Assembly: GCA_049997875.1 (NCBI GenBank)
Contig: JBEKRC010000004.1
Coordinates: forward strand, 8,928 to 72,927
DNA length: 64,000 bases
Reading direction: 5' to 3'
Origin: Minisyncoccia bacterium
Lineage (GTDB): Bacteria; Patescibacteriota; Minisyncoccia; UBA6257; 2-01-FULL-56-20
In this document: positions 1 through 64,000 of the stretch, one piece after another
How the letters are laid out: each line of letters begins with the position of its first letter
Numbering within the stretch: position 1 is the first letter of the stretch
Made by a program: the position numbers and the translations under genes
The notes under the pieces: generated by a model
The model's input: only the letters and a program-made list of their open reading frames with translations
Told to the model about the DNA's origin: nothing
Databases searched by the model: none

Positions 1-110
1 AAAAATGGGACTCAAGCACCTCGTACGGCGCCCCGTCCATAATAAAAAGAATCCCCTTAGTGAGATCAGTATAGGCCAGCGACATATTGGATAGGATTGT
101 AAACCAAAAA

Positions 111-135
111 CCGCCGGGATGCAACTCCTCGGCGG
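111..135. terminator. GC hairpin (CCGCCG/CGGCGG) flanked by an A-run and a T-run; bidirectional intrinsic terminator, downstream of the minus-strand KH/rpsP genes
   Basis: Sequence shows inverted repeat ccgccg...cggcgg with aaaccaaaaa upstream and ctttt downstream; on the minus strand the stem is followed by TTTTTGG. Confidence 0.55.
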
Positions 136-171
136 CTTTTGTGCGAAAGTGTTATACGTTGCGCGTATAGC

Positions 172-501
172 TTAGTACCCGTCGCGAGTCGCTTCCGGTC
201 TTCCTTCGCCTCTCGGTCGTTCGGTCCTCGGAGGCCTTGTGCTCCCTTCCGGCTCTTCAATCTTCAGATTCACGCGGGCGTTGTTCTTGACGCCGACGAT
301 CCTCAAAAGCGAGCGGATGGCCTTCGCGGTCGCGCCCTGACGGCCGACCACCTGGCCCATGTCCATCGCGTTCACGCGAAGGGAGAGCAAAACGCCCATT
401 TCGTCAACCTTTCGGTCAACCTTCACGTCCTCCGGATGGTCCACGAGAGACTTCACCAGATACTCAAGGAATTCCTGATCTGCAGTAGATGAATTCGCCA
501 T
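172..501 (-). CDS. KH-domain RNA-binding protein (KhpA/YlqC-like) with Arg/Glu-rich C-terminal tail
   Basis: 109-aa ORF; the VGxxIGRQGxTAKAIR-like KH motif (VVGRQGATAKAIRSLL) is present; it lies immediately downstream of rpsP, the conserved rpsP-KH arrangement. Confidence 0.75.
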   Translation of the reverse strand: MANSSTADQEFLEYLVKSLVDHPEDVKVDRKVDEMGVLLSLRVNAMDMGQVVGRQGATAKAIRSLLRIVGVKNNARVNLKIEEPEGSTRPPRTERPRGEGRPEATRDGY

Positions 502-531
502 TGAACTTCTGTTTGTGCTTTCGACCTTTCG

Positions 532-888
532 CTATTGTGCCGCCGCAGCGGTTCCGGCCATTTTCTCTTTGTCTGCAGAAGCTGCCGCAGCGCCGACTGC
601 CGCCCCTTCCCCCGCTTTTGCTTTCTTTCTCGTCTTCACCGTCTTCTTCGGAAGGGAAAGCGCCCCGTGCGCCACAAGCAAATTATGCACCGTAAGCGTC
701 GGCTGCGCGCCCATTTTCACCCAATGCGCAACACGCTCCTTGTTCAACGCTGCCACTTTTGTAAGCGGATGGTACGAGCCAAGGTCTTCCACGGGCGGTG
801 CCGCCATTTTGGACCGCTTCTCGGCAACAACCAACCGATAGCTTGGATGATGCTTCTTGCCGATACGCTGCAACTTGATCGCCAACAT
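532..888 (-). CDS. rpsP: 30S ribosomal protein S16
   Basis: MLAIKLQRIGKKHHPSYRLVVAEKRSKMAAP...VKLNKERVAHWVKMGAQPT matches the S16 N-terminal signature. The ATG at 888 is preferred; the track's TTG at 912 lies inside the upstream terminator hairpin. There is an A/G/K-rich C-terminal extension. Confidence 0.85.
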   Translation of the reverse strand: MLAIKLQRIGKKHHPSYRLVVAEKRSKMAAPPVEDLGSYHPLTKVAALNKERVAHWVKMGAQPTLTVHNLLVAHGALSLPKKTVKTRKKAKAGEGAAVGAAAASADKEKMAGTAAAAQ

Positions 889-910
889 AGGGAACAGTGT
901 AGCAAAATCC

Positions 911-935
911 AAAACCCCGCGTCAAGCGGGGTTTT
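911..935. terminator. Perfect 10-bp hairpin AAAACCCCGC-gtcaa-GCGGGGTTTT with A/T flanks; intrinsic terminator usable on either strand
   Basis: Seen directly in the sequence; it sits between the membrane-protein gene (999..1703) and rpsP. Confidence 0.7.
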
Positions 936-998
936 AGATGCTACGCACATAAATTTGGTTTTTGCCTCGCTGCCAAATTTAGAATCTTTTCACAAACT

Positions 999-1703
999 CT
1001 ATCGCGCTTCCGTGCGATCGCGCAACTTTCCCAAAAGGTATGTCGCGTATTCCCTCCCGCCAAGGCCGAAGGCCAAACCGCCCGCCAGGGCAAGCATCGC
1101 GATGAATCCCGTCACAATGCTTTGGATGATAGAAACCGCAATCTCTAGCTGCGTAAGCGCCGCAAGGAACCCGAAGATCACGATCGCCCACCACGTGAGC
1201 GTCCCCAAGAAGTGCGCCGCGTGGAGCTTTGCGCTCAAAACCGACGCCATCACGACCCGCCGCATGAAATGCCCCACGACCACCGCCGCGAGCATGATGA
1301 GCACCGCCGCGATCACGTTCGGAATATACGTGAGCACCGCGCCCAAGAAGTTTGAGAGTGCGTAGAGGCCCAGGCTGCCGCACACCGCAAGCAGAAACGC
1401 AATCACAATGAACCAGTAGACCAGGCGGCCGAGGAAATACGATCCCCGAAGGCGCAGGCCGGCGCGTTCAAAATAGGGCCTCAGACCAAGCTTTTGAAGA
1501 AACGTGTCCAGGCGAAGCGCTTCAAAGATCTTTTCCACGAGCGCTCCCAGCGCTGCGGCGACGATAAGGCCGAGGATAAGAACGATGATTGCTCCGATCA
1601 GGTTCGGCACAAAGCTCGCGAATTGGAGCCATACGCTCTGGAGCGACACCACCACAAACTCCGTCCAACTCTGTATTATCATTATTTCATGACAAACCCC
1701 CAA
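999..1703 (-). CDS. Polytopic membrane protein, conserved-TM-helix-repeat / small mechanosensitive channel-like
   Basis: 234 aa with multiple hydrophobic helices (IGAIIVLILGLIVAAALGALVEKIF...) and repeated helix modules; no catalytic motifs. Confidence 0.5.
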   Translation of the reverse strand: MGVCHEIMIIQSWTEFVVVSLQSVWLQFASFVPNLIGAIIVLILGLIVAAALGALVEKIFEALRLDTFLQKLGLRPYFERAGLRLRGSYFLGRLVYWFIVIAFLLAVCGSLGLYALSNFLGAVLTYIPNVIAAVLIMLAAVVVGHFMRRVVMASVLSAKLHAAHFLGTLTWWAIVIFGFLAALTQLEIAVSIIQSIVTGFIAMLALAGGLAFGLGGREYATYLLGKLRDRTEAR

Positions 1704-1747
1704 AACTGTCGACCTTTAGGCTACCCTATTATTATAACCGATTCAGC

Positions 1748-2440
1748 CTAGCCGGCTGTGGATGACGCAAGGGCTCGGTCAATCACCGCTTTAAAGTCAT
1801 CAAAGCCGTTCGGATTCGGAATCTGCGTCCGATTTAGGAAGAAGGTCGGTGTGTGGTCAATGGAAGCAGCGTTCCCGCTTGCCACATCGGCAGCAATCTT
1901 ATCCGTCACCTTGGTTGTATTGATGTCCTGGTTAAACTTATTCACGTCCAAACCGAGCGAGGCAGCGTAGCCGTCAAAATATTGGCCCACGACTGCGTCC
2001 GGCGATGCGGCCACCCACTCGCTTTGTTTTTGATACAGCACGCCGTGCATCTCCCAATATTTTCCCTGAAGCCCTGCCGCTTCCGCCGCCTGTGAGGAAA
2101 TCTGCGCATCGGGGTGAATGGAATACAATGGAAAATTCCTGAATGCGAAAAGGACCGTGCTGCTGAAATTCTGCACAAGCTGGCTCATGATCGGCGCCCA
2201 TTCGGCACATGCCGGGCATTCATAGTCGGCATATTCAATCACGGTCACGCTTGCTTTCGGATTGCCGCGCGTCCAGTCGGAAGACGCGATCGCGGGCACC
2301 GTGGTCGCCACGAATCCCTTGGGAGTTGAACTGCTGTTTGATCCCGTAGAAAATCCGCCGGACAAGACACCCGCCACAATCACGACCGCTACCGCGAGCG
2401 CCACAAACCCAATGATGAACCAAAGTGTGATTTTATCCAT
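1748..2440 (-). CDS. DsbA-like thiol:disulfide oxidoreductase, membrane-anchored
   Basis: N-terminal TM segment (ITLWFIIGFVALAVAVVIVAGVL), thioredoxin-fold CPAC active site (YECPACAEW) and DsbA-like C-terminal region; the ATG at 2440 is chosen (MDKITLW). Confidence 0.75.
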   Translation of the reverse strand: MDKITLWFIIGFVALAVAVVIVAGVLSGGFSTGSNSSSTPKGFVATTVPAIASSDWTRGNPKASVTVIEYADYECPACAEWAPIMSQLVQNFSSTVLFAFRNFPLYSIHPDAQISSQAAEAAGLQGKYWEMHGVLYQKQSEWVAASPDAVVGQYFDGYAASLGLDVNKFNQDINTTKVTDKIAADVASGNAASIDHTPTFFLNRTQIPNPNGFDDFKAVIDRALASSTAG

Positions 2441-2444
2441 AGGA

Positions 2445-2660
2445 TTACGGCCGGTTATGCCGCAAATTGTCCATCGCCCAGCAATATTCAATAAATAGAA
2501 ACGCAATCCACTGCGGGTCGTGCATCGCAATAAGGATCCAGGTACCGAAAACAAGCGCCACTGTTTCAATCACCCAAAAAATCGCATCAAAGATCTCCTC
2601 GTGCCGCGATTTCTCCTCGTTATTCGTGATGTATTTCAGAAATTTCCACACGATTTTCAT
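2445..2660 (-). CDS. Small hypothetical membrane protein (71 aa)
   Basis: ORF from the ATG at 2660 (MKIVWKFLKY...) with one hydrophobic helix; AT-rich; no recognisable motif. Confidence 0.35.
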   Translation of the reverse strand: MKIVWKFLKYITNNEEKSRHEEIFDAIFWVIETVALVFGTWILIAMHDPQWIAFLFIEYCWAMDNLRHNRP

Positions 2661-2668
2661 GTTACGCG

Positions 2669-2980
2669 TTATTGCAGCAATAGCACAATCACCACTCCGA
2701 TAAGGAACAAAATCAACCATGCGAGCGTGGCAAAGAGCAGAACAAATGCTTCCTTTTTAAGGCCGTTCAAATATAGGTAAATGGGTCTTCCCAGAACCAA
2801 TAGTCCCGTTATGGAAGCCGATACGACGAACAGCAGCAACGCGAACAACGGCGTAAGAAAACTGGTCGTCCTGCCGAAGATCGCCTGGCTATTGAAACCA
2901 AGCCAGGCAACCGCAGCGACATATAAAAACGTACCGACCGCGCTTATCAAACTTTTTGAGACATACTCTGACTTTTTCAT
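2669..2980 (-). CDS. Hypothetical 3-TM membrane protein (103 aa)
   Basis: Three hydrophobic helices; AT-rich islet adjacent to DsbA. Confidence 0.4.
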   Translation of the reverse strand: MKKSEYVSKSLISAVGTFLYVAAVAWLGFNSQAIFGRTTSFLTPLFALLLFVVSASITGLLVLGRPIYLYLNGLKKEAFVLLFATLAWLILFLIGVVIVLLLQ

Positions 2981-3115
2981 AGATTTCGTTTTCCTTGTGG
3001 ACTCAGCGAGAATCGGACTCGCGTCTCCGCAATGCGAATGCGGCGTATTACCACTATACTATGAGCCCCTGTTTCTCTTTAGAAGATAATAGCACCTAAC
3101 AAAAAGTTTTTCAAT

Positions 3116-4012
3116 TCATTTCAGGAAATTATAGGGAAAGTTGCTGAATCTTCTCTTCGCGAACATCGGTACGGAATGAAAGAACTGGATCCATGCCCTA
3201 AGGTAGTGTTTTTTAACATAGATGTCCTCATTGTGCTCAACGAGCAGCTTGAATATCGCCAAAATTGTTTCTTGATAATACTCGTGGCTATTTGTGCGCA
3301 GAGTCTTTCGCCATAGATTGATTATTCTTTCGTTCTCGGGGGCGTTGATAAACGTTTCTACGGAGAAGAGAGACCTCGTCCCCAATATGCTGAATATTTC
3401 ATGTGCATCCGGATCGCCAATGGTTAGATATTTCCCTTTGTATGCATAAAGGATCCTCGGGAAGGGATCGTATCCGGTCTTGTCCTCTATCAAAAATGGG
3501 AGGCGGACGTTGCGCTCATCCAACTCTCTCTTTAGACGTTTGATCTGTTTCTTTCCATAATAATCGACGACGAAATGCTTCGGGTGCGGGACGATGATCA
3601 TCATTTCCCGTTTGTGAGCGACATACTCTAAAAACTCTTCTTCGGTGAGATTAGCAAAGATCTCTTCGTTAGGCAGAATTCGGTAATGAAGCTTCTCGGT
3701 GTAGCCCCTCAGATCGTCATGATTGCCGAAAGTCAGGAGTTCCCTTCTTGCAACTAGCTTTAAAACGGCGTCGGTCATCCTTTTTTTTATTTTCCACTGG
3801 ATGCCCGGGATGACCAGTACCTTTTCGGTGGAAAAACTTATCGCTTGGCTTACCAATAATGGAATTACGTTATGGTCCGATACGCCTAAAACCGCATATT
3901 CTTTTTCTTTCAGGGTTTTTTCCAAGTATGCCACATATTCGCGAATTGTGGTCGAGCTATCATGGGATCTTTCCGAATGGACGTGAAAAAGGAAAAAGAG
4001 GCGCGGGCTCAC
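3116..4012 (-). CDS. PHP-domain metal-dependent phosphoesterase
   Basis: PHP motifs HVHSERSHDS (HxH..S.D) and VSDHN; 298 aa; AT-rich relative to flanks. Confidence 0.6.
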   Translation of the reverse strand: MSPRLFFLFHVHSERSHDSSTTIREYVAYLEKTLKEKEYAVLGVSDHNVIPLLVSQAISFSTEKVLVIPGIQWKIKKRMTDAVLKLVARRELLTFGNHDDLRGYTEKLHYRILPNEEIFANLTEEEFLEYVAHKREMMIIVPHPKHFVVDYYGKKQIKRLKRELDERNVRLPFLIEDKTGYDPFPRILYAYKGKYLTIGDPDAHEIFSILGTRSLFSVETFINAPENERIINLWRKTLRTNSHEYYQETILAIFKLLVEHNEDIYVKKHYLRAWIQFFHSVPMFAKRRFSNFPYNFLK

Positions 4013-4031
4013 AAGATAATGTTAACACGGC

Positions 4032-6254
4032 TCACGCCGCAGCCGGTTCCAGCTTCAGGGAAACGATCTTTGACGTCCCGTCCTCGCCAAGCGTCACGCC
4101 ATAGAGGATGTCCGCCACCTCCATCGTCGCGCGGTTGTGGGTCACGATGATAAATTGCGTCCGCTTTGAAAAATCTTTGAGCATGTCGCCGAAGCGGCGG
4201 GCATTGCGCTCGTCAAGAGGCGCGTCAACCTCGTCCAGCACAAGAAACGGCGGCGGACTTACGGCCACCATCGCGAAAAGCGCGGCGATGCCGACCAAGC
4301 TCCGCTCGCCGCCCGAGAGCATGTCAAGCGTCGTAACCTTCTTCCGCGGCAGGCGGATGTCAATGTCCACGCCGCCGTCTTTTTCTATCGCCATTTCCTC
4401 CTCGGCCTTCTCTCCCTCGTCACGCATCGCTCCCTCGCCAGCATCGCCTTCCTCCGCGTCGCCCGCCTCCACTTTTGCCACCCTTGGCTTTTCCACCTTC
4501 AACTTTGCCATGCCGCCGCCGAACATAAGCGCGAAGAATTTGCCGAATTCCTCATTGATCTTCGTAAGCGATTTATCAAATTCCGTTTTTATCTTTTCGC
4601 TCAATTCCTGCATGAGGCGCGTGAGGTCCGCAACTGCTTTTTCAAGGTCTTCGGATTCCTTTGTAAGGAAGGCGTACCGCGTTTCGGTGTCGCGCGCTTC
4701 TTTCATAAGTGCTTGATCAATCTCACCGATGGATGCAAGATCGCCACGCAGTCGGAAAATCCGCTGCTCCATTGCATGAAGATCGCCCTCGTGCATGGCT
4801 TCCGGAACCTCCGCGTGCGCGAATTCCTCCGCGCGCCGCCCCGCCTGCTCAATTTGGTGCAATACCTCGCCGCGCCGCAAATCCACCCGCTCTTTCTGGA
4901 GCACATGCTCCCGATGCTCGTTTTCCCATTCCCCTATCCGGTCCTTCGCCGCCTGCACATCCGCAACCGCGGCCTTGAAAACCTTGTAAAAACTTTCCTG
5001 GCTTTGCTCAAAGGATTTTTCTTTTTCCCGAAGCCCAAGAACTTCTTTCTCCAGAGAAACGAGGTCGCGGGATATTTTCTCAAATTGCGCCTTAAGCCCG
5101 CCCTCCGCGTCTTTCGATTTTCCGCCTTCCTTTTCTTTCTCTACGAGGACATCCTTAATTTCCTCCAGGATATTTTCTGCCGTCGCATGCAGTTCAAGCG
5201 CATCTTCCTCAAGCGCGCGTTCCAGCTCTTCCTTCACCATACGCACCAGGTTCAAAAGGCGCTCTGCGGAGGGACTGCTGCTTGTGACGCCAGTTTCTCC
5301 CGATTCTCTGAGCTCAATCTGCGCCTCCAAGCGCCCGAGATCTTTCTGCAGGGCACTTCGTTTCTCCCCCAACGACCCGATCTCGGCGCGGATCGCCGCA
5401 AGGTTCTTCTGCTCCGCCGGCTGGCTCGCTTCAATCTCCGCCTGCCGCGTTTCCGCCTCGCGCCGCGCGCGGTCCAAAATCTCCCGCTGTTTCTCGTTTA
5501 CCGCAATCTTTTCTTCCACTTCCCCGCTCTGCCGCGCGAGCTCCTTCAATCGGAAGCCGAAAAAGATCGCCTCCAGCCCGCGCAATTCCTCCTCAAGCGC
5601 GCCGCGCTTTTCCCACCGGTTCGTCTGCCGCTTCAGTGACCGCAAGTGCGGCAGGATTTCTTCAACCAGCGCTTTCGTTTTATCCAAATTGATCCGGCTA
5701 TTCTTCAACCGCCGCTCCGCATCCGCCTTTTTGAGCTGATATTCGCGGAGACCTAAAAGTTCCTCTATCATCTCGCGGCGCTCCATGGGCGTTGAGCGGA
5801 CAAAAAGATCGCTGTCGCCCTGGCCTATAATGATGAGCCCGCGCGAGCCCATGCGCGCCTTTGCAAAGAAATCAACAAGGTCGCGGAGAAGCACCTCCGC
5901 CTTATTCAAAAAATACTTGCTGTCGCCGCCGCGCGAAACCTGCCGCGTGATCATAACCTCCTCAAAATCCACCGGGAAAAACTTGTTCCGGTTCTCAAAG
6001 TGCAAACTGGCGTTCGCCATACCCACGCGCGGACGCTTCTGGGTCCCGGCGAAAATAAGGTCTTCCACTTTACCGCCGCGCAGATTTTTCGCATCCCGCT
6101 CGCCGAGAAGCCATCGCATGGCGTCCACCAAGTTTGATTTCCCTGACCCATTCGGCCCCACGATCGCCACAATCCCCGCCGGAAATTCCAAAACCGTCTT
6201 CCCCGCGAAGGATTTGAATCCGTTCAATTCAAGCCGCTTCAAAAAATGTGCCAT
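4032..6254 (-). CDS. smc: SMC-like chromosome segregation ATPase, short form with no recognisable hinge
   Basis: N-terminal Walker A FKSFAGKTVLEFPAGIVAIVGPNGSGKSNLVDAM; C-terminal signature LSGGERSLVGIAALFAM and Walker B FLVLDEVDAPLDE; the middle is a long Glu/Arg/Lys-rich coiled coil. ATG at 6254 (MAHFLKRLELNGF), 5 nt downstream of the rnc stop. About 740 aa versus ~1150-1200 for canonical SMC. Confidence 0.75.
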   Translation of the reverse strand: MAHFLKRLELNGFKSFAGKTVLEFPAGIVAIVGPNGSGKSNLVDAMRWLLGERDAKNLRGGKVEDLIFAGTQKRPRVGMANASLHFENRNKFFPVDFEEVMITRQVSRGGDSKYFLNKAEVLLRDLVDFFAKARMGSRGLIIIGQGDSDLFVRSTPMERREMIEELLGLREYQLKKADAERRLKNSRINLDKTKALVEEILPHLRSLKRQTNRWEKRGALEEELRGLEAIFFGFRLKELARQSGEVEEKIAVNEKQREILDRARREAETRQAEIEASQPAEQKNLAAIRAEIGSLGEKRSALQKDLGRLEAQIELRESGETGVTSSSPSAERLLNLVRMVKEELERALEEDALELHATAENILEEIKDVLVEKEKEGGKSKDAEGGLKAQFEKISRDLVSLEKEVLGLREKEKSFEQSQESFYKVFKAAVADVQAAKDRIGEWENEHREHVLQKERVDLRRGEVLHQIEQAGRRAEEFAHAEVPEAMHEGDLHAMEQRIFRLRGDLASIGEIDQALMKEARDTETRYAFLTKESEDLEKAVADLTRLMQELSEKIKTEFDKSLTKINEEFGKFFALMFGGGMAKLKVEKPRVAKVEAGDAEEGDAGEGAMRDEGEKAEEEMAIEKDGGVDIDIRLPRKKVTTLDMLSGGERSLVGIAALFAMVAVSPPPFLVLDEVDAPLDERNARRFGDMLKDFSKRTQFIIVTHNRATMEVADILYGVTLGEDGTSKIVSLKLEPAAA

Positions 6255-6258
6255 TGCG

Positions 6259-6948
6259 TTACGGGAGACGTTTTTGGAGCGCGTGCTTCGCTGCGTCAAG
6301 TTCTGCTTCCTGTTTGGATGCTCCCTCGCCGTCCGCCACAAACTTGTCCCCGAAATAAACGCCCATTTTGAAGACACGCTGGTGCGCGGGACCCGTTTCT
6401 TCCATCACGCGATAGGTAGGGGTGATGCGCAATCTTTCCTGGATCAATTCCTGCAGTTCGCTCTTCGCGTCCCGGTAGCTTTTCGTCTTCATCACATCCT
6501 CCAGGTTACTCACAATGTTCTTTTTCACGAACGCGTGAACTTTTTCAATCCCCTGGTCAAGGTACATCGCACCGATCACCGCCTCAATCGCGTTCGCGAG
6601 GATAACCTCGCGCGCCTTGCCGGTATCTTTCCGTTCGCCGCGCGACATCAGAATGAAACCATCCAAACCGATGGACTCCGCGATGCGCGCCAAAATTTGG
6701 TAGTTCACAAGCGCCGCGCGGAGCACGGTCAATTTTCCTTCGGGATAATCGGGAAATTTTGCGAAAAGCGCTTCCGAAACGAGCAATTCCAAAACCGCGT
6801 CGCCGAGATACTCCAGGCGCTCGTTGTGCGGCAACCGCCATCTCGGGAACTCATTCAAGTACGAACGGTGGGTCAGCGCTTCGGTCAATAGGTCTTCGTT
6901 CTTGAATGAAATTCCGAGTTTTTTCTGTAATGGTGTGGTATCCATCAT
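6259..6948 (-). CDS. rnc: Ribonuclease III
   Basis: RNase III signature HRSYLNE...[13 protein letters not shown] plus a C-terminal dsRBD ([18 protein letters not shown]). Confidence 0.9.
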
Positions 6949-7403
6949 TTTTTTTGCGTGGAACGTTCTACGTCCGCCGCCTTCCGCTCTCCTACTTCGC
7001 GGTAGATCGTTCCCAAAACGCCGTTCACGAACCGCGCCGCGTTCGGTCCCCCGTAATTCTTCGCAAGCTCAATCGCTTCGTTGATGGCCACCTTCGGCGG
7101 CACTTCTTCGGGATCGGCGTACAAAAGCTCGTAGAGGCCGATGCGCAGGATGTTGCGGTCAATGATGGCGATCTTGTCCAGCGGCCACTCGGGAGCGGCT
7201 TTCGTGATCACATTGTCAATGTGTTTCGTGTGCTCCACGACGCCCTTCAAAATTTTCCACGCGAACTCCGGCTCATCAATGCTGGGCGCGAATTCGGCGA
7301 GGTTCCGCTCCAGAATCTCCGTCACGTCCTTTTTGCGACCGTAAAAATCCCACTCATAGAGGGTTTGGAGAATCACGGTCCGAATTAAGTGTCTGGTTGC
7401 CAT
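6945..7403 (-). CDS. nusB: Transcription antitermination factor NusB
   Basis: 152 aa; [22 protein letters not shown]...[20 protein letters not shown] is the typical NusB fold sequence. Confidence 0.85.
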
Positions 7404-7444
7404 TGTGTTTCTAAAGAACTGACCGCCCCGCTATCCGCGCGCCT

Positions 7445-7597
7445 TCATTTTGCTCCGCATTGCGCGCAGGCGCGGTGCGCCAATTTCGGCGCGCCGCAAT
7501 TTTTACAGACAAACAGGCGCTGTTTTTTCATCGCCAAATGCGAACGCCGCCGACCCACTTTCCCTTTTGAGTGATGTTTGACTGGTACGCCTCCCAT
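7445..7597 (-). CDS. rpmF: 50S ribosomal protein L32 (50 aa; below the 60-aa cutoff of the ORF track)
   Basis: Translating the minus strand gives MGGVPVKHHSKGKVGRRRSHLAMKKQRLFVCKNCGAPKLAHRACAQCGAK*, matching the L32 pattern (basic N-terminus, RRSH, CxxC..CxxC zinc ribbon). ATG at 7597, TGA at 7445. Confidence 0.8.
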   Translation of the reverse strand: MGGVPVKHHSKGKVGRRRSHLAMKKQRLFVCKNCGAPKLAHRACAQCGAK

Positions 7598-7612
7598 TGC
7601 CTTGCCGCGTGT

Positions 7613-8212
7613 CTATGCGTCCATGATAGATGATTTTGCGACGAACGTCAAACGGTGCGCGGGGCAGGGGCCGTGCGTTTGGATCGCCTTCCGATGCGCT
7701 TTCGTTCCGTATCCTTTGTGGATTTCAAAACCGTATGCCGGGTATCGCTTCGCAAGCCGCCGCATCAGGCGGTCGCGATGAACCTTCGCCACAACCGAGG
7801 CAATCTTTACGGCGTTTATCTTTTCGTCGCCCCTCACGATTGTCTTTGCACCCGTAGGCTGCTCGCCATTGCCCAAAAAAAGGCCGCCATCAAGGAAAAC
7901 GCGGCAGTTCCTTATCCCCGTCAATCTTCCAAAAGCCCGCGCTGCCGCAAGATTGGCGGCTTTTGAAATGTTCCGCTTCTCTATCTGTCGCGGATACACA
8001 CGCGCTAAAGCGAATTCTACAATCTGATGTTCGTTCCAATACGCGCACCACGCTTCGCGCTTCTTCGCGCTCAACTTCTTGGAATCTTTTAATATGCCGA
8101 GTATGCGATTGTGCGGTTTAAATCCGGCGGGCACTGCTGCGGCAGCAACCACGACCGGTCCCGCAAGCGCGCCGCGGCCAACTTCATCCACCCCCACAAT
8201 CCATTTCGTCAT
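7613..8212 (-). CDS. rnhB: Ribonuclease HII
   Basis: GVDEVGRGALAGPVVVAAA N-terminal RNase HII motif and conserved catalytic region; 199 aa. Confidence 0.85.
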   Translation of the reverse strand: MTKWIVGVDEVGRGALAGPVVVAAAAVPAGFKPHNRILGILKDSKKLSAKKREAWCAYWNEHQIVEFALARVYPRQIEKRNISKAANLAAARAFGRLTGIRNCRVFLDGGLFLGNGEQPTGAKTIVRGDEKINAVKIASVVAKVHRDRLMRRLAKRYPAYGFEIHKGYGTKAHRKAIQTHGPCPAHRLTFVAKSSIMDA

Positions 8213-8223
8213 TGAAAAGCTTT

Positions 8224-8634
8224 TTAGAGCCCTCCCCCAAAATTCCCCAAATTCCCCACCTCATTTAATGACGACTGGACCAGCTGCTGCGTCCACACGA
8301 TCAAAAGCCACATCATGACAACCGTTGAGATTCCCATAAGCACGGAGGCGATGATGCCGATCTGTTTCGCATTTTCATCGTCGGATCTGATATATTTGAC
8401 CCCCGGCCAATAATGTAACGCCAGGAACGCGATCCACGGCATAACAATGCTCAACGCATAAATCCATGCCTGCGTTGCCGCCGTCGTGGAAAGTGGTTTC
8501 TCTTTGAGCGCCCCTCCGCAGTTCGGACAAAAATAAAATTCCGGCTGCACCGGCTGATGGCACGCGGGACAGATAGACAGGCGTGCATCTGGTGCTTGCG
8601 TCACCGGAGAAATTGGCACAGGGATGTTCTCCAT
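8224..8634 (-). CDS. Hypothetical zinc-ribbon membrane protein
   Basis: N-terminal CPACHQP...CPNCGG zinc-ribbon followed by two TM helices. Confidence 0.45.
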   Translation of the reverse strand: MENIPVPISPVTQAPDARLSICPACHQPVQPEFYFCPNCGGALKEKPLSTTAATQAWIYALSIVMPWIAFLALHYWPGVKYIRSDDENAKQIGIIASVLMGISTVVMMWLLIVWTQQLVQSSLNEVGNLGNFGGGL

Positions 8635-8643
8635 ACCTTTATT

Positions 8644-9486
8644 TTAGCATCTGTAGGAATTTATCAACCTTTCCAATATTTCCTTTTTCTCCAAAGATTC
8701 TTTCCAAACACTGTTTGAACGTAATCCATTTATACAAACGCCGTCCGAAAAATTTATGACATCTCTAAATCTCAAAAGATCGGCTCTCCGTGAAATACAG
8801 AGTTCATAAAATCGCGCTTCCATCCGGCTCGCGATGCCGAGGTCGGCAAGCAATTCCTTCACTAACTGCAAAATTTCTAAAGAATGCTGGTATCCGCGGA
8901 CGATCCGTTTTCTTGGAGTAAACGTAACGTTGCCTTCGTCGTCATAAAAGGCTTTCAAAAATGCGGTCTTCTCCTCATAAGAACCGCCACGGATATAACT
9001 TAAAAGTTCTCTGACTTTCTGTCTCAAAAACGCTGCAATTTCAACATGATGATAGCTCACCCTCAACACGCCATCTGGCTTCCTGAGCAATTTATAATCA
9101 GAAACTCCCAGGACTGTATCCATAAGCGAGATGACGTTATTTACCAGTGTTCGGCTCCGATTGTTGTAAATAGATGAAACCCGCGAAATTTCTCCATCAA
9201 ACATAAAATGAGCCACCAAACCAACAAAGGCCGCATTCCATTCCAATGGCACCCGGTAAGAATACGGCTTTACAGATTTACCACGCCTCCCGTCGGTTAA
9301 TGTTTTCTGCTTGGCGCGATTGATGGCGAGGAGTCTTCCTTTAAGATAGTTGGACTTTGCTAAATTTTTTATGTGATAAAATGCGGTTGACTTGGGAATG
9401 TTCGTTTCGGTGATAATTTCACCCAAGGTGAAACCTTGCTGCCGAAGTAATTTTATTCTTTCAATGGTTTCAGCGCTCTGCTTCAT
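8644..9486 (-). CDS. LAGLIDADG-type homing-endonuclease-like protein with N-terminal HTH domain
   Basis: Two LAGLIDADG-like motifs (FVGLVAHFMFDGEIS and FLKAFYDDEGNV) and an N-terminal HTH (GFTLGEIITETNIPKSTAFYHIKNL). The ATG at 9486 is 1 nt from the tRNA-Lys 3' end; lower GC than the backbone. Confidence 0.55.
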   Translation of the reverse strand: MKQSAETIERIKLLRQQGFTLGEIITETNIPKSTAFYHIKNLAKSNYLKGRLLAINRAKQKTLTDGRRGKSVKPYSYRVPLEWNAAFVGLVAHFMFDGEISRVSSIYNNRSRTLVNNVISLMDTVLGVSDYKLLRKPDGVLRVSYHHVEIAAFLRQKVRELLSYIRGGSYEEKTAFLKAFYDDEGNVTFTPRKRIVRGYQHSLEILQLVKELLADLGIASRMEARFYELCISRRADLLRFRDVINFSDGVCINGLRSNSVWKESLEKKEILERLINSYRC

Positions 9487-9487
9487 G

Positions 9488-9560
9488 TGCCCCCACTAGG
9501 ACTCGAACCTAGGACCATCTCGTTAAAAGCGAGCTGCTCTGCCAACTGAGCTATGGGGGC
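9488..9560 (-). tRNA. tRNA-Lys (anticodon UUU)
   Basis: Hand-folded cloverleaf: acceptor GCCCCCA/TGGGGGC, D-arm GCTC-AGTTGGCA-GAGC, anticodon loop CTTTTAA, T-arm CTAGG-TTCGAGT-CCTAG, discriminator A; 73 nt; CCA not encoded. Confidence 0.85.
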
Positions 9561-9658
9561 GATCACATTAAATCATTCGTTATTATAAAGAAAAACAGTG
9601 CGGATTTCAATGTGTGGAGCACGGACGACATTTTGTATCGCACTATTCATGCCGCCCC

Positions 9659-10408
9659 TTAGACATCAATCTCAAGCAGAATCGGCAGATGGTCGGAATA
9701 TTTTGTCTTAGGAATGCGGGAGGAGAGGACTTTTACGTCCTTTGTGGCAAAAACATAATCAAGGCGCCAGCGGAGTTTGGTTTCCCTGAATCCGCGGTAG
9801 TCAAACGGCTTCGTCGTCCATGTGTTCTCGCGGAAATCCGGACCACAGTGCTTGAGGTATCTTTGAATGTTCTCAATGGTATAAGAACGAGGGGATGCAT
9901 TGAGATCTCCCGTGAAAATAAAATTCCTTTTCTTCCGCCTAAGGATGCTGAGAAGCGCATCGGCTTCTTTCCGCTTTGCGGGTGTTGTGACGAAACGTTT
10001 TGTATAAGAGGTATGCGTCGTGCCCACGACAAGCGCGCGCTTTCCCGGCACGGCAACCCTCACTTCTCCATATATTCGTCCCAAGGTTGAATAATTTCCT
10101 GTATAGGGCATTTCCTTTTGGACATGTCGGGAAAATACGGCTTTAATTGGGAACCGACTGAAAATCCCATTGCCGAACGGAAATTGTTCTCCTTTTTCGT
10201 TCGGCTGTTTTTGAGCAGGAAAGAAGGCGTAATAAAAATGCAGTTCATTCGCTATTTTTTTCGGAACATCTTCGTACTTGTTCCATTTTCCGCCCACCAC
10301 AAGCTCCTGAAAACAAGCAATGTCGGGATTCACTTTCTTGACGAATCGTATAATGTTTCCTACACCTTCCTCATTCCAAACATTCCACTGCAATATCTTT
10401 ATATGCAT
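9659..10408 (-). CDS. Endonuclease/exonuclease/phosphatase (EEP) family protein
   Basis: N-terminal IKILQWNVW and C-terminal SDHLPI motifs typical of the EEP fold; 249 aa. Confidence 0.7.
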   Translation of the reverse strand: MHIKILQWNVWNEEGVGNIIRFVKKVNPDIACFQELVVGGKWNKYEDVPKKIANELHFYYAFFPAQKQPNEKGEQFPFGNGIFSRFPIKAVFSRHVQKEMPYTGNYSTLGRIYGEVRVAVPGKRALVVGTTHTSYTKRFVTTPAKRKEADALLSILRRKKRNFIFTGDLNASPRSYTIENIQRYLKHCGPDFRENTWTTKPFDYRGFRETKLRWRLDYVFATKDVKVLSSRIPKTKYSDHLPILLEIDV

Positions 10409-10462
10409 GAGAAAATAATATCACGTTCGTACTGGTTCCGATATCCAGAAATCCGGACATTG

Positions 10463-11023
10463 TCAGCGCAACCAATACTCATATAAAATCACCAGCGAAA
10501 AAAGAAATACTAAAAACTCTGCAATTGCGTAAGGGTGAAATCTTAGGTAAATGTTTTTAATCCAATCTTTATCGCCGTAGTGCACTGAGAGACGCCGGAC
10601 ATCTTCCCCGCTCCATACGTAGAGTGTTTTTGCGGGTAGTTTGTTTCTTGAAATATCGTACTGATAGAAAAACGCATAGTAGTTTTGTGACAATGGATAG
10701 AACCACCGAACGCCCCATCCGAGCCCGATTGAATCATGAAGAAAATGCAAAAATGTCGTTATCGCAAATAGTGCGGCCCATCGGTAATCAAAAAAAGAAA
10801 TGATGATCGTTCCAATGGGAATGAATAACAGCGGATAATGAAACAAATCGCGATGTTCATGCGCCCTTGCGGTAGTCCCCTTTTTCAGTGTGAAGAGAAA
10901 ATCAAAGTCGGGCAGGAGGGAAAATAAAATGCCGCCTGCGAGAAAAATCGGCGTGAACGCGATTCCAAAAAATCGGCCTAAGAAAACTGATGCGAAAATG
11001 CCTACCCCTATGTCCAGCGGCAC
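10463..11023 (-). CDS. Membrane-bound metal-dependent hydrolase (YdjM/DUF457-like)
   Basis: Polytopic membrane protein with HEHRDLFHYP and FLHFLHDS histidine clusters characteristic of the family. Confidence 0.5.
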   Translation of the reverse strand: MPLDIGVGIFASVFLGRFFGIAFTPIFLAGGILFSLLPDFDFLFTLKKGTTARAHEHRDLFHYPLLFIPIGTIIISFFDYRWAALFAITTFLHFLHDSIGLGWGVRWFYPLSQNYYAFFYQYDISRNKLPAKTLYVWSGEDVRRLSVHYGDKDWIKNIYLRFHPYAIAEFLVFLFSLVILYEYWLR

Positions 11024-11050
11024 GGTTTTATTATAGATCCTTTTAACGTC

Positions 11051-12157
11051 CTATCCTCCCTCCTCCAAATCCTCCAGTAATTTCTTCGCATTCGCACTTA
11101 GCTTCTTTGGCGCCTTGATAATGAAATTCACGAAAAGATCGCCGCGGCCATACGAACCGAACCGCGGCATGCCTTCGCCCGGGATACGCAAATTGTCTTT
11201 CAGGTTGAAGTGCGCGGGGATCTCCACGGCGATCTTGCCGCCCGAGATGGTCGGAACCTCAATTTTCTTTCCAAGGAGAAGATGGATGACGTTCAATTCC
11301 CGCGCGACGACGAGGTCATTCCCGTTGCGTTCAAAAAGGTGATGCGGCTTCACGCGCACGCGGATGTAAAGATCGCCCGCCGCCGTACCGCGCTCGCCCG
11401 CCTCGCCCATCCCCTTCACCTTGATCAATTGGTTGTCCTCAATGCCCGGCAAGAGTTCCACGTTTACCTCGCGCGCGGCCTCCATCCGGCCCGCTCCCTT
11501 GCACGTGCTGCATGATTTTTTCGGCACTTCTCCCGTGCCGTGGCACTTCTCACAGATCTTTACCTGCGAGAAACTGCCGAAGAACGTCCGGCGCTGCTCG
11601 CGGATCTCGCCGCGCCCGTCGCAGGTGGAACATTTTTCAAAACCGCTCCCTGCCTCGGCGCCCTTGCCGCCGCACTTCGCGCATTGCACGAACGTACGCA
11701 AGTGCAGGGTTTTCGTCACGCCGCGGAACGCTTCCTCAAGCGTGATTTCCTCGTGCATTTCAAGATCCGAACCGCGCTCGTACGTTTTTCGCGCGGGACG
11801 CACGCCCATCCCTTCAAAAAAGCTCTCAAAAATGTCGCCGAGGTCGCCCATATCGCCGAAATTTTGCGGATCAAAACCGAATCCGAACCCTTCCCAATTT
11901 GGCGCTCCTCCCGGAAAACCGCCCCATTGGGTACCGCCGAACCCCACTCCCGGCTCCGCCGTGCCGAAACGGTCGTACTGGGCGCGCTTCGTCCTATCCG
12001 AAAGCACCTGGTACGCTTCGTTGATCTCCTTGAACCTGCTTTCGTCGCCGCCCGGCTTGTCCGGGTGGTACTGATGCGCGAGCTTGCGGTACGCCTTTTT
12101 CACTTCCTCGTCGGAAGCGTTTTTTGCAACCCCCAAAATATGATAATAATCTTTCAT
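11051..12157 (-). CDS. dnaJ: Molecular chaperone DnaJ
   Basis: J-domain with HPD (YHPDKPGG), Gly/Phe region and four CxxCxGxG zinc-finger repeats. Confidence 0.95.
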
Positions 12158-12202
12158 GGCATTTCCTATGATACTACGCGGACATTAAAAATCCATTAAA
12201 TA

Positions 12203-13246
12203 TTAATACGTAATGACCTCTTGGGTCTGCGTAATCTTATCTATATGCATGAATCCGGTTGCGAGCAAGATCTCGTAGACAATAAGCGATGCGAACTCAG
12301 CAACCCAAACGAATGCAATGCCGATACTGCGGAGGATGAAAAATAAAATGATGGCCCACACCGCAATAAATTGGGTTTGAAAATGGTCCCGCAACCCGAC
12401 GAGTGTGGCGACGAGGTAGTCGTACGCCACGTCGCTCACCGTTTCATCGGGTGCCGGCGCTATTTTGGTCGTCTGCGCCACGCTCGCCGTCAATTGCGCC
12501 GCGGCCTGCGCGACCGTCTTATTCTGCTCCGATTGGTTTAGCGATCCGAACGCCGGATTTTGCGCGAGCTCCGTCCTCGCAATGTTCTCCGCAAATGTCC
12601 CGAAGGAACCCGCGAGCGGAACATTGGGGTAGAAACCATTCACCACGCCCGCGGCCCAATCAAAGAATACGTGAAAATCCCCGCGCGCCACGAATACCGG
12701 TTGCCCCTGACTCTCCGCCTGCGGCACGTACACAAGAATCATGACCAAAACGAGGGCTGTCACCACCTTCCCCAACACGCTTCGCGCTATCCTAAAGAAT
12801 TGGACCTCAATGCTGCCGCGCAGCGCCGAACGGCTCGCGAAATATCCCCAGAGGAGCACCGCGAACGCGACGAGTCCCGCGATGCCGGCGATCAACCAGC
12901 TGTCGTAAAACAAAAAGCACGCGATAAGCGCCACTGATTCCCCAAAAATAACGAGTGTCCGCCGCCCAATTCCCTTTGCAAGAAAAACCTGCAATGCGGA
13001 ACATGCGGAGAAAAGGAGAAACGCGGCGAAGAGATACCACGGCGAGGAAGCGACGGAAAGATAACGGAAATAGAACCAGCCGAAACAGAGCGCGGAGGCG
13101 ATGCTCAAGAAATCAATTACAATGGACCGCCAAAATCCTTCCGTTCCCGCAGAGGACGATACCTTATTGGGATTGATCAGGTTTTGGCTCTGGTTTTGGC
13201 TCTGGGTTCTCGGTCCCGTGAGCGTCGCCGGATTGATTTCCATCAT
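12203..13246 (-). CDS. Hypothetical polytopic membrane protein inserted between dnaK and dnaJ
   Basis: 347-aa ORF with 6 or more TM helices. The track ORF overlaps the dnaK 3' end by 83 nt, so the true start is probably downstream at a non-ATG codon; N-terminal QSQNQSQN low-complexity stretch. Confidence 0.5.
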
Positions 13247-15062
13247 TCTTATTATAGAACGCCTGGCCGATTTTTTGAATCTCGGCCGAAAGCGACGCTG
13301 TGGCCGACTGGATCGCCGCCATGTCTTCCCCCTCCTCTGCCTTTTTGAGTGCCGTGAGCTTTTCCGCCACGCCGCCTTTCACATCGGCCGGCAATTTATC
13401 GCCCGCGTCCTTCAATGCTTTCTCCGTCGTGTAGATGAGCGATTCTGCCTGGTTGCGCGCCTCAACTAATTCCCTCTTTTTGGCATCCTCGGCTGCGTGC
13501 TCGGTTGCTTCTTTCTTTAATTTCTCAATTTCGTCCTTTGAAAGGTTTGTGGACGCCTGGATCTTCACCGATTGCGTCTTGCCGGTCGCTTTGTCCTTAG
13601 CGGAGACGTTCAGAATGCCGTTCGCGTCAATATCAAACGTGACCTCAATCTGCGGCATGCCGCGCGGGGAAGGCGGAATGCCATCCAGCATGAAGCGCGC
13701 GAGTGTTTTGTTATCTCCCGCCATCGGGCGTTCGCCTTGCACCACGTGCACTTCCACGGATGTCTGATTGTCCGCGGCTGTGCTGAAAATCTGCGTCTTC
13801 GCGGTCGGCACCGTCGTATTCTTTTGGATCATGGGCGTCGCGACCGCGCCGTACGTTTCAATTGCGAGCGTGAGCGGCGTCACGTCCAAGAGCAAAATAT
13901 CTTTCACGTCGCCCTGCAGAATGCCTGCCTGTACCGCCGCCCCTGCTGCCACTACTTCGTCAGGATTGATCCCTTGGTGCGGATCCTTCCCAAAAAGTTT
14001 TTTCACCGCATCCTGCATTGCGGGCATCCGCGTCTGCCCGCCCACCAAAATCACTTCGTTGATGTCCCCCATTTTGAACCCGGCGCCCTTCGGCGCGGGC
14101 GATGTGACGGTCTCATTTGTCAACTGGATGGACCGGTCAATATACTTCTGTACGAGCGATTCCAGTTTCGCGCGCGAAAGTTTCATCAGGAAGTGCTTCG
14201 GGCCGTTCGCATCGGAGCTGATATACGGCAGATTGATCTCGGTTTCCACCGCCGTTGAAAGTTCGTGTTTCGCCTTTTCGGCCGCCTCCTTCAGGCGCTG
14301 GAGCGCAAGCGGGTCCTTTGAAATATCAATCCCCTCCTGCTTTTTATATTCCACGACGAGATATTGCTGGATTTCTTTGTCAAAATCGTCGCCGCCCAAG
14401 TGCGTGTCGCCACCGGTCGCTTTCACCTCCACAACATCGTCGCCCACCTCAAGCACGGAAATATCAAATGTCCCGCCGCCAAAATCGTAGACGACGATCT
14501 TTTCGCTTTTCTGCTTGTTCAAACCATACGCAAGCGCCGCCGCCGTCGGCTCGTTGATGATGCGGCGCACCTTGAGGCCCGCAATCTCGCCCGCATTCTT
14601 CGTTGCTTGCCGCTGCGAGTCGTCAAAATACGCCGGCACCGTGATCACGGCCTCTTCTACCTTCTCGCCAAGCTTCGCTTCCGCGTCGGCTTTCAATTTG
14701 CCAAGGATAAACGCGGAGATCTCTTCCGGCGAATACCACTTGTCGCCCATTTTCACTTCCACGCCGCCGGTCGCACTCGCCTGGATATCGTACGGAAGCC
14801 ACGCCTTATCCCGTTGCACCTCGGGGTCGGTAAATTTCCGTCCCATCAGGCGCTTCACCGAAAAGATGGTATTCTTCGGGTTCGTCACCGATTGCCGCTT
14901 CGCGAGCAACCCCACCAATCGTTCGTTTGATTTTGAGAGCGCCACGATGGAGGGCGTCGTCCGATTTCCTTCCACATTTTCCAGAATGCGCGGCTCGCCG
15001 CCCTCGGTCACCGCGACCGCGGAGTTCGTCGTCCCCAAGTCAATTCCCAAAATTTTCGCCAT
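13164..15062 (-). CDS. dnaK: Molecular chaperone DnaK (Hsp70)
   Basis: [26 protein letters not shown] and the remaining Hsp70 signatures; 632 aa. Confidence 0.97.
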
Positions 15063-15068
15063 TGTTTT

Positions 15069-15764
15069 TTATTTTATTAATTTTTTCAAATAGTTAATGG
15101 GCCGACAAATACCCATATTGGCGGGGATATCTGCAAATTTGGATTGGTTAGCGGGATCAGTTTGCACTCGGCTAGAGATTCTTCCACTCACAATACCGAT
15201 AACTTCGCCGGTTGATTTCGAAAATAACGGCGATCCGCTTGAGCCACTGTTAGTGTGTGTGTCAATCATAAAGAAATGCAACGACTTATCTTGCATCCGC
15301 CTTTTTATCGAACTGACTATGCAATGGTTCGCACTCATTGTGATTCCAAATCCCATTGCTAAAAGCTCTGTGGCTAAGGGATATCCCATAAACAGAAGCT
15401 CATCGCCCTCTCTAACTTTTTCCGAATCACCGATTTTCTCTACTGGGATGAAGTTGTCTTTTCCCTTTATTTTCATAACAGCAATGTCGTTTTCTTCGTC
15501 GAGCCTAACGACCTCAATGTCAACCTTCTTATAATAAGTAATTGCGTCTTCTACTCGATCTATCACTTGTGCACTCAAATACTGCCGCTGATTTTCAGGG
15601 ATCTCTTTGTAAACATGTGCATTAGTAATGAACGTACCATCCTTCAAAACAATGAAACCAGTTCCGCGGATACTCAGCTGGGCTTGGTTATTCGAACCCG
15701 GAATAACTAACTGCAGAAGGATGATTGCCTTGCTATTATTTTCGATAATTTTTGAGTTTTCCAT
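15069..15764 (-). CDS. Cytoplasmic trypsin-like (S1/Trypsin_2) serine protease
   Basis: Catalytic triad in order: His (TNAHV), Asp (NDIAVMKI), Ser (TNSGSSGSPLF, GDSGGP-like); no signal peptide; strongly AT-rich versus the flanking dnaK and grpE. Confidence 0.65.
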   Translation of the reverse strand: MENSKIIENNSKAIILLQLVIPGSNNQAQLSIRGTGFIVLKDGTFITNAHVYKEIPENQRQYLSAQVIDRVEDAITYYKKVDIEVVRLDEENDIAVMKIKGKDNFIPVEKIGDSEKVREGDELLFMGYPLATELLAMGFGITMSANHCIVSSIKRRMQDKSLHFFMIDTHTNSGSSGSPLFSKSTGEVIGIVSGRISSRVQTDPANQSKFADIPANMGICRPINYLKKLIK

Positions 15765-15769
15765 AGTTT

Positions 15770-16387
15770 TTACGTTTTATTTCTTATTTTCAATTTATTT
15801 CTCGACCTAGTAAGTAATTCCCTTTTTGTCCAGCCAACGAAGCCTTCGGGACCGTATCTTTCAATCTTCACAACTTGCTGAGAATCTAGTAAAAACAGGA
15901 ATGGGGCTGGTTTATTATTGTTATTGTTCAAAAAATTATTGGCAATCTCATCAAAATCGGAAAGAAGAGCAAATACCCCCAAATTTATTGCTATGCTAGA
16001 AGGGAAAAAATCAGTCAGTTTATCAATATAGGCATTAGTGCTCGAACCGGTATCTACAATCTGTATTGATTTTCCTATAAAGCTTTCTTTTATCGTACCA
16101 GCATGAATTTCTTTAATATTTGGCGCAGGAATAAAAAATTTTGCGTTGCTGCTAAGTTGGAATCTTAGGGTTGATGTGTGGATTCTATCAAAATAGGGGG
16201 TTGAAAGCACGCCCGAGTGGTTCTCGGCCGCTAATAAAGGCAAACAATCGATCGTGTACCCTGCCGCGGGGATGCAACGAAGACAATATTCGCTACTTGA
16301 ATCAAAATTACGTTCAAACGAGCCTAACCGCAGTTGCGTTACATACTTTTCTACAATTTTTAATTTTCTCTGACGAAAATCTTCCAT
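15770..16387 (-). CDS. Hypothetical CxxC protein, possibly thioredoxin-fold
   Basis: 205 aa; an N-terminal YCLRC (CxxC) motif preceded by F-x-SSSE, and a C-terminal FLFLLDSQQVVKIERYGPEGFVGW resembling the redoxin beta-strand region; AT-rich; abuts the protease gene. Confidence 0.35.
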   Translation of the reverse strand: MEDFRQRKLKIVEKYVTQLRLGSFERNFDSSSEYCLRCIPAAGYTIDCLPLLAAENHSGVLSTPYFDRIHTSTLRFQLSSNAKFFIPAPNIKEIHAGTIKESFIGKSIQIVDTGSSTNAYIDKLTDFFPSSIAINLGVFALLSDFDEIANNFLNNNNNKPAPFLFLLDSQQVVKIERYGPEGFVGWTKRELLTRSRNKLKIRNKT

Positions 16388-16388
16388 A

Positions 16389-16946
16389 TTATTTCTGCTT
16401 GCTTATAATCACGCGCGCGGCCCGCAATACCTTGTCATGTAATTTGTATCCGGGCTCTATCTCTTCCACGATCGCCCCGGGCGATTGTTCCGATTCCACT
16501 TCGGTCATCGCCTCGGCGACCGCCGGGTCAAACGGATCGCCCGGCTTAATAATTATCTTCGTAAGTCCGCGCTTTTTCAGAATGTCTTCTATCTGCGACC
16601 GAATAAGATACACTCCCTTATCCACCGTCCCATTCTTTTCCAGCGCACGGAGCCCGAGGTCAAAATTATCCAGCACCGTAATAAAGTCTCTTATAAGATC
16701 TATACTTCCGTACTGCGCCACTTCCTGCAGATGCGCGAATTCCTCTTTTTTGTAATTGATAAAGTCCGCCTTCGCGCGCTGCCATCCGGCAAGATATTCA
16801 TTCTTTTCATCATTACATTTTTGTAACTGTTCTTTGTAAAACTCATTAACAACTTCCCATTCCTCTTTTCCTTCTTTGGGGATTGAGCTGCAATTTTGTT
16901 TATAAAACTCAGCAAATGTTAACTTATCTTTGTTCTCTTCCGCCAT
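16389..16946 (-). CDS. grpE: Nucleotide exchange factor GrpE
   Basis: 185 aa with GrpE core LAGWQRAKADFINYKKE...VLDNFDLGL...IEPGYKLHDKVLRAARV. Confidence 0.85.
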   Translation of the reverse strand: MAEENKDKLTFAEFYKQNCSSIPKEGKEEWEVVNEFYKEQLQKCNDEKNEYLAGWQRAKADFINYKKEEFAHLQEVAQYGSIDLIRDFITVLDNFDLGLRALEKNGTVDKGVYLIRSQIEDILKKRGLTKIIIKPGDPFDPAVAEAMTEVESEQSPGAIVEEIEPGYKLHDKVLRAARVIISKQK

Positions 16947-16954
16947 GTTCTTTA

Positions 16955-17635
16955 TTATAAGCTTTTAAAAACTCGTATGACCTTTTTATAATCCATCCGC
17001 TTCGGGCCGATGGCAAAAATGGAAATGGTGGTACCGTCCATGCGGTAATTCCCGCCGACCACGGAAAGGTTCTCGCTTTTCGTGAGCGGGCTCTTCCTGC
17101 CAATGAAGACCTTCGGCGCTTCGCCCGCCGGGCCGACTTTCTCCGCTGCCCGCGGCAGACGCTCGTCCACATCTTCAAAATCGCGGATCACCGAGCGGAT
17201 CTCGCCGCGATTTTCCCAATCCAGGCAATCCACAAGCTCCTCAAGGCCGGTTTTATACACCGCTTCGTGCGCAAGGTCCGCCGCCACGCTCACGAGCCGC
17301 AATTCAGCAGAAAGATGGCCCAAAAGATCCGGCCACGCACGCTCATGAAAAAGTCCGGCAAGGGTCGGTTCGCGGGATTCCGGAACGGTGCCCAAAAGCC
17401 GCTTTGCGAAAAATTCGTAACCCGCATCCGTGGGCACGCGTCCGGCCGAATGATGCGGCTGCTCCAAATATTCCGCGTCTTCCAGCGCGTCAAGCTCCAG
17501 CCGAATCGTCGCCGGCTTGATGCCGAAATCGTAATGGTCAAAAAGCCAGCCCGAGCTTACGGGCTCTCCTGTCGCAATGAAACCCTGCACCGCCGCTTCA
17601 AGGATTTGCAACGTCCGCTCGTTCATCAAGGCCAT
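16955..17635 (-). CDS. hrcA: Heat-inducible transcription repressor HrcA (short form)
   Basis: N-terminal winged helix (ERTLQILEAAVQGFIATGEPVSSGWL...ATIRLELDALEDAEYLEQPHHSAGRVPTDAGY). The track start at 17656 overlaps CIRCE, so the ATG at 17635 or 17626 is preferred. Confidence 0.75.
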   Translation of the reverse strand: MALMNERTLQILEAAVQGFIATGEPVSSGWLFDHYDFGIKPATIRLELDALEDAEYLEQPHHSAGRVPTDAGYEFFAKRLLGTVPESREPTLAGLFHERAWPDLLGHLSAELRLVSVAADLAHEAVYKTGLEELVDCLDWENRGEIRSVIRDFEDVDERLPRAAEKVGPAGEAPKVFIGRKSPLTKSENLSVVGGNYRMDGTTISIFAIGPKRMDYKKVIRVFKSL

Positions 17636-17645
17636 TATAGCGCGA

Positions 17646-17672
17646 TTAGCAATCATGTCAAGAGAGTGCTAA
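17646..17672. promoter_or_regulatory. CIRCE operator (HrcA binding site) upstream of hrcA-grpE-dnaK-dnaJ
   Basis: TTAGCAATC-N9-GAGTGCTAA matches the CIRCE consensus TTAGCACTC-N9-GAGTGCTAA with one mismatch. Confidence 0.8.
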
Positions 17673-17699
17673 TACGCGCGGTATGGTACAATATTTTCA

Positions 17700-18581
17700 A
17701 TGGATACCGAAAGGAACACGCACGTGGAATGGATTGACATCGCGCGGCCGACGAGAAGCGATCTTGCATGGCTCAAGAAGAAATTCGGATTGCATCCGGT
17801 CATCGTGGATGAGCTTAAAGGGCCCTCCGCGCGGGCGCACGCGGAGGCCTACAAGGACTATCTCTTTTTCATTTATTACTTCCCGAAGTACGATACGGAC
17901 GATGAAACGTCGGTGCGGACAGAAATAGATTTCATCGTCGCAAAGGATACCGTCGCTACTATCCATTACGAACCGATCACGGAAGCACTGGATCACTTTG
18001 CAGTGCGGCACGAAAAAAATTCTCTGGAGCTCATGTGCCACATCGTGGAACACTTGATCGCCTATGAAGAACGGCAGCTGCGCCACATCCGGGAAAAAGT
18101 GGAAGATGTCGGCCGGAACATCTTCAAAGGGAAAGAGCAGGAAGTCCTCGCCCGCATCATGTACCTGAAGCGCGACGTGTCGGAATACCGCATCGTCGTG
18201 CGCCTTCAGGAGCCGATCCTCCGCTCGCTCCTTGCCAAAGGAAGAAAATTCTGGGGAGACGATGCGGAAATATACCTGAACGACCTCATTGGGGACCAAC
18301 TGAAAGTGGTGAACCAGCTGGAAGACTATCGCGAGACCATCGTTGATTTTGAAGAGACCAACAACCAACTGATGAACTTGAAAATTTCAAACGTGATGAA
18401 AACGTTCACCGCGCTCTCGTTCCTCACCTTCCCGTTCGTGCTCCTCGCCGGGCTCTTCAGCATGAGAACGGTGGACACTCCCATCATTGGCCTGCCGGGC
18501 GCCTTTTGGATCGTGGCTGGCGCCATGGCCGCCGCGATGATAATTCTCGCAATCTATTTCAAGCGGAAGGGATGGTTTTAA
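17700..18581 (+). CDS. corA: CorA-family divalent-cation transporter with a non-canonical GMN motif; apparently leaderless
   Basis: Typical CorA cytoplasmic domain and two C-terminal TM helices; the loop motif reads LFSMRT instead of YGMN; extended -10 TGgTACAAT at 17684..17692 puts the transcription start at about the ATG. Confidence 0.75.
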   Translation: MDTERNTHVEWIDIARPTRSDLAWLKKKFGLHPVIVDELKGPSARAHAEAYKDYLFFIYYFPKYDTDDETSVRTEIDFIVAKDTVATIHYEPITEALDHFAVRHEKNSLELMCHIVEHLIAYEERQLRHIREKVEDVGRNIFKGKEQEVLARIMYLKRDVSEYRIVVRLQEPILRSLLAKGRKFWGDDAEIYLNDLIGDQLKVVNQLEDYRETIVDFEETNNQLMNLKISNVMKTFTALSFLTFPFVLLAGLFSMRTVDTPIIGLPGAFWIVAGAMAAAMIILAIYFKRKGWF

Positions 18582-18593
18582 ACGTTGTAAGCC

Positions 18594-20015
18594 ATGCTCC
18601 GGCTTTTTAATACGCTCACGCGAGAAAAGGAAACGCTAACGCCGATCCACAAAGAATGGGTTGGCCTCTATACCTGCGGACCAACGGTCTACAACTTCGC
18701 ACATATCGGGAATTTGCGGACCTATATCTTTGAAGATATTCTCCAACGCACGCTGGAATACGATCACTATGCCGTCCGGCGCGTGATGAATATAACGGAC
18801 GTGGGTCATTTAACCGGCGATTCAGACGCAGGTGAGGACAAACTTGATAAAGAAGCGCGCACCGAAAAGAAATCGGTTGAAGAAATCGCACAATTCTACA
18901 CGAAGGCTTTCCTTGATGATCTAGAAAAATTGAACATAAAGAGGCCTGACATTATCGCTCCTGCCACCAAATTCATTAATGACCAGATCGCATTGATTGA
19001 AACCTTATTTGAAAGAGGGTTTGCCTACGACACCCCGACCGCGGTCTATTTTAATGTCAGCAAGGACAAAACATATGGCAAACTCTCCGGCCAATCGCTT
19101 GCCGAAAAAATAACCGGTGCGCGCGACGAGGTGATTGTAGATAAAGGAAAACGTAATGCAGCAGATTTTGCATTATGGTTCAAGCTCACCGGAAAATTCA
19201 AAAAGCACCTGCTCCACTGGCCGTCACCGTGGGGCGAAGGATTCCCGGGGTGGCATATAGAGTGCTCTGCGATCTCGCGCCATTTTCTCGGGCAACCATT
19301 TGATATCCACACTGGTGGCGTGGACCACATCGGCACCCATCACGAGAACGAGATCGCACAGTCGGAAGCGGCGTACGGTGTGCCGCTTGCGCACGTATGG
19401 ATGCATGGAGAGTTTCTTCTTATGAACGCAGAGAAGATGGCCAAATCAGAAAAAAATTTCTTCACGCTGAAAGACATTGAAGAAAGAGGTATCAATCCCC
19501 TCGCATTTCGGTATCTGGTTTTAGGAACCCATTACCGGTCAAAAATGAATTTCACCTGGGAGAGTCTGGAGGCGGCACAGAATGGGTTGTGGAAGTTTTA
19601 TGCTGCACATTACCAACTGCTTGATGCCGCAAGAGGGGTTGGAGATCTTGCGACTGTGAAACTTTCGAGGGATGGCCAGGAAATCCTCCGGAACTTCAAG
19701 GATGCTTTGAATGACGACTTAAATACCCCAAGGAGCCTCGCAATCCTTCATGAGGCGATGGGAAGCGATATCCTTGCCGCAGAAAAAGCGCATCTTATCG
19801 GTGAATTTGATGAAATATTGGGTATTTTGATGGGGTCCCGACCGGTCATCCCCAAAAAGGTTCAAGAACTCCTAACGAAACGCGAGCAATCCAGAGATAA
19901 TAAACAGTTTGAGCAGGCGGACCGCTTGCGTAAAGAGATAAACGACCTAGGATATGAGGTTGAGGACACCCCTCAAGGACCGTTCCTATGGCCGCAACAA
20001 AAAAATCACAACTAA
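18594..20015 (+). CDS. cysS: Cysteine--tRNA ligase
   Basis: Class I aaRS HIGH motif (FAHIGNLRTY), KMAKS (KMSKS variant), CysRS zinc-binding Cys. Confidence 0.92.
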   Translation: MLRLFNTLTREKETLTPIHKEWVGLYTCGPTVYNFAHIGNLRTYIFEDILQRTLEYDHYAVRRVMNITDVGHLTGDSDAGEDKLDKEARTEKKSVEEIAQFYTKAFLDDLEKLNIKRPDIIAPATKFINDQIALIETLFERGFAYDTPTAVYFNVSKDKTYGKLSGQSLAEKITGARDEVIVDKGKRNAADFALWFKLTGKFKKHLLHWPSPWGEGFPGWHIECSAISRHFLGQPFDIHTGGVDHIGTHHENEIAQSEAAYGVPLAHVWMHGEFLLMNAEKMAKSEKNFFTLKDIEERGINPLAFRYLVLGTHYRSKMNFTWESLEAAQNGLWKFYAAHYQLLDAARGVGDLATVKLSRDGQEILRNFKDALNDDLNTPRSLAILHEAMGSDILAAEKAHLIGEFDEILGILMGSRPVIPKKVQELLTKREQSRDNKQFEQADRLRKEINDLGYEVEDTPQGPFLWPQQKNHN

Positions 20016-21385
20016 AAATCCCGCCGCAGAACCTTGAAGCTGAACAGGCGGTTTTGGGAAGCATCCTGATAGATAAGAATGCGATCTTCCGCGTGGCGGA
20101 CATAATCGTACCGGATGATTTCTATTCGCCTGCCCATGAAAAGATCTACGAAGCGATCCTCACCCTCTATCAAAAGCAGCAGCCGATTGACGTCTTGAGC
20201 CTGACGAACTTTCTCAAAGAAAGGGACCTGCTCGCGCAAATCGGCGGCTCAAGCTATCTTGCCGAACTCACGAACCAGGTGACGACAGCATCGCACGTGC
20301 AGCACTATGCGGGCATCGTGAAGGAGAAAAAAGTGCTGCGCGATTTGATCAGGGCATCGGCCGAGATTACCGAAGATGCATTCGGCGCGCCGCAAGAACT
20401 GGAAGATCTCCTTGATAACATTGAACAGAAAATCCTTTCCATCTCCCAAAAATCAATCCCACAGAATTTTCTCGCCGTAAAAGATGAGCTGAAAACCGCT
20501 TACGAGCGAATGGCGAAACTTCATGACGGCGGCGAAAAGCTCCGCGGGGTTCCCACCGGCTTTACCGCACTTGACAACAAACTCTCCGGACTCCAGAAAT
20601 CCGATCTCATCATTCTCGGCGGGCGGCCGTCAACCGGCAAAACCGCATTCGCCTTGGACATTGCGCGCCATGCCGCGCTCGCGGGCCATACCGTAGGCGC
20701 TTTCTCGCTTGAAATGTCGCGCGAACAGGTCATTGACCGCGTGATCTCCGCCGAATCGCAGGTGCCGCTCTGGAACATTTTGACCGGCCGCATCAAAAGC
20801 GACACGGAATTCGGCATGATCCAAGGAGCATTGGACCGCCTTTCCGGCACGAAACTTTTTATTGACGACAGTCCGTCATTGAACATCATGCAAATGCGTT
20901 CCATGGCGCGGCGCCTGCAGGTGGAACACGGCCTGGATCTTTTGATCGTGGATTATCTCCAGCTCATCCGCCCGCGCACGAATTCCGATAACATGGTCCA
21001 GCAAGTCACGGAAATCTCGCGGGGACTGAAGGCACTTTCGCGCGAACTTAAAGTCCCCATCCTCGCCGTCTCGCAGCTCTCGCGCGGCGTGGAACAGCGC
21101 GATCGCAAAGTCCCCCGGCTCTCCGACCTCCGCGATTCCGGCTCCATTGAACAGGACGCGGACGTCGTGATGTTCATCTATCGCAAAGACCGCAGCGCGG
21201 AATCATTTGACATCGGCGGCGAGAGCAATGCGAGCAGCGGGAGCGGCGACACCCAGAACGTTACGCAGATTCTCATCGCAAAGCACCGCAATGGCCCTAT
21301 CGGCGAGGTGGAGGTCGCCTTTGATCCGGAACGGGTTACCTTCAGGAGCGTTGAAAAGCGGTACAGCGAACTTCCGGCATTGTAG
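19988..21385 (+). CDS. dnaB: Replicative DNA helicase DnaB
   Basis: N-terminal PPQNLEAEQAVLGSIL, Walker A GGRPSTGKTAF, RecA-like C-domain; overlaps cysS by 28 nt. Confidence 0.92.
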   Translation: MAATKKSQLKIPPQNLEAEQAVLGSILIDKNAIFRVADIIVPDDFYSPAHEKIYEAILTLYQKQQPIDVLSLTNFLKERDLLAQIGGSSYLAELTNQVTTASHVQHYAGIVKEKKVLRDLIRASAEITEDAFGAPQELEDLLDNIEQKILSISQKSIPQNFLAVKDELKTAYERMAKLHDGGEKLRGVPTGFTALDNKLSGLQKSDLIILGGRPSTGKTAFALDIARHAALAGHTVGAFSLEMSREQVIDRVISAESQVPLWNILTGRIKSDTEFGMIQGALDRLSGTKLFIDDSPSLNIMQMRSMARRLQVEHGLDLLIVDYLQLIRPRTNSDNMVQQVTEISRGLKALSRELKVPILAVSQLSRGVEQRDRKVPRLSDLRDSGSIEQDADVVMFIYRKDRSAESFDIGGESNASSGSGDTQNVTQILIAKHRNGPIGEVEVAFDPERVTFRSVEKRYSELPAL

Positions 21386-21464
21386 AATCGCAGAAGCATC
21401 GCGGAGCCCCGCGCCCGCCACTACCGCCCGCCACACCGCGCCGAAATCGTGCTACAATCTCTGC

Positions 21465-22079
21465 ATGAAGCTTCCCGCGCCGATCCAAAAGGTTGTTGAC
21501 GAACTTTCCGAGTTGCCGTCCATTGGGCCACGCCAGGCGATCCGGCTCGCATTTCACTTAATTAACGAAGGAAGGCAAAATATCCGCGGTCTTGCGACGA
21601 GCATCGCCGAACTCGGGGACATAAAAATCTGCGAGCGCTGCTTTTTCATCCATCAAAACGATGGCGCGCTCTGCGACATCTGCAAAAACCCGCACCGCGC
21701 GCAGGACATTATTATGATAGTGGAAAAAGAAACCGATCTTATTTCTCTGGAAAATACCGGCAAATTCTCCGGCCGCTATTTCGTCATTGGCGAAATTCCC
21801 AAGACCGGATTTCTTGAGGATTGGCAGAAGCTGCGCCTCCAAAGCTTGAAAAGTTTTATTGAAAAGAAGCCGTCCGCCGGTCTGGGCGGCAAGGCGGAGG
21901 AGATCATCCTCGCCTTTAATCCCACTTCGCTCGGCGACCTCCAGGCATCGCTCCTTATGAAAGAACTCGCGCCGCTTACAAAAAAAACCACCAGGTTGGG
22001 GCGAGGGCTCCCAACCGGCGGTGAAATAGAGTTCGCGGACGATGAAACCCTCGCGTCCGCATTGGAGGGAAGGTCCTAA
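21465..22079 (+). CDS. recR: Recombination protein RecR
   Basis: HhH (LPSIGPRQAIRLAFHL), C4 zinc finger (CERC...CDIC) and Toprim; the ATG at 21465 is preferred over the upstream track start. A TGcTACAAT -10 immediately upstream suggests a leaderless transcript. Confidence 0.85.
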   Translation: MKLPAPIQKVVDELSELPSIGPRQAIRLAFHLINEGRQNIRGLATSIAELGDIKICERCFFIHQNDGALCDICKNPHRAQDIIMIVEKETDLISLENTGKFSGRYFVIGEIPKTGFLEDWQKLRLQSLKSFIEKKPSAGLGGKAEEIILAFNPTSLGDLQASLLMKELAPLTKKTTRLGRGLPTGGEIEFADDETLASALEGRS

Positions 22080-22534
22080 ACGGAGCCTGCCAGCATATCC
22101 AGGAGCTTCTTTGCTCCTTGATAAGGAGCGATTCCCTCCTGCACCGAACGAACCACTCCTCTCGTCCAGGTTATCCTCTCAGAGAGTTTGCAAAGATCAT
22201 CCTCTCCCTTCAAGCACGCATGCTTGATGAGAAGCTCGATCAGGTCCCTCTCGCGGTGCGGGAAAGAACCAGCATCCCCCAACGCATCGGAGATGGTAAT
22301 CATCTTGGTTGGGGCGTAAAGAGATTTAATTCCCTCTTCAATCCTCTTCTCAGCGTTCTCGAGACAGGAACTGATTGCCCCGAGTTGCTCCGCAAAGTGA
22401 TCATCACTCTCGCCGCCGGGAGCGTAATGGGCAAGATAAATCGCAACTTCGGTAAGAACCTTACCCCACGCTTTCCCTCCCCTGAACGTTTCGCGCTCGC
22501 TCCTCCGAACCACAATCGTGTCACTGCTGTTCAT
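22076..22534 (-). CDS. Hypothetical protein (152 aa)
   Basis: No recognisable motif; convergent with recR, overlapping it by 4 nt. Confidence 0.35.
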   Translation of the reverse strand: MNSSDTIVVRRSERETFRGGKAWGKVLTEVAIYLAHYAPGGESDDHFAEQLGAISSCLENAEKRIEEGIKSLYAPTKMITISDALGDAGSFPHRERDLIELLIKHACLKGEDDLCKLSERITWTRGVVRSVQEGIAPYQGAKKLLDMLAGSV

Positions 22535-22627
22535 TTGATCCTCCCCGTGTCATATTCTGGGATCTGACGCAAAACCCACTCCCAGTTCTAGTTCCATATA
22601 GTACCATCAAAAATTACTTCTGTACAG

Positions 22628-23644
22628 CTACCCGTGGCGGACCACAAGGACGTCGCCATCTTTTACCTCATACTCCTTCCCTTCTATCCGTATCCATCCT
22701 TTTTGTTTTGCCTGGTTCCAACCGCCGGCTTCCATCAGTTTGTCGTAGCTGACCACTTCAAGCCGAATGAACTTCTCCTCAAAATCGGTGTGGATGACGC
22801 CCGCCGCCTGCGGGGCCTTCGTGCCGCGCACGATCGTCCACGCGCGCGTCTCGTCCTCCCCGGTCGTGAAAAAGCTCACGAGACCGAGCACTTCGTACGC
22901 TTTCTTGATAAGCTCCGGCACCGCCTCCGCGCTCGCAAGATCGGCGATGAGATAATCGGCGCCGAGCGATTTTATTTTTGCCACGAGCTCCTGCGGCACG
23001 TCGCTTCCCTTGCCGTTCAAAAGATAGATCTGGCGCTTCAATGTCAAAGGGTTGAGGTCGTTCAGGCGACCATCGGCGCGGAGATCGTGCGCGAGCGCAG
23101 CATCGCCGATGGGCAGGTTTCCGTCCTCCAAGCATTTCTTGAGCCGCGCGAGGAGTTCTTTGTCCTGCGCCGCTTCTTTTTTTCCAGCCCGCGTTTCGGC
23201 TTCGGCCTTCGTAAAGCGTTTATCAACCGATTCCAGATCTTTCAAAATCAATTCGGAATTTATAATCTCCAAGTCGCGCAACGCGTCCACAGAATTTTCC
23301 ACATGGATAATCTCCGGATTTTGGAACGCGCGGAGCACCGTGACGATCGCCTGCGTGTCGCGAATGTGCGAAAGGAACTGGTTGCCAAGTCCCTCGCCCT
23401 TGTAGGCGCCCTTCACGAGCCCCGCAATATCATAAAATTCCACCACTGCGGGAATTTTCTTTTTTGATTTTGACAACGCGTCCAGTTTCTCCAACCGTTC
23501 GTCGGGAACCGCAACGACGCCCACGTTCGGATCAATCGTCGCGAAGGGATAATTCGCAATCACAATGTCCTGTTTCGTCAAAACCTTGAACAGTGTTGAT
23601 TTGCCGACGTTCGGAAGCCCCACGATGCCGATGGATAGTTTCAT
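22628..23644 (-). CDS. ychF: Ribosome-binding ATPase YchF (Obg-like)
   Basis: G1 GIVGLPNVGKSTLF, NYPFATIDPNVG, TGS-like C-terminus; 338 aa. Confidence 0.9.
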   Translation of the reverse strand: MKLSIGIVGLPNVGKSTLFKVLTKQDIVIANYPFATIDPNVGVVAVPDERLEKLDALSKSKKKIPAVVEFYDIAGLVKGAYKGEGLGNQFLSHIRDTQAIVTVLRAFQNPEIIHVENSVDALRDLEIINSELILKDLESVDKRFTKAEAETRAGKKEAAQDKELLARLKKCLEDGNLPIGDAALAHDLRADGRLNDLNPLTLKRQIYLLNGKGSDVPQELVAKIKSLGADYLIADLASAEAVPELIKKAYEVLGLVSFFTTGEDETRAWTIVRGTKAPQAAGVIHTDFEEKFIRLEVVSYDKLMEAGGWNQAKQKGWIRIEGKEYEVKDGDVLVVRHG

Positions 23645-23693
23645 GAGAAGAGTAACAAATAAGCCGCGCGCTCGTTCTATATAATATAAGAAT

Positions 23694-25217
23694 ATGAAAA
23701 GAATTGCGATATTTGCGGCAATCGGTCAAATTGCGGTGGTCACGGCACTCATGGTGCCGCTCGCGGGCGCGCAATCGGTGGGCGCGAGCGCAAGTGCAGG
23801 CGTCGGCCAGAGCGGTGGAGGTCAGACCTCACCAGCCATCATTGTCTCACCGCCGATGCCGATTGCCCCGCCGCCAACGACCGAATCCGGCTTCATTCAA
23901 TTCAACGACTTGACCGTGGAGAGCGTTTCGGCGACCAATCCGCCGGCGGAGATTCTCGCGACATATCCCACTCCCGTGGTCGTTCCGATGATATACAACG
24001 GCGCGGCGGGGGCGAGCGCTCCCGGGAGCGCAGGCACGAACGCGGGTTCCGCACCTATGGCTCCGTCCGCGGTCCCCTCTGCGGCTTCGGCATCTTCAGA
24101 AACCTGCTACCGGTTTGATTCCGAGAATTCCGCGACCGGCAAGGCCATCACGTGTCCTGTCCCTTCCACCGCTGTCCCTCCCGCGGTTACTTCCCCCACA
24201 TTGTCCAACACGGGACCGTCCGCTATGACGCCGTCTGCGGCAACCAATATGCCTATGATACCGGCGAGCGCCACACCAGGCACGAGCGGCTCCGTGCCGA
24301 ACATTTATCTTTATCCCCATCCCGTCCAAACCCAGGCGTACCGGATTGAAGTTGACGCCTCCACAGAACTTTATCTGCGCGACCGGACGCCCGCAACCTT
24401 GAGCGATTTTGCCGCAGGAGATCAGATCAACCTTTATGGCTATTACAACGCGGACGGCAGCATCCAGGCCTACCTCGTCCGCGATCTTTCAAAACCCTCG
24501 GAGAGCGAATTCATACAATTGAACAACGTTGACCTTGTATCCATCTCCGCCGCAACGACGCCCGCCACGCTCGTGGTCGCGCAACAGTCCATGTATCCTT
24601 GCTACGGTTTCGGAGCGAGCGGCAACGCGAAGCAATCTATCGCTTGCCCAATGGGCGTGCAGTCCTCCCCGTCCTCCGTGTCCAACTCCGCGCTGCAAAA
24701 CGTCCAAGTTCCGTCGGCGCTCATGCCGATATGGAACACCGCGCGAAAATACGTGGTGAATGTTGACGCGCAGACCATTCTTTTGGACAGCAATCGGACC
24801 AATCTTCAGCTCTCCGATCTCCGGGTCGGCGATGAACTGAATGTGTACGGCGAAACGACCGATAACGGGCAAACGCTGAATGCCGACATCGTGCGCGATC
24901 TTTCCATCCCGGCAACGCCACAGACCTATAGCGGCACCGTGACGCAAGTGAACAGCGACGGCTCGTTCGTTTTTCATACGAACGACAACCGCGACATCAC
25001 CGTACAAAACATTGTCCAACCCGGTGCCTTATTGCAACTCACCGGCCTCCTTAATCGCCTGCAGAACGCCCTCTCGCAAGTGACGAGTATCACAATCGCA
25101 CCGGATGTTTATCCGCCCCCTGCGCCGGTGCCAATGCAAATCCCCGGCATGCTCCGCATACAGGGTGGCAATGTGCTTCCGCCGACCGCAAGCGGCACGC
25201 CGAATACCGCGAACTAG
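23694..25217 (+). CDS. Secreted Ala/Ser/Pro/Thr-rich protein with two internal domain repeats
   Basis: Signal peptide (MKRIAIFAAIGQIAVVTALMVPLAGAQS). Repeat A (FIQFNDLTVESVSATNPP...CYRF...ITCP) parallels repeat B (FIQLNNVDLVSISAATTP...CYGF...IACP), each followed by a related L-x-D-x-x-GD-x-N-Y-G...VRDLS segment. Confidence 0.55.
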   Translation: MKRIAIFAAIGQIAVVTALMVPLAGAQSVGASASAGVGQSGGGQTSPAIIVSPPMPIAPPPTTESGFIQFNDLTVESVSATNPPAEILATYPTPVVVPMIYNGAAGASAPGSAGTNAGSAPMAPSAVPSAASASSETCYRFDSENSATGKAITCPVPSTAVPPAVTSPTLSNTGPSAMTPSAATNMPMIPASATPGTSGSVPNIYLYPHPVQTQAYRIEVDASTELYLRDRTPATLSDFAAGDQINLYGYYNADGSIQAYLVRDLSKPSESEFIQLNNVDLVSISAATTPATLVVAQQSMYPCYGFGASGNAKQSIACPMGVQSSPSSVSNSALQNVQVPSALMPIWNTARKYVVNVDAQTILLDSNRTNLQLSDLRVGDELNVYGETTDNGQTLNADIVRDLSIPATPQTYSGTVTQVNSDGSFVFHTNDNRDITVQNIVQPGALLQLTGLLNRLQNALSQVTSITIAPDVYPPPAPVPMQIPGMLRIQGGNVLPPTASGTPNTAN

Positions 25218-25231
25218 AATAAAAATGGTCA

Positions 25232-25259
25232 GGGGCGGGAATCAGACACGATTCCCGCC
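25232..25259 (+). terminator. Hairpin GGGCGGGAAT-cagacacg-ATTCCCGCCC 15 nt after the stop of the secreted-protein gene (no U-tract)
   Basis: Perfect 10-bp inverted repeat seen in the sequence. Confidence 0.45.
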
Positions 25260-25516
25260 CGCGAAACTTATCCTCCTCCGCAGGGACTTTCCAAGTCCTC
25301 TGCGTGGTTTCGATTTGGAAGATATCTTTCAATATATCTCCCCTCCAGGCATTTCAACCATAGTCCCACCAAACAATATAACAACAACCGCATAGGAACC
25401 TCCTTTGGGAACAAAGAGCTATTTCAGACCAGTGGCTTTTCCCTCTGGCCTGAAAATTGGTTATTGCTCCTCTCGCCCCTCTGCTTTTCCCAACAACCAA
25501 TTTTCAGACCGGATGA

Positions 25517-25545
25517 CCAAAAAACCTCCCTTGGCGGGGAGGTTT
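25517..25545 (-). terminator. Intrinsic terminator on the minus strand (AACCTCCC-loop-GGGAGGTT followed by TTTTTT)
   Basis: Seen directly; there is no annotated minus-strand gene upstream of it within the 25546..25756 gap. Confidence 0.45.
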
Positions 25546-25756
25546 CGGTGTCTATAGTTTGGTTCTTTTTCTCTACTTTTTCCTTATTTTTCCATATACG
25601 ACACTTCCCCGCCTTTTTGTTGAAAGGATAAGCAAAAGCCCGAGGAGAAGACCAAGGGAGAGTGTCAAAACTTCTTGTCCAAATACTGTCATTGCTTCCA
25701 GTATGGGGCGAGAGCGCGGGTTTGTCAATCCACAGAGCATGCCGTAAGATTTTCAT

Positions 25757-26635
25757 ATGGAAAAGCGTTGTCTGCCGGTGACGATCGTCACGCCGAAGAA
25801 ATATCTCCTAAATGGTCTCTGGTTCGGTGGTGACCGGCCACGGAGCGCGATCGTATTCGTGCATGGATTGAGCCCGTCGTCATCGGTGTTTTCCCATCAA
25901 AATTTCCTTGTCCCTCTCGCATCCGAGGACACCGCAGTTATCTTTTTCAACAATCGCGGCCATGACAAAGTAACAAGGATACGCAAAAAAAGCGGGCAGG
26001 GGGAAACCGCGGGCGGCGCACACGAGGTATTTACCGAATGCGCCGACGACCTGGAAGGGGTCGTGCGCCTGCTCCGAAGAAAAAAGGTGAAGGAGATCTA
26101 CCTGGTCGGCCATTCCACCGGTTCCCAAAAAATCGCGTATTATCTTAGCCGAAATAATAACCAGAGAAGGATCGCGGGCGCGGCGCTGCTTGTTCCGATA
26201 AGCGACTACGCGAGCAACAAAAAATTCGCCGAGCCCCGAAAATTCAGGCGGGCGCACGCATACGCCGCAAAGCTTGTAGCGCAAAAGAGGCCGCACGAAC
26301 TGCTCCCTGCATCCGTCTGGCCGGACCTCGTTGATGCACAGCGATTTTTGAGCTTGAATACGCCAAACAGCAAGGAAGAGATCTTCAGCTACGCACAGCC
26401 GCGGAAAATACCCCGGACACTCCGGAAAATAAAAATTCCGCTGCTTGTCGTTTTTGCGGGAAACGACGAATATGCCGATCGGCCAGCACGGGAGATGGCG
26501 GAATGGTTCGGAAAAAACATCAAATCAAAGCGAAGCAAGATTATCATCGTTCCGCGTGCGCGCCATGGCTTCCGAGAGAAAGAAGAGCGTGTCGCGAGCC
26601 TGGTGAAAAAATTTATTGCGACGGCAGGGCGGTGA
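25757..26635 (+). CDS. Alpha/beta-fold serine hydrolase
   Basis: GHSTG nucleophile elbow (GxSxG) in a core of about 290 aa; the VFVHGL N-terminal strand is typical. Confidence 0.6.
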   Translation: MEKRCLPVTIVTPKKYLLNGLWFGGDRPRSAIVFVHGLSPSSSVFSHQNFLVPLASEDTAVIFFNNRGHDKVTRIRKKSGQGETAGGAHEVFTECADDLEGVVRLLRRKKVKEIYLVGHSTGSQKIAYYLSRNNNQRRIAGAALLVPISDYASNKKFAEPRKFRRAHAYAAKLVAQKRPHELLPASVWPDLVDAQRFLSLNTPNSKEEIFSYAQPRKIPRTLRKIKIPLLVVFAGNDEYADRPAREMAEWFGKNIKSKRSKIIIVPRARHGFREKEERVASLVKKFIATAGR

Positions 26636-27482
26636 CGTACGCCGGCAGTTTCGTGAGATCTATCCCCGCGACGCCGGTCCTGCCGTCAATCGTAAACGTG
26701 AATCCGAACGGATCCTGCGGCACCGCGGGGATGATTCCTTTCGCGACGAGTTCGTCGGTAGACGTTGGATACGCGCCGTACTTCTGCTTATACGCCGCCG
26801 CCGCCGCCTCAAGATAATCAAAGTCGTTCAGCCGCGTGACGTACGCTGCGGCGCGGGCCTTCGTGTCGGGATCATTCGAGCTCTCGTACACCGTCGCCCA
26901 AAGGTTCCGCACACGATCGCGCTCTTTTTGGTCAATACCGAAGTTCAACGCGAAGCGCTCGGCGTACGAAGGAACCCCCGGGGTATTCGCGGCCACATTA
27001 AAATACCATGTGGCGTCTTTCAAATCCTTGAGCTCCAGATAATAATTGAGCGCCATGTAGTACGGAATGCGCCAATCGGGATCGGCGTTCGCGATGCCTT
27101 CTTGTCCTATTGCCTGCGCCTGCGCTACCGCGTCGGGAAGCAACTGTCTTGGTATCGCCGGAAGCGTAAGCACCGAGAACGCATAAGGATAGCTCAGCTT
27201 GGGATCCACGCCATTCAGAAAAGCGAGGTCCGGGAAATATTCCGATCGCCCATGGAAAAAATCCAAAATTTCCGGCATCGTCCCGGCCCAGAGGAACGAC
27301 CCCACCGCCGCGTGGAAGCCCATATCCACCATCCGCACCATCTCCGGCGAGGACGTCCCGGGAATCGCGGCGGAAGGCGCGACGCGCGTCGCATCATACG
27401 CATATTGGGCAACGATCACCAAGCCGAGCATTACAAGCAGAAAGGATATTTTGGGAGTCGCGCCGGATCGTAACAATCGCAT
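26613..27482 (-). CDS. Hypothetical secreted/membrane-anchored protein, likely the first gene of an ABC-transporter operon
   Basis: N-terminal hydrophobic anchor; no catalytic motifs; ends 3 nt before the ABC-2 permease gene. Confidence 0.45.
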   Translation of the reverse strand: MRLLRSGATPKISFLLVMLGLVIVAQYAYDATRVAPSAAIPGTSSPEMVRMVDMGFHAAVGSFLWAGTMPEILDFFHGRSEYFPDLAFLNGVDPKLSYPYAFSVLTLPAIPRQLLPDAVAQAQAIGQEGIANADPDWRIPYYMALNYYLELKDLKDATWYFNVAANTPGVPSYAERFALNFGIDQKERDRVRNLWATVYESSNDPDTKARAAAYVTRLNDFDYLEAAAAAYKQKYGAYPTSTDELVAKGIIPAVPQDPFGFTFTIDGRTGVAGIDLTKLPAYVTALPSQ

Positions 27483-27484
27483 TG

Positions 27485-28249
27485 CTAGATTTCCTTTTTA
27501 GTAAAGATCCAGACAGAGGCCGCAAGGAGAAACGCCACGTACACCACCGCATAGGTGAGCGCAAACGCGAAGGACGTAAGGGGTACCGCAACGTTGTGAA
27601 TCGCAAGCGCGCGGACGTCAAACTTTTCCAGGTTCGGGAATATGTAATAAAACACCTGGACAAACCGGTATTGTATGCCCGTGATACCGATTACCTGTGC
27701 GTCGGCGACCAAGGAACTCACGATGTGGCCGAGGAAGAACACGGCGGACGTGTACACGATGGAGAGCAACGAGCTGGAGAACGTGGAAACGAAAAGTGCG
27801 AATGCGATGAAGAGCGCCATTTCAAGGTATTGCATAACGATAGCGAGAAGGCCAAGTGCGTCAAACCCGCCGTGATTGTAGGCGATGAGGCCGAGGTACG
27901 CAACGCCAAGGATGGCGGTTGTGAGCAGGAGCACCGCGCAGAGTCCCACGAACTTGCCGAGCAGGAACTGCGCCCGCGAGACCGGCTTTGAAAGGATGAA
28001 ATAGACCACCTTGCGGTCCACATCTTTGAAGAACGACGTGGTGCCGAGGAAAAGCGCGATGATAGCGTTGAAGAAATAGATGCCGGTGAGGCCGAAGCTT
28101 TTCACCATCGGGAGCTCTTTGAGCACGAGATCCGCGAGGAAAAGTTCAAAAAAAATATAAAGCAGGGCGAACACGATGATGCCGTAAAGTATCTTGTCGC
28201 GGAGCTCAAGCTTGAACGTATTTTTTGCGACGATAAAAATGTTCCTCAT
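27485..28249 (-). CDS. ABC-2 family transporter permease
   Basis: 254 aa, six TM helices, conserved N-terminal IVAKNTFKLELRDK. Confidence 0.7.
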   Translation of the reverse strand: MRNIFIVAKNTFKLELRDKILYGIIVFALLYIFFELFLADLVLKELPMVKSFGLTGIYFFNAIIALFLGTTSFFKDVDRKVVYFILSKPVSRAQFLLGKFVGLCAVLLLTTAILGVAYLGLIAYNHGGFDALGLLAIVMQYLEMALFIAFALFVSTFSSSLLSIVYTSAVFFLGHIVSSLVADAQVIGITGIQYRFVQVFYYIFPNLEKFDVRALAIHNVAVPLTSFAFALTYAVVYVAFLLAASVWIFTKKEI

Positions 28250-28956
28250 GTCTTCCCTTGTGCAATAACGGTCGCGACGAATTGTTCTTCAAGCGGCTTC
28301 CCGGCGCAGAACTTCTTCACCGACCCCGCGTAGAGCAGCCTCCCCTCGTGGATCACGCCCATCTCGTCGCACACCTCCTCAACGTCATAGAGGATATGCG
28401 TGTTCAAAAAGATCTTTCTCCCCTCTTTTTTGAGCGTGAGCATCACCTCTTTCATCTCGCGCCGGCCGAGAGGGTCAAGCCCGTCCAGCGGCTCGTCCAA
28501 AAAAAGATATTCTGGATCGCCCACCAGTGCCTGCGCAAAGCCAAGCCGCTGGCGCATGCCCTTTGAATACGTCCGCACTTCCGCGTTCCTCGCCTCGTAG
28601 ATGCCCGTGCGCTTGAGGAGCGCTTCATAGTGCGCCGTGCGATTTCCCCCGCGCGCGCCCACAAGCTCGTCGCAAAAGCGCATGAACGCGAGCCCCGTCA
28701 TCCGTTCGTAAAAATATGGCGTCTCCGGCATATAGCCCATCCGCCGCTTTGAGGCCACATCGCACGAGGCCTTCCCGTCCAGCATGATCGCCCCTGCGGT
28801 CGGCTGGAGCAATCCCACGATCATTTTCATGACCGTCGTCTTCCCCGCCCCGTTCTGGCCGAGAAATCCGAAAATAGGCACGTCCACCGCGAGCGAAAAA
28901 TCGTCCACTACGTTCCGCTTTTTGTAGGTCTTTGTGAGATGGGAAAATTCAACCAT
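28246..28956 (-). CDS. ABC transporter ATP-binding protein
   Basis: Walker A GQNGAGKTT, signature-region LSGG-like segment, Walker B LFLDEP; ATG at 28956 (MVEFSHLTKTY). Confidence 0.85.
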   Translation of the reverse strand: MVEFSHLTKTYKKRNVVDDFSLAVDVPIFGFLGQNGAGKTTVMKMIVGLLQPTAGAIMLDGKASCDVASKRRMGYMPETPYFYERMTGLAFMRFCDELVGARGGNRTAHYEALLKRTGIYEARNAEVRTYSKGMRQRLGFAQALVGDPEYLFLDEPLDGLDPLGRREMKEVMLTLKKEGRKIFLNTHILYDVEEVCDEMGVIHEGRLLYAGSVKKFCAGKPLEEQFVATVIAQGKT

Positions 28957-29725
28957 ATTCCGCCGGGATGCTTTCGTATTTGGTTTTTGTGACAATCACG
29001 TGATCCAGCAAGCTGATGCCGATGATCTTCCCCGCTTCCACGATCTGGCGCGTGATCGCAAGGTCGGCCTCGGAGGGTTTTGACACGCCCGACGGATGGT
29101 TGTGTGCAAGGATTACTGCGGAGGCGGAATACTCAATCGCGGGACGGAACACCTCGCGCGGATGGATAATATTGGAGGTCAAACTGCCAATGGAAATCAC
29201 TTCGTCGTGAACCAGCTGATAGTGGCTATCAAGATAAAGTCCCCGCAGATGCTCCTTCGGCAGGTCGCGCATATCCTTCAAATATTCGTACACCTGATTT
29301 GCGGTCCGGATGATGACCGGCTTTTTCCCGTCGGCTCGGAAAAATCTCCGTCCGAGCTCAAAGCACGCCACCACCTGGCACGCTTTCACGAGCGGGATGC
29401 CGAGGGCTTCCTGTATTTTCTTCGGGTCTTTTTGGTGCACAATGGCGCTCTCACCATATTCCTTAAGAAGCCGGCGCGACATGGCAAGTACACCCTCCTT
29501 TGTGGTGCCTACGTTTAACACTATGGTAAGAAGCTCTGTGACTGACAATGCGCCTGCTCCATACTTCAACAGCTTCTCGCGCGGCTTTTCTTCTGTGGGA
29601 AGGTCGCGTAACCGAAGCACGTATTGTTTCTCTCCCCCATCCAAAATCAAATCGTCCGCACGCTGAACGTAGAGATTGCCGCGCAGTCCAGTGGAAGTGG
29701 TCATGGTTTTACGCCTTGGTTTCAT
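28949..29725 (-). CDS. radC: RadC-like JAB-domain protein (UPF0758)
   Basis: HhH N-terminus and JAMM-like HNHPSG motif. Confidence 0.8.
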   Translation of the reverse strand: MKPRRKTMTTSTGLRGNLYVQRADDLILDGGEKQYVLRLRDLPTEEKPREKLLKYGAGALSVTELLTIVLNVGTTKEGVLAMSRRLLKEYGESAIVHQKDPKKIQEALGIPLVKACQVVACFELGRRFFRADGKKPVIIRTANQVYEYLKDMRDLPKEHLRGLYLDSHYQLVHDEVISIGSLTSNIIHPREVFRPAIEYSASAVILAHNHPSGVSKPSEADLAITRQIVEAGKIIGISLLDHVIVTKTKYESIPAEYG

Positions 29726-29752
29726 TATAGCAAATAGTTATGCTTCATGCCC

Positions 29753-31861
29753 TCACGGTCGGAGCGCGGGCAGAGAAACTACGAACCGGCTGCCCCTTGA
29801 AAGTTCGCTCTCTGCACGGACGGTGCCGCCGTGCGCTTCTATAATCTGCCGACAGATGTCCAATCCAAGGCCCGTGCCGGAAGTGCCGTCCGTTTTGATC
29901 CGATAAAAACGCTCAAAAATATGCGGTAGGTTCTCCGGCGCGACGCCCGAGCCGGTGTCTTCAACAACAATCAGAACATTGCCGCCGTCCGCTTTTCCCA
30001 AAAGCGCTATCCGCCCGCCGCGCGGCGTGTGCTTAAGCGCGTTGCTCACGAAGTTCAGAATCACCTCTTTGAGCTTGTCCCTGTCGCCCGCAACGCGCGC
30101 GGGATCGCTCGCATAGGAAAGAAGTACTCCTTTATTTTCTGCGAGGACAATGCAGTCGTCGTACGCCTCTCCCAAAAGATCTTCCACTATAATTTCCTGT
30201 TTGTGAAGTTTCTCTTTAGAAGAATTTAATCTCACGATGGTAAGAAGGTTATCGGTCGCCCGCGACATCCGTTCAATGGTCTTTGACATCACTCCGAGCG
30301 CCGTCTTGCGATTCCCCTTCCGACTCCCTTCCAAAATCTCCATGTTGCCCTTGAGGATGGCAACTGGGGTCTGCAGTTCATGCGACGCGTCGGTGATAAA
30401 CTTGGCTTGCGCTTCCTGCATGACGCGTACCTCTTCCGTGCGCTCCGCGACGCGCATCTCCATCTCCTCGCCATAACGCCGCGCCTCTTCGTAAAGGCGT
30501 GCGTTTTCTATCGCCATCCCCGCCTGATGGGCAAGGACCCCAAGAAGCTCAATATCCTTTGACCTGAAAATATCGCCGGAGAGCTTCTTCCCCAAGAGCA
30601 TCACGGCCGCCGTCTTACCTCGCACCATAAACGGTACGGCTGCGCCAATTTTGAGCTTCTCCGCACACGCGAGCGTGGTGCGACGCTCGGTCTCCGACAC
30701 ACCTTGCCCACTCTCCCATCTCCCCTCCCATTCCTGGAGAAGAAACTGATCCGTTTTTTTCTCAAAAATATTCACGCAAACATCTTCGTACTCCCGCTCA
30801 AGAAACGACTCATCGACCCCGTGAAAAAACGCACGGACCTTCCGCTTATCGGGGGCATCGTATGAAAATACGCTTCTTTCCGGTTTTATCGTCCGCATAA
30901 GGAACGTGTCCAAGGATTGCAAGAGGACCGCAAGGTCAATGGTTGAATGCAAGAGCCGCCCGAGCTCCCGGACCGCGGCCGTATAATCGTAATCATTGCG
31001 GAAAAAGAAACGATCGGTCACGCGCTCAAAGAAACGCCGGAACCAGACGAAGCCGAACGCGCCCACGATGGCCGCCGCGACGTCGTCGGCCCATCCCTCG
31101 GTTTGCGTGAACATCCTCACTATAAAATCTATCCCGAAGAAAATGCACGCAATGAGGCCGATGGAAAACGCGTACAGGAGCCCGCGCTGGACAACGATGC
31201 GGATATCCATGAACTGATGCCGCACGATGGCATACGCCGTGCTTGCAATAAAGACGATGGAAAAGAGCGGGCCGAGAAGATTGAATTCCACGATACCAAA
31301 AAGAGGAAGAAATGTATTGGAAAGGAACGCGAGGAAAAGGAATGCGCACGCGCCCGCCGCGAAATAGCGCATCTGCACGCGATGGATGCCGCGGAGGCAG
31401 CGGTACTTCCGAACCATCGTAACGATGCTCCATGCGATGTAAGCGCCGACCACGAACCCGAAAAGCGGGAAGAGCGGGCCATGCTGAGGTTCCAGATATC
31501 CCGCAGCATTGAACCGAGCGGCGCGAATGAACGCGCCGAACGGCGTAAGCAATACGAGGCCGAACCACGGCAAGAGCAAAAACAAGAAGCGCTTACGAAG
31601 AGGCCTGCTTTCGGGGAAAACTTCCGCAAGTAAAACAAAACCCAGGACCACGATCTCGCCGCTCCAGAATGCGGCGATCGCGGGCCAAAATTGTCCCGTG
31701 AGAGGAACGAGCATCATGCTCGCGCTCCACCCCACGATGCCGAGCGTGAAAACGAAGAATGAGCGATGGACGATCCCCCGCGGATTTTTCAGGAACACAT
31801 ATATGCCGATGCCGAGATTGAGGCCGTCTATGACGATGTGCGTGACAAGTTCCAAAAGCAT
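29753..31861 (-). CDS. Sensor histidine kinase with 7-8 TM N-terminal domain, GAF-like region, HisKA and HATPase
   Basis: H-box ASHELQTPVAILKGNMEIL, N/G1/G2 boxes (NALKHT, DTGSGV, GTGLGL); 702 aa. Confidence 0.85.
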   Translation of the reverse strand: MLLELVTHIVIDGLNLGIGIYVFLKNPRGIVHRSFFVFTLGIVGWSASMMLVPLTGQFWPAIAAFWSGEIVVLGFVLLAEVFPESRPLRKRFLFLLLPWFGLVLLTPFGAFIRAARFNAAGYLEPQHGPLFPLFGFVVGAYIAWSIVTMVRKYRCLRGIHRVQMRYFAAGACAFLFLAFLSNTFLPLFGIVEFNLLGPLFSIVFIASTAYAIVRHQFMDIRIVVQRGLLYAFSIGLIACIFFGIDFIVRMFTQTEGWADDVAAAIVGAFGFVWFRRFFERVTDRFFFRNDYDYTAAVRELGRLLHSTIDLAVLLQSLDTFLMRTIKPERSVFSYDAPDKRKVRAFFHGVDESFLEREYEDVCVNIFEKKTDQFLLQEWEGRWESGQGVSETERRTTLACAEKLKIGAAVPFMVRGKTAAVMLLGKKLSGDIFRSKDIELLGVLAHQAGMAIENARLYEEARRYGEEMEMRVAERTEEVRVMQEAQAKFITDASHELQTPVAILKGNMEILEGSRKGNRKTALGVMSKTIERMSRATDNLLTIVRLNSSKEKLHKQEIIVEDLLGEAYDDCIVLAENKGVLLSYASDPARVAGDRDKLKEVILNFVSNALKHTPRGGRIALLGKADGGNVLIVVEDTGSGVAPENLPHIFERFYRIKTDGTSGTGLGLDICRQIIEAHGGTVRAESELSRGSRFVVSLPALRP

Positions 31862-31924
31862 TGTATTAAAGATACCAAATTGATTGGCAAATCGGCTCCG
31901 ACATGTGCCGGAGCCGATTGATCA

Positions 31925-32506
31925 TTATGGCGGAGAAAAACGAACCTTCCCTTGCGCGATAAGCGTTTCCGTCCTCCCGCGAAGTACGCGTTCGGCGGAA
32001 AGGAGCGCAATGGCGGCAGGGATAGGAGCGGGAGGCAGAAGATAGTAAGGACGAACACTTTTGGGAATTCGCTCCAAAACGGGCCTCCCCGAAAGCCTGA
32101 AGATCCGGATGCCCATGCGCGAGAATCGCCGCGCAACCTGCGGTTTGATCTCCCCTATGCCCCATTCGCGGCCTTTACAGATGGCGTACTGAATTGCGGT
32201 ATATACGAGTGCCTCGGAAAGCTCCGGTACCGTGGTGACCCAGCGCCCCAATTGCGCAACTTTCGCGCGATCGAACACGCCCGGGAATGATCCGTAATCC
32301 AGCGTGTATGTTTCTTCAAGAGGAAGCGGCTCCCCCGCGCTCAAGGAAAGCGCCATGGCTCCCACAAGTTCGCCATCACGCCATCCCACGAACACAAGCT
32401 CCGGCAATTCGTGAGGATCGCAACGATATTGTATATGCATCGCTTGCTGGACGAACAAGGCAACCTTGTTTCTTTCATATTCGTTCATTCGGCGTATCAT
32501 AATCAC
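31925..32506 (-). CDS. GNAT-fold N-acyltransferase of the N-acyl-amino-acid-synthase / thermostable-hemolysin-like type (Acetyltransf_5-like)
   Basis: Segment VGWRDGELVGAMALSL...AKVAQLGRWVT...ALVYTAIQYAICKGREWGIGEI...RFSRMGIRIFRL resembles the NAS family pattern (W.DGELVG..RL ... vaElsRlav ... qya). The start abuts the E1-like stop, suggesting translational coupling. Confidence 0.45.
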   Translation of the reverse strand: MIMIRRMNEYERNKVALFVQQAMHIQYRCDPHELPELVFVGWRDGELVGAMALSLSAGEPLPLEETYTLDYGSFPGVFDRAKVAQLGRWVTTVPELSEALVYTAIQYAICKGREWGIGEIKPQVARRFSRMGIRIFRLSGRPVLERIPKSVRPYYLLPPAPIPAAIALLSAERVLRGRTETLIAQGKVRFSPP

Positions 32507-33487
32507 TTACCACCACCTCCCTTTTACAACCTTTGTTTCCATCTTTGCGGCATCGAAATAACAGTAGCCCGGCATCTCGGGAATTTCTGCGATAACGCGC
32601 CTTATCCCGGAATTCGCAATGAGAGCGAGCAGCGCGCGATTGGCAGCGAAGCCGCAGGCGAACGGCGGGTTGGTTGCAATGACCGAGCCGCATCCCTCTT
32701 CACGCAACCGCCTTTCCGTGAAATCGCGGTTTTTTATCGGCGAATCGTCCGCGCAATACTCCGGCCATTCAGAGCAGAAGCTCCGCGTGACCGCGCGCAT
32801 AACTCGCATTACTTCTTCCGGTCGCGCATTCCGGCTTCGCATCTTCCGCTCAAGATCAACCGCCTCCTCGTACTCAAAACCGAGACATTCTTCCACGGTC
32901 ATGCTGCGCGGCGTGAAAAGGAAAAGCTGCGCGCCGAAGCCGACGGCGCTGCAAACGAAGACGGGGATGCCGAGCTCCCGCGCGGCCCGGTGCAACAATA
33001 TCCGCGAACCGATGCACCAAAATTCAATTTCGTCGCAGAGCGCGTGACAGCCGTGCAGAAAATCAAAAACGGTGTTCTCGGAAATACCCGTGGGATACGC
33101 AACCACGATTGTGTCGTCGGCAATCGCGCGCATCATCTTCGCCGTTTCAAGCGCTTTTGATTTTCCGATGGTAAACCGAGTTGCCCCAGACTGCCTGTTG
33201 ATGTTTGAGATTTCGAAAACCTCGTTGTCGGCAATGCGAATCTCTCCCACGCCGAGGCGCAGGAACGCTTCCGCAAGTTCGCCACCCATGCCGCCGCAGC
33301 CCGCGATGGCGATGGCGGAACTCCGGACGATATCTTGTTCGTCCTGCGTGATCCATCCAATGTTGCGATCCGTACGTTCGTGATAGTAGCTTTCATTGAA
33401 TTGCCTTGGTAAAAGCCGGTATGCAATCCCTTTGTACGCTGCCTCCGGAATATCGTGACAATCTATTGTGCTTGTTTGATTTGCCAT
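32507..33487 (-). CDS. E1-like ThiF/MoeB/HesA-family adenylyltransferase
   Basis: Rossmann nucleotide motif IAIAGCGGMGGELAEAFLRLGVGEIRIADNEVFEISNINRQ, plus four C-terminal Cys (CSEWPEYC...C...C). The ATG at 33487 has AAGGAGA 6 nt upstream; alternatively a GTG at 33550 with GGGAGG 10 nt upstream. Confidence 0.7.
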   Translation of the reverse strand: MANQTSTIDCHDIPEAAYKGIAYRLLPRQFNESYYHERTDRNIGWITQDEQDIVRSSAIAIAGCGGMGGELAEAFLRLGVGEIRIADNEVFEISNINRQSGATRFTIGKSKALETAKMMRAIADDTIVVAYPTGISENTVFDFLHGCHALCDEIEFWCIGSRILLHRAARELGIPVFVCSAVGFGAQLFLFTPRSMTVEECLGFEYEEAVDLERKMRSRNARPEEVMRVMRAVTRSFCSEWPEYCADDSPIKNRDFTERRLREEGCGSVIATNPPFACGFAANRALLALIANSGIRRVIAEIPEMPGYCYFDAAKMETKVVKGRWW

Positions 33488-33603
33488 ACGTTTCTCCTTT
33501 TTTGACATACACCCGAACTTCAAGGTGCTCCTCGGAGGATGGCACAACACCCATTAAAATCCTCCCAAATAAAGATTAAATTTTTATTAAAAGAAATTTG
33601 CGG

Positions 33604-33635
33604 TTAACAATTATTTAATGTTCAGTGAGTATAAT
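33604..33635 (+). promoter_or_regulatory. Putative sigma70-like promoter: perfect -10 TATAAT (33630..33635) with a weak -35 (TTAACA)
   Basis: Sequence only; the -10 lies 7 nt upstream of the in-frame ATG at 33642, implying a leaderless hicB-like mRNA. Confidence 0.4.
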
Positions 33636-33641
33636 ATCCCC

Positions 33642-33878
33642 ATGACGATAGCAATTGAAAACAAGGTCGGTCTGCCGCATATTCAAAGTATGCCGAAGCG
33701 GGAATACACAGCGGTATATAAAAAAGAGGGGCGTTGGATCATCGCCTGGATTGAAGAAGTGCCGGGAGCGCACACTCAAGGACGCACTATGGAGGAGGCA
33801 AAAGAAAACCTCCGTGAAGCGCTTACGCTTATCCTTGAGGAGAACAAAAAGATGGCATCTTCAAAAACGCACCTATAA
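33642..33878 (+). CDS. hicB: HicB-family (UPF0150) antitoxin-like protein with no adjacent HicA
   Basis: EYTAVYKKEGRWIIAWIEEVPGAHTQGRTMEEAKENLREALTLILEE matches the HicB/UPF0150 core. Possible starts are 33618 (track), 33642 (leaderless, preferred) or 33690. Confidence 0.6.
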   Translation: MTIAIENKVGLPHIQSMPKREYTAVYKKEGRWIIAWIEEVPGAHTQGRTMEEAKENLREALTLILEENKKMASSKTHL

Positions 33879-33895
33879 TTGATATCCTTAACTCA

Positions 33896-34432
33896 ATGCC
33901 TGGTCTTACCATTAACATTAGTTGGGAATATTTCCTCGGCATAATGGCGGCCTTAATTTTGGGCGCATGGTATACGAATGGACGTTTTACTGCCATAGAA
34001 ACGTCTATTCAATGGCTCAAAGATACAATCAACAACTTGAAGACGGCTAGCGACAATGCGAGCATTCCCGCCTATAGCTCTCGTTCCCCCGTGAGGCTTA
34101 ATGCGACGGGAGAAAGCTGGTTGCAAGAAAGTGGGTTAAAAGAATATATAGGCACTCATAAGAAAGATTTAACAAACATTTGCGAAGAAAAAAGAGAAAG
34201 CAACCCCTACGAAGTACAGGAGCATATTTTTAAAATGTTTGATACGATGGTGCTTGAACAAACTTTTGAGAATAAATTAAAGAAATTTGCTTTTGAAAAA
34301 GGGACAACTTTGAACGTCTTGAGGAGAGTAGGAGCTATTTATTTTCGTGATTTGTGTTTAAGCGAATTTGGGATGAAACAAGAGGATATTGATAAAAATG
34401 ATCCAGAAAAAGGTAGCGGTGCAAAAAAGTGA
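33896..34432 (+). CDS. Hypothetical protein with N-terminal TM helix (178 aa), AT-rich
   Basis: Single N-terminal hydrophobic helix then a charged globular region; no known motif; 18 nt downstream of the HicB-like gene. Confidence 0.4.
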   Translation: MPGLTINISWEYFLGIMAALILGAWYTNGRFTAIETSIQWLKDTINNLKTASDNASIPAYSSRSPVRLNATGESWLQESGLKEYIGTHKKDLTNICEEKRESNPYEVQEHIFKMFDTMVLEQTFENKLKKFAFEKGTTLNVLRRVGAIYFRDLCLSEFGMKQEDIDKNDPEKGSGAKK

Positions 34433-34510
34433 CGGCGGTACCAAGGCATCCGGAAATCAATATCTTCCTCTCCAAAAAAATCTGTAAAGATATTCAAATT
34501 CCCGATCTCC

Positions 34511-35485
34511 CTACCGCCCGATGAGCTTCTTAAACTCCTCCACCATCGGCACCTCGTCGGGTTCAACGCCGTAGAGCTTCGCGGTGTAATACGCCGTCCA
34601 GTCGGCGAGGTTGAGCGCGGTGAATATCTTATGGAGCTCGTTTTTGCCCTGGAGGAGGACAACTTCCACCTTGAAGCCGCGGTCTTTGTAGAGCTTCTCC
34701 AAAACACTCATGCGCTTTGTGATGCGCCGGTCGTCGCCGCCGTCTTTCAGGAATACAAAGTGGAAATGGCGCGAAAGCGGCGCGGTGCGTTCCTTCGCGT
34801 CAAAACCGGTCATTTCGTTATGGTTCAGTTCGGGAACCACATTGCAAAATGCGGGAATTTTTCCCGTTTCGTTGAACTTTATCTTCCAGTTATACGCGAC
34901 CGTGGCATTGCGGAGCGACGCATAGATCACCGGCACCGATCCGTGCAGCCGCTTCGCGAGCTCGCGGCCACGATACTCTTCCCGTACGGGATGCAGCGTG
35001 GTCGCAAGTTCCCGCGCTTCCCATAGCCAGGTCTTCTCTCCTATAAGCGCGAGGGTTCCCATGAGCATAAGCCCCGTGGACATCCGTGGCTGTGCGTGGA
35101 AATCGGGGACCTGCACATAGGGCAGCTTAAGCTTCTGCGCAAGCGCGATCAATTTCCCGCGCGTGGCGATCACGGCCAAAGGAAGATGTTTTGCCCGCGT
35201 CATGTTGAATGCATCAATCGGCTCCTCGGTATTCCCGGAGTATGAACTTGCGATGACGAGCCGCTCTTTAAGATCCTTCTCATGGAGCGGCGGAAGACCG
35301 TAATTTGACCAACTAACGATATCCAACCCCGGGTGCCACGCCCTTATGATATCTGCCGCAAGGTGCGACCCGCCCATGCCAACTACTACGAACTTGGTGA
35401 ATTTCCGTTTCAGTTTTGCGGCATTTTCTACCTTCGGCTCATATGCGAACTGCTTCGCACAATTTTTGATATCGTCCAGCATCAT
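34511..35485 (-). CDS. Bifunctional phosphoglucose/phosphomannose isomerase (archaeal-type PGI/PMI, SIS domain)
   Basis: VVVGMGGSHLAADI SIS nucleotide loop, the family's characteristic length (324 aa) and conserved C-terminal region. Confidence 0.7.
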   Translation of the reverse strand: MMLDDIKNCAKQFAYEPKVENAAKLKRKFTKFVVVGMGGSHLAADIIRAWHPGLDIVSWSNYGLPPLHEKDLKERLVIASSYSGNTEEPIDAFNMTRAKHLPLAVIATRGKLIALAQKLKLPYVQVPDFHAQPRMSTGLMLMGTLALIGEKTWLWEARELATTLHPVREEYRGRELAKRLHGSVPVIYASLRNATVAYNWKIKFNETGKIPAFCNVVPELNHNEMTGFDAKERTAPLSRHFHFVFLKDGGDDRRITKRMSVLEKLYKDRGFKVEVVLLQGKNELHKIFTALNLADWTAYYTAKLYGVEPDEVPMVEEFKKLIGR

Positions 35486-35522
35486 GCTTCCAGTATAAAT
35501 CTTTCTGGGTTACACTGAAAGC

Positions 35523-36650
35523 ATGAAACGGTGCATTCTTGTGGTCTTCGGCGGCATATCGGCGGAGCATGAAGTTTCGGTCGTGACGGGTCTCCAGGCC
35601 CTGGAAAACGTTGACACGGGCGTTTATGAGCCGCTTGCGGTGTACATAGACAAGGCAGGGAAATTCCTCTGCCTCCCCGGCCTCCGGGACCGCCGCAAGT
35701 TTCTCACTGCGGCGCGGAGGGCCTTCACGTTCGGCAGGGACGCGAACGGCGGTTTCATAAAAATAAAAGGTACGTTGCGGAAGATCTATCCCTATGCCGC
35801 ATACCTCGCGCTGCACGGCGGACAGGGGGAATCCGGCCCCGTGCAAGGGCTGCTTGAAGCCGTGGGCATCCCCTTCACCTCCCCTGACCAGGAAGCATCG
35901 GTCGTCATGATGAACAAGGAACTCACGAAGGAGACGGCGAGCAGGGCCGGCATTGACGTCGTGCCGGGGATGGACCTTTTTTCGTCCGAGATCAAAGCGG
36001 GCTCCGAGCAGTGCGCAAAAAAAATTGCTGCCCGCGTTGGCCTTCCTGTCATCGTGAAGCCCGTGCATCTCGGTTCAAGCATCGGCATCAAAATCGCCCG
36101 CACGGAGGTGGAGTTGGAAAAATCCCTCCTTGAAGCGGCCCTGATGGACAAGGAGATCCTTGTGGAAAAATGCTTGTCTTCTTTTGTGGAATACAACTGC
36201 GCGGTGCGGCTCCTGCACGGCAATATTGAGGCGAGCGAAGTGGAACGGCCTCTTCCAAAGGAGGAAATCTTGAGCTTTGCGGACAAATACGAGCGCGGAG
36301 GAAAAAAGATGCAGGGAGGCATGGCGTCGCAGAACCGCGAACTTCCCGCAATAATTGAGGACGTCTTGAAGCAAAAAATACAGGAACTGGCGAAGAAGGC
36401 GTTCGTCGCGTGCCGCGGCAAAGGCATGATCCGGGCGGACTTCATGTACACGAGCGACCACAAACTCTACCTTACGGAATTGAATCCCATCCCGGGCTCT
36501 ATGGCGTTCCACCTTTGGGAAGCGAGCGGGATCCCCTTCAAACAGCAGATTTCCGACCTCATTGAGCAAGCGGTGGAAGATGCGGAACGCGCAAGCCACC
36601 TGCATCTTGATTACAAGACCGACATCGTGGAACGGTTCGTCGATCAGTAA
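35523..36650 (+). CDS. ddl: D-alanine--D-alanine ligase
   Basis: ATP-grasp; N-terminal ILVVFGGISAEHEVS, C-terminal LTELNPIPGS. Confidence 0.9.
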   Translation: MKRCILVVFGGISAEHEVSVVTGLQALENVDTGVYEPLAVYIDKAGKFLCLPGLRDRRKFLTAARRAFTFGRDANGGFIKIKGTLRKIYPYAAYLALHGGQGESGPVQGLLEAVGIPFTSPDQEASVVMMNKELTKETASRAGIDVVPGMDLFSSEIKAGSEQCAKKIAARVGLPVIVKPVHLGSSIGIKIARTEVELEKSLLEAALMDKEILVEKCLSSFVEYNCAVRLLHGNIEASEVERPLPKEEILSFADKYERGGKKMQGGMASQNRELPAIIEDVLKQKIQELAKKAFVACRGKGMIRADFMYTSDHKLYLTELNPIPGSMAFHLWEASGIPFKQQISDLIEQAVEDAERASHLHLDYKTDIVERFVDQ

Positions 36651-38029
36651 TAGAGGTCGGTGAGCTCCGGTTCCAATAAAAGCGCCCACCGCTCCGGCGG
36701 AAAGCGCTTCGGGGCCATTTCAATACATGCAGTGAGGTTTGCGACGACCGTGTATTTTTCTTTATCCGGAATGCCGCGGACGATGTCCCGTACGAATATG
36801 CTTTTGAGTACCACGATGTGATCGGCTTTCCCCGCAAGCAACATCCCCAAGCGTTCGTTCCCGTTCTTGTCCGCCGGCCCGAGCTCCGGAATCCCTGCAG
36901 TGACCGCAAGAAGTTTTTTCCCTTTTTTGCGCGCCAACGATTCAGCGGCTGCGATTCCCGCCTGCGCGGTCGGGAAGCTGATATTATAGGAATCGTCAAT
37001 GCAGTCGTAACCATGCCACACGGTCGCCTTTTGGCGGCGGTCGGGCAGTGTGAGCTTTTGGGCGGCATCGTTAATGAATCTTTCCGGCGCGCCCAAGAGT
37101 TCCGCAGCCCGTGCGGCAAGCGCAAGGTCGGAACGGGCCGATGCAGAGAGGTGCGCGCCCGTATCCGCCACGTCCTCCTCGCCGACCATGATCGTTTGTC
37201 GCCCGCCGAGCAAGGGATCCACCATGCGCGCAACGTCCGGCGGTGCGAGCAGTTTTGCTCTCGGCTTCGCGTAGATGAAAACCTCGCCGAGCGCCGCGGC
37301 CAGGCGCGGAACGCTCCCGAAACGTTCCATGTGTTGATGCCCGATGCTTGTAAGAATGGCGACGTCGGGAGGTACGATGCGGCAACTTTCCCTTATCTCG
37401 CCCGCCCGATAGGCATCTACCTCCGCGATCAGAATCTCCGTATCGGGACGCAAATGTTCCATGATCCATCCCGCAATGCCCAATGGCGTGTTCACGTTCC
37501 CCGCTATCATCTGGACCGCCGCATGATGCCGCACAAGTTCGTACAGGAAATTCTTCGTTGTCGTCTTACCGAAGCTTCCCGCGATCGTCACAATGCGCAG
37601 GCCATTCACCGCGCGCACCTTTTCCGCGGCCCGGCGTATGCGCGCGTACCTCACCGGCAGATAGAAAGGGATAAAAACAATATTCGCTGCGAGTACAAAT
37701 AGCGGCACCGCAAGCAACCACACTATTGCCGCGGCCGTCCACGCGAACCAAGCATGCTGGTTGAAAAACACGCCCGCAAGCGACGCAAGCCAAAGCGCAA
37801 GAGCGATCGCAAGGACCGCGCCGGCGCGTGCCGTGTAGCGCAGGCGATCCCGCGCCTGGATGTTGCGCCGCAGAAAAAACCGCGGCAGCCATTTTAAATA
37901 CCGACGACTGCTATAATCCTCCTGCTGGAGAATATAGAGAAAATCCCCGAAGGGAAAAAGGATATTAAAGGCCTTCAATGAAACGTTTGACGATGCCATA
38001 GAACAAATGGGGATTTTTGAGATGGGCAT
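36644..38029 (-). CDS. murF: MurF-like Mur ligase with an unusual N-terminal membrane-helix extension (start uncertain)
   Basis: Mur ligase P-loop AGSFGKTTTKNFL and MurF-type IDDSYN motif. Two predicted TM helices replace the usual N-terminal domain; the track start overlaps the upstream hydrolase gene by 65 nt. Confidence 0.7.
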   Translation of the reverse strand: MPISKIPICSMASSNVSLKAFNILFPFGDFLYILQQEDYSSRRYLKWLPRFFLRRNIQARDRLRYTARAGAVLAIALALWLASLAGVFFNQHAWFAWTAAAIVWLLAVPLFVLAANIVFIPFYLPVRYARIRRAAEKVRAVNGLRIVTIAGSFGKTTTKNFLYELVRHHAAVQMIAGNVNTPLGIAGWIMEHLRPDTEILIAEVDAYRAGEIRESCRIVPPDVAILTSIGHQHMERFGSVPRLAAALGEVFIYAKPRAKLLAPPDVARMVDPLLGGRQTIMVGEEDVADTGAHLSASARSDLALAARAAELLGAPERFINDAAQKLTLPDRRQKATVWHGYDCIDDSYNISFPTAQAGIAAAESLARKKGKKLLAVTAGIPELGPADKNGNERLGMLLAGKADHIVVLKSIFVRDIVRGIPDKEKYTVVANLTACIEMAPKRFPPERWALLLEPELTDLYY

Positions 38030-38633
38030 TGTGCCCCGCCCTTTCTATTGTTGTGAGCTTGCTATTGGGAATCAAGCGCTGCATCTCACGCGCGATGCTT
38101 AAGGGAACCACGTCATCTCTATCCCCCCATATAAGGAGCGTGGGAACTGTAATCTTCTTCAAAAGGGCAGTTTGATCAAAAGAAACCGCTTTCCGAAAAA
38201 GTTCTCCCATTCCTTTTTGCTCGGCCTCCCGCAACTCCGGATTACCCCCTCGCCCGCGCACGCCAAGCGTTTTCAAAACGTGCGCGCCTGCAATCTTGAG
38301 GCGTGTAGAAAACTTCGGCCGCCGTATGGACGGCGCGGCATAGAGGATCAGTCCCTTAAGCCAACGGGGATCCTTACTCGCGATATAACTTGCGATCCTT
38401 CCGCCGAAGGAGTGGCCAAGGAGCACAATGTCATTCCCTTCTGGGGGAATGCTTTCAATTTTTGACGTTACCCATTCGGCATATTCCGGGACGCCCCAAT
38501 CCGGGACCGTGTGCGGCTCGCTCCCGAAGCCGGGGAGATCAAATACCACCACGTCCCCCTTCCGAAAAGGAGCGGCGAAAGTGTCCCAGAATCTTTTATC
38601 CTGTCCCCAACCGTGCAATATGACGATCTTCAT
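37965..38633 (-). CDS. Alpha/beta hydrolase (small esterase-like)
   Basis: VILHGWG...LLGHSFGG nucleophile elbow; 222 aa. Confidence 0.65.
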   Translation of the reverse strand: MKIVILHGWGQDKRFWDTFAAPFRKGDVVVFDLPGFGSEPHTVPDWGVPEYAEWVTSKIESIPPEGNDIVLLGHSFGGRIASYIASKDPRWLKGLILYAAPSIRRPKFSTRLKIAGAHVLKTLGVRGRGGNPELREAEQKGMGELFRKAVSFDQTALLKKITVPTLLIWGDRDDVVPLSIAREMQRLIPNSKLTTIERAGHNAHLKNPHLFYGIVKRFIEGL

Positions 38634-38854
38634 TTTTTTGTTTTTATAAGCCTGAACCTTGGTACTTTTTTCCCGTTGACCCTAATCCTTTCCGCAAACA
38701 TCGCGAGCGGGCGCACCCACATCTTCCTCTTTCCATATAGCGCCTGATACACCACCATTTTCTCGCCCGTTTCGCTGTGTGTTGCGATTACGATCACCTT
38801 ATATCTATTACCTTTATAGTGTTGGTAAATTCCTGTCTTCGGCTTGCGATCCAT
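38630..38854 (-). CDS. DUF1653 domain protein
   Basis: YQHYKGNRYKVI...ETGE..VVYQALYG...WVRPLAMF matches the DUF1653 pattern; ATG at 38854. Confidence 0.6.
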   Translation of the reverse strand: MDRKPKTGIYQHYKGNRYKVIVIATHSETGEKMVVYQALYGKRKMWVRPLAMFAERIRVNGKKVPRFRLIKTKK

Positions 38855-38861
38855 ATTGCTA

Positions 38862-41282
38862 TTATACTTCCTTCTTTCTCTCCCCCACCGAATGACCGCC
38901 GAAGCGGCTGCGGAGCGCGGAGAGGATTCGACCCGTATAGCTCGGCGCTTTTCGGGAACGCATGCGGAATTTGAACGCATCTTCTATCGCCGGCAGTTTC
39001 ACGCGCCACTTGCGGCCGGTCTTTAGGGTCCATTCACCCTCGCCGGTCGCGGCGACCGTGCCAGATACCGCATGTAGCTCCTTGCCATAAATGCGGAACG
39101 CGTCTTCCATCCAGCCAACGAGGCGCGATTCAATGACGCTGCCACGGTTGTATACGCGCGCAATCTTCTCAAGATCAAACTTGAATGGCGATTTTTTCAT
39201 GAGCGCGAAACCTTCCGCCAAGGACTGCATCATGCCGTATTCAATGCCGTTGTGGACCATCTTTACGAAATGGCCTGCGCCCGCATCGCCGAAATACGCG
39301 TAGCCCAAGGGCACGGAGAGGTCGGCGAAGAGCGGCTCCAGATATTCAAATGTTTTGCGGTCGCCGCCGATCATGAGCGAGCCGCCGTAGCGCGCGCCGT
39401 GCGGGCCGCCCGAGAAGCCCACATCCACAAACCGAATGCCGCGCTTGCCGAGAAGCTTCGCCCGCCGCACGCTGTCCTCAAAGAACGAATTGCCGGCGTC
39501 TATCACGATGTCGCCTTTTTGGAGGTGCGTCACAATGCCATTCCTGCTCCGTCCCGCGCCGAAGAGAAATTCGTCCACTCCTTTTCCGGCGGTGATCATG
39601 AGCCAGATCACGCGCGGCGAATGTCTTCGCGGCACCGCGAGCTCCGCCGCGAGTTCTGCGAGAGAATACGCCGCCTCAAAACCTTCTCCCTCCAGCTGTT
39701 GCAAGGACTCCGGCGAGCGATTGGCTGCGATGACGCGCCATCCTTTATCGCGCAGCTGCCATGCCACGTTCGCACCCATCTTCCCGAGCCCGAAAATGCC
39801 TATTTCCTTCGGAAGCGCCGAGGTCCCATTTCTTTCCGCCGCGTCATCAAATGCCGCCGCTTCGGCGACAATCTTACGGCCGCCCGGCGCGTAGTGCCGC
39901 AGCGGGACCAAGTTCTTTTTCCACGCAATGATGAACGGGTCTATGAACTTCCACATCGCGGCGATCTCCTCGCTTGAGACAAAGAGCGTCTGGTCGCCCG
40001 CGATGCAGTCCAAAATCAGTTTTTCGTATTCCTCGGTATATTGAGCATGAAGAACGGTTTTCCGAAAATCAAAATTAAATGTCCGTTCTTCAAACTCAAA
40101 CTTGTGTCCCGGCTTTTTGGAATGAAACTTGATGGTGATCCCCTCGGTCGGTTCAAGGTGAATGAAAATGCGGTTATGATGATGTTCGTTCCCTATGCAA
40201 AGGCAGGGCTGTTCGTGGCGCAGCACAATCTCTATCTCTTTGATCGGCTCGCCGAGGCGCTTCCCGCTTTCCATGACGAGCGGCATTCCCTCCCACCGCG
40301 CGCCGGTGAGGAATCCTTTGATACGAAAGTACGTTTCGGTTCTTGAACGGGGAGAAACGCCGGGTACGGAACGGTAGCCGTCGTATTGCGCGCGGAACGA
40401 GTTCTTTGCGGCTTCGCGGGGCGTCTGAATGACGAGGCGCCTCAAAAGCTCCGCGCGGAGCGGACGGATCGCTTGGGCGTCGTACCGCGCGGGCCGTTCC
40501 ATGGCAACGAGCGCGAGCATCTGCAGAAGATGGTTCTGTCCCACATCTTGTAGAGCGCCCACGTGGTCGTAGAATGGGCCGCGTCCCTCGACGCCGATTT
40601 TCTCAAACAGGCGGATGTGCACGCGCGCTATCGTACGGCTCGTCCATTCGTTTTCAAAAAGATCGTTCGCGAACCGGAACATCAGAATATTCTGCAACAT
40701 CTCCTTCGCCAGATAATGGTCTATCCGATACACTTGTTCCTCCCGAAAGAGCTTTGTCAGTTGGGCATCAAGCGCCTTCGCACTCTTCTCATTGTTGCCG
40801 AACGGCTTTTCCACAATTACGCGCGTCCATCCCTCGTTCGGACCGCAGCCGTCGGTCAGATGGCTGCGGTGCAGGTGGGCAAGGATGAGCGAATAAAACT
40901 GCGGCGGGACCGAAAGATAAAAAAGTTTGTTCGCGCACATGCCCCACGCATCGTCAATATTTTTCAAAAGATCGTTGAGCGCCAGGTAGTCCTCCGGAGA
41001 ATCAAACGCCAACCGATGGTACGCGGCAAGGTCAAGGAACGATCGTACGGTTGCGGCGGGCGCGTGCGATGTCCTCTCTTTAAGAATGGTGCGGAGGTGC
41101 GTACGGAGATCGTCGTCGCCCCACGCGCGCCTTGAAACGCCTACGAGTTTGAACTTTGGCGGCAGCTGCTTTTTTGCATGCAAATTAAAAAGCGCCGGCA
41201 CGATCTTTTTCGCCATAAGGTCGCCCGTGGCGCCCAAGACCACGAGAATGGTAGGAATGGTTTGTTTCCGCTCATCTATCAT
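38862..41282 (-). CDS. zwf: Fusion protein: glucose-6-phosphate dehydrogenase (N-terminal ~480 aa) + 6-phosphogluconate dehydrogenase-like NAD(P)-binding enzyme (C-terminal ~300 aa)
   Basis: N-terminal GATGDLMAKKIVPALF and Zwf active-site segment RIDHYLAKE. The C-terminal half has the 6PGDH Rossmann GIFGLGKMGANVAWQL plus ...GDAGAGHFVKMVHNGIEYGMMQ; 806 aa. Confidence 0.8.
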   Translation of the reverse strand: MIDERKQTIPTILVVLGATGDLMAKKIVPALFNLHAKKQLPPKFKLVGVSRRAWGDDDLRTHLRTILKERTSHAPAATVRSFLDLAAYHRLAFDSPEDYLALNDLLKNIDDAWGMCANKLFYLSVPPQFYSLILAHLHRSHLTDGCGPNEGWTRVIVEKPFGNNEKSAKALDAQLTKLFREEQVYRIDHYLAKEMLQNILMFRFANDLFENEWTSRTIARVHIRLFEKIGVEGRGPFYDHVGALQDVGQNHLLQMLALVAMERPARYDAQAIRPLRAELLRRLVIQTPREAAKNSFRAQYDGYRSVPGVSPRSRTETYFRIKGFLTGARWEGMPLVMESGKRLGEPIKEIEIVLRHEQPCLCIGNEHHHNRIFIHLEPTEGITIKFHSKKPGHKFEFEERTFNFDFRKTVLHAQYTEEYEKLILDCIAGDQTLFVSSEEIAAMWKFIDPFIIAWKKNLVPLRHYAPGGRKIVAEAAAFDDAAERNGTSALPKEIGIFGLGKMGANVAWQLRDKGWRVIAANRSPESLQQLEGEGFEAAYSLAELAAELAVPRRHSPRVIWLMITAGKGVDEFLFGAGRSRNGIVTHLQKGDIVIDAGNSFFEDSVRRAKLLGKRGIRFVDVGFSGGPHGARYGGSLMIGGDRKTFEYLEPLFADLSVPLGYAYFGDAGAGHFVKMVHNGIEYGMMQSLAEGFALMKKSPFKFDLEKIARVYNRGSVIESRLVGWMEDAFRIYGKELHAVSGTVAATGEGEWTLKTGRKWRVKLPAIEDAFKFRMRSRKAPSYTGRILSALRSRFGGHSVGERKKEV

Positions 41283-41325
41283 AAGACTATAAGCATGTAC
41301 CGTGCTTTAATATTATATACGAACC

Positions 41326-41952
41326 ATGCGAAAAGCACTCACCAAATCATTCTACGACAGGCCGACGCTTGCGGTCGCGAAGACGCTCCTCGGCAAGTAC
41401 CTCGTGCGACGCTATCGCGGGAAAACGATCGCGCTCATGGTGACCGAGGTGGAAGCATACGACGGACCGCGCGATATGGCCTCGCACGCGAGCCGCGGCC
41501 GCACGCCGCGCAACCACCTGATGTTCGGCGAGGCCGGCCGTTTCTATGTGTATTTCACTTACGGGATGCACTGGCTTGCGAATATCGTGACGGGGCCGGG
41601 CGGCTATCCCGCAGCCGTCCTCATCCGCGCCGGTGTCTCTAAAGATCCTCGGACAGGCGCGCTGCGTGAGGTGCACGGCCCCGCACGCGTCACAAAATTT
41701 TTACACATCGGCACCGCTGAGAACGGCAAACACGCTTCAAAAAGAAACGGCCTCTGGTTTGAGGACCGAAGCGTAATAATTCCCCGCAAAGCAATCGTCG
41801 CCCGAAAGCGCGTCGGCGTGGATTACGCCGGTCCCGTCTGGGCAAACAAAAAATATAACTTCGCGTTACGGGACTCCACGCTTCGCCGCATGCTTATTTT
41901 TTCTGCTCGTCCTTCTTCCCGTGCTTCCCGTCCTCGCAGTCGCACTCGCTAA
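41326..41952 (+). CDS. mpg: DNA-3-methyladenine glycosylase (Mpg/AAG family)
   Basis: FYDRPTLAVAKTLLGKYLV...VEAYDGPRDMASHASRGRTPRN..MFGEAGRFYVYFTYGMHW matches the family. The R/S-rich C-terminal tail overlaps a convergent small ORF and may not be translated. Confidence 0.8.
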   Translation: MRKALTKSFYDRPTLAVAKTLLGKYLVRRYRGKTIALMVTEVEAYDGPRDMASHASRGRTPRNHLMFGEAGRFYVYFTYGMHWLANIVTGPGGYPAAVLIRAGVSKDPRTGALREVHGPARVTKFLHIGTAENGKHASKRNGLWFEDRSVIIPRKAIVARKRVGVDYAGPVWANKKYNFALRDSTLRRMLIFSARPSSRASRPRSRTR

Positions 41953-42046
41953 GCAGCTCGCCATGCTTTGAACACGTGGGCGTTTGGCACGTTCCCGGCT
42001 TTTCCGAAACTCCGGCGCACTCACCGGTGCAAATGTAGTGTTTCAT
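41894..42046 (-). CDS. Small Cys-rich peptide (50 aa, 6 Cys, acidic/lysine tail)
   Basis: Own translation: MKHYICTGECAGVSEKPGTCQTPTCSKHGELLSECDCEDGKHGKKDEQKK*. It lies 15 nt downstream of the RsbW-like kinase gene on the same strand and is absent from the ORF track. Confidence 0.4.
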   Translation of the reverse strand: MKHYICTGECAGVSEKPGTCQTPTCSKHGELLSECDCEDGKHGKKDEQKK

Positions 42047-42061
42047 AAAAATTAACTTATG

Positions 42062-42538
42062 TTAAGATTCTCGCCTCTTTATCAAGGTTACCTTGCACCC
42101 CTTTCCGCCTTCTCCCTCTGAAACATTCACCTCGCTGCAATATTTCCTCATGAGAAAAAGGCCTCGACCGCTTCCCTTAAGCAGGTTCTCTTGAGCAATA
42201 GGGTCGGGAACCTCACTAATATTGAATCCTTTCCCTTTGTCCTCAACGGCGACTTCGGCTTCTTTTCTCCCAAGATTCCAGGTGACCGTTATCTTCTTTC
42301 CCCTTTTTTCCTCTGCGGCACTGCCCTCGTTGCCATGCTGTACCGCATTTATAAACGCTTCGTGCCCGGCATCCACGAATTCCTGCGTTTCTTTCTCGCT
42401 CCAGTCTAAACCGCGCTGCAACTCCCCCCCGACAGCAGTCCACAGCTCGCTATCTGCCCCCGCAACGCTTTCGAAAACTTGATGTCCCGTTCTGGGAAAA
42501 CTCTCCGCCAGATTCATTTGAGGATCACCTTTCACCAT
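42062..42538 (-). CDS. RsbW/SpoIIAB-like anti-sigma-factor serine kinase (HATPase_c_2)
   Basis: GHEAFINAVQHG (N-box) and GRGLFLMRKYCSEVNV (G2) align with the RsbW motifs SEACTNAVQHA / GLGLYLMETLMDEVRV; 158 aa. Confidence 0.65.
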   Translation of the reverse strand: MVKGDPQMNLAESFPRTGHQVFESVAGADSELWTAVGGELQRGLDWSEKETQEFVDAGHEAFINAVQHGNEGSAAEEKRGKKITVTWNLGRKEAEVAVEDKGKGFNISEVPDPIAQENLLKGSGRGLFLMRKYCSEVNVSEGEGGKGCKVTLIKRRES

Positions 42539-42545
42539 TTGGATC

Positions 42546-43013
42546 CTATTTGAAGTTCACCGGCACGCGAAGTTCCTCGGCGTTCTGCGGCAGGCCAGAT
42601 GGGTTGTCTTTGGCGAGCACAACGGTTCCCGTCGCATATTTGGGCGTGGTAAATGGAATGCTCACCGCGAAGGGTACCGTGCCGGTCGTCGTCCAATCGC
42701 TTTGCGCCTGTGCGGGACCCCCGCCAAGCTCCGTACCGTCACCATCTAAAATCCGTACTGGAAACGATGCCTCAAAGAACCATCCGCCGCCGGTCACGGT
42801 TCCCGCGACCGCGAGAGGCGAAGAGATAAGCACGTTCGGGAGTGGCGACGTTACAACGACGCGCCCATCGGGCGAGGTGGCCGGTGCGGAGTTCTTGCCC
42901 GTGGGCACCGTGGGTCCCTGGACCGGCTTCACAAATACAAGCACACTGAGAAGAACCACGATGATAACCGCGAAAGCGACCACGATTATTTTCAATTTCT
43001 TGAGCGTCGGCAT
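42546..43013 (-). CDS. Membrane-anchored Gmad2-like immunoglobulin-fold protein
   Basis: N-terminal TM anchor and a Gly/Thr-rich beta-sandwich-like region (ASFPVRILDGDGTELGG...) typical of Gmad2 domains. Confidence 0.5.
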   Translation of the reverse strand: MPTLKKLKIIVVAFAVIIVVLLSVLVFVKPVQGPTVPTGKNSAPATSPDGRVVVTSPLPNVLISSPLAVAGTVTGGGWFFEASFPVRILDGDGTELGGGPAQAQSDWTTTGTVPFAVSIPFTTPKYATGTVVLAKDNPSGLPQNAEELRVPVNFK

Positions 43014-43022
43014 GTTATTTCC

Positions 43023-43289
43023 CTACGGGAGCGCCCCTTCGCGCCGCAACATCATTATCTTCTTTTTGCGGCCCCATGCAAATCCGCCCGGATCGCCGTC
43101 CGAGCGCACTACGCGATGGCACGGCACCTTGGGATTCCGGTTCTTATTCAAGATATTCCCGACCGCACGGTATGCCCGCGGGCTCCCCGCCCGCCGCGCG
43201 ACCTCCTTATAGGTGAGCGTCTGCCCGCGCGGAATCTTCGCAACAACCGCGTATACTTTTTCAGAAAAAGATTTTTGGGAGGTCTTCAT
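43023..43289 (-). CDS. MGMT-family DNA-binding domain protein (6-O-methylguanine-DNA methyltransferase C-terminal domain only)
   Basis: IPRGQTLTYKEVA...PCHRVV active-site motif; 88 aa, lacking the N-terminal Ogt domain. Confidence 0.75.
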   Translation of the reverse strand: MKTSQKSFSEKVYAVVAKIPRGQTLTYKEVARRAGSPRAYRAVGNILNKNRNPKVPCHRVVRSDGDPGGFAWGRKKKIMMLRREGALP

Positions 43290-43293
43290 AAAA

Positions 43294-43596
43294 TTAAGAT
43301 TCGTCTAGGATGATCCTCTTCTTGAACCGTCCCCGCTCTTCCGCTTTTTTCTCTCCCATCTTCACTATTCTTTTCCAATTAAACTTTTTGTAATCCGCAA
43401 TGGCACCAATTACTTCGAGAAGATCGGCGAATTCCTCGGGACTTTCGTTATGCTCAAATTCTTTGATCTCTTCATACAGCTTCTCCTTCAACTTCTTCCA
43501 ATATTCCGCCCGAGTTGCCACATGATAAACCGGCTTCCCGCCCCTTTTGCGGATGTGTTCGGGGATCTTGTCGCGTACGAGCTTGTTATATTTCAT
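43294..43596 (-). CDS. MazG-like nucleotide pyrophosphohydrolase (small, all-alpha)
   Basis: KLVRDKIPE ... EExxE ... EEFADLLEV pattern of small MazG/PRA-PH-like NTP-PPases; AT-rich. Confidence 0.5.
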   Translation of the reverse strand: MKYNKLVRDKIPEHIRKRGGKPVYHVATRAEYWKKLKEKLYEEIKEFEHNESPEEFADLLEVIGAIADYKKFNWKRIVKMGEKKAEERGRFKKRIILDES

Positions 43597-43720
43597 CCGT
43601 TTCTTTCCTAGGATACCATAAAAATAGATTGTTATGGCCGCAATTCAGCCATCGGAGCACCCAGCTTGAGTATCGGACTGAGAGGCATCTAATTTTTCTT
43701 AATCTGATAGAATTGAGGTA

Positions 43721-45388
43721 ATGGAGCGGGAAACGCGGGCGTGTGAGGACTGCAAAAACCAGTTCGCAATTGAGCCGGAGGATTTTGATTTTTATAAGAA
43801 AATGGGGGCTCAACCTCCAAGCATCTGTCCGAACTGTCGCTTTAAATGGCGAGCGCTCTATCGCAACGAACGTACTTTGTATAACTCCAGGTGCGGTCTA
43901 TGCGGGAAAACCATCATCTCCGCGTATAATCCCCGATCACCATACACGGCGTACTGCACGAAGTGCTTTGATTCAGACAATTGGGACCGATTCTCGTTCA
44001 ACGTCGATTTCGATTTCAAAAAGCCATTCTTTGAGCAACTCGGAGAACTTTTCAGAAAAACACCAAAGCAAGCCCTCTACATCACCCACAGCCCCACGAA
44101 CGTAAACAGCGAGTACATCAACTACGCCGGGCCATATGAAAAAAACTGCTATCTCGTCTCCAACTCCGGCGAAGGAGAAGAGGTGCTCTACTCCCGTGGT
44201 ATGCGGCATTGTAAATATGCTTCGGACCTTTACTACGCAACGTTTTTGGAAGATTGCTACGAATGCATCAATGGCCATCATTCCTCGCGCGTGTATCACG
44301 GGCAAAACGTAAGCGGCAGCATTGACTGCGCCTATGTCGCGAATTGCAGCGGGTGCACCCACTGCTTCGGGTGCGTGAATTTACGCAATCAAAAATATCA
44401 CTTTTTCAACGAACAACTTTCCAGGGAAGAATACGAGAGGAAGGTGCGTGAGATCTTGGGGAGTTACTCAAAAATGCAAGAGGCCGAGCAACGCTTTGAG
44501 CAATTTGCACTACAATTTCCGCAACGCGAGAATCAAAATCTGAAATCGGTGAATTGCATCGGTGACTATCTCACTGAATCGAAAAATACGAAGTATTCGT
44601 TCGAAGACACGAACTGTGAAGATTGCAAGCATGCCTTTTTCAGCAAGAATATGAAGGACTCTTACGACACCACTGGCTACGGATACAGTAGCGAGCTATT
44701 GCTCTCCGTCGCGGCGGCGGGATACTCCAACCGCGTTATTGGATCGGCGCTCATCTCCGCCAGCCACGATATTGATTACTCACTCGCGCTCAATACCTGC
44801 AATAACTGCATCGGCTGCGACGGCCTCAAAAACGCGGAATTTTGTTTGTTGAACAAGAAATATCCAGAAGTGGAATATAAGCGCATCAGAGAACACATTA
44901 TTAAAGAATTGAAGGGAAAGAACAGTTATGGTCTCCCGTTGCCTCCGGAGATCGGTCTCTTCGCCTACAACGAAACGATTGGGCAAGACAATTTGCCAAT
45001 GACCAAGGAAGAAGCGCTCGCACAGGGACTTGGATGGCAGGACGACGTGCAAACGACAAAGGGAAAGGAAACTATGCCGCTCGAAAAGATTCCGGACCAT
45101 ATCCGTGACGTTTCCGAATCTATTATCAAAGAAATTCTTGCATGTGCGGAGTGCGGCAGAAATTACCGCATCATTCCGCAGGAGCTACTCCTCTATAAAC
45201 GGCTTATCATCCCAATACCGCGAAAATGTTTCAACTGCCGTCACATGGCGAGGATCAAGAAGCGGGGACCGTTTACCCTCTACGATCGTCGGTGTGGTCG
45301 GTGCGGAAAAGATATCAAAACAAACTTTGCGCCGGAGAGGCCCGAAATCGTCTATTGTGAGCAGTGTTATCAGGCAGAGGTGATATAA
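43721..45388 (+). CDS. Large cysteine-rich protein (~40 Cys) with a duplicated ~80-aa double-zinc-ribbon module at both termini and a Cys/His-rich core
   Basis: The N-terminal module (CEDC..FAIEPEDFDFYKKM..CPNCR..LYNSRCGLCGK..YCTKCF) is repeated at the C-terminus (CAEC..YRIIPQELLLYKRL..CFNCR..LYDRRCGRCGK..YCEQCY). The core has repeated C-x2-C-x-G-C-x2-L-x-N motifs (NCSGCTHCFGCVNLRN / CNNCIGCDGLKN); AT-rich islet; it is the only plus-strand gene in a minus-strand block. Confidence 0.55.
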   Translation: MERETRACEDCKNQFAIEPEDFDFYKKMGAQPPSICPNCRFKWRALYRNERTLYNSRCGLCGKTIISAYNPRSPYTAYCTKCFDSDNWDRFSFNVDFDFKKPFFEQLGELFRKTPKQALYITHSPTNVNSEYINYAGPYEKNCYLVSNSGEGEEVLYSRGMRHCKYASDLYYATFLEDCYECINGHHSSRVYHGQNVSGSIDCAYVANCSGCTHCFGCVNLRNQKYHFFNEQLSREEYERKVREILGSYSKMQEAEQRFEQFALQFPQRENQNLKSVNCIGDYLTESKNTKYSFEDTNCEDCKHAFFSKNMKDSYDTTGYGYSSELLLSVAAAGYSNRVIGSALISASHDIDYSLALNTCNNCIGCDGLKNAEFCLLNKKYPEVEYKRIREHIIKELKGKNSYGLPLPPEIGLFAYNETIGQDNLPMTKEEALAQGLGWQDDVQTTKGKETMPLEKIPDHIRDVSESIIKEILACAECGRNYRIIPQELLLYKRLIIPIPRKCFNCRHMARIKKRGPFTLYDRRCGRCGKDIKTNFAPERPEIVYCEQCYQAEVI

Positions 45389-45399
45389 CCCCCGACAAC

Positions 45400-45810
45400 T
45401 TATACCTCGTACAAGCCGTCGAAATCGGCGAAGATAAGCCGGACGTTAAGGCCGGGAATGCGATTGCGAATGATCTCTCCCGCCTTTTTGAGCATGTCCT
45501 CATAGAACGCGCGGTCGTTGTTCCCGTCGCATGCGGCACAGTTCATATGCGCCATTGCGTAGAGCGTGGTGAAACCGTGTCCCATGAGCACTTCAATCTG
45601 CTCAAGGACAAACTCACGATCGCGCGGCTCTTTCGGTGTTACGAGCGGCTTCACTCCGCCCGGCACAAGGATAGGGTCGGGCATGTGGAAGGTGCCAGCC
45701 TGCGCGAACGTATGGCGCACTTCTTCGAACCTCTGATCGCAACACCAGAGAAACGCCTCGCTGTTATGATAATGCTCACTCGGCGATCGGTAATCAAAAA
45801 TCTTCTTCAT
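45400..45810 (-). CDS. Small hypothetical protein with beta-carbonic-anhydrase-like CxDxR and HxxC motifs (uncertain)
   Basis: WCCDQRF and HMNCAACDG motifs; only 136 aa from the ATG at 45810; 2 nt downstream of the atpC stop. Confidence 0.3.
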   Translation of the reverse strand: MKKIFDYRSPSEHYHNSEAFLWCCDQRFEEVRHTFAQAGTFHMPDPILVPGGVKPLVTPKEPRDREFVLEQIEVLMGHGFTTLYAMAHMNCAACDGNNDRAFYEDMLKKAGEIIRNRIPGLNVRLIFADFDGLYEV

Positions 45811-45811
45811 C

Positions 45812-46060
45812 CTATTTGCCCTCCTCAACGAGAAATCTCGCTTCATTCCCCGAGCGGACTTCCAAAAAACCGGAGCTCACGGGAATATAGTGCTCTTTTT
45901 GGTTATTATCAACAATTTTCATCGTTCCCTTGCTCAAAACGGAGATGAGCGGCCGGTGGTGGTTCAAAATGGTGATCTCGCCTATCCGCGTGCGGCAATT
46001 CACCAAAGACGCCTCGCCCTGAAACAACACCTTTTGCAATGAATAGACGCCGATTCTCAT
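45812..46060 (-). CDS. atpC: ATP synthase epsilon chain (short, beta-sandwich domain only)
   Basis: 82 aa; the pattern LVNCRTRIGEITILNHHRPLISVL...YIPVSSGFLEV matches the epsilon N-domain. Confidence 0.75.
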   Translation of the reverse strand: MRIGVYSLQKVLFQGEASLVNCRTRIGEITILNHHRPLISVLSKGTMKIVDNNQKEHYIPVSSGFLEVRSGNEARFLVEEGK

Positions 46061-46065
46061 GATTG

Positions 46066-47460
<1,395 letters not shown>

Positions 47461-47463
47461 TTA

Positions 47464-48396
47464 TTACGATGCCTGCGTGCCAGACGTGATCTCAATGATC
47501 TCCCGCGTGATGTTTGCCTGGCGTGATTTATTGTATTCCATGTTGAGGTCCTCCGAAAGTTCGGAGGCGTTATCCGAAGCGTTCTTCATCGCCACGCGCC
47601 GCGCGGAATGCTCCGAGGCGTTCGCCTCCAAAATCGCGTGGTAGATACGGATTCTCAACAGCTCTGGCGCAAGTTCCGCAAGTACTTCTTTCGGCGACGG
47701 CTCGATAAGATATTCCCGTTCTTTTTCCTCAAGGAACGATTCCGATCTTGCATACTGGGAATACCGCCCGGCGCGCGGAATGGTCTCTTCAATGGATTGC
47801 TTGATCACCTCGTACCCGATGGGCAAGAACTCACGCGCGACGGCGTCCTGCCGCAGCGCGGTCACGAATGTGGTGAAGAACACGACCACACTGTCAAAAT
47901 CGTGCCTTAAAAATCCTTCAATCAAAAAATTGGAAATGGGCTCCACCTCTTCCCGCTTCGTATAATCGCCCACGCGCGTGAAGGTCCCAACCACATTGAG
48001 TTTTCGCCGCTCAAGATAGCTCTTCGCTTTCTGGCCAACCGCAACAAAAGCATATTGCGGATTGTGCGGATCAATATGTTCTGATCGGAGAAAATGTTCA
48101 AATCTTCTGATAACAGCGCTGTTGAACGAGCCCGCAAGCCCTTTATCGGAGGTCACAATCATGAATGCCGTTTTTATGACCGGCCGCGCAACGAGAAGCT
48201 CCGGCATTGGCACGTCTTTAAGTTCGGAAAGAATACCCAAAAGTTCCAGCGCGGTATAGGCATACGGCCGTGAAGTGAGCGCAAGTTCCTGCGCACGGCG
48301 CATCTTTGTGGCCGCCACAAGTTCCATCGCCTTCGTAATCTGCCCGATATTCTGGACGCTCTTTATGCGCCGCTTGAGATTCTGTGCCGATTCCAT
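47464..48396 (-). CDS. atpG: ATP synthase F1 gamma subunit
   Basis: 310 aa; N-terminal IKSVQNIGQITKAMELVAATKMRRAQ and C-terminal ITREIIEI match gamma. Confidence 0.9.
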   Translation of the reverse strand: MESAQNLKRRIKSVQNIGQITKAMELVAATKMRRAQELALTSRPYAYTALELLGILSELKDVPMPELLVARPVIKTAFMIVTSDKGLAGSFNSAVIRRFEHFLRSEHIDPHNPQYAFVAVGQKAKSYLERRKLNVVGTFTRVGDYTKREEVEPISNFLIEGFLRHDFDSVVVFFTTFVTALRQDAVAREFLPIGYEVIKQSIEETIPRAGRYSQYARSESFLEEKEREYLIEPSPKEVLAELAPELLRIRIYHAILEANASEHSARRVAMKNASDNASELSEDLNMEYNKSRQANITREIIEITSGTQAS

Positions 48397-49923
48397 TTAT
48401 TTGGTGAGAAAGCGCATGATGGCTTCTTTTAATTTCGCTTCCGTTGCGTCGGAGAAATCGCCTGTATCGCGGATCGGTTTTAAAATGTCGTTCTCGTGGA
48501 GCTTCGCTAAATAGTCCAGCAAGCCGTATTCGGTTTTTTTGATATCTTCCACTGCGACGTTCTCAAAATAGTTGTTGAGCACCGCGTAGAAGACGCATAC
48601 CTGCTTCTCGAACGGCACAGGCGCAAGGTCTTCCTGCTTCAAAACCTCGTTGATTTTCTGGCCTTGCGCGATTTTCTTTTTCGTCGCTTCGTCCACGTCG
48701 GTCGCGAACTGCACGAATGCCTGGAGCTCGCGGAATTGCGCGTGGGCAAGGCGCAGCTTGCCGGCCACTTTTTTCATCGCTTTCGTCTGCGCGGTAGAAC
48801 CCACGCGCGAAACGGAGATACCGACGTTCAGTGCCGGGCGCAAGCCCTGGTAAAAGAGGTCGGATTCCAGATAGATCTGCCCGTCCGTGATGGAAATGAT
48901 GTTGGTCGGAATATATGCCGTCACGTCGCCGAGCTGCGTCTCAACGATCGGCAACGCGGTCAGGGATCCGCCGCCTTTTTCCTTGGAAAGTTTCGCGGCG
49001 CGTTCAAGCAAACGCGAGTGCAAGTAGAAAATGTCGCCCGGATATGCCTCACGGCCTGGCGGGCGCCGGAGCAGGAGTGAAATCTGCCGGTACGCCCACG
49101 CATGTTTTGAAAGATCGTCGTAAATGACGAGCGCATCTTGGCCCTTGTCGCGGAAGTATTCCCCTATCGCGCAGCCGGCATAGGGCGCGAGGTACCATAA
49201 GGCCGCGGGCGAGGATGCCGACGCCGCGATGATAATGGTGTATTTCAATGCATCAAATTTTTTCAGCGTTTCCGCGATCCTCACGATCTTGGATTCTTTC
49301 TGCCCGATCGCCACATAAATACAAATAGGGGTGCGCCGCGTTTTGTCGTTCAATTGATTTAAAATAGCGTCCAGTGCGAGCGCCGTTTTCCCCACCTGCC
49401 GGTCGCCGATGATAAGCTCACGCTGGCCGCGGCCGATCGGAATCATAGAGTCAATGGCCTTGAGGCCGGTATGGAGCGGCGTGTTCACCGATTCTCTTTC
49501 CAAGACCGACGGCGAGTGTCCCTCAAGCGGATTCCTCTGCGGTTTCGCGTTAGTTTTAAAAACGGGTCCACGCCCGTCCAGCGGCACGCCCAACGGATTC
49601 ACCACGCGGCCGATAAGTTCCTCGCCCACCTCAATGGAGAGCACCTGGCCGGTGCGTTTCACCGTATCCCCGACCTCAATCGTCAAAAAGTCGTCAAGTA
49701 CCAAAGCGCCGATGGATTCCTCTTCAAGGTTCAGTGCAAGTGCCGCACGCGTGCCCTGTGTGGTTTCAATTGCCAAAATTTCTTGGCTCACCGCGTTTCG
49801 GAGACCCAGGATCTTCACGATGCCGTCGCCCACCTCAATCACGCGGCCGATTTCCTGCCATTCAAGCTTTTCTTTGTATCCCTCAATCTCCCGTTTTAGT
49901 TTTTCTATTATTTCGTAAGACAT
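48397..49923 (-). CDS. atpA: ATP synthase F1 alpha subunit
   Basis: P-loop [12 protein letters not shown]; 508 aa. Confidence 0.97.
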
Positions 49924-50309
49924 TATTGAAATAACTTGTCCAATTTCCCCTTGAGCGAGCCGTCAAACTGAAGTTCGTCGTTGATCAAGACCCTCACTCC
50001 CGCCACGAGCTCCGGATCTATCTTTTCCTCAATAACGTCGCCCTGTTTCGTGAGCGCCCGGAGCGCTCGCTTCTGCGTTGCGGGAAGCGACCGCGCCGTC
50101 TCTATCGTCATTTTCCGTACCCCGCTTTTTCCCCGCACGAACCGCGCCGCTTCTTCCACAAGCTTCCGCAGATGCGCTTCGTCGCCGTTCTGCCGCACGA
50201 GCGCGATGAACCGCCTGACAATTGCGTCCTGCGCCGCACCACTCTCTCCTTTCGCGGCCACGATCACTTCGGCAAGCGCTTTCGCGTAAATGTGGGCGGG
50301 GTATTTCAT
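49923..50309 (-). CDS. atpH: ATP synthase delta subunit (OSCP), short
   Basis: 128 aa, helical; position between atpF and atpA; YAKALAEV N-terminus. Confidence 0.7.
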
Positions 50310-50809
50310 GCGGTTCGTTTTGCTTCTTCCACCGCCTTCGCGATCAAGGCGTCGTCAATCTTCTCCGGCGACATTTCCACGGTTTTTGCGATGGCGCGCC
50401 GCACGAGCGCCGCGGCTTCCTTGTCCATTGCCTTTCTCGCGTCCTCCTCCTTGGCCCGAACACGCTCGCCCATGTCCCGCATCGCTTCTGCTTCTTTGCG
50501 CTTCGCCTCGGCGAGCATTCTCGTTTCCACCACCTTCGCGTCGGCCTCGGTTTTCTTCAAAATGCCCACTGCCTGCACTTCCGCCTCTTTTATTTTCCCC
50601 TTGCCGATCTCCTCCACTTCCGCGAGGCGCCGGTCGGCCTCGTCGGCTTTCTGAAGTCCCTCTTCAATCCTCGCACGCCGGTCATGCAGAAGCTTCAAAA
50701 GCGGCTTGTAGACAAAAATCCGCAGTACCACGAGGAGCAGGAAAAAATTGACCGCCTGGCTCAAGAGCAGGTGCCAATCTATCCCAAGCTGTGAGAATAA
50801 TTGTTGCAT
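50306..50809 (-). CDS. atpF: ATP synthase Fo subunit b
   Basis: N-terminal TM helix then a long charged coiled coil; 167 aa. Confidence 0.8.
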   Translation of the reverse strand: MQQLFSQLGIDWHLLLSQAVNFFLLLVVLRIFVYKPLLKLLHDRRARIEEGLQKADEADRRLAEVEEIGKGKIKEAEVQAVGILKKTEADAKVVETRMLAEAKRKEAEAMRDMGERVRAKEEDARKAMDKEAAALVRRAIAKTVEMSPEKIDDALIAKAVEEAKRTA

Positions 50810-50842
50810 AAAACCCGACTACCGGTTACTGGTTACTGGTTT

Positions 50843-51073
50843 CTAAGAGACGAACTTGATGATGAGTGCAATGACAAGCGAATAGATCGCGATGGCTTCC
50901 GCGAACGCGATGGCCAGGATCGCCATCGTTTGCACTTTGGTCGCCGCTTCGGGATTCCTTCCGATCGCATCCACTGCCTTTGAACCGATCCAGCCAATCG
51001 CGATTGCGGGCACGATGGTGCCCATGCCGATGGCGCCGAACGTGGCAAGAAGCCGGATACTGTTAACGTCCAT
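50843..51073 (-). CDS. atpE: ATP synthase Fo subunit c
   Basis: Two-helix hairpin with GRNPE loop and the conserved acidic residue in helix 2 (AFAEAIAIY). Confidence 0.9.
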   Translation of the reverse strand: MDVNSIRLLATFGAIGMGTIVPAIAIGWIGSKAVDAIGRNPEAATKVQTMAILAIAFAEAIAIYSLVIALIIKFVS

Positions 51074-51096
51074 GCGTAATTGTTTTTGAATGAAGT

Positions 51097-51858
51097 TTAT
51101 GCGACCTTTTCAATTGCGTGCTCGTCAAAATCTTCGCCGTGCGAAACCGCTATGGCGACAAACACGAGGGTAAGCATCCCGAAGATGAACGCCTGGATGA
51201 ACCCGACGAAAATCTCCAAAAACATAAATGGCAAGGGCGCCAGGTACGGTACCAAAAAGGCCATGATGGCCAGAAGCACCTCCCCCGCAAAAATGTTCCC
51301 GAAGAGCCGGAATGAGAACGAAATAATCTTAGCAAATTCGGAGACAAGTTCAAGGATGCCCACGAAAAAGTCTATGGGCCCCTTGAAGTTGAAGAAAACC
51401 GAAAGGCGTGCCTTTAATCCAACGGCTGCTACGCCGAACGCGTTCGCGAAGGTGACCGCGATGAGCGCGAGCGCTAGCGTAAAGTTAAGGTCGCTCGCGG
51501 GCGAACGCAGGAGCGGGATCGCCCCGCCCCCCTGACGGACCACGATAGAACTCACTCCCGGGAAAAGCCCGAGCCAGTTTGAGCACAAAATGAAAAAGAA
51601 GACCGTGAACACGAGCGGCAGATATTTTTCCGCCTTTTTACGGCTGCCGAGCACGGAACTCATGAGGCCGAGGGCGCCCTCAAGGAGAATCTCTATGACG
51701 CCCTGTGCATTGCCGGGAACAAAAGAAAGTTTGCGCCGCAACGCGATCGCCACCACGGTCAAAAGCACAAAGACAAGCGCGGCCAGGAGGACCGCATTCG
51801 TCACCGGGAAGCTCCCGATGCGAAAAATCTCTTCCGCGCGAAGCGAAATTTGCAGCAT
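51097..51858 (-). CDS. atpB: ATP synthase Fo subunit a
   Basis: Five or six TM helices and the conserved Arg-containing helix (SFSFRLFGNIFAGE). Confidence 0.9.
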   Translation of the reverse strand: MLQISLRAEEIFRIGSFPVTNAVLLAALVFVLLTVVAIALRRKLSFVPGNAQGVIEILLEGALGLMSSVLGSRKKAEKYLPLVFTVFFFILCSNWLGLFPGVSSIVVRQGGGAIPLLRSPASDLNFTLALALIAVTFANAFGVAAVGLKARLSVFFNFKGPIDFFVGILELVSEFAKIISFSFRLFGNIFAGEVLLAIMAFLVPYLAPLPFMFLEIFVGFIQAFIFGMLTLVFVAIAVSHGEDFDEHAIEKVA

Positions 51859-52053
51859 ACGAGGGAATTATAGCAAAAAATTGCGGAATGTAAAAATCCC
51901 GTTGTTTAACGATTTTTTAATAAAACCCGCTTTCTAGTTGTTTTTGCTTTGAGCGTGCTTGTATATTTCCGATATCTAAATTGTGACGCTGTCCGGTATG
52001 CCGGCCGCCCCGGCCGATTCCCCACTTTCGCATAGTTTTTCATTTTATCAAAA

Positions 52054-52446
52054 CTATAAGTTTTGGATCAAAAAACCACTAAGCACTTTCAAGTCTTTTT
52101 TGTCTGGGTCGTAGTAATAGGTTTTTATACCAACGGATCGAGCGCTTTCTACTGCCTTCTGATCGTGTTCAAAATAAATGACGTCGTCCTTGCTTAAGCC
52201 AAAGTGTCCGAGCATCATTGCATAATATTTCGGGTCAGTTTTTTCCGGGTTGTGCTTCAATGTAAAAACTTCGTAGGGCATTTTATCCAAACCAAACTCT
52301 TTGAATTTCTCGTCATCAGCCCCTGTCAAAATAATTTTTCTATTCGGGAAAGTTTCAAGCAAATCATGCATTTCCTTAAAGATCTTGAAAGCGCCTCCTT
52401 CCTTTATTACAAAAGCGTGAACTGCATCAACGAGAATTGTTTTCAT
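52054..52446 (-). CDS. Small HAD-like hydrolase-fold protein (uncertain)
   Basis: 130 aa, AT-rich; N-terminal ILVDAVHAF and GADD resemble HAD motifs I/IV but DxD is not conserved. Confidence 0.35.
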   Translation of the reverse strand: MKTILVDAVHAFVIKEGGAFKIFKEMHDLLETFPNRKIILTGADDEKFKEFGLDKMPYEVFTLKHNPEKTDPKYYAMMLGHFGLSKDDVIYFEHDQKAVESARSVGIKTYYYDPDKKDLKVLSGFLIQNL

Positions 52447-52520
52447 AATTTGATAGTAACAAATCTTACGCTATCTCACTACTCACCATTTCGAAAGAGG
52501 ACGAGCCGCGCCCTACAAAC

Positions 52521-52991
52521 TCAACCAAGCTTTGGCAACGCAAAGGGACTCTTCAGATATTCGCGGTACAGGCAAATGTTTTCCATATGATCAAACGCAA
52601 TCTCACTTTCAGGAGGCAATGCATTCAAGGAGAACCATCGCAATTCACTGTTTTCATCGTCGGGGACGCCGGTTTGTCCCAATGCGGTGCAATAATGTAC
52701 AAAAGAGATATTTTGCCTGTCTTCCCCGGGACGATGAGGACTATCAACGATGCGCAGAAGAACGAGGTCTTTCACCTTGTACCCGGTTTCTTCAAACACC
52801 TCGCGCACCACCGCTTCCTGAATGGTTTCGCCAAGCTCCATATAGCCACCAACGAGCGCCCATTTGCCACCCTCTAAAAACTTTTGCGCGCGCTTTACAA
52901 GTAGAATCTTGTCATTTTTGAGAACGAGGGCATCAATCACTGCATGACGCAACGAAGCCTTGCCCCCGTCTTCAAATATACAAGTAATCAT
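52521..52991 (-). CDS. NUDIX hydrolase
   Basis: Nudix box GGKWALVGGYMELGETIQEAVVREVFEETG. Confidence 0.85.
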   Translation of the reverse strand: MITCIFEDGGKASLRHAVIDALVLKNDKILLVKRAQKFLEGGKWALVGGYMELGETIQEAVVREVFEETGYKVKDLVLLRIVDSPHRPGEDRQNISFVHYCTALGQTGVPDDENSELRWFSLNALPPESEIAFDHMENICLYREYLKSPFALPKLG

Positions 52992-53581
52992 GTTTGAACC
53001 AGTTCCGCCAAAATATCTTCGGTCTTCCGGACGCGCCCCATCCTCGGAAAAATATTTTTGACGGAGTTTTCGTGCTCCTCGCCCGTGCGGCTGGACGTCA
53101 TGGCATCTTCGGCAAAAATCTGCTGATAGCCGTATTCGTACGCGAAGCGGGCAGTGCTTTCCACGCCGATACTCGTAGAGATGCCGCAGAGCACGATCGT
53201 ATCAATGCCGCGCCGCCGCAATTGGAGGTCCAACTCGGTGCCGTAGAACGCGCCCCACTGGCGCTTCGTGATCACGAAATCTCCCGGCTCGGGGCCAAGT
53301 TCGGGAACGATCTCCGCCCAATCCGGCGCCATGTTCGGAGAGGCCGGAAAGGCAGGCGCATCGGCGATCGGCGTGAGACCGTCCTTCCTATCCGGCGACG
53401 GCGTGACCCTCACGAGAAATACCGGCATCCCGTTTTTCCGGAAGGCTCGCGCAAGAGCGGAAGCGTTCTTCACGACCAAGCCCGACTCGTGCGGCCCGCA
53501 CGGCCTCCCCACAATGCCCTTTTGAAGATCAATCACCACCAGTGCCGTCTTGGTTTTGTCGGCAATGATACGATCAGCCAT
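52988..53581 (-). CDS. Isochorismatase-family cysteine hydrolase
   Basis: N-terminal ALVVIDLQKG, catalytic Cys in TIVLCGISTSIGVEST. Confidence 0.8.
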   Translation of the reverse strand: MADRIIADKTKTALVVIDLQKGIVGRPCGPHESGLVVKNASALARAFRKNGMPVFLVRVTPSPDRKDGLTPIADAPAFPASPNMAPDWAEIVPELGPEPGDFVITKRQWGAFYGTELDLQLRRRGIDTIVLCGISTSIGVESTARFAYEYGYQQIFAEDAMTSSRTGEEHENSVKNIFPRMGRVRKTEDILAELVQT

Positions 53582-53712
53582 CGCCTTATTTTACCAAATA
53601 TAAAAATTTCCCGCTCCAGCGGACGGACCCTAACTCGGCATCGTTTTAATATTGGTTTTCCTCGCTCGGAGTTGTTGCTTGACCCGAATTCTATGCCTGA
53701 TTTCACCGCGAA

Positions 53713-53737
53713 GCAGGTTCGAGTCCCGCCACCGGGG
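53713..53737 (+). other. tRNA-like 3' fragment: T-arm (GCAGG-TTCGAGT-CCCGC) plus a 7-nt acceptor-like strand, with no foldable 5' half upstream
   Basis: GGTTCGAGTCC T-loop consensus seen on the plus strand; no complementary acceptor 5' strand or D/anticodon arms were found in the preceding 150 nt. Confidence 0.35.
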
Positions 53738-53802
53738 GTAAGGTAGTACGAGATAGCGCGGTCCAATCTGAATCCGCAAAGGAGTTTGTAAACTCAAATT
53801 GA

Positions 53803-53831
53803 GTGGGCAGGCGCCGAAAGCGTCTGCCCAC
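53803..53831 (-). terminator. Hairpin GTGGGCAG-loop-CTGCCCAC immediately downstream of the isomerase-like gene, followed on the minus strand by a T-rich tract
   Basis: 8-bp perfect stem with a structured 14-nt loop; the gene stop is at 53859. Confidence 0.5.
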
Positions 53832-53858
53832 AAAACGTCATCATGTTGAGATGCGATC

Positions 53859-55064
53859 TCAGAGATGCGCGAACGCTTCACTGAAGGTCGCAATGGTCCA
53901 CCTAGCGGACTTTTCGAGCGCACCGATAGTGTCGGCATACCGACAGAATCGGGCGTCGAACTCCACTGCGAAAGGATGACCAGTCTGGGCAGACCACTTG
54001 GCGCCGAGTTTAATCGTGTCGAGCTGGTCCTTCACCCACTCCGCGACACCTTCTCCGGGCAGAAAGTCGTTATCAACGTACTGCTGGAACTCCGAGGCAG
54101 GCGTGCCGCCCGGCTTGGACAGCAGCTCTGTGAAGCTCACAGTACCCAGTCCACCGGAGTTGAGATGTATCGCGCCGCCGAAGACACCTGCGTCGATTGC
54201 TTGTTGCATCGCAGCGGCGAACTTCTGGCCACCGCCACGACTGTGGCAGAATTCTCCTTGCCACTCGGCGACCATGGCTCCGGCCACCTTATTGATTTGC
54301 CGAACGCATTCAATCTCGAGCGAAGTGTCCGTGAATACGTCGAGATAGCAAGGATCGCCGGCAGGTTTGCCCTCGATTTTCAGCTTTGTGTTGGTAAACC
54401 CCCTTTCCCGAGCCATCTTCACGGCGTTGCCCACGCCGTTCACGATCAGACTCCACTCCTCGAGTTGCGGATTGAAATCGTGTCCGAGGAGCACGTCGTG
54501 ACCCTGGACGAGCCTCTTCCACCGAATGCCGTCCGGCCCTGTCCAAAAGATTACATCACCTTCGCTGCCTGCCATCTTGACACGGTCCGACCACTTGAAG
54601 CTGTAGATCAACATGTCGCTGGCTAGCTTTCGACGGATCGGATCTGGATTGATGAATGCTCCGTCATCGCTTCCGGGAAGACCGAACCCGGGAGGAACGA
54701 TGCGTCCGATCAGCGGGTAGTGGCCGCACAATGCGCCATCCATCCATTGATCGAGGGAGATACCCCGTGGATTGTTCCACTGGGCGCTGTAGCCAACTTC
54801 TGGCGCGTCATCGGGAACGCGCAGCTCGTGCCACCAGTGACCCGACACTGCGATCTCGATGCCGTGCTCGGCCATCAAGCGCTTGTTCAGTTGAGCAACC
54901 GCCCAGAGCGCTTCGGCCATAGTTGTATAACCACCGGCAGTCGGGTTCCCGAAGGCCATAATCTGCCTCAGGAGATGCCAGCTACCGACCAGTAACTTCA
55001 ACGTAGGCGCGTGTTTCATGCTGTACCATCCTTTTTGTGTCAGTCTTATTACGGTTGTGAACAA
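53859..55064 (-). CDS. Sugar isomerase of the L-rhamnose-isomerase (RhaA)-like TIM-barrel type
   Basis: 401 aa; IAVSGHWWHELRVPDD and LLGHDFNP resemble the E. coli RhaA motifs VSMHCWQGDD and GLDFNP; the assignment is tentative. Confidence 0.4.
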   Translation of the reverse strand: MFTTVIRLTQKGWYSMKHAPTLKLLVGSWHLLRQIMAFGNPTAGGYTTMAEALWAVAQLNKRLMAEHGIEIAVSGHWWHELRVPDDAPEVGYSAQWNNPRGISLDQWMDGALCGHYPLIGRIVPPGFGLPGSDDGAFINPDPIRRKLASDMLIYSFKWSDRVKMAGSEGDVIFWTGPDGIRWKRLVQGHDVLLGHDFNPQLEEWSLIVNGVGNAVKMARERGFTNTKLKIEGKPAGDPCYLDVFTDTSLEIECVRQINKVAGAMVAEWQGEFCHSRGGGQKFAAAMQQAIDAGVFGGAIHLNSGGLGTVSFTELLSKPGGTPASEFQQYVDNDFLPGEGVAEWVKDQLDTIKLGAKWSAQTGHPFAVEFDARFCRYADTIGALEKSARWTIATFSEAFAHL

Positions 55065-55612
55065 CCTCCGTTACATTAGTACGAATTAAGTTCTTGTCAA
55101 GAAATTCGGCCACACCCGTCAGTTCCGATTTCTGCCGCTGGTAGCAGTTCCGGACAAAAAACGAAAACGTAGCACACTCTGCGAGCGGCATTTTTCTTAG
55201 GGTCTTATTAACCCTGGGTAGGTCACTTTCACCAAAACTGTCTGCTCTGGCAGTTGGAATCGAAACGCAATAGAGCCACATTCAATACCCTCGCATGAGA
55301 TTTTTATAGACCATGTTGAAAACGGCCGTACCGTGGAGCCGCCGGGATTTGCGCCCGATTCTTCGCTTTCCAAAGACGATATTCTAACTGTAATAAACTA
55401 CGGCCCCGTCTCCACGGCGCGCTTACCATAGCAAAAACACGATTAAAATTATTTAAAATGCAAACGGCCACAAAAGTGGTCGTTGCACGGAAAGCGAAGA
55501 ATTAATCCGTAGTCATACAGACTAATACCGTCTTCCTAAAAAGGATAGCGCTCCCGAGCAAAAAGTCAAACATCGTTTAATAAAAATTTAATGTCCCCGA
55601 GAACAACGAAGC

Positions 55613-55754
55613 GCCGCAGTGCTTTTGAGAGGATCGCGCAGCCCCGTTCGGCTTGGTCCGAAATGCCGTTGCGTGCATTTCGGCGAACGGGGCGAGCGGC
55701 AAGAAAAATTTCTCGCCGGAAGAAATTTATTCTGGCTCTCAAAAGCACTGTGGC
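55613..55754. repeat. ~140-nt nested inverted-repeat (long-stem hairpin) element immediately 3' of ftsX
   Basis: The outer 15-19 bp arms (gCCGCAGTGCTTTTGAGAG ... CTCTCAAAAGCACTGtGGC) enclose the inner inverted repeats CCCCGTTCG/CGAACGGGG, CCGAAATGC/GCATTTCGG and GGCGAG/CTCGCC. Confidence 0.6.
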
Positions 55755-55760
55755 GCGAGC

Positions 55761-56672
55761 CTAGTTTCGTAGGTACCGCCTGACCGCAATAAAACTGGAA
55801 AGTCCGCCGATCACAACACCGAAGAGAAGTTCGTAAAGGAAAAATTGCAGGAGATGGACATAGAAATATCGAAAAATGCTCAAGCCGGGGATGAACACAT
55901 CAAGATACGGCGAAACGAAATAAAGCATGGGCGCGATCAGGATCAGGCTGACGACCGTTGAAATCGCGCCGCAGAGCACGCCCTCCACCACGTACGGCCC
56001 GCGTACGAGGGCATTGGAAGCGCCCACCACGCGCATGACGCCGATCTCCTCGCGGTTGGAATAGATGGCGAGGCGGATCGTATTGAAAGCCACGAGCCCG
56101 GCGATGAGCGCGAGAAGCAGCGCGACGACAAATCCGCCGGTCTCCACCGTTTTAACGATCTTTGCGAGCCTTTCAATCACGGTCTGGTTATTGTAATAGC
56201 TCGGCTGGCCATCAAGGTACTGCGTGATGTCGGGCGAGCTCAAGTATTGCGCGATCGCCGCGTACTGGCTCGGATCCTTCGCTTTGATATTGAGCGACGC
56301 TTCCAGCGGATTCGTATCAAGTTCGTTGATCGCCTGGCTCACGGTCGCATCGCTCGCGTGGTTTTGCTTGAAGATCGCGAGCGCCTGATCGCGCGAAATA
56401 TAACTCACGCTCTGCACCTCCGATAATCCCTCAAGCGACTGCTGGATGTTCAAAATCTGGTCCTCGGAGGTGTTCGTATTGAAGTACACGCTGATGTCAA
56501 TCTTGTCTTGGATGGAGGCAGCGGCGCGGTCGGTGATCACGCCGAAAATGATGAGCGAACCGAATACGAAAAGCGCAACGGTCATGATGGCCATCGTCGC
56601 CATGGAAAGCCACCCGTTCCGCCGGAAGTTCTTCAGCCCGAATTGGAAGATGCGCGAAATGACCGTGATCAT
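55761..56672 (-). CDS. ftsX: Cell division permease-like protein FtsX
   Basis: 303 aa; N-terminal TM, large periplasmic loop, three C-terminal TM helices; follows ftsE. Confidence 0.85.
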   Translation of the reverse strand: MITVISRIFQFGLKNFRRNGWLSMATMAIMTVALFVFGSLIIFGVITDRAAASIQDKIDISVYFNTNTSEDQILNIQQSLEGLSEVQSVSYISRDQALAIFKQNHASDATVSQAINELDTNPLEASLNIKAKDPSQYAAIAQYLSSPDITQYLDGQPSYYNNQTVIERLAKIVKTVETGGFVVALLLALIAGLVAFNTIRLAIYSNREEIGVMRVVGASNALVRGPYVVEGVLCGAISTVVSLILIAPMLYFVSPYLDVFIPGLSIFRYFYVHLLQFFLYELLFGVVIGGLSSFIAVRRYLRN

Positions 56673-56674
56673 GG

Positions 56675-57358
56675 TTACACCAGAATATATTTTCCTTTTT
56701 GCTCGTCGCGAATGAGCCGTCCGCGGTCCAGCGTGATCACTCTTTTCTCCAGACTGTTGATCACTTCTTTGTCGTGGGTCGCAAGCACGACCGTCGTACC
56801 GAGCTGGTTGATCTTCTCCAAAAGCTTCACGATCTCAAACGTATGAAACGGATCAAGGTTGCCCGTCGGCTCGTCGGCGATCACGACTTCCGGCCGGTGG
56901 ATCATCGCCCGCGCGATCGCCACGCGCTGCCGTTCGCCGCCCGAAAGTTCGCTCGGAAAATTTCTCATCTTGTCCCCCAATCCTACCATGTCCAGCACTT
57001 GAGGAACGAGCTCCGCGATCTCCCGCTGCGGCCGCCCTGCCACCTCAAGCGCGAATGCCACGTTTTCATACGCGTTTTTAGTCGGGAGGAGCCGAAAGTC
57101 CTGGAATACGACGCCAATGTGCCGCCGGAAGGCAGGCAATTCCTTATCCACCAATTTGTTCACTTCGTACTGCCCAAAAAATACCCGCCCCTTCGTGGGT
57201 TTTTCCTCGCCGATCAGAAGCTTGACGACGGTGGACTTTCCCGCGCCCGATCTGCCCGCGAGAGACACGAATTCCCCGGGATCAATCTGGAACGATACTT
57301 CCTCCAGCGCCGTGGCTTCGTGATTGTAATGCTTGGAAACTGTCTGGAAAACGATCAT
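56675..57358 (-). CDS. ftsE: Cell division ATP-binding protein FtsE
   Basis: Walker [25 protein letters not shown], Walker [13 protein letters not shown]; 227 aa. Confidence 0.9.
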
Positions 57359-57381
57359 GAAATTCGCTGTTAATTTGTATT

Positions 57382-58432
57382 CTATAACATTTCAAGCTCC
57401 GCTTCAATGAACAGGTCTAGGTCGCCCGCGAGCACTGCGTCCACTTTCGCCGTTTCCGCCTCCGTGCGGTGGTCCTTCACCATTTGGTAAGGGTTCAGAA
57501 CATACGAACGGATCTGGTTTCCCCACTCGGGCTTTACCTTCACGCGCAACGCGCCGATCTCGCTCACCTTTTCCTTCTCCATCAGATTAAAAAGCTTCGC
57601 CTTGAGGAGCTTGAGCGCATACGCGCGGTTCTGCGCCTGCGAGCGCTGCGCTTGCGAACTTACGGCGAGCCCGGTCGGGAGATGCACCACGCGCACTGCC
57701 GTTTCCACCTTGTTCACATTCTGTCCGCCCGGACCGCCCGAGCGATAGAATTCAAATTTAAGGTCTTTTTCCGGGATCTGCAGTTTTGATTCTTCAAGCG
57801 GCGGCAAATCCGGAATCACTTCCACGAGCGCGAACGACGTGTGTCGCAGCTTTTTAGGCGAAAACGGCGAAATACGCACAAGGCGGTGGACGCCGGATTC
57901 TTTCTTCAAATATCCGTAGGCGTAATCCCCTTTTATTTCCACTGTCCGCGAGCGGATGTTGTCGTCAATCACCCGCAGCTTCCATCCGCGCCGCTTCGCG
58001 TAACTTTCATACATAACGCCCAGCATCCGCGCCCAGTCCTCTGCATCCTCGCCGCCCGCGCCGGGATAAACCGCGAGCACTGCCGCCTGTATGTCATAGC
58101 GCCCGACAAACAGCTGCTTCAGTTCAAACTCCTTGAATTTCTTTTTCAGTTCGTAAAATTTCGCTTCGTCAAAACTCTCGCCGCCTGCCGCGGCCATGAG
58201 TGCCGCGATGCCACTTTCAATTTCGCGGTACTGTACCACGAGATCATTCAGAACTCCCAGCTCTTTGATTGCTTCATCTGCCGCTGCGCGGTTTTTCCAA
58301 AACGCCCCGTCGGCCATCTCGGCCGTGAGTTCCTTTATTCTCTTTTCACTTGCGGCCAAGTCAAAGCCGCCCGCCTAACCGGCGGGCATCGGTCGCAAGC
58401 TCATCTAATTCTTTTCTTGTGTTTGTATCCAT
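57382..58432 (-). CDS. prfB: Peptide chain release factor 2, with the programmed +1 ribosomal frameshift (CTT TGA C at 58360..58366)
   Basis: Frame 0 (ATG 58432) encodes [23 protein letters not shown] and stops at an in-frame TGA within CTTTGAC; the +1 frame continues [12 protein letters not shown]... through SPF (RISPFSPKK) and GGQ ([11 protein letters not shown]). An SD-like GGCGGGCGG precedes the shift site. Confidence 0.9.
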
Positions 58433-58544
58433 CTTCGTTTCGTCGGATTCGCGGCGCAGCAGCGGCAGGAACGCGCGCTCTCCGACGGCGCGCCGCTGCT
58501 TTTTGCCATACATTCAATATACCATAACCCTTTGAGCCGGAGAG

Positions 58545-58616
58545 AGGAGTCGAACCTCCAACCTCTGCTTTACGAAAGCATTGCTCTGCCATTGAGCTAC
58601 TCCGGCGACAATGAAA
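58545..58616 (-). tRNA. tRNA-Thr (anticodon CGU)
   Basis: Hand-folded: acceptor GCCGGAG/CTCCGGC, D-arm GCTC-AATGGCA-GAGC, anticodon loop TTCGTAA, T-arm GGAGG-TTCGACT-CCTCT (one G-U), discriminator U; 72 nt. Confidence 0.8.
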
Positions 58617-58690
58617 ATCTAGCAAATTTTTCCGAATATGAAAAGGGTGCGATTGACGGAAGCGCCGCGCTCGTGCTACCATGCGCAGGT

Positions 58691-58939
58691 ATGAAAAAGG
58701 ACATTCACCCGACGTATTTCCCCCAAGCCCATGTCGTCTGCGCATGCGGCAACACGTTCACCGTGGGCGCAACGAAGGCCGAGATCAAAGTTGAGATCTG
58801 TTCCCATTGCCACCCGTTCTACACGGGCGAAGAGAAGCTGATAGACACCGCTGGCCGCGTGGAGAAGTTCAAGACGCGCCGCGCGAAAGCCGTTCGCAAG
58901 CCGAAACCGAAGAAGGTGCGGGCTAAAAAAACGCGTTAA
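58691..58939 (+). CDS. rpmE: 50S ribosomal protein L31 (type A, zinc-binding)
   Basis: [26 protein letters not shown]...[11 protein letters not shown]; the ATG at 58691 is preferred, because the track ORF start lies antisense to the tRNA. Confidence 0.85.
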
Positions 58940-58972
58940 CGGGCGCCGGCAACAAAAGGCGATCTCCATCCG

Positions 58973-59722
58973 TCATATCGTTGGAATACTGAACGAGAAA
59001 GCGGATCCCTTGCCCTCGCCTTCGGACGATACCGAAATTTTCCCGTTATGGGCTTCCACGAACATCTTCGCGACGTGGAGGCCAAGGCCGCTGCCGCGGA
59101 TCTCGCCCTTCACGCGCTCGTCGCGGACGAACTCCTCAAACAAAAACGGCTGGACTCCCTCCGAGATGCCGATCCCGGAATCCGCGACCGAAAGCACGAC
59201 ATTTCCGTCCTTCTCTTCCACGTTCACCTTTACAAAACCTTTTTCGGTGTACTTCACGGCGTTGTCAACCAAATTTTTTATCACGTGCTGCAGCTTTTGC
59301 TCATCGCCATAGATCATGATCTCTTTTTGCGGCGCCTGGAATTCCAAATTCAGGCCTTTGCTTGACGCAAGATGGCCCAGTTCCTCCGCCGCCTGTCGCG
59401 CGAGTTTCACGAAATCAATGTTCGCCATTTGATATTCAATCCTCCCCTCTTCAATCTTGCGAAGATCTATCACATTGTCCACAAGGTTCACGAGGTCTTC
59501 GGCTGCAAACTCAATTTTTGCCATGACTTCTCTCGCGCGGTTGTCTATTTCGCCGTAATAGCCGTCACGCAAGAGCGCCGCGTAGCCGCGGATAATGCCC
59601 AATGGCGCCTTCATCTGATGCGACGTGAGCGCCAAAAGATGCGTCTTGAAATGGTTCAGGTCATTGAGCTTTCTGTTGTCCTCCTCAAGCTTCTTGCGAA
59701 GCTCGTCAGCATCGGCGCTCAT
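58973..59722 (-). CDS. Cytoplasmic histidine kinase (HisKA + HATPase)
   Basis: H-box LTSHQMKAPLGIIRGYAALL, N-box NLVDNAVKYT, G-boxes DSGIGI / GSGLGL; ATG at 59722. Confidence 0.8.
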   Translation of the reverse strand: MSADADELRKKLEEDNRKLNDLNHFKTHLLALTSHQMKAPLGIIRGYAALLRDGYYGEIDNRAREVMAKIEFAAEDLVNLVDNVIDLRKIEEGRIEYQMANIDFVKLARQAAEELGHLASSKGLNLEFQAPQKEIMIYGDEQKLQHVIKNLVDNAVKYTEKGFVKVNVEEKDGNVVLSVADSGIGISEGVQPFLFEEFVRDERVKGEIRGSGLGLHVAKMFVEAHNGKISVSSEGEGKGSAFSFSIPTI

Positions 59723-59768
59723 GCTTATATGATACCAAGCCGTTTTAACTCTCGCTCTGCAACGAGGG

Positions 59769-60167
59769 TCACTTTTTTGCGAGCATTTCCCGCACCCTTG
59801 CCACAATCACATTCAGGTCCGCGGTCTTATCAATGTAATCCTCCATGCCCAATCCCTTCGCGAGCCTATCGCGGTCGCCCTGGGTCGCGGGCCATGGATC
59901 TTTCAGGTTGCTCAGAAACGCGATTTTTATGTCTTTTGTCTCCGGATTCTGTTTGATCGCAAGCGCCGCATCGGTACCGGTCTCCCCGCCGGGCATGCGG
60001 ACGTCCATAAGAACAAGGTCGGGGTGCAATTTCGCCGCGGCATCAACTCCCTCTTTGGCATTGTAGGCCACCACGGGATCAAAGCCGGATGCCCCAAGCT
60101 TCACGGACATAATTTCCAGAAGTTCGTGCTCGTCGTCAACAATGAGGACAAGCGGTTTTTCCCTCAT
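59769..60167 (-). CDS. Single-domain response regulator (CheY-like receiver)
   Basis: LIVDDE, phospho-acceptor Asp in LVLMDVRMP, conserved Lys; 132 aa. Confidence 0.85.
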   Translation of the reverse strand: MREKPLVLIVDDEHELLEIMSVKLGASGFDPVVAYNAKEGVDAAAKLHPDLVLMDVRMPGGETGTDAALAIKQNPETKDIKIAFLSNLKDPWPATQGDRDRLAKGLGMEDYIDKTADLNVIVARVREMLAKK

Positions 60168-60553
60168 GAAAGCAGTGCCGTTATCTTTTCCGCAAGCACG
60201 TCAAGGTCGTCGGTCTTTTTGAGGTACCCCTGCGCGCCGAATTCTTCGGAGAATTTCCTGTTGATGTCCTGCATGTCCAAGCGCGGGTCGCCCAGGCTCG
60301 TAAGAAATGCCACCTTGATGTCTTTCAATGCCGGGTCTTCCTTCATTTTGAGCACCGCCGTCGCGCCGTCCATCACCGGCATCTTGACATCCATAAGGAC
60401 AAGGTCGGGCTTTGCTTTCGCCATCTTAAGGAGCGCCGCTTGTCCGTCCTCCGCGGTATCCACGCGATAGCCCATCGCCAAAAGTTTGGTTTGGAAAATC
60501 TCGCGGAAATCCGGCTCGTCGTCAACAATCAGTATGAATGGTTGCCCTGCCAT
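60164..60553 (-). CDS. Single-domain response regulator (CheY-like receiver), tandem paralog
   Basis: LIVDDEPDFREI, LVLMDVKMP; 129 aa; overlaps the upstream receiver gene by 4 nt. Confidence 0.85.
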   Translation of the reverse strand: MAGQPFILIVDDEPDFREIFQTKLLAMGYRVDTAEDGQAALLKMAKAKPDLVLMDVKMPVMDGATAVLKMKEDPALKDIKVAFLTSLGDPRLDMQDINRKFSEEFGAQGYLKKTDDLDVLAEKITALLS

Positions 60554-60583
60554 TGATGTACTATTATTATATCATACGAAGCG

Positions 60584-61318
60584 ATGACAACGGATAAAAT
60601 AATTCTTGAAATACGGGCTGGCGCGGGCGGTGACGAAGCCGCCATTTTCGCGGGCGATCTCGCGCGCATGTACCAGCGCTACGCGATGAGGCGCAGGTGG
60701 GTGTTTTCCGTACTTGATTCCAGTGCGACCTCGCTCCAAGGATTCAAATCGCTCGTGGCCGAAGTGCAAGGCGCGGGATGCTACGAGGCGCTTCGGAACG
60801 AATCCGGCGTGCACCGCGTGCAGCGAATCCCGGCAACGGAAAAATCGGGGCGCGTGCACACCTCCACTGCCTCGGTGGCCGTGTTACCAATCGTGGAAGC
60901 GCGCGAGGTAAGCATCGCACCTGGCGACATTGAGGCGACATTCTCTCGCGCCGGCGGTCCGGGAGGGCAGAACGTGAACAAGGTAGAAACGGCCGTACGG
61001 ATCCTCCATAAACCGACCGGCATTGTCGTTTCCTCGCGCGAGGAACGCTCCCAGCACGCGAACCGCGAAAAAGCGATGGATGTCCTCCGCGCGAAACTGT
61101 ACGAAATGGAACAGCGCAAGGCAGTGGGATCCGTGACTGACCTCCGCCGCGAACAGGTCGGCAGCGCCGACCGCTCGGAAAAGATCCGCACCTACAATTT
61201 TCCCGATGACCGCATCACCGACCATCGCATTGGGAAAAAATGGCACAATATTGAAAAGATCATGGACGGCGACATGGACCCGATCGTGAAGGCGTTCACA
61301 AAAAATACCACGAATTAA
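60584..61318 (+). CDS. prfA: Class-I release factor of the RF1 type (PxT + GGQ) lacking the N-terminal domain 1
   Basis: PAT tripeptide ([14 protein letters not shown]) and GGQ ([17 protein letters not shown]) are present; the protein starts at the domain-2 region ([20 protein letters not shown]). 244 aa versus ~360 for RF1; there is no upstream coding space on this strand. Confidence 0.7.
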
Positions 61319-61336
61319 AAATTCATTAAAAATAAT

Positions 61337-61364
61337 TTGACAAGGCGTGTTGCAAAGCTATACT
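61337..61364 (+). promoter_or_regulatory. Near-consensus sigma70 promoter TTGACA-N16-TATACT
   Basis: Seen directly in the sequence; there is no protein-coding gene downstream on the plus strand. Confidence 0.5.
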
Positions 61365-61370
61365 GAATAA

Positions 61371-61498
61371 AATCCATTATCTCATGGGGCAGAAAGCCAG
61401 AAAGACGGCTTTGCTGCGGGGTGGGATTTCTCAATGGAATCCCATTACGATGGAGGAATCGCGCCGCCCTCCCTGCTCCATATGATAGTGGACTTTTT
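61371..61498 (+). ncRNA. Candidate small structured RNA transcribed from the consensus promoter; function unknown
   Basis: Nested hairpins predicted by eye: GCAGAAAGCC/GGCTTTGCTGC, TGGGATT-loop-AATCCCA, GGAGG-loop-CCTCC, ATGGAG..CTCCAT. It ends with a TTTTT run at 61494..61498 and lies antisense to the 3' end of ORF 61445..61906. Confidence 0.35.
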
Positions 61499-61906
61499 GA
61501 TATATGAGGGTCTGGTAGGAAAAAATGTGACGCAGAAGGGAACTTCTCCATAGTCCTTTACGCAAATCTCAAGCGGGCACGCCAAAAATTTCCTTTCGCG
61601 GAACTTTCTGAAAAATATAAAATCGCCCCGGTCGCCGAATCTCGGCAATGAAATATAATCGGGTTTTTGAAAAACTGCAGAAAGGTCACTGAGATAATTT
61701 ATTGTGAACTCCGGTCGCTGATCATACGCGTGTTTCAAGCTCCAGGTTGAAGTGTATACATTTGGCGAGGAGAATTTACTGTGCAAGCGGAGAAAACTGT
61801 ATACCTCCATTGGAATACGACTGATCAGTACGTCGTATAAAGCTATGGGAGCTTTCGGCGGGGTACCCAAAATCTGCTCCGCGAAAATACGTTTATATTT
61901 CTCCAT
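61445..61906 (-). CDS. Hypothetical protein (153 aa), AT-rich
   Basis: Non-repetitive ORF with no motifs. A palindromic hairpin GAGCTACC-ccat-GGTAGCTC lies directly upstream of its ATG; an alternative-frame ORF (61315..61551) overlaps its 3' end, so a frameshifted or longer gene is possible. Confidence 0.35.
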   Translation of the reverse strand: MEKYKRIFAEQILGTPPKAPIALYDVLISRIPMEVYSFLRLHSKFSSPNVYTSTWSLKHAYDQRPEFTINYLSDLSAVFQKPDYISLPRFGDRGDFIFFRKFRERKFLACPLEICVKDYGEVPFCVTFFPTRPSYIKKSTIIWSREGGAIPPS

Positions 61907-61933
61907 GAGCTACCCCATGGTAGCTCAACAAGA

Positions 61934-62443
61934 TTAAAAAAATCTTAAATTATCTTCCCTAATCTCGTACCTCGCAATCGTTTTCCCGTCGTCGCTAAAA
62001 TAGAATTTTCCCGCAATCAATTTCCCTTGCAATACCTCGGGCAGCCAAAGCCGGTCGTCCGGCCACATGGCATCAAACGGGATCTCGCTGAACTTGAACC
62101 ACTGCGGCCGCATTTCCTCAGACTCGGTCGGTTCGCCCACCCATCGCTTCACAAAAAAGATGTGTACGCGCTGGTTCCAGTCAGGTTTATGTTCAAAAAA
62201 GAAATCCAGAACGGCGTACTTTTTGAGGTCGCCCATAGAAATCTTTAGGCCAATTTCTTCTTCCAATTCCCGTACCGCAGCAGCTTCAATGGACTCCCCT
62301 TCCTTCGGTTTTCCGCCAATGCCATTCCAACGGCCAGCGCCGAACCCGCGCTTTTTCATGCCGAGAAGTATGGAAACCTCCGTAAGCGGCAGGCAAAGGG
62401 TCGTGTCCAGCATATCTCGGGACGTAAAATGTTCCACGCTCAC
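61934..62443 (-). CDS. NUDIX hydrolase (MutT-like)
   Basis: Nudix box GGKPKEGESIEAAAVRELEEEIG. Confidence 0.85.
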   Translation of the reverse strand: MSVEHFTSRDMLDTTLCLPLTEVSILLGMKKRGFGAGRWNGIGGKPKEGESIEAAAVRELEEEIGLKISMGDLKKYAVLDFFFEHKPDWNQRVHIFFVKRWVGEPTESEEMRPQWFKFSEIPFDAMWPDDRLWLPEVLQGKLIAGKFYFSDDGKTIARYEIREDNLRFF

Positions 62444-63510
62444 ACAAGGATCTTCGCGGTCTGTTTAATGAGCGACAACGCCACCGGCGCGGGCAACAAA
62501 CTATACGAGGGCACACCGTCAGCATCAACGATCCAAGGAGTTTCAATGATCTTGATCTTCTTCGTTTTTTCGTCTCTCTCGTACCCGTACACGGGCGTGA
62601 CCTCATAGTCGTCCACAAAATTGGCCGCCTTATCCACCGGCACCGAGTTTCTTAACAACACTTTGGGAACCCCGGTGAGCGTGAAGAGCTGCCGGAATAT
62701 TTTCTCGTCGGCCGTGAGGCGGGCGCGGATCGGTTCAATCCCGAGTTCATCGCCCTCCTTCGGCAACATCCGCGCTCCGTGGCACGACGGAGTATCGCAC
62801 ATCAGATAAAACACCTTTTTTTCTTCGTCGTAGCCGATCTCTTTCGTGGGAGCCAATTTCGTATTGCGGGGAACCTTGCAGATGGGGCACACCACGCGCG
62901 TTTTGATACGCTCGTCAATGACGGCGTTCGGAACGTCAATAAACACAAAGAAGTCCGGCTCGCCATGATACCCCAAAAGTTCCCTCAAAAAAATTGAATA
63001 ATGGATTTGATCAAGCCCGCGCGGGAACCCGTCAATGAAGATCGCCTGCCGTGGACGCTTGCTCACCTCGTATTTCAAAAGAGCGATGATAAGCTCGGTG
63101 GATACGAGCGTGGACTGGCTCCGTCCTTCAATCAAGCCGTCTATTTCCTTCAATGAGTGGAAACCGCGATAATGTTTCTCCAAGAACATAGAAAGTTCTT
63201 TTTTCTTTTTGGGATCCGAAAGTCCCGCGTGCACGTCGCGGACGATATCCCCCACCGCCACGTGGCCGACATGGGTGCTGCCCACTGCTTCCATAAAAAG
63301 CTTGGAGTAAGTCCCTTTCCCGGAATTCTTTTTTCCCAAAAGATATGCCACGAACGCTTTCCCGCTTTCAAGATATTTCCTTATCGCCGCAATTTCCTTT
63401 CCCGCTTTCAGCGAAAAATACTCTCGGCGATCGTCCAAGTCGTTCAAGTTGAATTTTTTGGTGACGTCCTGAACTTTGGTTTTGAAAACGGGGAATTCCA
63501 GATCTTTCAT
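62440..63510 (-). CDS. adk: Adenylate-kinase-family protein, long variant with Zn-lid and N- and C-terminal extensions
   Basis: P-loop GKKNSGKGT, FIDGFPR NMP-binding motif, Cys4 lid (CPICK...CDTPSC); 356 aa versus ~215 for canonical Adk. Confidence 0.55.
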   Translation of the reverse strand: MKDLEFPVFKTKVQDVTKKFNLNDLDDRREYFSLKAGKEIAAIRKYLESGKAFVAYLLGKKNSGKGTYSKLFMEAVGSTHVGHVAVGDIVRDVHAGLSDPKKKKELSMFLEKHYRGFHSLKEIDGLIEGRSQSTLVSTELIIALLKYEVSKRPRQAIFIDGFPRGLDQIHYSIFLRELLGYHGEPDFFVFIDVPNAVIDERIKTRVVCPICKVPRNTKLAPTKEIGYDEEKKVFYLMCDTPSCHGARMLPKEGDELGIEPIRARLTADEKIFRQLFTLTGVPKVLLRNSVPVDKAANFVDDYEVTPVYGYERDEKTKKIKIIETPWIVDADGVPSYSLLPAPVALSLIKQTAKILV

Positions 63511-64000
63511 TTCTTTTTCTTAATTTCCAATCCTAGCTCGTCCAATTGCTTCTTGTCCACCGCGGACGGCGCGGTCACGACGGCGGTCTGTCCGCCGGAA
63601 CTCGCGGGGAAGGCGATCACCTCGCGGATGCTCCTTTCCCCAAGCGCGGCGTAGAGGAATCGGTCCAGTCCCGGCGCGATGCCGCCGTGCGGAGGCACTC
63701 CGTATGTGAACGCGTTCAAGAAATAATCAAACTGTTCCTTTTGCCCGCGGCTGAACCCAATCAGGTCAAACACTTTCTCCTGAATTTCCCTCTGATGGAT
63801 ACGAATGCTGCCGCCGCCTACTTCAAAACCGTTCAGTACCATATCATGCTGCAAGCCGCGGACTTTCGTCGGATCGGTATCCAAAAGCGAAATATCGTCC
63901 GGGTGCGGCGCGGTGAACATATGGTGGGACGGCGCGAATTTCGCGCTGCCGGAGCCGTGGAAAAAATCCTCTTTGGTCTGTTCCGTGAAAAGCGGGAAGT
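63507..64000 (-). CDS. aspS: Aspartate--tRNA ligase, C-terminal part (gene continues past the window end)
   Basis: Class II aaRS motif 3 region NGFEVGGGSIRIH...GVPPHGGIAPGLDRFLYAALGERSIREVIAFP; there is no start within the window. Confidence 0.8.
   Translation of the reverse strand, partial: FPLFTEQTKEDFFHGSGSAKFAPSHHMFTAPHPDDISLLDTDPTKVRGLQHDMVLNGFEVGGGSIRIHQREIQEKVFDLIGFSRGQKEQFDYFLNAFTYGVPPHGGIAPGLDRFLYAALGERSIREVIAFPASSGGQTAVVTAPSAVDKKQLDELGLEIKKKK

What the first reader, a model, noticed from the sequence alone, without database searches (positions are those of the whole stretch)
38862..41282. Single-polypeptide fusion of glucose-6-phosphate dehydrogenase and a 6-phosphogluconate-dehydrogenase-like enzyme
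One 806-aa ORF contains a complete Zwf (GATGDL NADP loop, RIDHYLAKE active site) joined without a stop to a ~300-aa short-type 6PGDH module (GIFGLGKMGANVA Rossmann, GDAGAGHFVKMVHNGIEYG). Steps 1 and 3 of the oxidative pentose-phosphate branch would sit on one chain, and the lactonase step is not obviously present nearby. The known bifunctional forms are G6PD-6PGL (Plasmodium, H6PD). A G6PD-6PGDH fusion is not the textbook arrangement and would be informative about NADPH supply in a reduced genome. A sequencing or assembly frameshift joining two genes is the alternative.
Basis: partly seen in the sequence, partly recalled or inferred. Interest (0 to 1): 0.55.

Follow-up and report, generated by a model that had tools for sequence, protein, structure and literature searches.

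The report
Fused G6PD–6PGDH enzyme in Patescibacteria
One 806-residue gene in a small-genome Patescibacteria (CPR) bacterium really does join glucose-6-phosphate dehydrogenase to a short 6-phosphogluconate dehydrogenase; the fusion is conserved across many CPR lineages, and I found no paper describing it in bacteria, but it is built from two ordinary enzymes that are operon neighbours elsewhere.

Summary
Window 38862..41282 (-) is one 806-aa ORF. Residues 11-469 pass the curated zwf model and residues 494-800 pass the short-chain 6PGDH models. The HIBADH model scores far below its cutoff.

It is not an assembly artefact. The gene DNA is identical in five independent assemblies. All 120 best relatives (57-100% identity) are full-length fusions. 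About 12 more fused clusters (37-51% identity) come from Paceibacteria/Minisyncoccia and Microgenomates/Woesebacteria.

Catalytic residues of both halves are conserved in every fusion examined. The 6PGDH cofactor triplet is N-R-S, the NADP type. The junction is the normal Zwf C-terminal helix plus a short, variable, low-confidence linker.

In other phyla zwf and short gnd are adjacent but separate genes. A Moraniibacteriota relative has zwf, a stop codon, 13 nt and then gnd. The fusion is therefore most simply an operon merger.

No lactonase gene lies in the 64-kb window or beside four relatives. A PGI gene directly follows the fusion in three of those relatives.

The only published G6PD-6PGD fusion I found is in the diatom Phaeodactylum.

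Verdict: real, a new bacterial variant of a known kind, of moderate interest. Public annotation names only one of the two activities.

The parts
38862..41282 (-). Whole fused zwf-gnd ORF, 806 aa plus stop codon
   Evidence: ORF. (domains). (identical gene in five independent assemblies).
39876..41243 (-). Zwf (G6PD) catalytic module, residues 14-469: G6PD_N 14-198 and G6PD_C 200-469. It carries GATGDL (17-22), R51/R52, EKPFG K159, RIDHYLAKE (186-194) and H251.
   Evidence: Fold match to solved G6PDs with TM 0.83-0.89 normalised to the target.
39828..39875 (-). Residues 470-485: conserved helix (consensus AIxAEAxV...) that is the native C-terminal element of Zwf, kept in the fusion.
   Evidence: E474 and A475 in 46 and 47 of 49 sequences. 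(helix 470-485). (the stand-alone Moraniibacteriota Zwf ends with the equivalent ...GSTPEEIITHNVRKH*).
39807..39827 (-). Residues 486-492: the true linker, variable in length and composition across the family. The P466-to-G498 spacing is 28-44 aa.
   Evidence: length range and column variability. (pLDDT below 50 at residues 481-488). (in frame, no stop codon).
38865..39806 (-). Short-chain 6PGDH (Gnd) module, residues 493-806. It has the Rossmann motif GLGKMG (498-503), the NADP-type triplet N521-R522-S523, S624-G-G, and catalytic K674, H677, N678 and E681.
38892..38912 (-). C-terminal RX2FGXH motif (R791-S-R-F-G-G-H797). In short-chain 6PGDH this motif contacts the 6-phosphogluconate bound in the adjacent subunit.
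   Evidence: Present in all 26 fused sequences examined. Its role is described for the Gluconobacter enzyme in PMC12871650.
34511..35485 (-). PGI (bact-PGI_C family, 324 aa), which would supply glucose-6-phosphate from fructose-6-phosphate. It is the conserved partner gene of the fusion.
   Evidence: It directly follows the fusion gene in L089, L090 and L091 at 72-73% identity.
37965..38854 (-). Tightly packed downstream genes on the same strand: DUF1653 (38630..38854) and an alpha/beta hydrolase (37965..38633). These are local neighbours only and are not conserved with the fusion.
   Evidence: Both are absent next to the fusion.

Best explanation
The gene encodes a genuine bifunctional enzyme of about 90 kDa (estimated from its length). 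The N-terminal two-thirds is a complete glucose-6-phosphate dehydrogenase (Zwf). It is followed by its own C-terminal helix, a short flexible linker, and a complete short-chain 6-phosphogluconate dehydrogenase (Gnd). With the conserved neighbouring PGI the inferred route is fructose-6-P to glucose-6-P, then to 6-phosphogluconolactone by the Zwf module (first NADPH). The lactone is then hydrolysed, either spontaneously or by an unlinked lactonase. The Gnd module converts 6-phosphogluconate to ribulose-5-P plus CO2 (second NADPH). Both modules carry NADP-type cofactor residues, so the product would supply NADPH and pentose in a Patescibacteria cell. The fusion most likely arose when a zwf-to-gnd operon lost the zwf stop codon and the short spacer. 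The Zwf-first order leaves the Gnd C-terminal tail free, and that tail must reach into a neighbouring subunit's active site. Shown here: the single frame, domain membership, residue conservation, taxonomic spread and gene neighbourhood. Inferred: both activities, cofactor preference, oligomeric state, how the lactone is hydrolysed, and the selective reason for the fusion (most simply fixed 1:1 co-expression and genome compaction).
For: The ORF is a single frame. Both halves pass curated equivalog cutoffs. The gene DNA is identical in five independent assemblies and the protein is on 14 contigs. All 120 best relatives are 781-844-aa fusions. About 12 further fused clusters at 37-51% identity carry the same four Pfam domains, and the named ones come from Woesebacteria/Microgenomates, Minisyncoccia and 'Patescibacteria group'. 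Zwf residues D188, H189, K193, H251 and K159, and Gnd residues K674, H677, N678, E681, S624 and R791..H797, are conserved in all 26 fused sequences examined. The triplet N-R-S/T occurs in 22 of 26 fusions, matching the Asn32-Arg33-Thr34 that defines NADP+ specificity (PMC8900737). The solved short-chain enzymes, one of them deposited as NAD+-dependent, carry Asp at the first position. The AF2 model (pLDDT 81) shows two folded modules with a low-confidence segment at 481-488. Unfused zwf-gnd neighbours exist in Moraniibacteriota (13-nt spacer), Bacillales and a Mycobacterium MAG, and 37 of 80 sampled loci have adjacent gnd-zwf. Both halves fall in one CPR clade. PGI directly follows the fusion in three divergent relatives.
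Against: There is no biochemical or proteomic evidence that the full-length protein exists or that both modules are active. No lactonase was found near the gene, so the middle step is unexplained. Cofactor preference rests on motif analogy only. Some database entries name family members 'NAD(+)-dependent', and 3 of the 26 fusions examined deviate at the triplet. In NJ trees the fusions are not cleanly monophyletic (0 of 50 bootstraps), so a single origin is not shown. The promoter and terminator consensus scans gave nothing above chance.
Confidence: 0.85

Rival explanations
1. Sequencing or assembly frameshift: two separate genes (zwf and gnd) were wrongly joined into one ORF.
For: Zwf and short gnd are often adjacent separate genes, sometimes in the same frame. 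One example is Moraniibacteriota L006, with a 13-nt spacer.
Against: The 2421-nt gene is 100% identical in five assemblies from five samples and three pipelines. More than 130 diverged homologues keep one frame. Junction lengths vary by whole codons with no conserved internal Met. The junction has no homopolymer run.
Confidence: 0.01
2. The single ORF yields two separate proteins in the cell, either by proteolytic cleavage in the linker (as suspected for some diatom fusion enzymes) or by internal translation initiation before the Gnd module.
For: The linker is variable and predicted to be disordered. [quoted passage not shown]
Against: No Met or conserved start-like codon precedes the Gnd Rossmann strand; the residue before E-I-G is K or R in 46 of 49 sequences. 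The stand-alone Gnd starts with its own Met and a spacer. Long-term retention of the frame across lineages at 37-100% identity argues that the covalent link is selected.
Confidence: 0.07
3. The C-terminal half is not a 6PGDH but another beta-hydroxyacid dehydrogenase (HIBADH, tartronate-semialdehyde reductase), or one half is a catalytically dead scaffold.
For: The Rossmann part gives weak hits to HIBADH, tartronate-semialdehyde reductase and 2-Hacid_dh_C.
Against: HIBADH scores 65 bits against a cutoff of 291.6, and tartronate-semialdehyde reductase 68 against 340.75. The 6PGDH models pass their cutoffs. The GHFVKMVHNGIEYG block and the RX2FGXH tail are conserved in every fusion examined. The best PDB matches are short-chain 6PGDHs at E about 1e-55. 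All Zwf catalytic residues are likewise conserved.
Confidence: 0.02
4. The fusion is a catabolic, NAD+-linked module, as the product name 'NAD(+)-dependent' given to some members implies. It would feed sugar carbon into pentoses and fermentation rather than supply NADPH.
For: TIGR00872 is titled NAD(+)-dependent and passes its cutoff. The nearest unfused relatives carry the NAD-type Asp: D-P-D in Moraniibacteriota and D-L/V-N in Bacillales.
Against: The window protein and 22 of 26 fusions have N-R-S/T, the NADP-specificity triplet. It scores higher, relative to cutoff, on NF007161 'NADP-dependent'. The Zwf Arg51 is conserved in all fusions examined; its role in binding the 2'-phosphate is from my own knowledge of G6PD structures.
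Confidence: 0.08

Closest known systems
Phaeodactylum tricornutum G6PDH/6PGDH fusion (protein 54663; Kroth 2008 PMC2173943; Stover 2011 PMC3148214)
   Same: It has the same two activities on one predicted chain, named in the same order (G6PDH then 6PGDH). It also skips the lactonase step. It appears to have arisen from adjacent same-frame genes, 39 nt apart, with the first lacking a stop codon.
   Different: It is eukaryotic and was reported as restricted to one diatom and its closest relatives. Its reality was questioned by a later JGI re-annotation. In 2011 no other such fusion was found in nr. The type of its 6PGD (long or short) and any homology to the bacterial fusion were not tested here, because I did not have its sequence. 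The bacterial family is large, diverged and consistently in frame.
G6PD-6PGL bifunctional enzymes (Plasmodium GluPho, Giardia/Trichomonas G6PD::6PGL, metazoan H6PD)
   Same: [quoted passage not shown] These fusions arose independently several times (PMC3148214).
   Different: Their partner is the lactonase (Pfam Glucosamine_iso), which catalyses the consecutive step. The window protein has no such domain and joins steps 1 and 3 instead. A Zwf-Pgl fusion does turn up among the database representatives (P0266, source organism not looked up), which shows the two architectures are distinct.
Stand-alone short-chain 6PGDHs (Gluconobacter oxydans 6XEQ, Gluconacetobacter diazotrophicus 6VPB, Gnd2 8IHE, Geobacter 4E21; tetrameric in G. 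oxydans, while the review PMC8900737 lists the G. diazotrophicus enzyme as the one dimeric exception)
   Same: The module is about 310 aa with a single helical hemi-domain. It has the same catalytic Lys and Glu and the RX2FGXH tail.
   Different: Those enzymes are free-standing and carry Asp at the cofactor triplet (D-R-T, D-R-D, D-H-D, D-L-N). The fusion has N-R-S and a 490-residue Zwf attached to its N-terminus.
zwf/gnd(short) operons of other bacteria (37 gnd>zwf and 6 zwf>gnd adjacent pairs among 80 sampled loci)
   Same: They hold the same two gene families side by side. The zwf>gnd pairs of Moraniibacteriota and Bacillales are the nearest relatives of both halves.
   Different: They are separate ORFs with stop codons and spacers. 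The nearest ones have an NAD-type Gnd triplet and no adjacent PGI.

Membership tests
Glucose-6-phosphate dehydrogenase, Zwf (TIGR00871; EC 1.1.1.49) | Whole-protein score above the curated equivalog cutoff | tested here: met
   452 bits against a cutoff of 400.6, residues 11-469. Pfam G6PD_N scores 190 bits and G6PD_C 256 bits.
Glucose-6-phosphate dehydrogenase, Zwf (TIGR00871; EC 1.1.1.49) | Dinucleotide fingerprint GxxGDLA, the EKPFG lysine, the active-site peptide RIDHYLGKE (Asp-His dyad and Lys) and the catalytic His (H240 in Leuconostoc numbering; residue roles are from my own knowledge of the family) | tested here: met
   G17, T19, G20 and D21; K159; R186-I-D188-H189-Y-L-A-K193-E (Ala in place of Gly); H251 in the QNHLLQ block. 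D188, H189, K193, K159 and H251 are conserved in all 25 fused sequences of the Zwf alignment. The alignment to 9EMM shows the same blocks.
Glucose-6-phosphate dehydrogenase, Zwf (TIGR00871; EC 1.1.1.49) | G6PD fold | tested here: met
   The AF2 model matches solved G6PDs with TM 0.83-0.89 normalised to the target, rmsd about 3 A.
Glucose-6-phosphate dehydrogenase, Zwf (TIGR00871; EC 1.1.1.49) | Measured G6P-dependent NADP+ reduction | not testable with these tools
   This needs an enzyme assay.
Short-chain 6-phosphogluconate dehydrogenase (TIGR00872 gnd_rel / NF007161) | Score above the curated cutoffs, and clearly better than the sister beta-hydroxyacid dehydrogenase models | tested here: met
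   TIGR00872 scores 305 against 297 and NF007161 scores 321 against 271. HIBADH scores 65 against 291.6 and tartronate-semialdehyde reductase 68 against 340.75.
Short-chain 6-phosphogluconate dehydrogenase (TIGR00872 gnd_rel / NF007161) | Single, non-duplicated helical hemi-domain, subunit of about 300-350 aa | tested here: met
   The module spans 493-806 (314 aa). Pfam 6PGD matches profile positions 1-115 of 290 only. The long-chain models TIGR00873 and NF006765 fall below their cutoffs.
Short-chain 6-phosphogluconate dehydrogenase (TIGR00872 gnd_rel / NF007161) | Catalytic Lys and Glu in the GHxVKMVHNGIEY block, and the C-terminal RX2FGXH motif that binds 6PG of the neighbouring subunit | tested here: met
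   K674, H677, N678, E681 and R791-x-x-F-G-x-H797 are conserved in all 26 fused sequences of the Gnd alignment. The motif is defined in PMC12871650.
Short-chain 6-phosphogluconate dehydrogenase (TIGR00872 gnd_rel / NF007161) | Tetrameric assembly with C-terminal helix exchange between subunits | not testable with these tools
   Only a monomer was modelled. This needs SEC-MALS, cryo-EM or a multimer prediction.
NADP+-specific 6PGDH (as opposed to NAD+-preferring) | Asn-Arg-Thr/Ser triplet at the beta2 turn, binding the 2'-phosphate (Asn32-Arg33-Thr34 of the sheep enzyme; PMC8900737) | tested here: met
   The window protein has N521-R522-S523, and 22 of 26 fusions have N-R-S/T. The solved short-chain enzymes have Asp at the first position. 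Actual preference was not measured.
G6PD-6PGL bifunctional enzymes (GluPho / H6PD type) | A 6-phosphogluconolactonase domain (Pfam PF01182 Glucosamine_iso) on the same chain | tested here: not met
   The query has no PF01182 hit at E up to 0.01. The same scan detects the domain in P0266.
Diatom-type G6PDH/6PGDH fusion (Phaeodactylum 54663) | G6PD followed by 6PGD on one chain | tested here: met
   The order in the diatom is taken from the papers' naming.
Diatom-type G6PDH/6PGDH fusion (Phaeodactylum 54663) | Common descent of the fused gene (shared junction, same 6PGD subtype) | not tested
No protein longer than 868 aa appeared among the best 150 representatives.

The most novel reading that the evidence does not exclude
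The covalent link lets the G6PD dimer/tetramer interface and the short-6PGDH tetramer interface build a defined higher-order particle. In that particle the lactone made by the Zwf module would be hydrolysed and consumed locally. These Patescibacteria would then run a lactonase-free oxidative pentose-phosphate branch as their main NADPH source. The switch of the Gnd module from NAD-type (in the unfused sister pairs) to NADP-type would have accompanied the fusion.
Probability: 0.1. Interest if true: 0.6.

Novelty: new variant of a known kind. Interest (0 to 1): 0.38.

Why it matters
Practical. Public records name these proteins as either G6PD alone or 6PGDH alone. Automated metabolic reconstructions of Patescibacteria could therefore score the oxidative pentose-phosphate branch as incomplete when both dehydrogenases are in fact present. 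Recognising the fusion corrects NADPH and pentose budgets for a large, uncultivated, small-genome radiation.

Evolutionary. It is a clean Rosetta-stone case. The same two genes are separate neighbours in many phyla, are 13 nt apart in one CPR lineage, and are fused in many others. Here the fusion joins non-consecutive steps, unlike the well-studied G6PD-6PGL fusions.

Biochemical. It offers a natural single-chain enzyme that should yield two NADPH per substrate, and a test of whether a short-chain, tail-swapping 6PGDH tolerates a large N-terminal partner.

None of this overturns current understanding of the pathway.

Tried and rejected
1. The downstream DUF1653 gene or the 222-aa alpha/beta hydrolase might be a surrogate lactonase. 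Rejected: neither is next to the fusion in four divergent relatives.

2. Single origin of the fusion. NJ trees of each half put all fusions in one CPR clade, but unfused CPR sequences nest inside it (0 of 50 bootstraps for monophyly). This stays unresolved: repeated fusion, fission, or weak resolution. The first tree script timed out.

3. Taxonomic census through genome contigs. My first frame test wrongly flagged gnd>zwf pairs as fused; one search corrects this.

4. The promoter and terminator consensus scans gave nothing above shuffled expectation. By eye there is a TATAAT about 29 nt upstream of the ATG in the 43-nt divergent intergenic region, but this is not evidence of function.

5. Literature searches for a bacterial or CPR Zwf-Gnd fusion found only the diatom case and engineered zwf-gnd co-expression constructs.

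6. Whole-genome presence or absence of pgl, tkt, tal and rpi could not be tested.
Full report
**Observation.** The window holds a single ORF at 38862..41282 on the minus strand: 806 aa, ATG start. Pfam finds four domains in order: G6PD_N (14-198), G6PD_C (200-469), NAD_binding_2 (493-656) and 6PGD (670-778). The 6PGD hit covers only profile positions 1-115 of 290. NCBIfam places residues 11-469 in TIGR00871 zwf (452 bits, cutoff 400.6). It places residues 494-800 in TIGR00872 gnd_rel (305 bits, cutoff 297) and in NF007161 (321 bits, cutoff 271). The long-chain 6PGDH models and the sister beta-hydroxyacid dehydrogenase models fall far below their cutoffs; HIBADH scores 65 against 291.6.

**Artefact test.** The exact protein is on record on 14 contigs. 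Five loci fetched from five samples and three assembly sources (Logan SRR7028380 and SRR7028244; JGI 3300038418 and 3300038451; ENA ERZ27249952) carry a gene that is 100% identical over all 2421 nt. The junction DNA is in frame, with no stop codon and no homopolymer run. All 120 best relatives among 5.8 billion proteins are 781-844-aa proteins with the same four domains, at 57-100% identity. The named ones come from Minisyncoccia, Paceibacterota and 'Patescibacteria group' MAGs. An exhaustive phmmer search of 1.84 billion 50%-identity cluster representatives finds about 12 further full-length fused clusters at 37-51% identity. Past those, hits become stand-alone Zwf (~450-500 aa) or stand-alone short Gnd (~306 aa). 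Pfam confirms the four-domain architecture in the distant clusters. Cluster names add Microgenomates/Woesebacteria, on contigs up to 928,688 bp. An assembly error is excluded.

**Anatomy.** In an alignment of 49 fusion members the Zwf residues D188, H189, Y190, K193, E194, K159, H251, R51 and R52 are invariant. The Gnd residues G498, G500, N521, R522, N598, S624-G-G, K674, H677, N678, E681 and R791...F794-G-G-H797 are also invariant. In the more distant fusions all catalytic positions still hold. The last group is the RX2FGXH motif. In the Gluconobacter short-chain enzyme this motif contacts the 6-phosphogluconate bound in the adjacent subunit (PMC12871650). The spacing between P466 and G498 ranges from 28 to 44 residues. 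Its first part (consensus PDSxAIxAEAxV) is conserved and corresponds to the normal Zwf C-terminus. The middle is variable and of low complexity. The end, (K/R)-E-I-G-x-F-G-L-G-K-M-G, is the first Rossmann strand. No conserved Met precedes the Gnd module.

The AF2 model (mean pLDDT 80.9, pTM 0.61) shows two well-folded modules. It has a helix at 470-485, a low-confidence segment at 481-488, and the first Rossmann strand at 493-497. The N-half superposes on solved G6PDs with TM 0.83-0.89 normalised to the target. No solved chain covers both halves.

**Cofactor.** The review PMC8900737 states that Asn32-Arg33-Thr34 bind the 2'-phosphate and define NADP+ specificity in 6PGDH. The window protein has N521-R522-S523. 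In pairwise HMMER alignments the NADP-dependent Geobacillus enzyme has N-R-L at this site. The solved short-chain enzymes have D-R-T, D-R-D, D-H-D (8IHE, deposited as NAD+-dependent) and D-L-N. Twenty-two of the 26 fused sequences examined have N-R-S/T. The nearest unfused zwf>gnd pairs carry Asp: D-P-D in Moraniibacteriota, D-L/V-N in Bacillales and D-H-N in a Mycobacterium MAG. In the Zwf half the G-x-x-R arginine (R51) is conserved in all fusions examined; its role in binding the 2'-phosphate is from my own knowledge of G6PD structures. I therefore infer, without measurement, that both modules use NADP+.

**Origin.** Tested for frame continuity, the 80 loci gave 1 fused locus (a Paceibacteria MAG), 37 with adjacent but separate gnd>zwf, and 6 with adjacent but separate zwf>gnd. 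In the Moraniibacteriota locus, zwf ends with TAA and gnd begins with ATG 13 nt later. NJ trees of each half place all fusions, together with the unfused CPR sequences, in one clade whose nearest outside relatives are the Bacillales pairs. Fusions are not strictly monophyletic (0 of 50 bootstraps). The simplest reading is an operon merger by loss of the stop codon within Patescibacteria. Whether this happened once with later fissions, or several times, is unresolved. All fusions seen have the Zwf-first order, even though gnd>zwf is the commoner operon order. I infer this is because the Gnd C-terminal tail has to stay free to reach a neighbouring subunit's active site.

**Context.** Pfam tables of the called genes cover the whole 64-kb window. 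They show no lactonase (PF01182 or PF10282), transketolase, transaldolase or pentose-phosphate isomerase/epimerase. A bact-PGI_C phosphoglucose isomerase lies 3.4 kb downstream at 34511..35485 (-). In three divergent relatives (59-63% identical fusions) the same PGI family, at 72-73% identity, follows the fusion gene directly. In a fourth relative it does not. None of the 80 loci from other phyla has this PGI within the flanks. The DUF1653 and alpha/beta-hydrolase genes packed behind the fusion in the window are not conserved partners.

The inferred module is therefore PGI, then Zwf, then lactone hydrolysis, then Gnd. The hydrolysis is either spontaneous (known chemistry of the delta-lactone, noted in PMC3148214) or carried out by a gene outside the window.

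**Comparison with what is known.** G6PD-6PGL fusions are well described (Plasmodium, Giardia/Trichomonas, H6PD; PMC3148214). The window protein lacks their defining lactonase domain. A G6PD-6PGD fusion has been reported once, in Phaeodactylum tricornutum (PMC2173943). Stover et al. found no other such fusion in nr in 2011 and noted that a re-annotation had split the diatom gene. Five full-text searches found no description of a natural bacterial Zwf-Gnd fusion. The sequences are public, however, and their precomputed Pfam domains show the architecture. I rate it a new, bacterial, short-chain variant of a known kind of pathway fusion.

**Verdict.** The finding is real and its interpretation is essentially right. 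The interest is moderate. The components are ordinary and operon-neighbour fusions are common. On the other side, the family is large, apparently undescribed, joins non-consecutive steps, and is systematically half-annotated. That half-annotation can mislead metabolic reconstructions of Patescibacteria.

Noticed in passing
window 60584..61318 (+) and 57382..58359 (-): There are two class-I release-factor-like genes (Pfam PCRF + RF-1). Both look short to me: 244 aa and 311 aa (the ORF is 325 aa from a TTG start). A 242-aa counterpart sits upstream of ftsE/ftsX in relative L092.
   Followed up: no
window 8644..9486 (-): A free-standing 280-aa ORF gives a weak LAGLIDADG_3 (homing-endonuclease-like) hit. 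It lies between a zinc-ribbon gene and an Exo_endo_phos gene.
   Followed up: no
window 43721..45388 (+): A 555-aa ORF has no Pfam hit. In other assemblies of the same region (L002, L004) this place is called as 337-aa and 102-aa genes, while L001 and L003 keep 555 aa. This points to a strain-level indel or stop-codon difference.
   Followed up: no
proteins P0266, P0242, P0137: Other Zwf fusions appear among the database representatives. P0266 (768 aa) is Zwf followed by a full 6-phosphogluconolactonase domain. P0242 has a lactonase fragment before Zwf. P0137 (868 aa) is Zwf plus about 420 C-terminal residues with no Pfam hit.
   Followed up: partly
fusion family: Public product names give only one activity for these proteins: 'glucose-6-phosphate dehydrogenase', or 'phosphogluconate dehydrogenase (NAD(+)-dependent, decarboxylating)'. 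The second name conflicts with the NADP-type N-R-S triplet seen in most members.
   Followed up: partly
Gnd residues 521-523 across loci: The cofactor triplet correlates with fusion state. Twenty-two of 26 fused sequences have N-R-S/T. The nearest unfused zwf>gnd pairs (Moraniibacteriota, Bacillales, Mycobacterium MAG) have Asp at the first position. Short Gnds of other phyla show both types.
   Followed up: partly
L089 12506..13477, L090 12469..13440, L091 12623..13603; window 34511..35485 (-): A bact-PGI_C phosphoglucose isomerase directly follows the fusion gene in three divergent Paceibacteria genomes. In the window it is displaced 3.4 kb by the DUF1653, hydrolase, Mur-ligase and ddl genes. 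It is absent from the flanks of all 80 loci of other phyla.
   Followed up: yes
window 45399..45809 (-), downstream of the ATP synthase epsilon gene: The complete F-type ATP synthase operon (about 45811..51858, minus strand) is followed by a 136-aa gene with a weak Pro_CA_2 (carbonic-anhydrase-like) hit.
   Followed up: no
window about 52521..53581 (-): An isochorismatase-family gene (197 aa, 52988..53581) is directly followed by a NUDIX hydrolase gene. This pair could relate to nicotinamide/NAD salvage.
   Followed up: no

Follow-up and report, generated by a model that had tools for sequence, protein, structure and literature searches.

A predicted RsbW/SpoIIAB-class kinase without local partners lies in one operon with a cysteine-rich mini-protein widespread in Patescibacteria

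Anti-sigma kinases of the SpoIIAB and RsbW type (PDB 1TIL, 1TH8, 1L0O and 6M36) are built from a single Bergerat domain of about 150 amino acids, and are normally encoded next to a STAS antagonist, a sigma factor and a PP2C phosphatase. Control of an RsbW-like domain without a STAS protein has been described for LvrC of Leptospira, a Rec-Bergerat anti-sigma protein (PMC13269768). In the ssDNA-activated CapK/CapS system, an RsbW-like kinase, CapK, is paired with a STAS-like repressor, which it phosphorylates (PMC13373217).

Here we analyze a 64,000-nucleotide stretch of a Minisyncoccia bacterium genome (the window) that encodes a protein of this type alongside a small, cysteine-rich ORF. The protein resembles SpoIIAB and RsbW in its single Bergerat domain and motifs, but is only 18-25% identical to them, and genes for a STAS antagonist, sigma factor or PP2C phosphatase are missing beside it. 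Its best sequence match in the PDB is LvrC (9QIH, E = 1.4e-5 across the G1-G2 region), which possesses a receiver domain that the window's protein, at 158 aa and with no Response_reg match, does not have; LvrC-style REC fusions are found in many of its metagenomic relatives. The molecule name given in the 9QIH entry is "SenB". CapK, which is anti-sigma-like but has a non-sigma output tied to DNA damage, provides a further comparison, as the kinase gene here is positioned among DNA-repair genes (those for Ogt and MPG); unlike CapK, however, it has neither an adjacent CapS/STAS-like gene nor a downstream defence operon. Membership of a defence system was considered and set aside, there being no match in PADLOC, the 2.0 release of which CapK post-dates.

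The kinase gene belongs to a tightly packed operon that runs toward a convergent mpg gene (Table 1). It begins 7 nt downstream of a gene for a membrane-anchored Gmad2 protein, which is itself preceded by a gene for a stand-alone methyltransferase domain carrying the PCHRV active site. The first gene of the operon, which has counterparts in both sister loci discussed below (L001 and L045), gave no significant match in a Pfam scan, and by eye alone looks like MazG/PRA-PH. The short spacer that separates the end of the kinase gene from the cysteine-rich ORF measures 15 nt in L045 and 10 nt in L001, and no Shine-Dalgarno sequence is evident in the window's copy. When the operon was scanned for promoters and terminators, the counts were no higher than expected from shuffled sequence.

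Table 1. Features of the operon and of the convergent mpg gene, in window coordinates.
Feature	Position	Strand	Length	Remarks
mpg (3-methyladenine DNA glycosylase)	41326..41952	+		convergent to peptide gene
Peptide/mpg overlap	41894..41952		59 nt	
Peptide ORF	41894..42046	-	50 aa	MKHYICTGECAGVSEKPGTCQTPTCSKHGELLSECDCEDGKHGKKDEQKK
Spacer	42047..42061	-	15 nt	AT-rich; kinase stop to peptide start
Kinase (HATPase_c_2)	42062..42538	-	158 aa	
Gmad2 Ig-like domain protein, membrane-anchored	42546..43013	-		Pfam Gmad2, 4.6e-12
O6-methylguanine-DNA methyltransferase C-terminal domain, stand-alone (Ogt)	43023..43289	-	88 aa	Pfam DNA_binding_1, 2.1e-29
First gene of operon	43294..43596	-	100 aa	

Profile searches and structure prediction indicate that the kinase gene encodes a bona fide single-domain, Bergerat-fold Ser kinase of the anti-sigma-like RsbW/SpoIIAB class. 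Residues 40-154 match Pfam HATPase_c_2 (PF13581) with E = 5.6e-16 and 59.1 bits (cutoff 27.4), and the AF2 model, in which the core fold is confidently predicted (pLDDT 78), finds SpoIIAB and RsbW structures as its best Foldseek matches (1TIL, 1TH8, 1L0O and 6M37; E = 1e-9 to 1e-7; TM 0.63-0.71 by query and 0.79-0.85 by target, with 0.71 and 0.80-0.83 for SpoIIAB). The ATP-binding motifs are intact, comprising an N-box (E60, N64), a G1 box (D100-x-G-x-G) and a G2 box (SGRG); across 30 relatives (alignment A6), E60, N64, D100, G102, G104, G124, R125 and G126 are invariant. An earlier note on this DNA had placed the protein in the same class on the strength of the strings HEAFINAVQHG (N-box, residues 59-69) and GRGLFLMRKY (G-box, residues 124-133), both of which are present, and the profile and fold matches bear that placement out. 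Orthology to SpoIIAB or RsbW themselves is not borne out, as the protein scores well below the NCBIfam equivalog cutoffs (37.2 vs 135 for TIGR01925, 31.5 vs 145 for NF003144 and 26 vs 155 for TIGR01924).

The same note had found no STAS or sigma gene within 10 kb, and Pfam scans of local ORFs and six-frame searches now agree with it. The search for partners covered the 64-kb window and ±10 kb (20 kb) around the kinase orthologue in each of L001 and L045. Pfam tables for these two regions contain no STAS, Sigma70 or SpoIIE domain, and a six-frame HMM search for STAS, ECF sigma and PP2C across the window and both orthologous regions returned nothing better than E = 0.35. The STAS seeds in that search were the STAS proteins paired with the closest relatives of the kinase; the three HMMs were built from few seeds, such that very divergent homologues could escape them, and the Pfam scans of ORFs give the same answer. 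The kinase is thus locally orphan, within 64 kb here and 20 kb for each orthologue. This condition is common among its HATPase_c_2 relatives, as an adjacent STAS gene, judged by the STAS HMM, is missing in 31 of 47 metagenomic relatives, many of which are REC fusions.

The kinase is confined to three closely related genomes, namely the window's own and two sisters, L001 and L045, for which complete chromosomes exist (OY970382.1 and OY970175.1). Outgroup loci at 64-87% identity (L005, L003/L010 and L008) keep the Gmad2-peptide-mpg arrangement and have no kinase. In L005, a sister locus, the Gmad2 and peptide genes are directly adjacent; in L003/L010, they are separated by an unrelated ORF of 187 aa that runs on the opposite strand and matches nothing in Pfam, and tblastn found no kinase remnant there. 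A word-index search for kinase homologues gave two relatives, and a profile of the three sequences reached further ones. Beyond the three genomes, the next relatives are only 36-40% identical and non-CPR, the few with a named source being Poribacteria and Planctomycetes, and the two near relatives examined (P0167 and P0173) both have a STAS gene directly downstream. The kinase gene also has the lowest GC3 of the locus (0.53, vs 0.67-0.71 for gmad2, ogt, mpg and the peptide gene). Taken together, and drawing entirely on its distribution, the identity gap and this weak GC3 signal, we conclude that the kinase was probably acquired horizontally, without its usual STAS neighbor. In this lineage, the peptide gene would ancestrally have followed the Gmad2 gene directly, converging on mpg, and the kinase gene probably arrived between the Gmad2 and peptide genes.

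An imported kinase without its partner might be a functionless, decaying remnant of a kinase-STAS pair from which the STAS gene has been lost. The narrow distribution and low GC3 fit such a history, as does the finding that no other gene of the locus evolves as fast: the kinase is 56-79% identical among the three genomes where its neighbors are 80-94% identical, and has the highest dN/dS. That dN/dS, however, is 0.38-0.45, clearly below 1, a value that points to purifying but relaxed selection; moreover, the ORF is intact in all three genomes, the ATP-binding residues are all conserved, and structure prediction is confident about the core fold. We consider decay improbable, and the intact motifs, fold and dN/dS indicate instead a kinase that is still functional.

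The cysteine-rich ORF downstream matches its description in the earlier note: it lies on the same strand, 15 nt beyond the kinase, overlaps the convergent mpg gene by 59 nt, and encodes six cysteines, at positions 6/10, 20/25 and 35/37 (C-x3-C, C-x4-C and C-x-C), and a KKDEQKK tail. Whether an ORF of this kind is a gene is a fair question. With 90 ORFs of at least 30 aa in 7 kb, 50 codons by themselves are not significant, and the ORF was left out when genes were called on both orthologous chromosomes (JGI does list it, as a hypothetical protein), so that it could be taken for a chance reading frame opposite the true mpg C-terminus. Conservation is what sets it apart from chance. It is conserved in the orthologous loci of all three kinase-bearing genomes, a check that the earlier note had proposed. 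Within its frame, 27 of 39 variable sites fall at codon position 3 and dN/dS is 0.04-0.14; of the nine variable sites in the overlap, six fall at position 2 of the mpg codons, two at position 1 and one at position 3. The Pfam Pur_DNA_glyco domain (7.4e-48, residues 8-184) ends at about nt 41877, ahead of the overlap, and the last 24 residues of mpg (41878-41949), which lie past the domain and antisense to the peptide gene, contain an indel in L003. Homologues of the peptide are present, in addition, at loci with no mpg at all. These comparisons indicate that the 50-aa ORF is a genuine coding gene and the overlapped mpg tail unconstrained; a chance origin, with next to no probability left to it, is on such comparative evidence already refuted. 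The convergent 59-nt overlap led gene callers to lose the better-conserved peptide gene while keeping the unconstrained tail of its neighbor.

The peptide belongs to a large, unnamed family that is widespread in Patescibacteria. At E<=1e-3 the family comprises 499 cluster representatives (50% identity), 205 of them at E<=1e-10, and its members are nearly all stand-alone proteins of 47-90 aa. A scan for genomic loci with a 5-sequence alignment as query located about 35-36, spread over many Patescibacteria lineages (Saccharibacteria, Paceibacterota, and Kaiser-, Roizman-, Nomura-, Gottesman-, Harrison-, Taylor-, Yanofsky- and Lloydbacteria). The peptide itself has no match in Pfam (E<=0.1), NCBIfam or PADLOC, nor in a PDB sequence search at E<7, and when 27 family members were compared with Pfam at E<=1, no Pfam family was common to more than two of them. 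Zinc ribbons, HMBD, rubredoxin, metallothionein and ZAS, the small metal-binding families considered, thus gave no significant match.

Eight residues are invariant across the family (alignment A4): H3, C6, C10, C20, C25, C35, C37 and H42. Eight invariant Cys and His residues suggest two zinc sites, and the most likely partition is into a Cys4 site (C6/C10/C20/C25) and a Cys2His2 site (H3/C35/C37/H42), the metal probably being Zn. An AF2 model from the 5-sequence alignment is poor (pLDDT 58). The peptide recalls the small zinc-ribbon or heavy-metal-binding mini-domains, such as HMBD (PF19335), a resemblance that we presume to be no more than a lead. It has in common with these its small size, paired Cys ligands and a short Y-x-C...P-G-x-C...C pattern, but its spacings are C-x3-C and C-x4-C, where the usual zinc knuckle has C-x2-C, and it carries an extra C-x-C...H site. 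Several other identities were rejected. Against a RiPP precursor stand the invariance of the N-terminus and of the entire core and the lack of neighboring maturase genes; Cys makes up only 12% of the residues, in a fixed ligand pattern that includes His, which does not suit a metallothionein; and the spacing differs from that of the ZAS anti-sigma motif (HxxxCxxC).

How, then, are the two genes related? The earlier note had suggested that the peptide could be a partner or substrate of the kinase that binds metal or senses redox state and so feeds into partner switching; in this clade it would then stand in for the STAS protein. Gene order, strand and a 10-15 nt spacer are indeed kept in all three kinase-bearing genomes, where flanking genes are 80-94% identical, so that the linkage counts as one evolutionary observation. 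The nearest kinase relatives have their STAS gene at the peptide's downstream position, no STAS was found locally, and the peptide offers Ser14, Ser26 and Ser33 as potential phosphorylation sites; the tight linkage and shared position make a functional link within the clade possible. Set against these points, the peptide is older than the kinase at this locus, and hundreds of lineages keep it without a kinase. Family-wide alignment reveals no invariant Ser, and the peptide shows no clade-specific change between kinase-bearing genomes and their kinase-less sisters. Nor does it resemble a STAS protein: the STAS fold spans about 110 aa and has a conserved phospho-Ser, whereas the peptide has 50 aa and no Pfam STAS match. 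With a family that is Patescibacteria-wide and outgroups that carry no kinase, the proposal found no specific support, and we regard it as quite unlikely. A more particular version, in which the imported kinase lost its STAS protein, became coupled to the resident two-metal peptide next to it, and has its kinase or anti-sigma activity gated by the peptide thiolates according to their redox, metal-bound or alkylated state, appears to us slightly more doubtful still. If true, it would amount to STAS-free, thiol-sensing partner switching in an ultra-small genome, and would give organisms whose regulatory repertoires are minimal a new type of input to this mechanism.

The arrangement is better accounted for by chance. 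Only two of 36 family loci, L006 and L007 (the same as L001 and L045), have the kinase beside the peptide, and because the family is almost always found without a kinase, the two genes look like chance operon neighbors. We therefore favor, as a probable explanation, two functionally independent genes brought together in one operon: one for a putative metal-binding mini-protein, the other for an imported Ser kinase. The 50-aa ORF would give rise to a cytoplasmic member of the unnamed Patescibacteria family, whose eight invariant Cys and His residues, to judge from their pattern of conservation, most likely coordinate two metal ions, probably Zn. The kinase would have come in without a STAS protein, and most likely it either targets a protein encoded elsewhere, be it a sigma factor or a STAS protein, or works as a STAS-less anti-sigma-like regulator. 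If the genes are independent, the kinase joins the other RsbW-like proteins that are orphan locally, and the analysis has, usefully, brought to light in passing a large family of Patescibacteria small proteins with eight invariant Cys/His ligands.

The contexts of that family offer a hint of its role. Its commonest conserved neighbor is Gmad2, present at 10 of 36 loci, with one distant example confirmed; other neighbors include glutaredoxin, a Y-family polymerase (Pol IV), Ogt and MPG, and members are found fused to DJ-1/PfpI, Glyoxalase/VOC, AAA_33 and DUF7282 domains. A literature search on CPR cysteine-rich small proteins brought up nothing relevant. Fusions and neighbors together hint at a function in thiol, electrophile or alkylation stress. 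From the DJ-1 and VOC fusions, and from the glutaredoxin, Ogt, MPG and Pol IV neighbors, one may go further and picture a Zn-thiolate protein, shared across Patescibacteria, with a role in electrophile or alkylation stress, a reading that we offer tentatively and at low confidence. The family, which has neither a name nor a model and is sometimes missed by gene callers, merits a Pfam entry.

The kinase and the peptide lie on one strand, 15 nt apart, as the last two genes of a closely packed minus-strand operon in which a 100-aa protein, Ogt, Gmad2, the kinase and the peptide follow one another with spacers of 4, 9, 7 and 15 nt. The six cysteines of the peptide (residues 6/10, 20/25 and 35/37), its KKDEQKK C-terminus and a 59-nt overlap with the convergent mpg gene were likewise confirmed as the earlier note had described them.

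Coordinates of the kinase-peptide operon and of other features in the window
Feature	Position (nt)	Strand	Length
100-aa protein, first operon gene	43294-43596	minus	100 aa
Ogt C-terminal domain	43023-43289	minus	88 aa
Gmad2 Ig-like membrane protein	42546-43013	minus	
Kinase	42062-42538	minus	158 aa
Peptide	41894-42046	minus	50 aa
mpg, convergent to peptide gene	41326-41952	plus	
G6PD-type ORF	38862-41282	minus	806 aa
Cys-rich protein	43721-45388	plus	555 aa
HTH + LAGLIDADG_3 protein	8644-9486	minus	280 aa
Double-zinc-ribbon membrane protein	8224-8634		
Histidine kinase	29753-31861	minus	
Histidine kinase	58973-59806	minus	

Because ORFs of the peptide's length are common by chance (90 of >=30 aa in 7 kb), conservation was the test needed for this one. 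Close homologues in other assemblies share 70-100% identity, four syntenic loci, aligned at the nucleotide level without gaps, have 27 of 39 variable sites at the third codon position of the peptide frame, and the peptide dN/dS (0.04-0.14) is among the lowest in the locus, with only the first operon gene equally low (0.03-0.10). The ORF is thus a genuine gene, called by JGI and omitted by gene callers in both orthologous chromosomes. Within the overlap, nine variable sites fall at mpg codon positions 2 (six), 1 (two) and 3 (one). The Pfam MPG domain stops at residue 184 of 208 (~nt 41877), ahead of the overlap, and the mpg tail carries an indel in the kinase-less outgroup locus L003. Taken with the codon-position pattern and the low peptide dN/dS, these features indicate that the peptide gene is the constrained partner of the overlap; the final 24 mpg residues are unselected read-through into its antisense strand.

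Placement of the kinase in the RsbW/SpoIIAB class was borne out by a Pfam HATPase_c_2 match (E 5.6e-16, 59.1 bits, cutoff 27.4; HATPase_c also matches, more weakly) and by an AF2 model (pLDDT 78) that superposes best on SpoIIAB, RsbW, LvrC and UsfX; its ATP-binding residues are all invariant among 30 relatives. Matches to the NCBIfam SpoIIAB and RsbW equivalogs score well under their cutoffs, indicating a family member that is an orthologue of neither. The reported lack of a STAS or sigma gene nearby also stands: Pfam scans of local ORFs and Pfam tables of the two sister loci L001 and L045 (±10 kb) contain no STAS, sigma or PP2C domain, and no HMM hit in six-frame translations of the window or of either sister locus was better than E = 0.35. 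Other window ORFs, judged by eye, are housekeeping genes. Such local orphanhood is not unusual, since a STAS HMM detected an adjoining STAS gene in just 16 of 47 metagenomic kinase relatives. Many of the remainder are ~300-aa REC-HATPase_c_2 fusions, resembling the best PDB sequence match of the window kinase, Leptospira LvrC, a Rec-controlled putative anti-sigma factor (PMC13269768). As CapK/CapS illustrates, RsbW-like kinases can phosphorylate non-sigma regulators upon DNA damage (PMC13373217).

The earlier note proposed the peptide as a partner or substrate of the kinase. Both near kinase relatives examined (P0167 and P0173) carry a 114-aa STAS gene at the exact position of the peptide here, an arrangement that would fit the peptide having taken over the STAS role. 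Nothing specific supports this reading, however. Among 36 peptide loci, the kinase adjoins the peptide in only two sister genomes, which keep the gene order (spacers 10-15 nt) and form a tight clade with the window (flanking genes 80-94% identical); outgroups whose flanking genes are 64-87% identical are without the kinase, yet retain Ogt-Gmad2-peptide-mpg. Moreover, the peptide sequence shows no change that tracks the presence of the kinase, and no Ser is invariant across family alignments of 17 and 27 members. The partner or substrate proposal is unsupported by these data.

Inspection of the Gmad2-peptide gap revealed contents that vary by lineage. The gap is empty in L005 (2394-2417, 22 nt), holds an unrelated 187-aa opposite-strand ORF with no Pfam match in L003 (1104-1768; equivalent to L010 3280-4001), contains an untranslated stretch plus a glutaredoxin gene, the latter upstream of the peptide, in L029 and L032 (about 3000-4000), and is filled by the kinase in the window clade (window 42047-42545). 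This variation indicates that the kinase is one lineage-specific occupant of the gap. Most likely, it is a laterally acquired RsbW-like protein that would have been inserted beside a resident peptide gene, and that would either have a partner encoded elsewhere or act without STAS; the peptide, in turn, is most likely an ancient Patescibacteria mini-protein, predicted to bind metal. Close kinase relatives number just two (P0008, 79% identity; P0166, 56-59%), both in complete chromosomes of ~0.89 Mb from one sample. Further matches fall to 36-40% identity, the few named by source being Poribacteria and Planctomycetes, and several lie on 5-6 Mb contigs. Kinase GC3 (0.53) is the locus minimum; gmad2, ogt, mpg and the peptide gene lie at 0.67-0.71. 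The kinase dN/dS of 0.38-0.45, which marks the least constrained gene in the locus, indicates purifying selection.

What is new here, besides one more protein of a known kinase class, is the unnamed small-protein family of the peptide (P0009-P0158), nearly confined to Patescibacteria and a candidate new domain family. Searched with a profile, 1.84 billion cluster representatives yielded 499 members at E<=1e-3, of which 205 reached E<=1e-10 (~500 clusters, built at 50% identity), nearly all stand-alone proteins of 47-90 aa. A genome scan located 35 loci; apart from two, the contigs belong to lineages of Patescibacteria (Saccharibacteria, Paceibacterota, Kaiser-, Roizman-, Nomura-, Gottesman-, Harrison-, Taylor-, Yanofsky- and Lloydbacteria). 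Two family loci, L024 (184,785-bp contig) and L031, sit in MAGs labelled Gammaproteobacteria, which could be a binning error or mean that the family truly extends beyond Patescibacteria. Across 17 diverse members, H3, C6, C10, C20, C25, C35, C37 and H42 never vary, and C6, C10, C20 and C25 are invariant in 27/27; we infer two putative metal sites, one Cys4 and one Cys2His2. Pfam, NCBIfam, PADLOC and PDB sequence searches gave no match for the peptide, and among 27 family members scanned no Pfam family recurred in more than two. The AF2 model of the peptide is unreliable (pLDDT 58). In rare cases the domain is fused to DJ-1/PfpI, Glyoxalase/VOC, AAA_33 kinases, DUF7282 or membrane segments. Recurrent neighbours across the 36 loci are Gmad2 (10/36), convergent mpg (6), PEBP (5-6), Ogt (5), Y-family polymerase (4) and glutaredoxin, and one locus is flanked by glyoxalase-type genes. 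Together, these fusions and neighbours weakly suggest a role in thiol, electrophile or alkylation stress.

Several other genes deserve mention. Ogt is a stand-alone DNA_binding_1 domain with its PCHRV site and without the N-terminal domain; its counterpart in L001 (9283-9513) aligns over 77 aa only, has no gene call and may be truncated. The 806-aa ORF, whose 89-90% identical orthologues carry G6PD_N, G6PD_C, NAD_binding_2 and 6PGD domains, appears to fuse glucose-6-phosphate dehydrogenase to a 6-phosphogluconate-dehydrogenase-like module. Treble-clef zinc-finger matches near both ends (zf_Tbcl, sub-threshold, residues 5-42; zf_Tbcl_2, C-terminal) are the only domains of the 555-aa protein, at whose site L001 has two ~595-aa other-strand proteins without Pfam match and L045 has nothing. 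No response regulator was recognised among window ORFs; of the two classical histidine kinases, orthology assigns one to the HisKA_7TM type, and the other is a soluble HisKA-HATPase_c protein of only 277 aa. Finally, the LAGLIDADG_3 protein is free-standing and homing-endonuclease-like, and adjoins the double-zinc-ribbon membrane protein.

Follow-up and report, generated by a model that had tools for sequence, protein, structure and literature searches.

The window, that is the whole stretch of 64,000 nucleotides that was analysed, contains a genuine coding gene for a protein of 555 amino acids, which is described here together with its neighbours (Table 1). Fifteen metagenomic contigs encode the identical protein beside the same neighbouring genes, and the locus was identical across contigs of several samples. 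The protein has 32 cysteines, fewer than the approximately 40 that were given in the original prediction, and 12 histidines. The gene was also thought to be the only plus-strand gene of its block, which is incorrect as the methylpurine-DNA glycosylase gene in the window has the same orientation. Its GC content is indeed lower, but instead of the large difference that was claimed there is only a modest drop (0.483 in comparison to 0.529 for the window). The GC3 of the gene was 0.59, with values of 0.53-0.71 for the neighbours, and most of the drop was located at codon position 1 (0.47), because of the amino acid composition. The AT-rich islet is weak and for the most part an effect of this composition. 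Among the neighbours, the MGMT-domain gene was correctly recognized (PF01035, E 2e-29), and for the small ORF that had been called MazG-like no support was found in Pfam, NCBIfam or PDB sequences. No integrase, transposase, repeats or tRNA flanking the gene were found in the window, and promoter and terminator signals around the gene did not outscore those in shuffled sequence. With a pI of 7.1 the protein as a whole is neutral, its linker and core being acidic, and no hydrophobic segment was found in it, indicating that it is probably cytoplasmic.

Table 1. Position of the gene, its protein regions and two neighbouring reading frames in the window.
Feature	Residues	Positions	Strand	Remarks
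Complete ORF with stop codon		43721..45388	+	555 aa; member of orthogroup 0
N-terminal double-finger module	3-86	43727..43978	+	finger A C8-x2-C11-x24-C36-x2-C39; finger B C58-x2-C61-x17-C79-x2-C82
Conserved connector	87-125	43979..44095	+	W88-D, PFF-x-Q, VPK; helix at 103-113 in models
Beta-solenoid half 1	~126-232	44096..44515	+	ends C-F-G-C-V-N-L-R-N; then helical hairpin 235-263
Beta-solenoid half 2	~266-380	44516..44920	+	ends C-x-G-C-D-G-L-K-N; then helix 383-399; paralogue of half 1
Acidic linker, most conserved part	401-469	44921..45127	+	G404, P408, F-A-Y416-N417-E418, G436-x2-W439, T451, I-P-D459-x-I461
C-terminal double-finger module	470-553	45128..45379	+	finger A C475/C478/C503/C506; finger B C525/C528/C546/C549
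Methylpurine-DNA glycosylase gene		41326-41952	+	neighbour in the window
Small ORF first called MazG-like		43294-43596	-	support in Pfam, NCBIfam and PDB sequences not found

The first and last 84 amino acids or so are paralogous, as originally proposed, with 36% identity over 84 amino acids by BLASTP (pairwise E 6e-21), and the similarity of the two modules was also significant in a formal profile-profile alignment (hhalign probability 99.6%, E 4.5e-24). Each module has eight cysteines arranged as four CxxC knuckles, and all 16 of these cysteines show little or no variation among the aligned orthologues. There are thus two Cys4 fingers at each end, as was predicted, and they are of the treble-clef type. 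Finger A (CxxC-x24-CxxC) is zf_Tbcl-like and finger B (CxxC-x17-CxxC) is zf_Tbcl_2/TIGR04272-like; knuckle sequences in the protein are CEDC, CPNC, CGLCGK and CTKC. In the AF2 model the first knuckles of the N-terminal module lie in beta-hairpins and the second knuckles at the N termini of helices (pLDDT 93-96), and an Arg/Lys-rich helix is located behind each second knuckle of the modules. The modules are mildly basic (pI 8.4 for the N-terminal and 9.4 for the C-terminal one), a property that is equally compatible with nucleic-acid binding. The fingers are predicted to hold zinc, which would stabilise the structure and not take part in chemistry. In one full-length relative (P0122, 44% identity) 13 of the 16 finger cysteines are gone and the other conserved positions are kept, and finger loss was common among 148 family representatives. 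As relatives that lack the finger cysteines retain every other conserved position, the metal chemistry is dispensable.

Between these modules, the original prediction had placed a Cys/His-rich core with many metal sites and a repeated unit. The repeated unit is present (CTHCFGCVNLRNQKYHFFN at approximately residue 212 and CNNCIGCDGLKNAEFCLLN at approximately residue 360), and residues 140-246 and 287-394 are homologous (hhalign probability 98.5%, E 1.6e-15), but the core turned out to be a beta-solenoid in which cysteines and histidines are mostly variable. It consists of two homologous narrow halves with a periodicity of 12 residues. The AF2 model of the complete protein, the second of the structure models, had a pLDDT of 88.3 and a pTM of 0.89 and showed the strands of half 2, and only generic beta-solenoids resemble the modelled core structurally. 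In the orthologue and paralogue alignments the only conserved core cysteines are C215/C218 and C363/C366, and no histidine is conserved. Because of this, the eight or more metal sites that were suggested are reduced to four conserved Cys4 sites and at most one extra candidate. An Fe-S site at C209-x2-C212-x2-C215-x2-C218 was considered and rejected for orthogroup 0, as C209 and C212 vary in the orthologues; among the paralogues all four cysteines reach a conservation of 80% or more, and the rejection applies to the orthogroup only.

The connector positions W88, F103, Q106 and P115 are conserved in orthologues and paralogues alike. Similarly, the linker positions, among them Y416-N417-E418 and G436-x2-W439, are invariant or nearly so in the alignments A1 and A4 and are kept by the paralogues; the linker has a pI of 4.6 and was modelled with a pLDDT of 93-98. 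Across orthologues and paralogues together, the conserved positions comprise cysteines, aromatic residues, Gly/Pro and Asn, without a set of His, Ser or Lys, and judging from these residue types the protein is probably non-enzymatic.

No characterized family spans the protein, in agreement with the original statement that it could not be placed: the only matches of the whole protein in Pfam, NCBIfam, PADLOC, PHROGs and PDB sequences were to the fingers and below threshold, with a weak finger-level match in PHROGs (E 0.0018). The family comprises at least 7,993 clusters at 90% identity, and about 2,000 of its clusters at 50% identity reach E 1e-30 or better. Every member is annotated as hypothetical. 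The named sources are Patescibacteria, mostly of Parcubacteria/Paceibacteria lineages, and the family has been found only in these ultra-small bacteria. The best 120 homologues listed, of which P0001 is the identical sequence, had 51-73% identity and 95-100% coverage and came from many Patescibacteria lineages. Subfamilies were resolved by average linkage, which single-linkage clustering failed to do. Orthogroup 0 has one copy per locus, and 40 such members cluster with the query. These proteins are collinear and approximately 555 amino acids long, with a finger pair, two solenoid halves, the linker with Y-N-E and G-x2-W and a second finger pair, and the protein from the window has this same architecture. 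It is the slowest-evolving and best-conserved member of the family. Viromes, which had been put forward as a source of homologues, gave none among the IMG/VR viral contigs, no relatives were found in GenBank phages (INPHARED) or PLSDB plasmids, and none of the defence profiles in PADLOC-DB 2.0 matched the protein. In the literature on finger families, cysteine-rich CPR paralogues and Parcubacteria zinc ribbons no mention of the family was found.

At least two co-directional family copies were present in 49 of 80 related loci, with a maximum of eight per 13 kb. The gap between adjacent copies had a median of approximately 22 nt, and one locus (L087) carries seven successive family genes with 4-nt overlaps. 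Adjacent copies are old paralogues with a median identity of 38%, and several orthogroups were seen again in different genomes. Such arrays speak for production of the protein together with its paralogues. A reading of the ORFs of approximately 90 amino acids that lie between dnaK and the ATPase gene as stand-alone finger modules was rejected; the short family matches are frameshifted genes or genes cut off at the end of a locus. The nucleic-acid-handling neighbours that were originally noted in the window are not conserved beside the family genes in other genomes. Instead, paralogues and VirD4/TrwB-like ATPases are the neighbours that recur across loci.

VirD4/TrwB/HerA-like ATPase genes were found in 26 of the 80 loci; all 43 of them are co-directional with the family genes and 21 are immediately adjacent. 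In at least six loci a long ATPase gene overlaps the orthogroup 0 gene or stops 1-5 nt upstream of it. The closest relative among the matches listed (73% identity, locus L085) has a paralogue and a VirD4-like ATPase downstream. In the 64-kb window the copy is solitary, with no paralogue and no ATPase of this kind, and therefore the association is not obligatory at each locus. A rough binomial estimate for the enrichment of the co-location was 8e-19, which overstates independence because the 80 loci share phylogeny, and the adjacency of ATPase and DnaK/DnaJ genes may in part have been inherited as a single block of synteny. The neighbour ATPases match TrwB_AAD_bind, T4SS-DNA_transf, TraG-D_C, DUF87 and CedD-type DNA translocases, and they are soluble, without the membrane anchor that true coupling proteins have at the N terminus. 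The long form has the finger CxxC-x17-CxxC in common with the 555-amino-acid protein family (zf_Tbcl_2 45.8 bits, cutoff 27; TIGR04272 47.6 bits, cutoff 36), and conserved peptides form the terminus of both ATPase types, that of the long form being a docking-type C-terminal peptide, E[IV]PEDVL[KR][KR]ILE. An IP[DE]...[KR]IL motif that the protein's linker may have in common with the tail of this ATPase was too weak to be used as evidence.

Different functions can be considered for such a protein, and for each of them there are observations to account for. The original prediction named a nucleic-acid-binding or scaffold protein of a mobile or defence element. Both functions are kept here as candidates, but the element is not. 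With four basic fingers the protein might bind DNA or RNA and aid the TrwB/FtsK-like DNA-translocating ATPases, for example in uptake, segregation or processing in nucleotide scavengers, which we regard as possible but rather doubtful. The basic modules with the Arg/Lys-rich helix past each second knuckle are consistent with this function, as are the matches of the ATPases to TrwB_AAD_bind, T4SS-DNA_transf and CedD-type DNA translocases and, in the window, the MGMT-domain and methylpurine-glycosylase genes nearby. However, these DNA-repair neighbours are not kept in other genomes, the protein as a whole is neutral and its linker and core are acidic. A match to a characterized nucleic-acid-binding domain was not found, the best match of the module among solved structures is a LIM finger, which is a protein-interaction fold (E 0.011), and 2 to >8 paralogues per array are not obviously accounted for. 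An origin from a mobile or anti-phage defence element, proposed because of strand isolation and lower GC, is most improbable. The protein is unmatched in viral contigs, phages, plasmids and PADLOC, the islet is weak with GC3 inside the range of the neighbours, an integrase, transposase, repeats or tRNA flanking the gene were not found, and orthogroup 0 has one copy per locus and is strongly conserved over many lineages (51-73% identity), with the locus identical on contigs of several samples. The slightly lower GC content could still point to such an element, together with the matches of the partner-type ATPase to PADLOC HerA/mad8 (weak) and to phrog_5156 (strong, E 1e-63, no assigned function) and a DNA methylase and Fic gene near one related locus, but such an origin is disfavoured because the family forms tandem arrays beside orphan VirD4-like ATPases in other genomes.

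The same arrays could represent secreted cargo, that is the substrate repertoire of VirD4-like coupling proteins, delivered out of the cell or into a host like type IV effectors. Tandem multi-copy repertoires are typical for effectors, the family genes adjoin coupling-protein-type ATPases, and the T4SS of Patescibacteria are described as widespread and without known cargo (PMC12102498). We nevertheless consider this function unlikely, as the neighbouring ATPases are not anchored in the membrane by an N-terminal segment as true coupling proteins are, and VirD4-type genes are rarely near virB4 (PMC12102498). Moreover, the conservation of orthogroup 0 (51-73% across lineages for the best 120 listed) is far above that of usual effectors, tightly folded zinc fingers at both ends would hinder translocation, and the gene overlaps suggest a fixed stoichiometry and not alternative cargoes. 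An enzyme or a metal or redox protein, be it a beta-helix acyltransferase-like or GNAT-associated protein, a Cys-rich zinc store or an Hsp33/DnaJ-type redox-switch chaperone, is very unlikely: matches to Pfam Hexapep and DnaJ_CXXCXGXG are absent, a catalytic His or Asp set is not conserved, relatives without the finger cysteines have kept every other conserved position, and approximately 16-20 conserved cysteines per 555 amino acids provide little storage capacity.

The explanation that we tentatively favour is that the protein acts as a non-enzymatic scaffold or adaptor, working with its paralogues and with orphan VirD4/TrwB-like ATPases. The two tandem narrow beta-solenoids would form a rigid core that is capped at each end by a zinc-stabilised treble-clef finger pair. 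The finger modules and the acidic linker may serve as docking surfaces for other proteins, and the solenoids as spacers or binding faces. Together with its paralogues the protein would form hetero-oligomeric sets, functionally coupled to the orphan soluble hexameric ATPases as an adaptor, regulator or client. More speculatively, it is conceivable that the family and the orphan ATPases are an unrecognised Patescibacteria-specific cytoplasmic machine, in which paralogues at a fixed ratio form a heteromeric rod, filament or client set that the hexameric motors build, remodel or thread, docking via the finger and the C-terminal peptides. If true, such a machine would supply a function for thousands of 'exapted' coupling-protein homologues. 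Patescibacteria represent a large share of bacterial diversity, and a role is known for only a minority of their lineage-specific genes; the present family is among their largest uncharacterised ones, and overlapping arrays of ancient paralogues are an unusual genomic organisation.

In comparison to known systems, the spacing of finger B (residues 58-82 and 525-549) is exactly that of TIGR04272/PF23477 zf_Tbcl_2, and the signature P-x-x-VYC-x-x-C of that domain is present in the protein. For this domain, zinc binding is known by ICP-MS only from small proteins of Methanosarcina mazei (PMC12704099). PF23477 reached 26.4 bits (residues 520-552, cutoff 27) and TIGR04272 21.1 bits (cutoff 36) for the window protein, 20 of 24 isolated orthologue modules matched PF23477 (E up to 0.1, best E 7.8e-8), and several homologues have a precomputed PF23477 match. 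The known zf_Tbcl_2 examples are stand-alone, approximately 40-60 amino acids long and without assigned function, whereas the protein from the window carries it as one of four fingers within 555 amino acids. Finger A is like PF13451 zf_Tbcl, a Pfam family itself without assigned function, in its CxxC hairpin knuckle, F-x-I...D-x-x-F-Y-x-K and P-x-x-C-x-x-C-R at the helix start. The scores stayed below the gathering cutoff of 24 (15.0 bits for the full protein, 19.3 bits for the isolated module), and 15 of 24 orthologue modules matched below cutoff (best E 4.8e-6), so that finger A is at best a divergent relative. The two consecutive Cys-rich treble-clef fingers also resemble those of LIM scaffolds (CRP/MLP), in which they are a docking module. 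A CRP LIM finger was the marginal best solved-structure match of the module profile mentioned above, and 11 of 24 modules gave weak matches to Pfam LIM (best E 0.0034). However, in LIM domains only 2 residues lie between the contiguous fingers and the ligands include His or Asp, whereas the fingers here use cysteines alone and are separated by 18 residues (C39 to C58) that form a helix and a loop. The LIM pattern C-x2-C-x16-23-H-x2-C, x2, C-x2-C-x16-21-C-x2-(C/H/D) was not found, and the likeness would be an analogy rather than membership.

The core can be likened to narrow beta-solenoids such as curli CsgA (8c50), the spruce budworm and ryegrass ice-binding proteins (1m8n, 3ult) and left-handed beta-helix acyltransferases. 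It is not a hexapeptide acyltransferase or gamma-carbonic anhydrase, as the [LIV]-G-x4 repeats in 18-residue coils and the catalytic His are absent, and the four CxxCxGxG motifs of a DnaJ-type cysteine-rich domain are likewise absent, without a Pfam match. With respect to the ATPases, 5,713 VirD4-type homologues were reported in 2,918 Patescibacteria genomes, just 148 of them near virB4, and their function was treated there as a question (PMC12102498). The passages of that paper that were covered make no link to a zinc-finger/solenoid family, with no occurrence of the word 'zinc'. The neighbours of the family, not the 555-amino-acid protein itself, fit the description of abundant T4CP homologues away from virB4 (PMC12102498); those found here are anchorless and have a zf_Tbcl_2 finger or conserved C-terminal peptides. 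Their pairing with the family thus bears on a question from the literature, the purpose of the thousands of coupling-protein homologues away from T4SS genes. The family architecture was not found in Pfam, NCBIfam or PDB. Treble-clef fingers and beta-solenoids are ordinary, and what is new is their combination and the gene system, which would have the scaffold or adaptor function proposed here.

The open reading frame was confirmed, and in its product of 555 amino acids we counted 32 cysteines (5.8%) and 12 histidines, not the roughly 40 cysteines of the original prediction. The N- and C-terminal ~84 residues were indeed paralogous, with 36% identity (BLASTP, pairwise E 6e-21) and a strong profile-profile match based on the alignment of 38 orthologues (E 4.5e-24, probability 99.6%). 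Each end module has two Cys4 sites, fingers A and B, and in the profile-profile comparison A matched A and B matched B across the ends, with no A-B match. In the AF2 models the first knuckle of every finger was located in a beta-hairpin and the second at a helix start. Because of this placement the fingers are regarded as treble-clef-type; two Cys4 sites per end had been correctly recognised, but they are not the classical zinc ribbons that were expected.

The core has two homologous halves, residues 140-246 and 287-394 (profile-profile E 1.6e-15, probability 98.5%), both with a 12-residue periodicity and its 24- and 36-residue harmonics, and in each half a long helix comes directly after the closing C-x-G-C-x2-L-x-N motif. 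The first AF2 model (input 38 sequences) had a pLDDT of 79.6 and the second (104 sequences, including paralogues) a pLDDT of 88.3 and a pTM of 0.89. The core is a beta-solenoid in fold class and not a metal cluster. C215/C218 and C363/C366 were the only core cysteines conserved among the orthologues, which had no conserved histidine. As the other core cysteines and all histidines vary, the eight or more metal sites proposed for a Cys/His-rich core were replaced by four conserved Cys4 sites and at most one putative extra. In many aligned paralogues the C-terminal finger B contains an insertion that holds extra cysteines and a His-x-His pair, and these paralogues also have a C-x2-C-x2-C-x2-C run, well conserved, where solenoid half 1 ends; judged by sequence, these may be additional metal sites, absent from the orthogroup of the window protein.

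Of 148 full-length proteins representing clusters at 50% identity, 135 have an intact N-terminal finger A and 84 an intact N-terminal finger B; for the C-terminal fingers A and B the counts are 100 and 143, respectively. In the homologue P0122, 44% identical to the window protein along its full length, 13 of the 16 finger cysteines are gone, but the remaining conserved positions are kept. Such losses in relatives favour a role in fold stabilisation over metal chemistry of a redox, storage or catalytic kind, and argue that the predicted zinc of the fingers is structural and dispensable. Another homologue, P0267, also misses most knuckle cysteines; a GNAT acetyltransferase domain (PF00583, E 3e-8) lies at its N terminus.

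A word-indexed search gave 3,294 matches, the best 120 of which were all full-length, 51-73% identical and without an assigned name; named sources among these 120 were Jorgensen-, Lipton-, Nomura-, Ryan- and Staskawicz-bacteria and Paceibacterota. Exhaustive profile searching of 1.84 billion representatives yielded 4,862 matches at E 1e-3 and 2,005 at E 1e-30, and a paralogue profile at least 7,993 relatives at E 1e-10 (7,993 of 8,000 scored candidates). At least 585 stretches of GTDB species genomes encode relatives, all in Patescibacteria-type MAGs. A locus labelled Burkholderiales (L067, JAMPXW010000001.1), with two family members and 31% GC, probably belongs to Patescibacteria and was mis-binned into the Burkholderiales MAG.

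Searches of Pfam, NCBIfam and PDB sequences gave no significant match for the divergent neighbour of the gene, leaving its MazG-like label without support from these libraries. The convergent neighbour is a Pro_CA_2-like gene, followed by an F-type ATP synthase operon. Another plus-strand gene was found nearby, so the gene is not the only one in the block. Its GC content, described as much lower, is 0.483 (whole window 0.529), but its GC3 of 0.59 lies inside the 0.53-0.71 of its neighbours, and the deficit is mostly at codon position 1 and therefore reflects amino-acid composition. A second low-GC stretch (0.39-0.44) indicates that low-GC genes are scattered in the genome and that the target is not special in this respect. 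No integrase or flanking tRNA was detected at the gene in the window gene calls and tRNA check, and the identical locus was present on contigs from several samples. The gene is an ordinary, vertically inherited family member. The window also encodes a fusion joining the first and third oxidative pentose-phosphate pathway steps in a single chain.

Coordinates of features in the protein, the window and related loci of other genomes (L numbers)
Feature	Position	Strand	Remark
Gene under study	43721-45388	+	555 aa
Finger A, N end	C8/11/36/39		C-x2-C-x24-C-x2-C
Finger A, C end	C475/478/503/506		C-x2-C-x24-C-x2-C
Finger B, N end	C58/61/79/82		C-x2-C-x17-C-x2-C
Finger B, C end	C525/528/546/549		C-x2-C-x17-C-x2-C
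Divergent neighbour	43294-43596	-	100 aa
Dehydrogenase fusion	38862-41282	-	806 aa; glucose-6-phosphate dehydrogenase (G6PD_N, G6PD_C) and 6-phosphogluconate dehydrogenase-type NAD_binding_2/6PGD region
Second low-GC stretch	51750-52750		spans the 130-aa gene
130-aa gene	52054-52446	-
Paralogue with finger B insertion (alignment A3)	L005:2438-4213
VirD4/TrwB-like ATPase genes (examples)	L022:4201-6084, L016:1815-4091, L022:8685-10172		two subtypes in all; 40 others in related loci
CTP_transf_like genes	L086:4810-5238, L087:13119-13553		inside paralogue arrays
CutA1 genes	L086:13794-14099, L087:557-862, L012:4169-4477		beside ATPase or leucyl aminopeptidase

Unexpectedly, in 49 of the 80 related loci the gene was accompanied by one to seven co-directional paralogues within about 13 kb, and about 15 copies occupy 28 kb of a single contig (L072 plus L005). 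The gaps between copies were approximately 22 nt in the median (58% at most 30 nt), and on a Jorgensenbacteria contig seven successive genes had 4-nt overlaps. Neighbouring copies are old (median identity 38%). Average-linkage clustering placed the window protein in a coherent orthogroup of 40 members from 40 loci (about 556 aa), with several further orthogroups recurring across genomes; the copies therefore appear to be an ancient paralogue set produced together, and the pattern does not resemble a variable repertoire under rapid evolution. Small nucleotidyltransferase genes also occur inside the arrays, and CutA1 genes are repeatedly next to a leucyl aminopeptidase gene or to the ATPase gene associated with the arrays.

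The commonest non-family neighbour in the 80 loci was a soluble P-loop ATPase matching TrwB_AAD_bind, T4SS-DNA_transf, TraG-D_C and DUF87, with TrwB as best PDB match. Its 43 copies, from 26 loci, were all co-directional and 21 were immediately adjacent. Assuming about two such genes per ~0.8 Mb genome, this is a roughly ten-fold excess (binomial 8e-19, only indicative because the loci are not phylogenetically independent). The recurring order was PaaX-like(-), dnaK, long ATPase, the gene of the window protein's orthogroup with or without paralogues, rsmE(-), short ATPase and dnaJ, and six loci have a long ATPase gene that overlaps the orthogroup gene or stops 1-5 nt before it. The long form (600-826 aa) has a genuine CxxC-x17-CxxC finger of its own (PF23477 45.8 bits, TIGR04272 47.6 bits) and a low-complexity tail ending E[IV]PEDVL[KR][KR]ILE; in the short form the terminal peptide is EAEP[ML]I, and both forms are free of a membrane anchor. 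The long form also matches phrog_5156 (function not assigned) at E 1e-63. Even for the closest relative of the window protein (73% identity), a paralogue and an ATPase of this kind lie downstream; neither was present in the window. A 2025 survey counted 5,713 VirD4-type homologues across 2,918 Patescibacteria genomes, of which just 148 are near virB4, and left the role of these homologues open (PMC12102498).

We tentatively propose that the protein is cytoplasmic and non-enzymatic and works as a scaffold or adaptor with its paralogues and orphan VirD4-like ATPases. The rigid double beta-solenoid would carry a zinc-stabilised double-finger docking module at either end, the highly conserved acidic linker (Y416-N417-E418, G436-x2-W439) would be part of the scaffold, paralogues would join in hetero-oligomeric sets, and ATPases having the same finger type would be the partners. 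Domain anatomy, conservation pattern, arrays and co-location are observed features; docking, oligomerisation and ATPase coupling are suggested by anatomy and gene neighbourhood alone, the window copy itself having no informative neighbours. A nucleic-acid-binding accessory of DNA-translocating ATPases seems somewhat unlikely, and a cargo secreted by a type IV-like pathway improbable. An enzyme or metal/redox protein would be very unlikely, considering the cysteines lost in P0122. We give hardly any credence to a mobile or defence gene, an interpretation left unsupported by IMG/VR, GenBank phages, PLSDB plasmids and PADLOC, which contained no relatives. The original prediction was confirmed in part, with the scaffold idea surviving as a possibility.

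As far as shown by the libraries searched and the searchable literature, neither the family nor its organisation in arrays with ATPase genes has been described, and residues 87-469, roughly 70% of the protein, lie outside all Pfam and NCBIfam models and solved structures. A hexapeptide acyltransferase identity of the core was rejected, as the defining features failed: there was no Hexapep match, the period is 12 residues and no histidine is conserved. The end module resembles LIM double fingers marginally (E 0.011) but departs from LIM domains in both spacing and ligand pattern. Neither zf_Tbcl_2/TIGR04272 nor zf_Tbcl has an assigned function; compared with these Pfam and NCBIfam families, finger B is a predicted divergent member or relative of the former and finger A of the latter.
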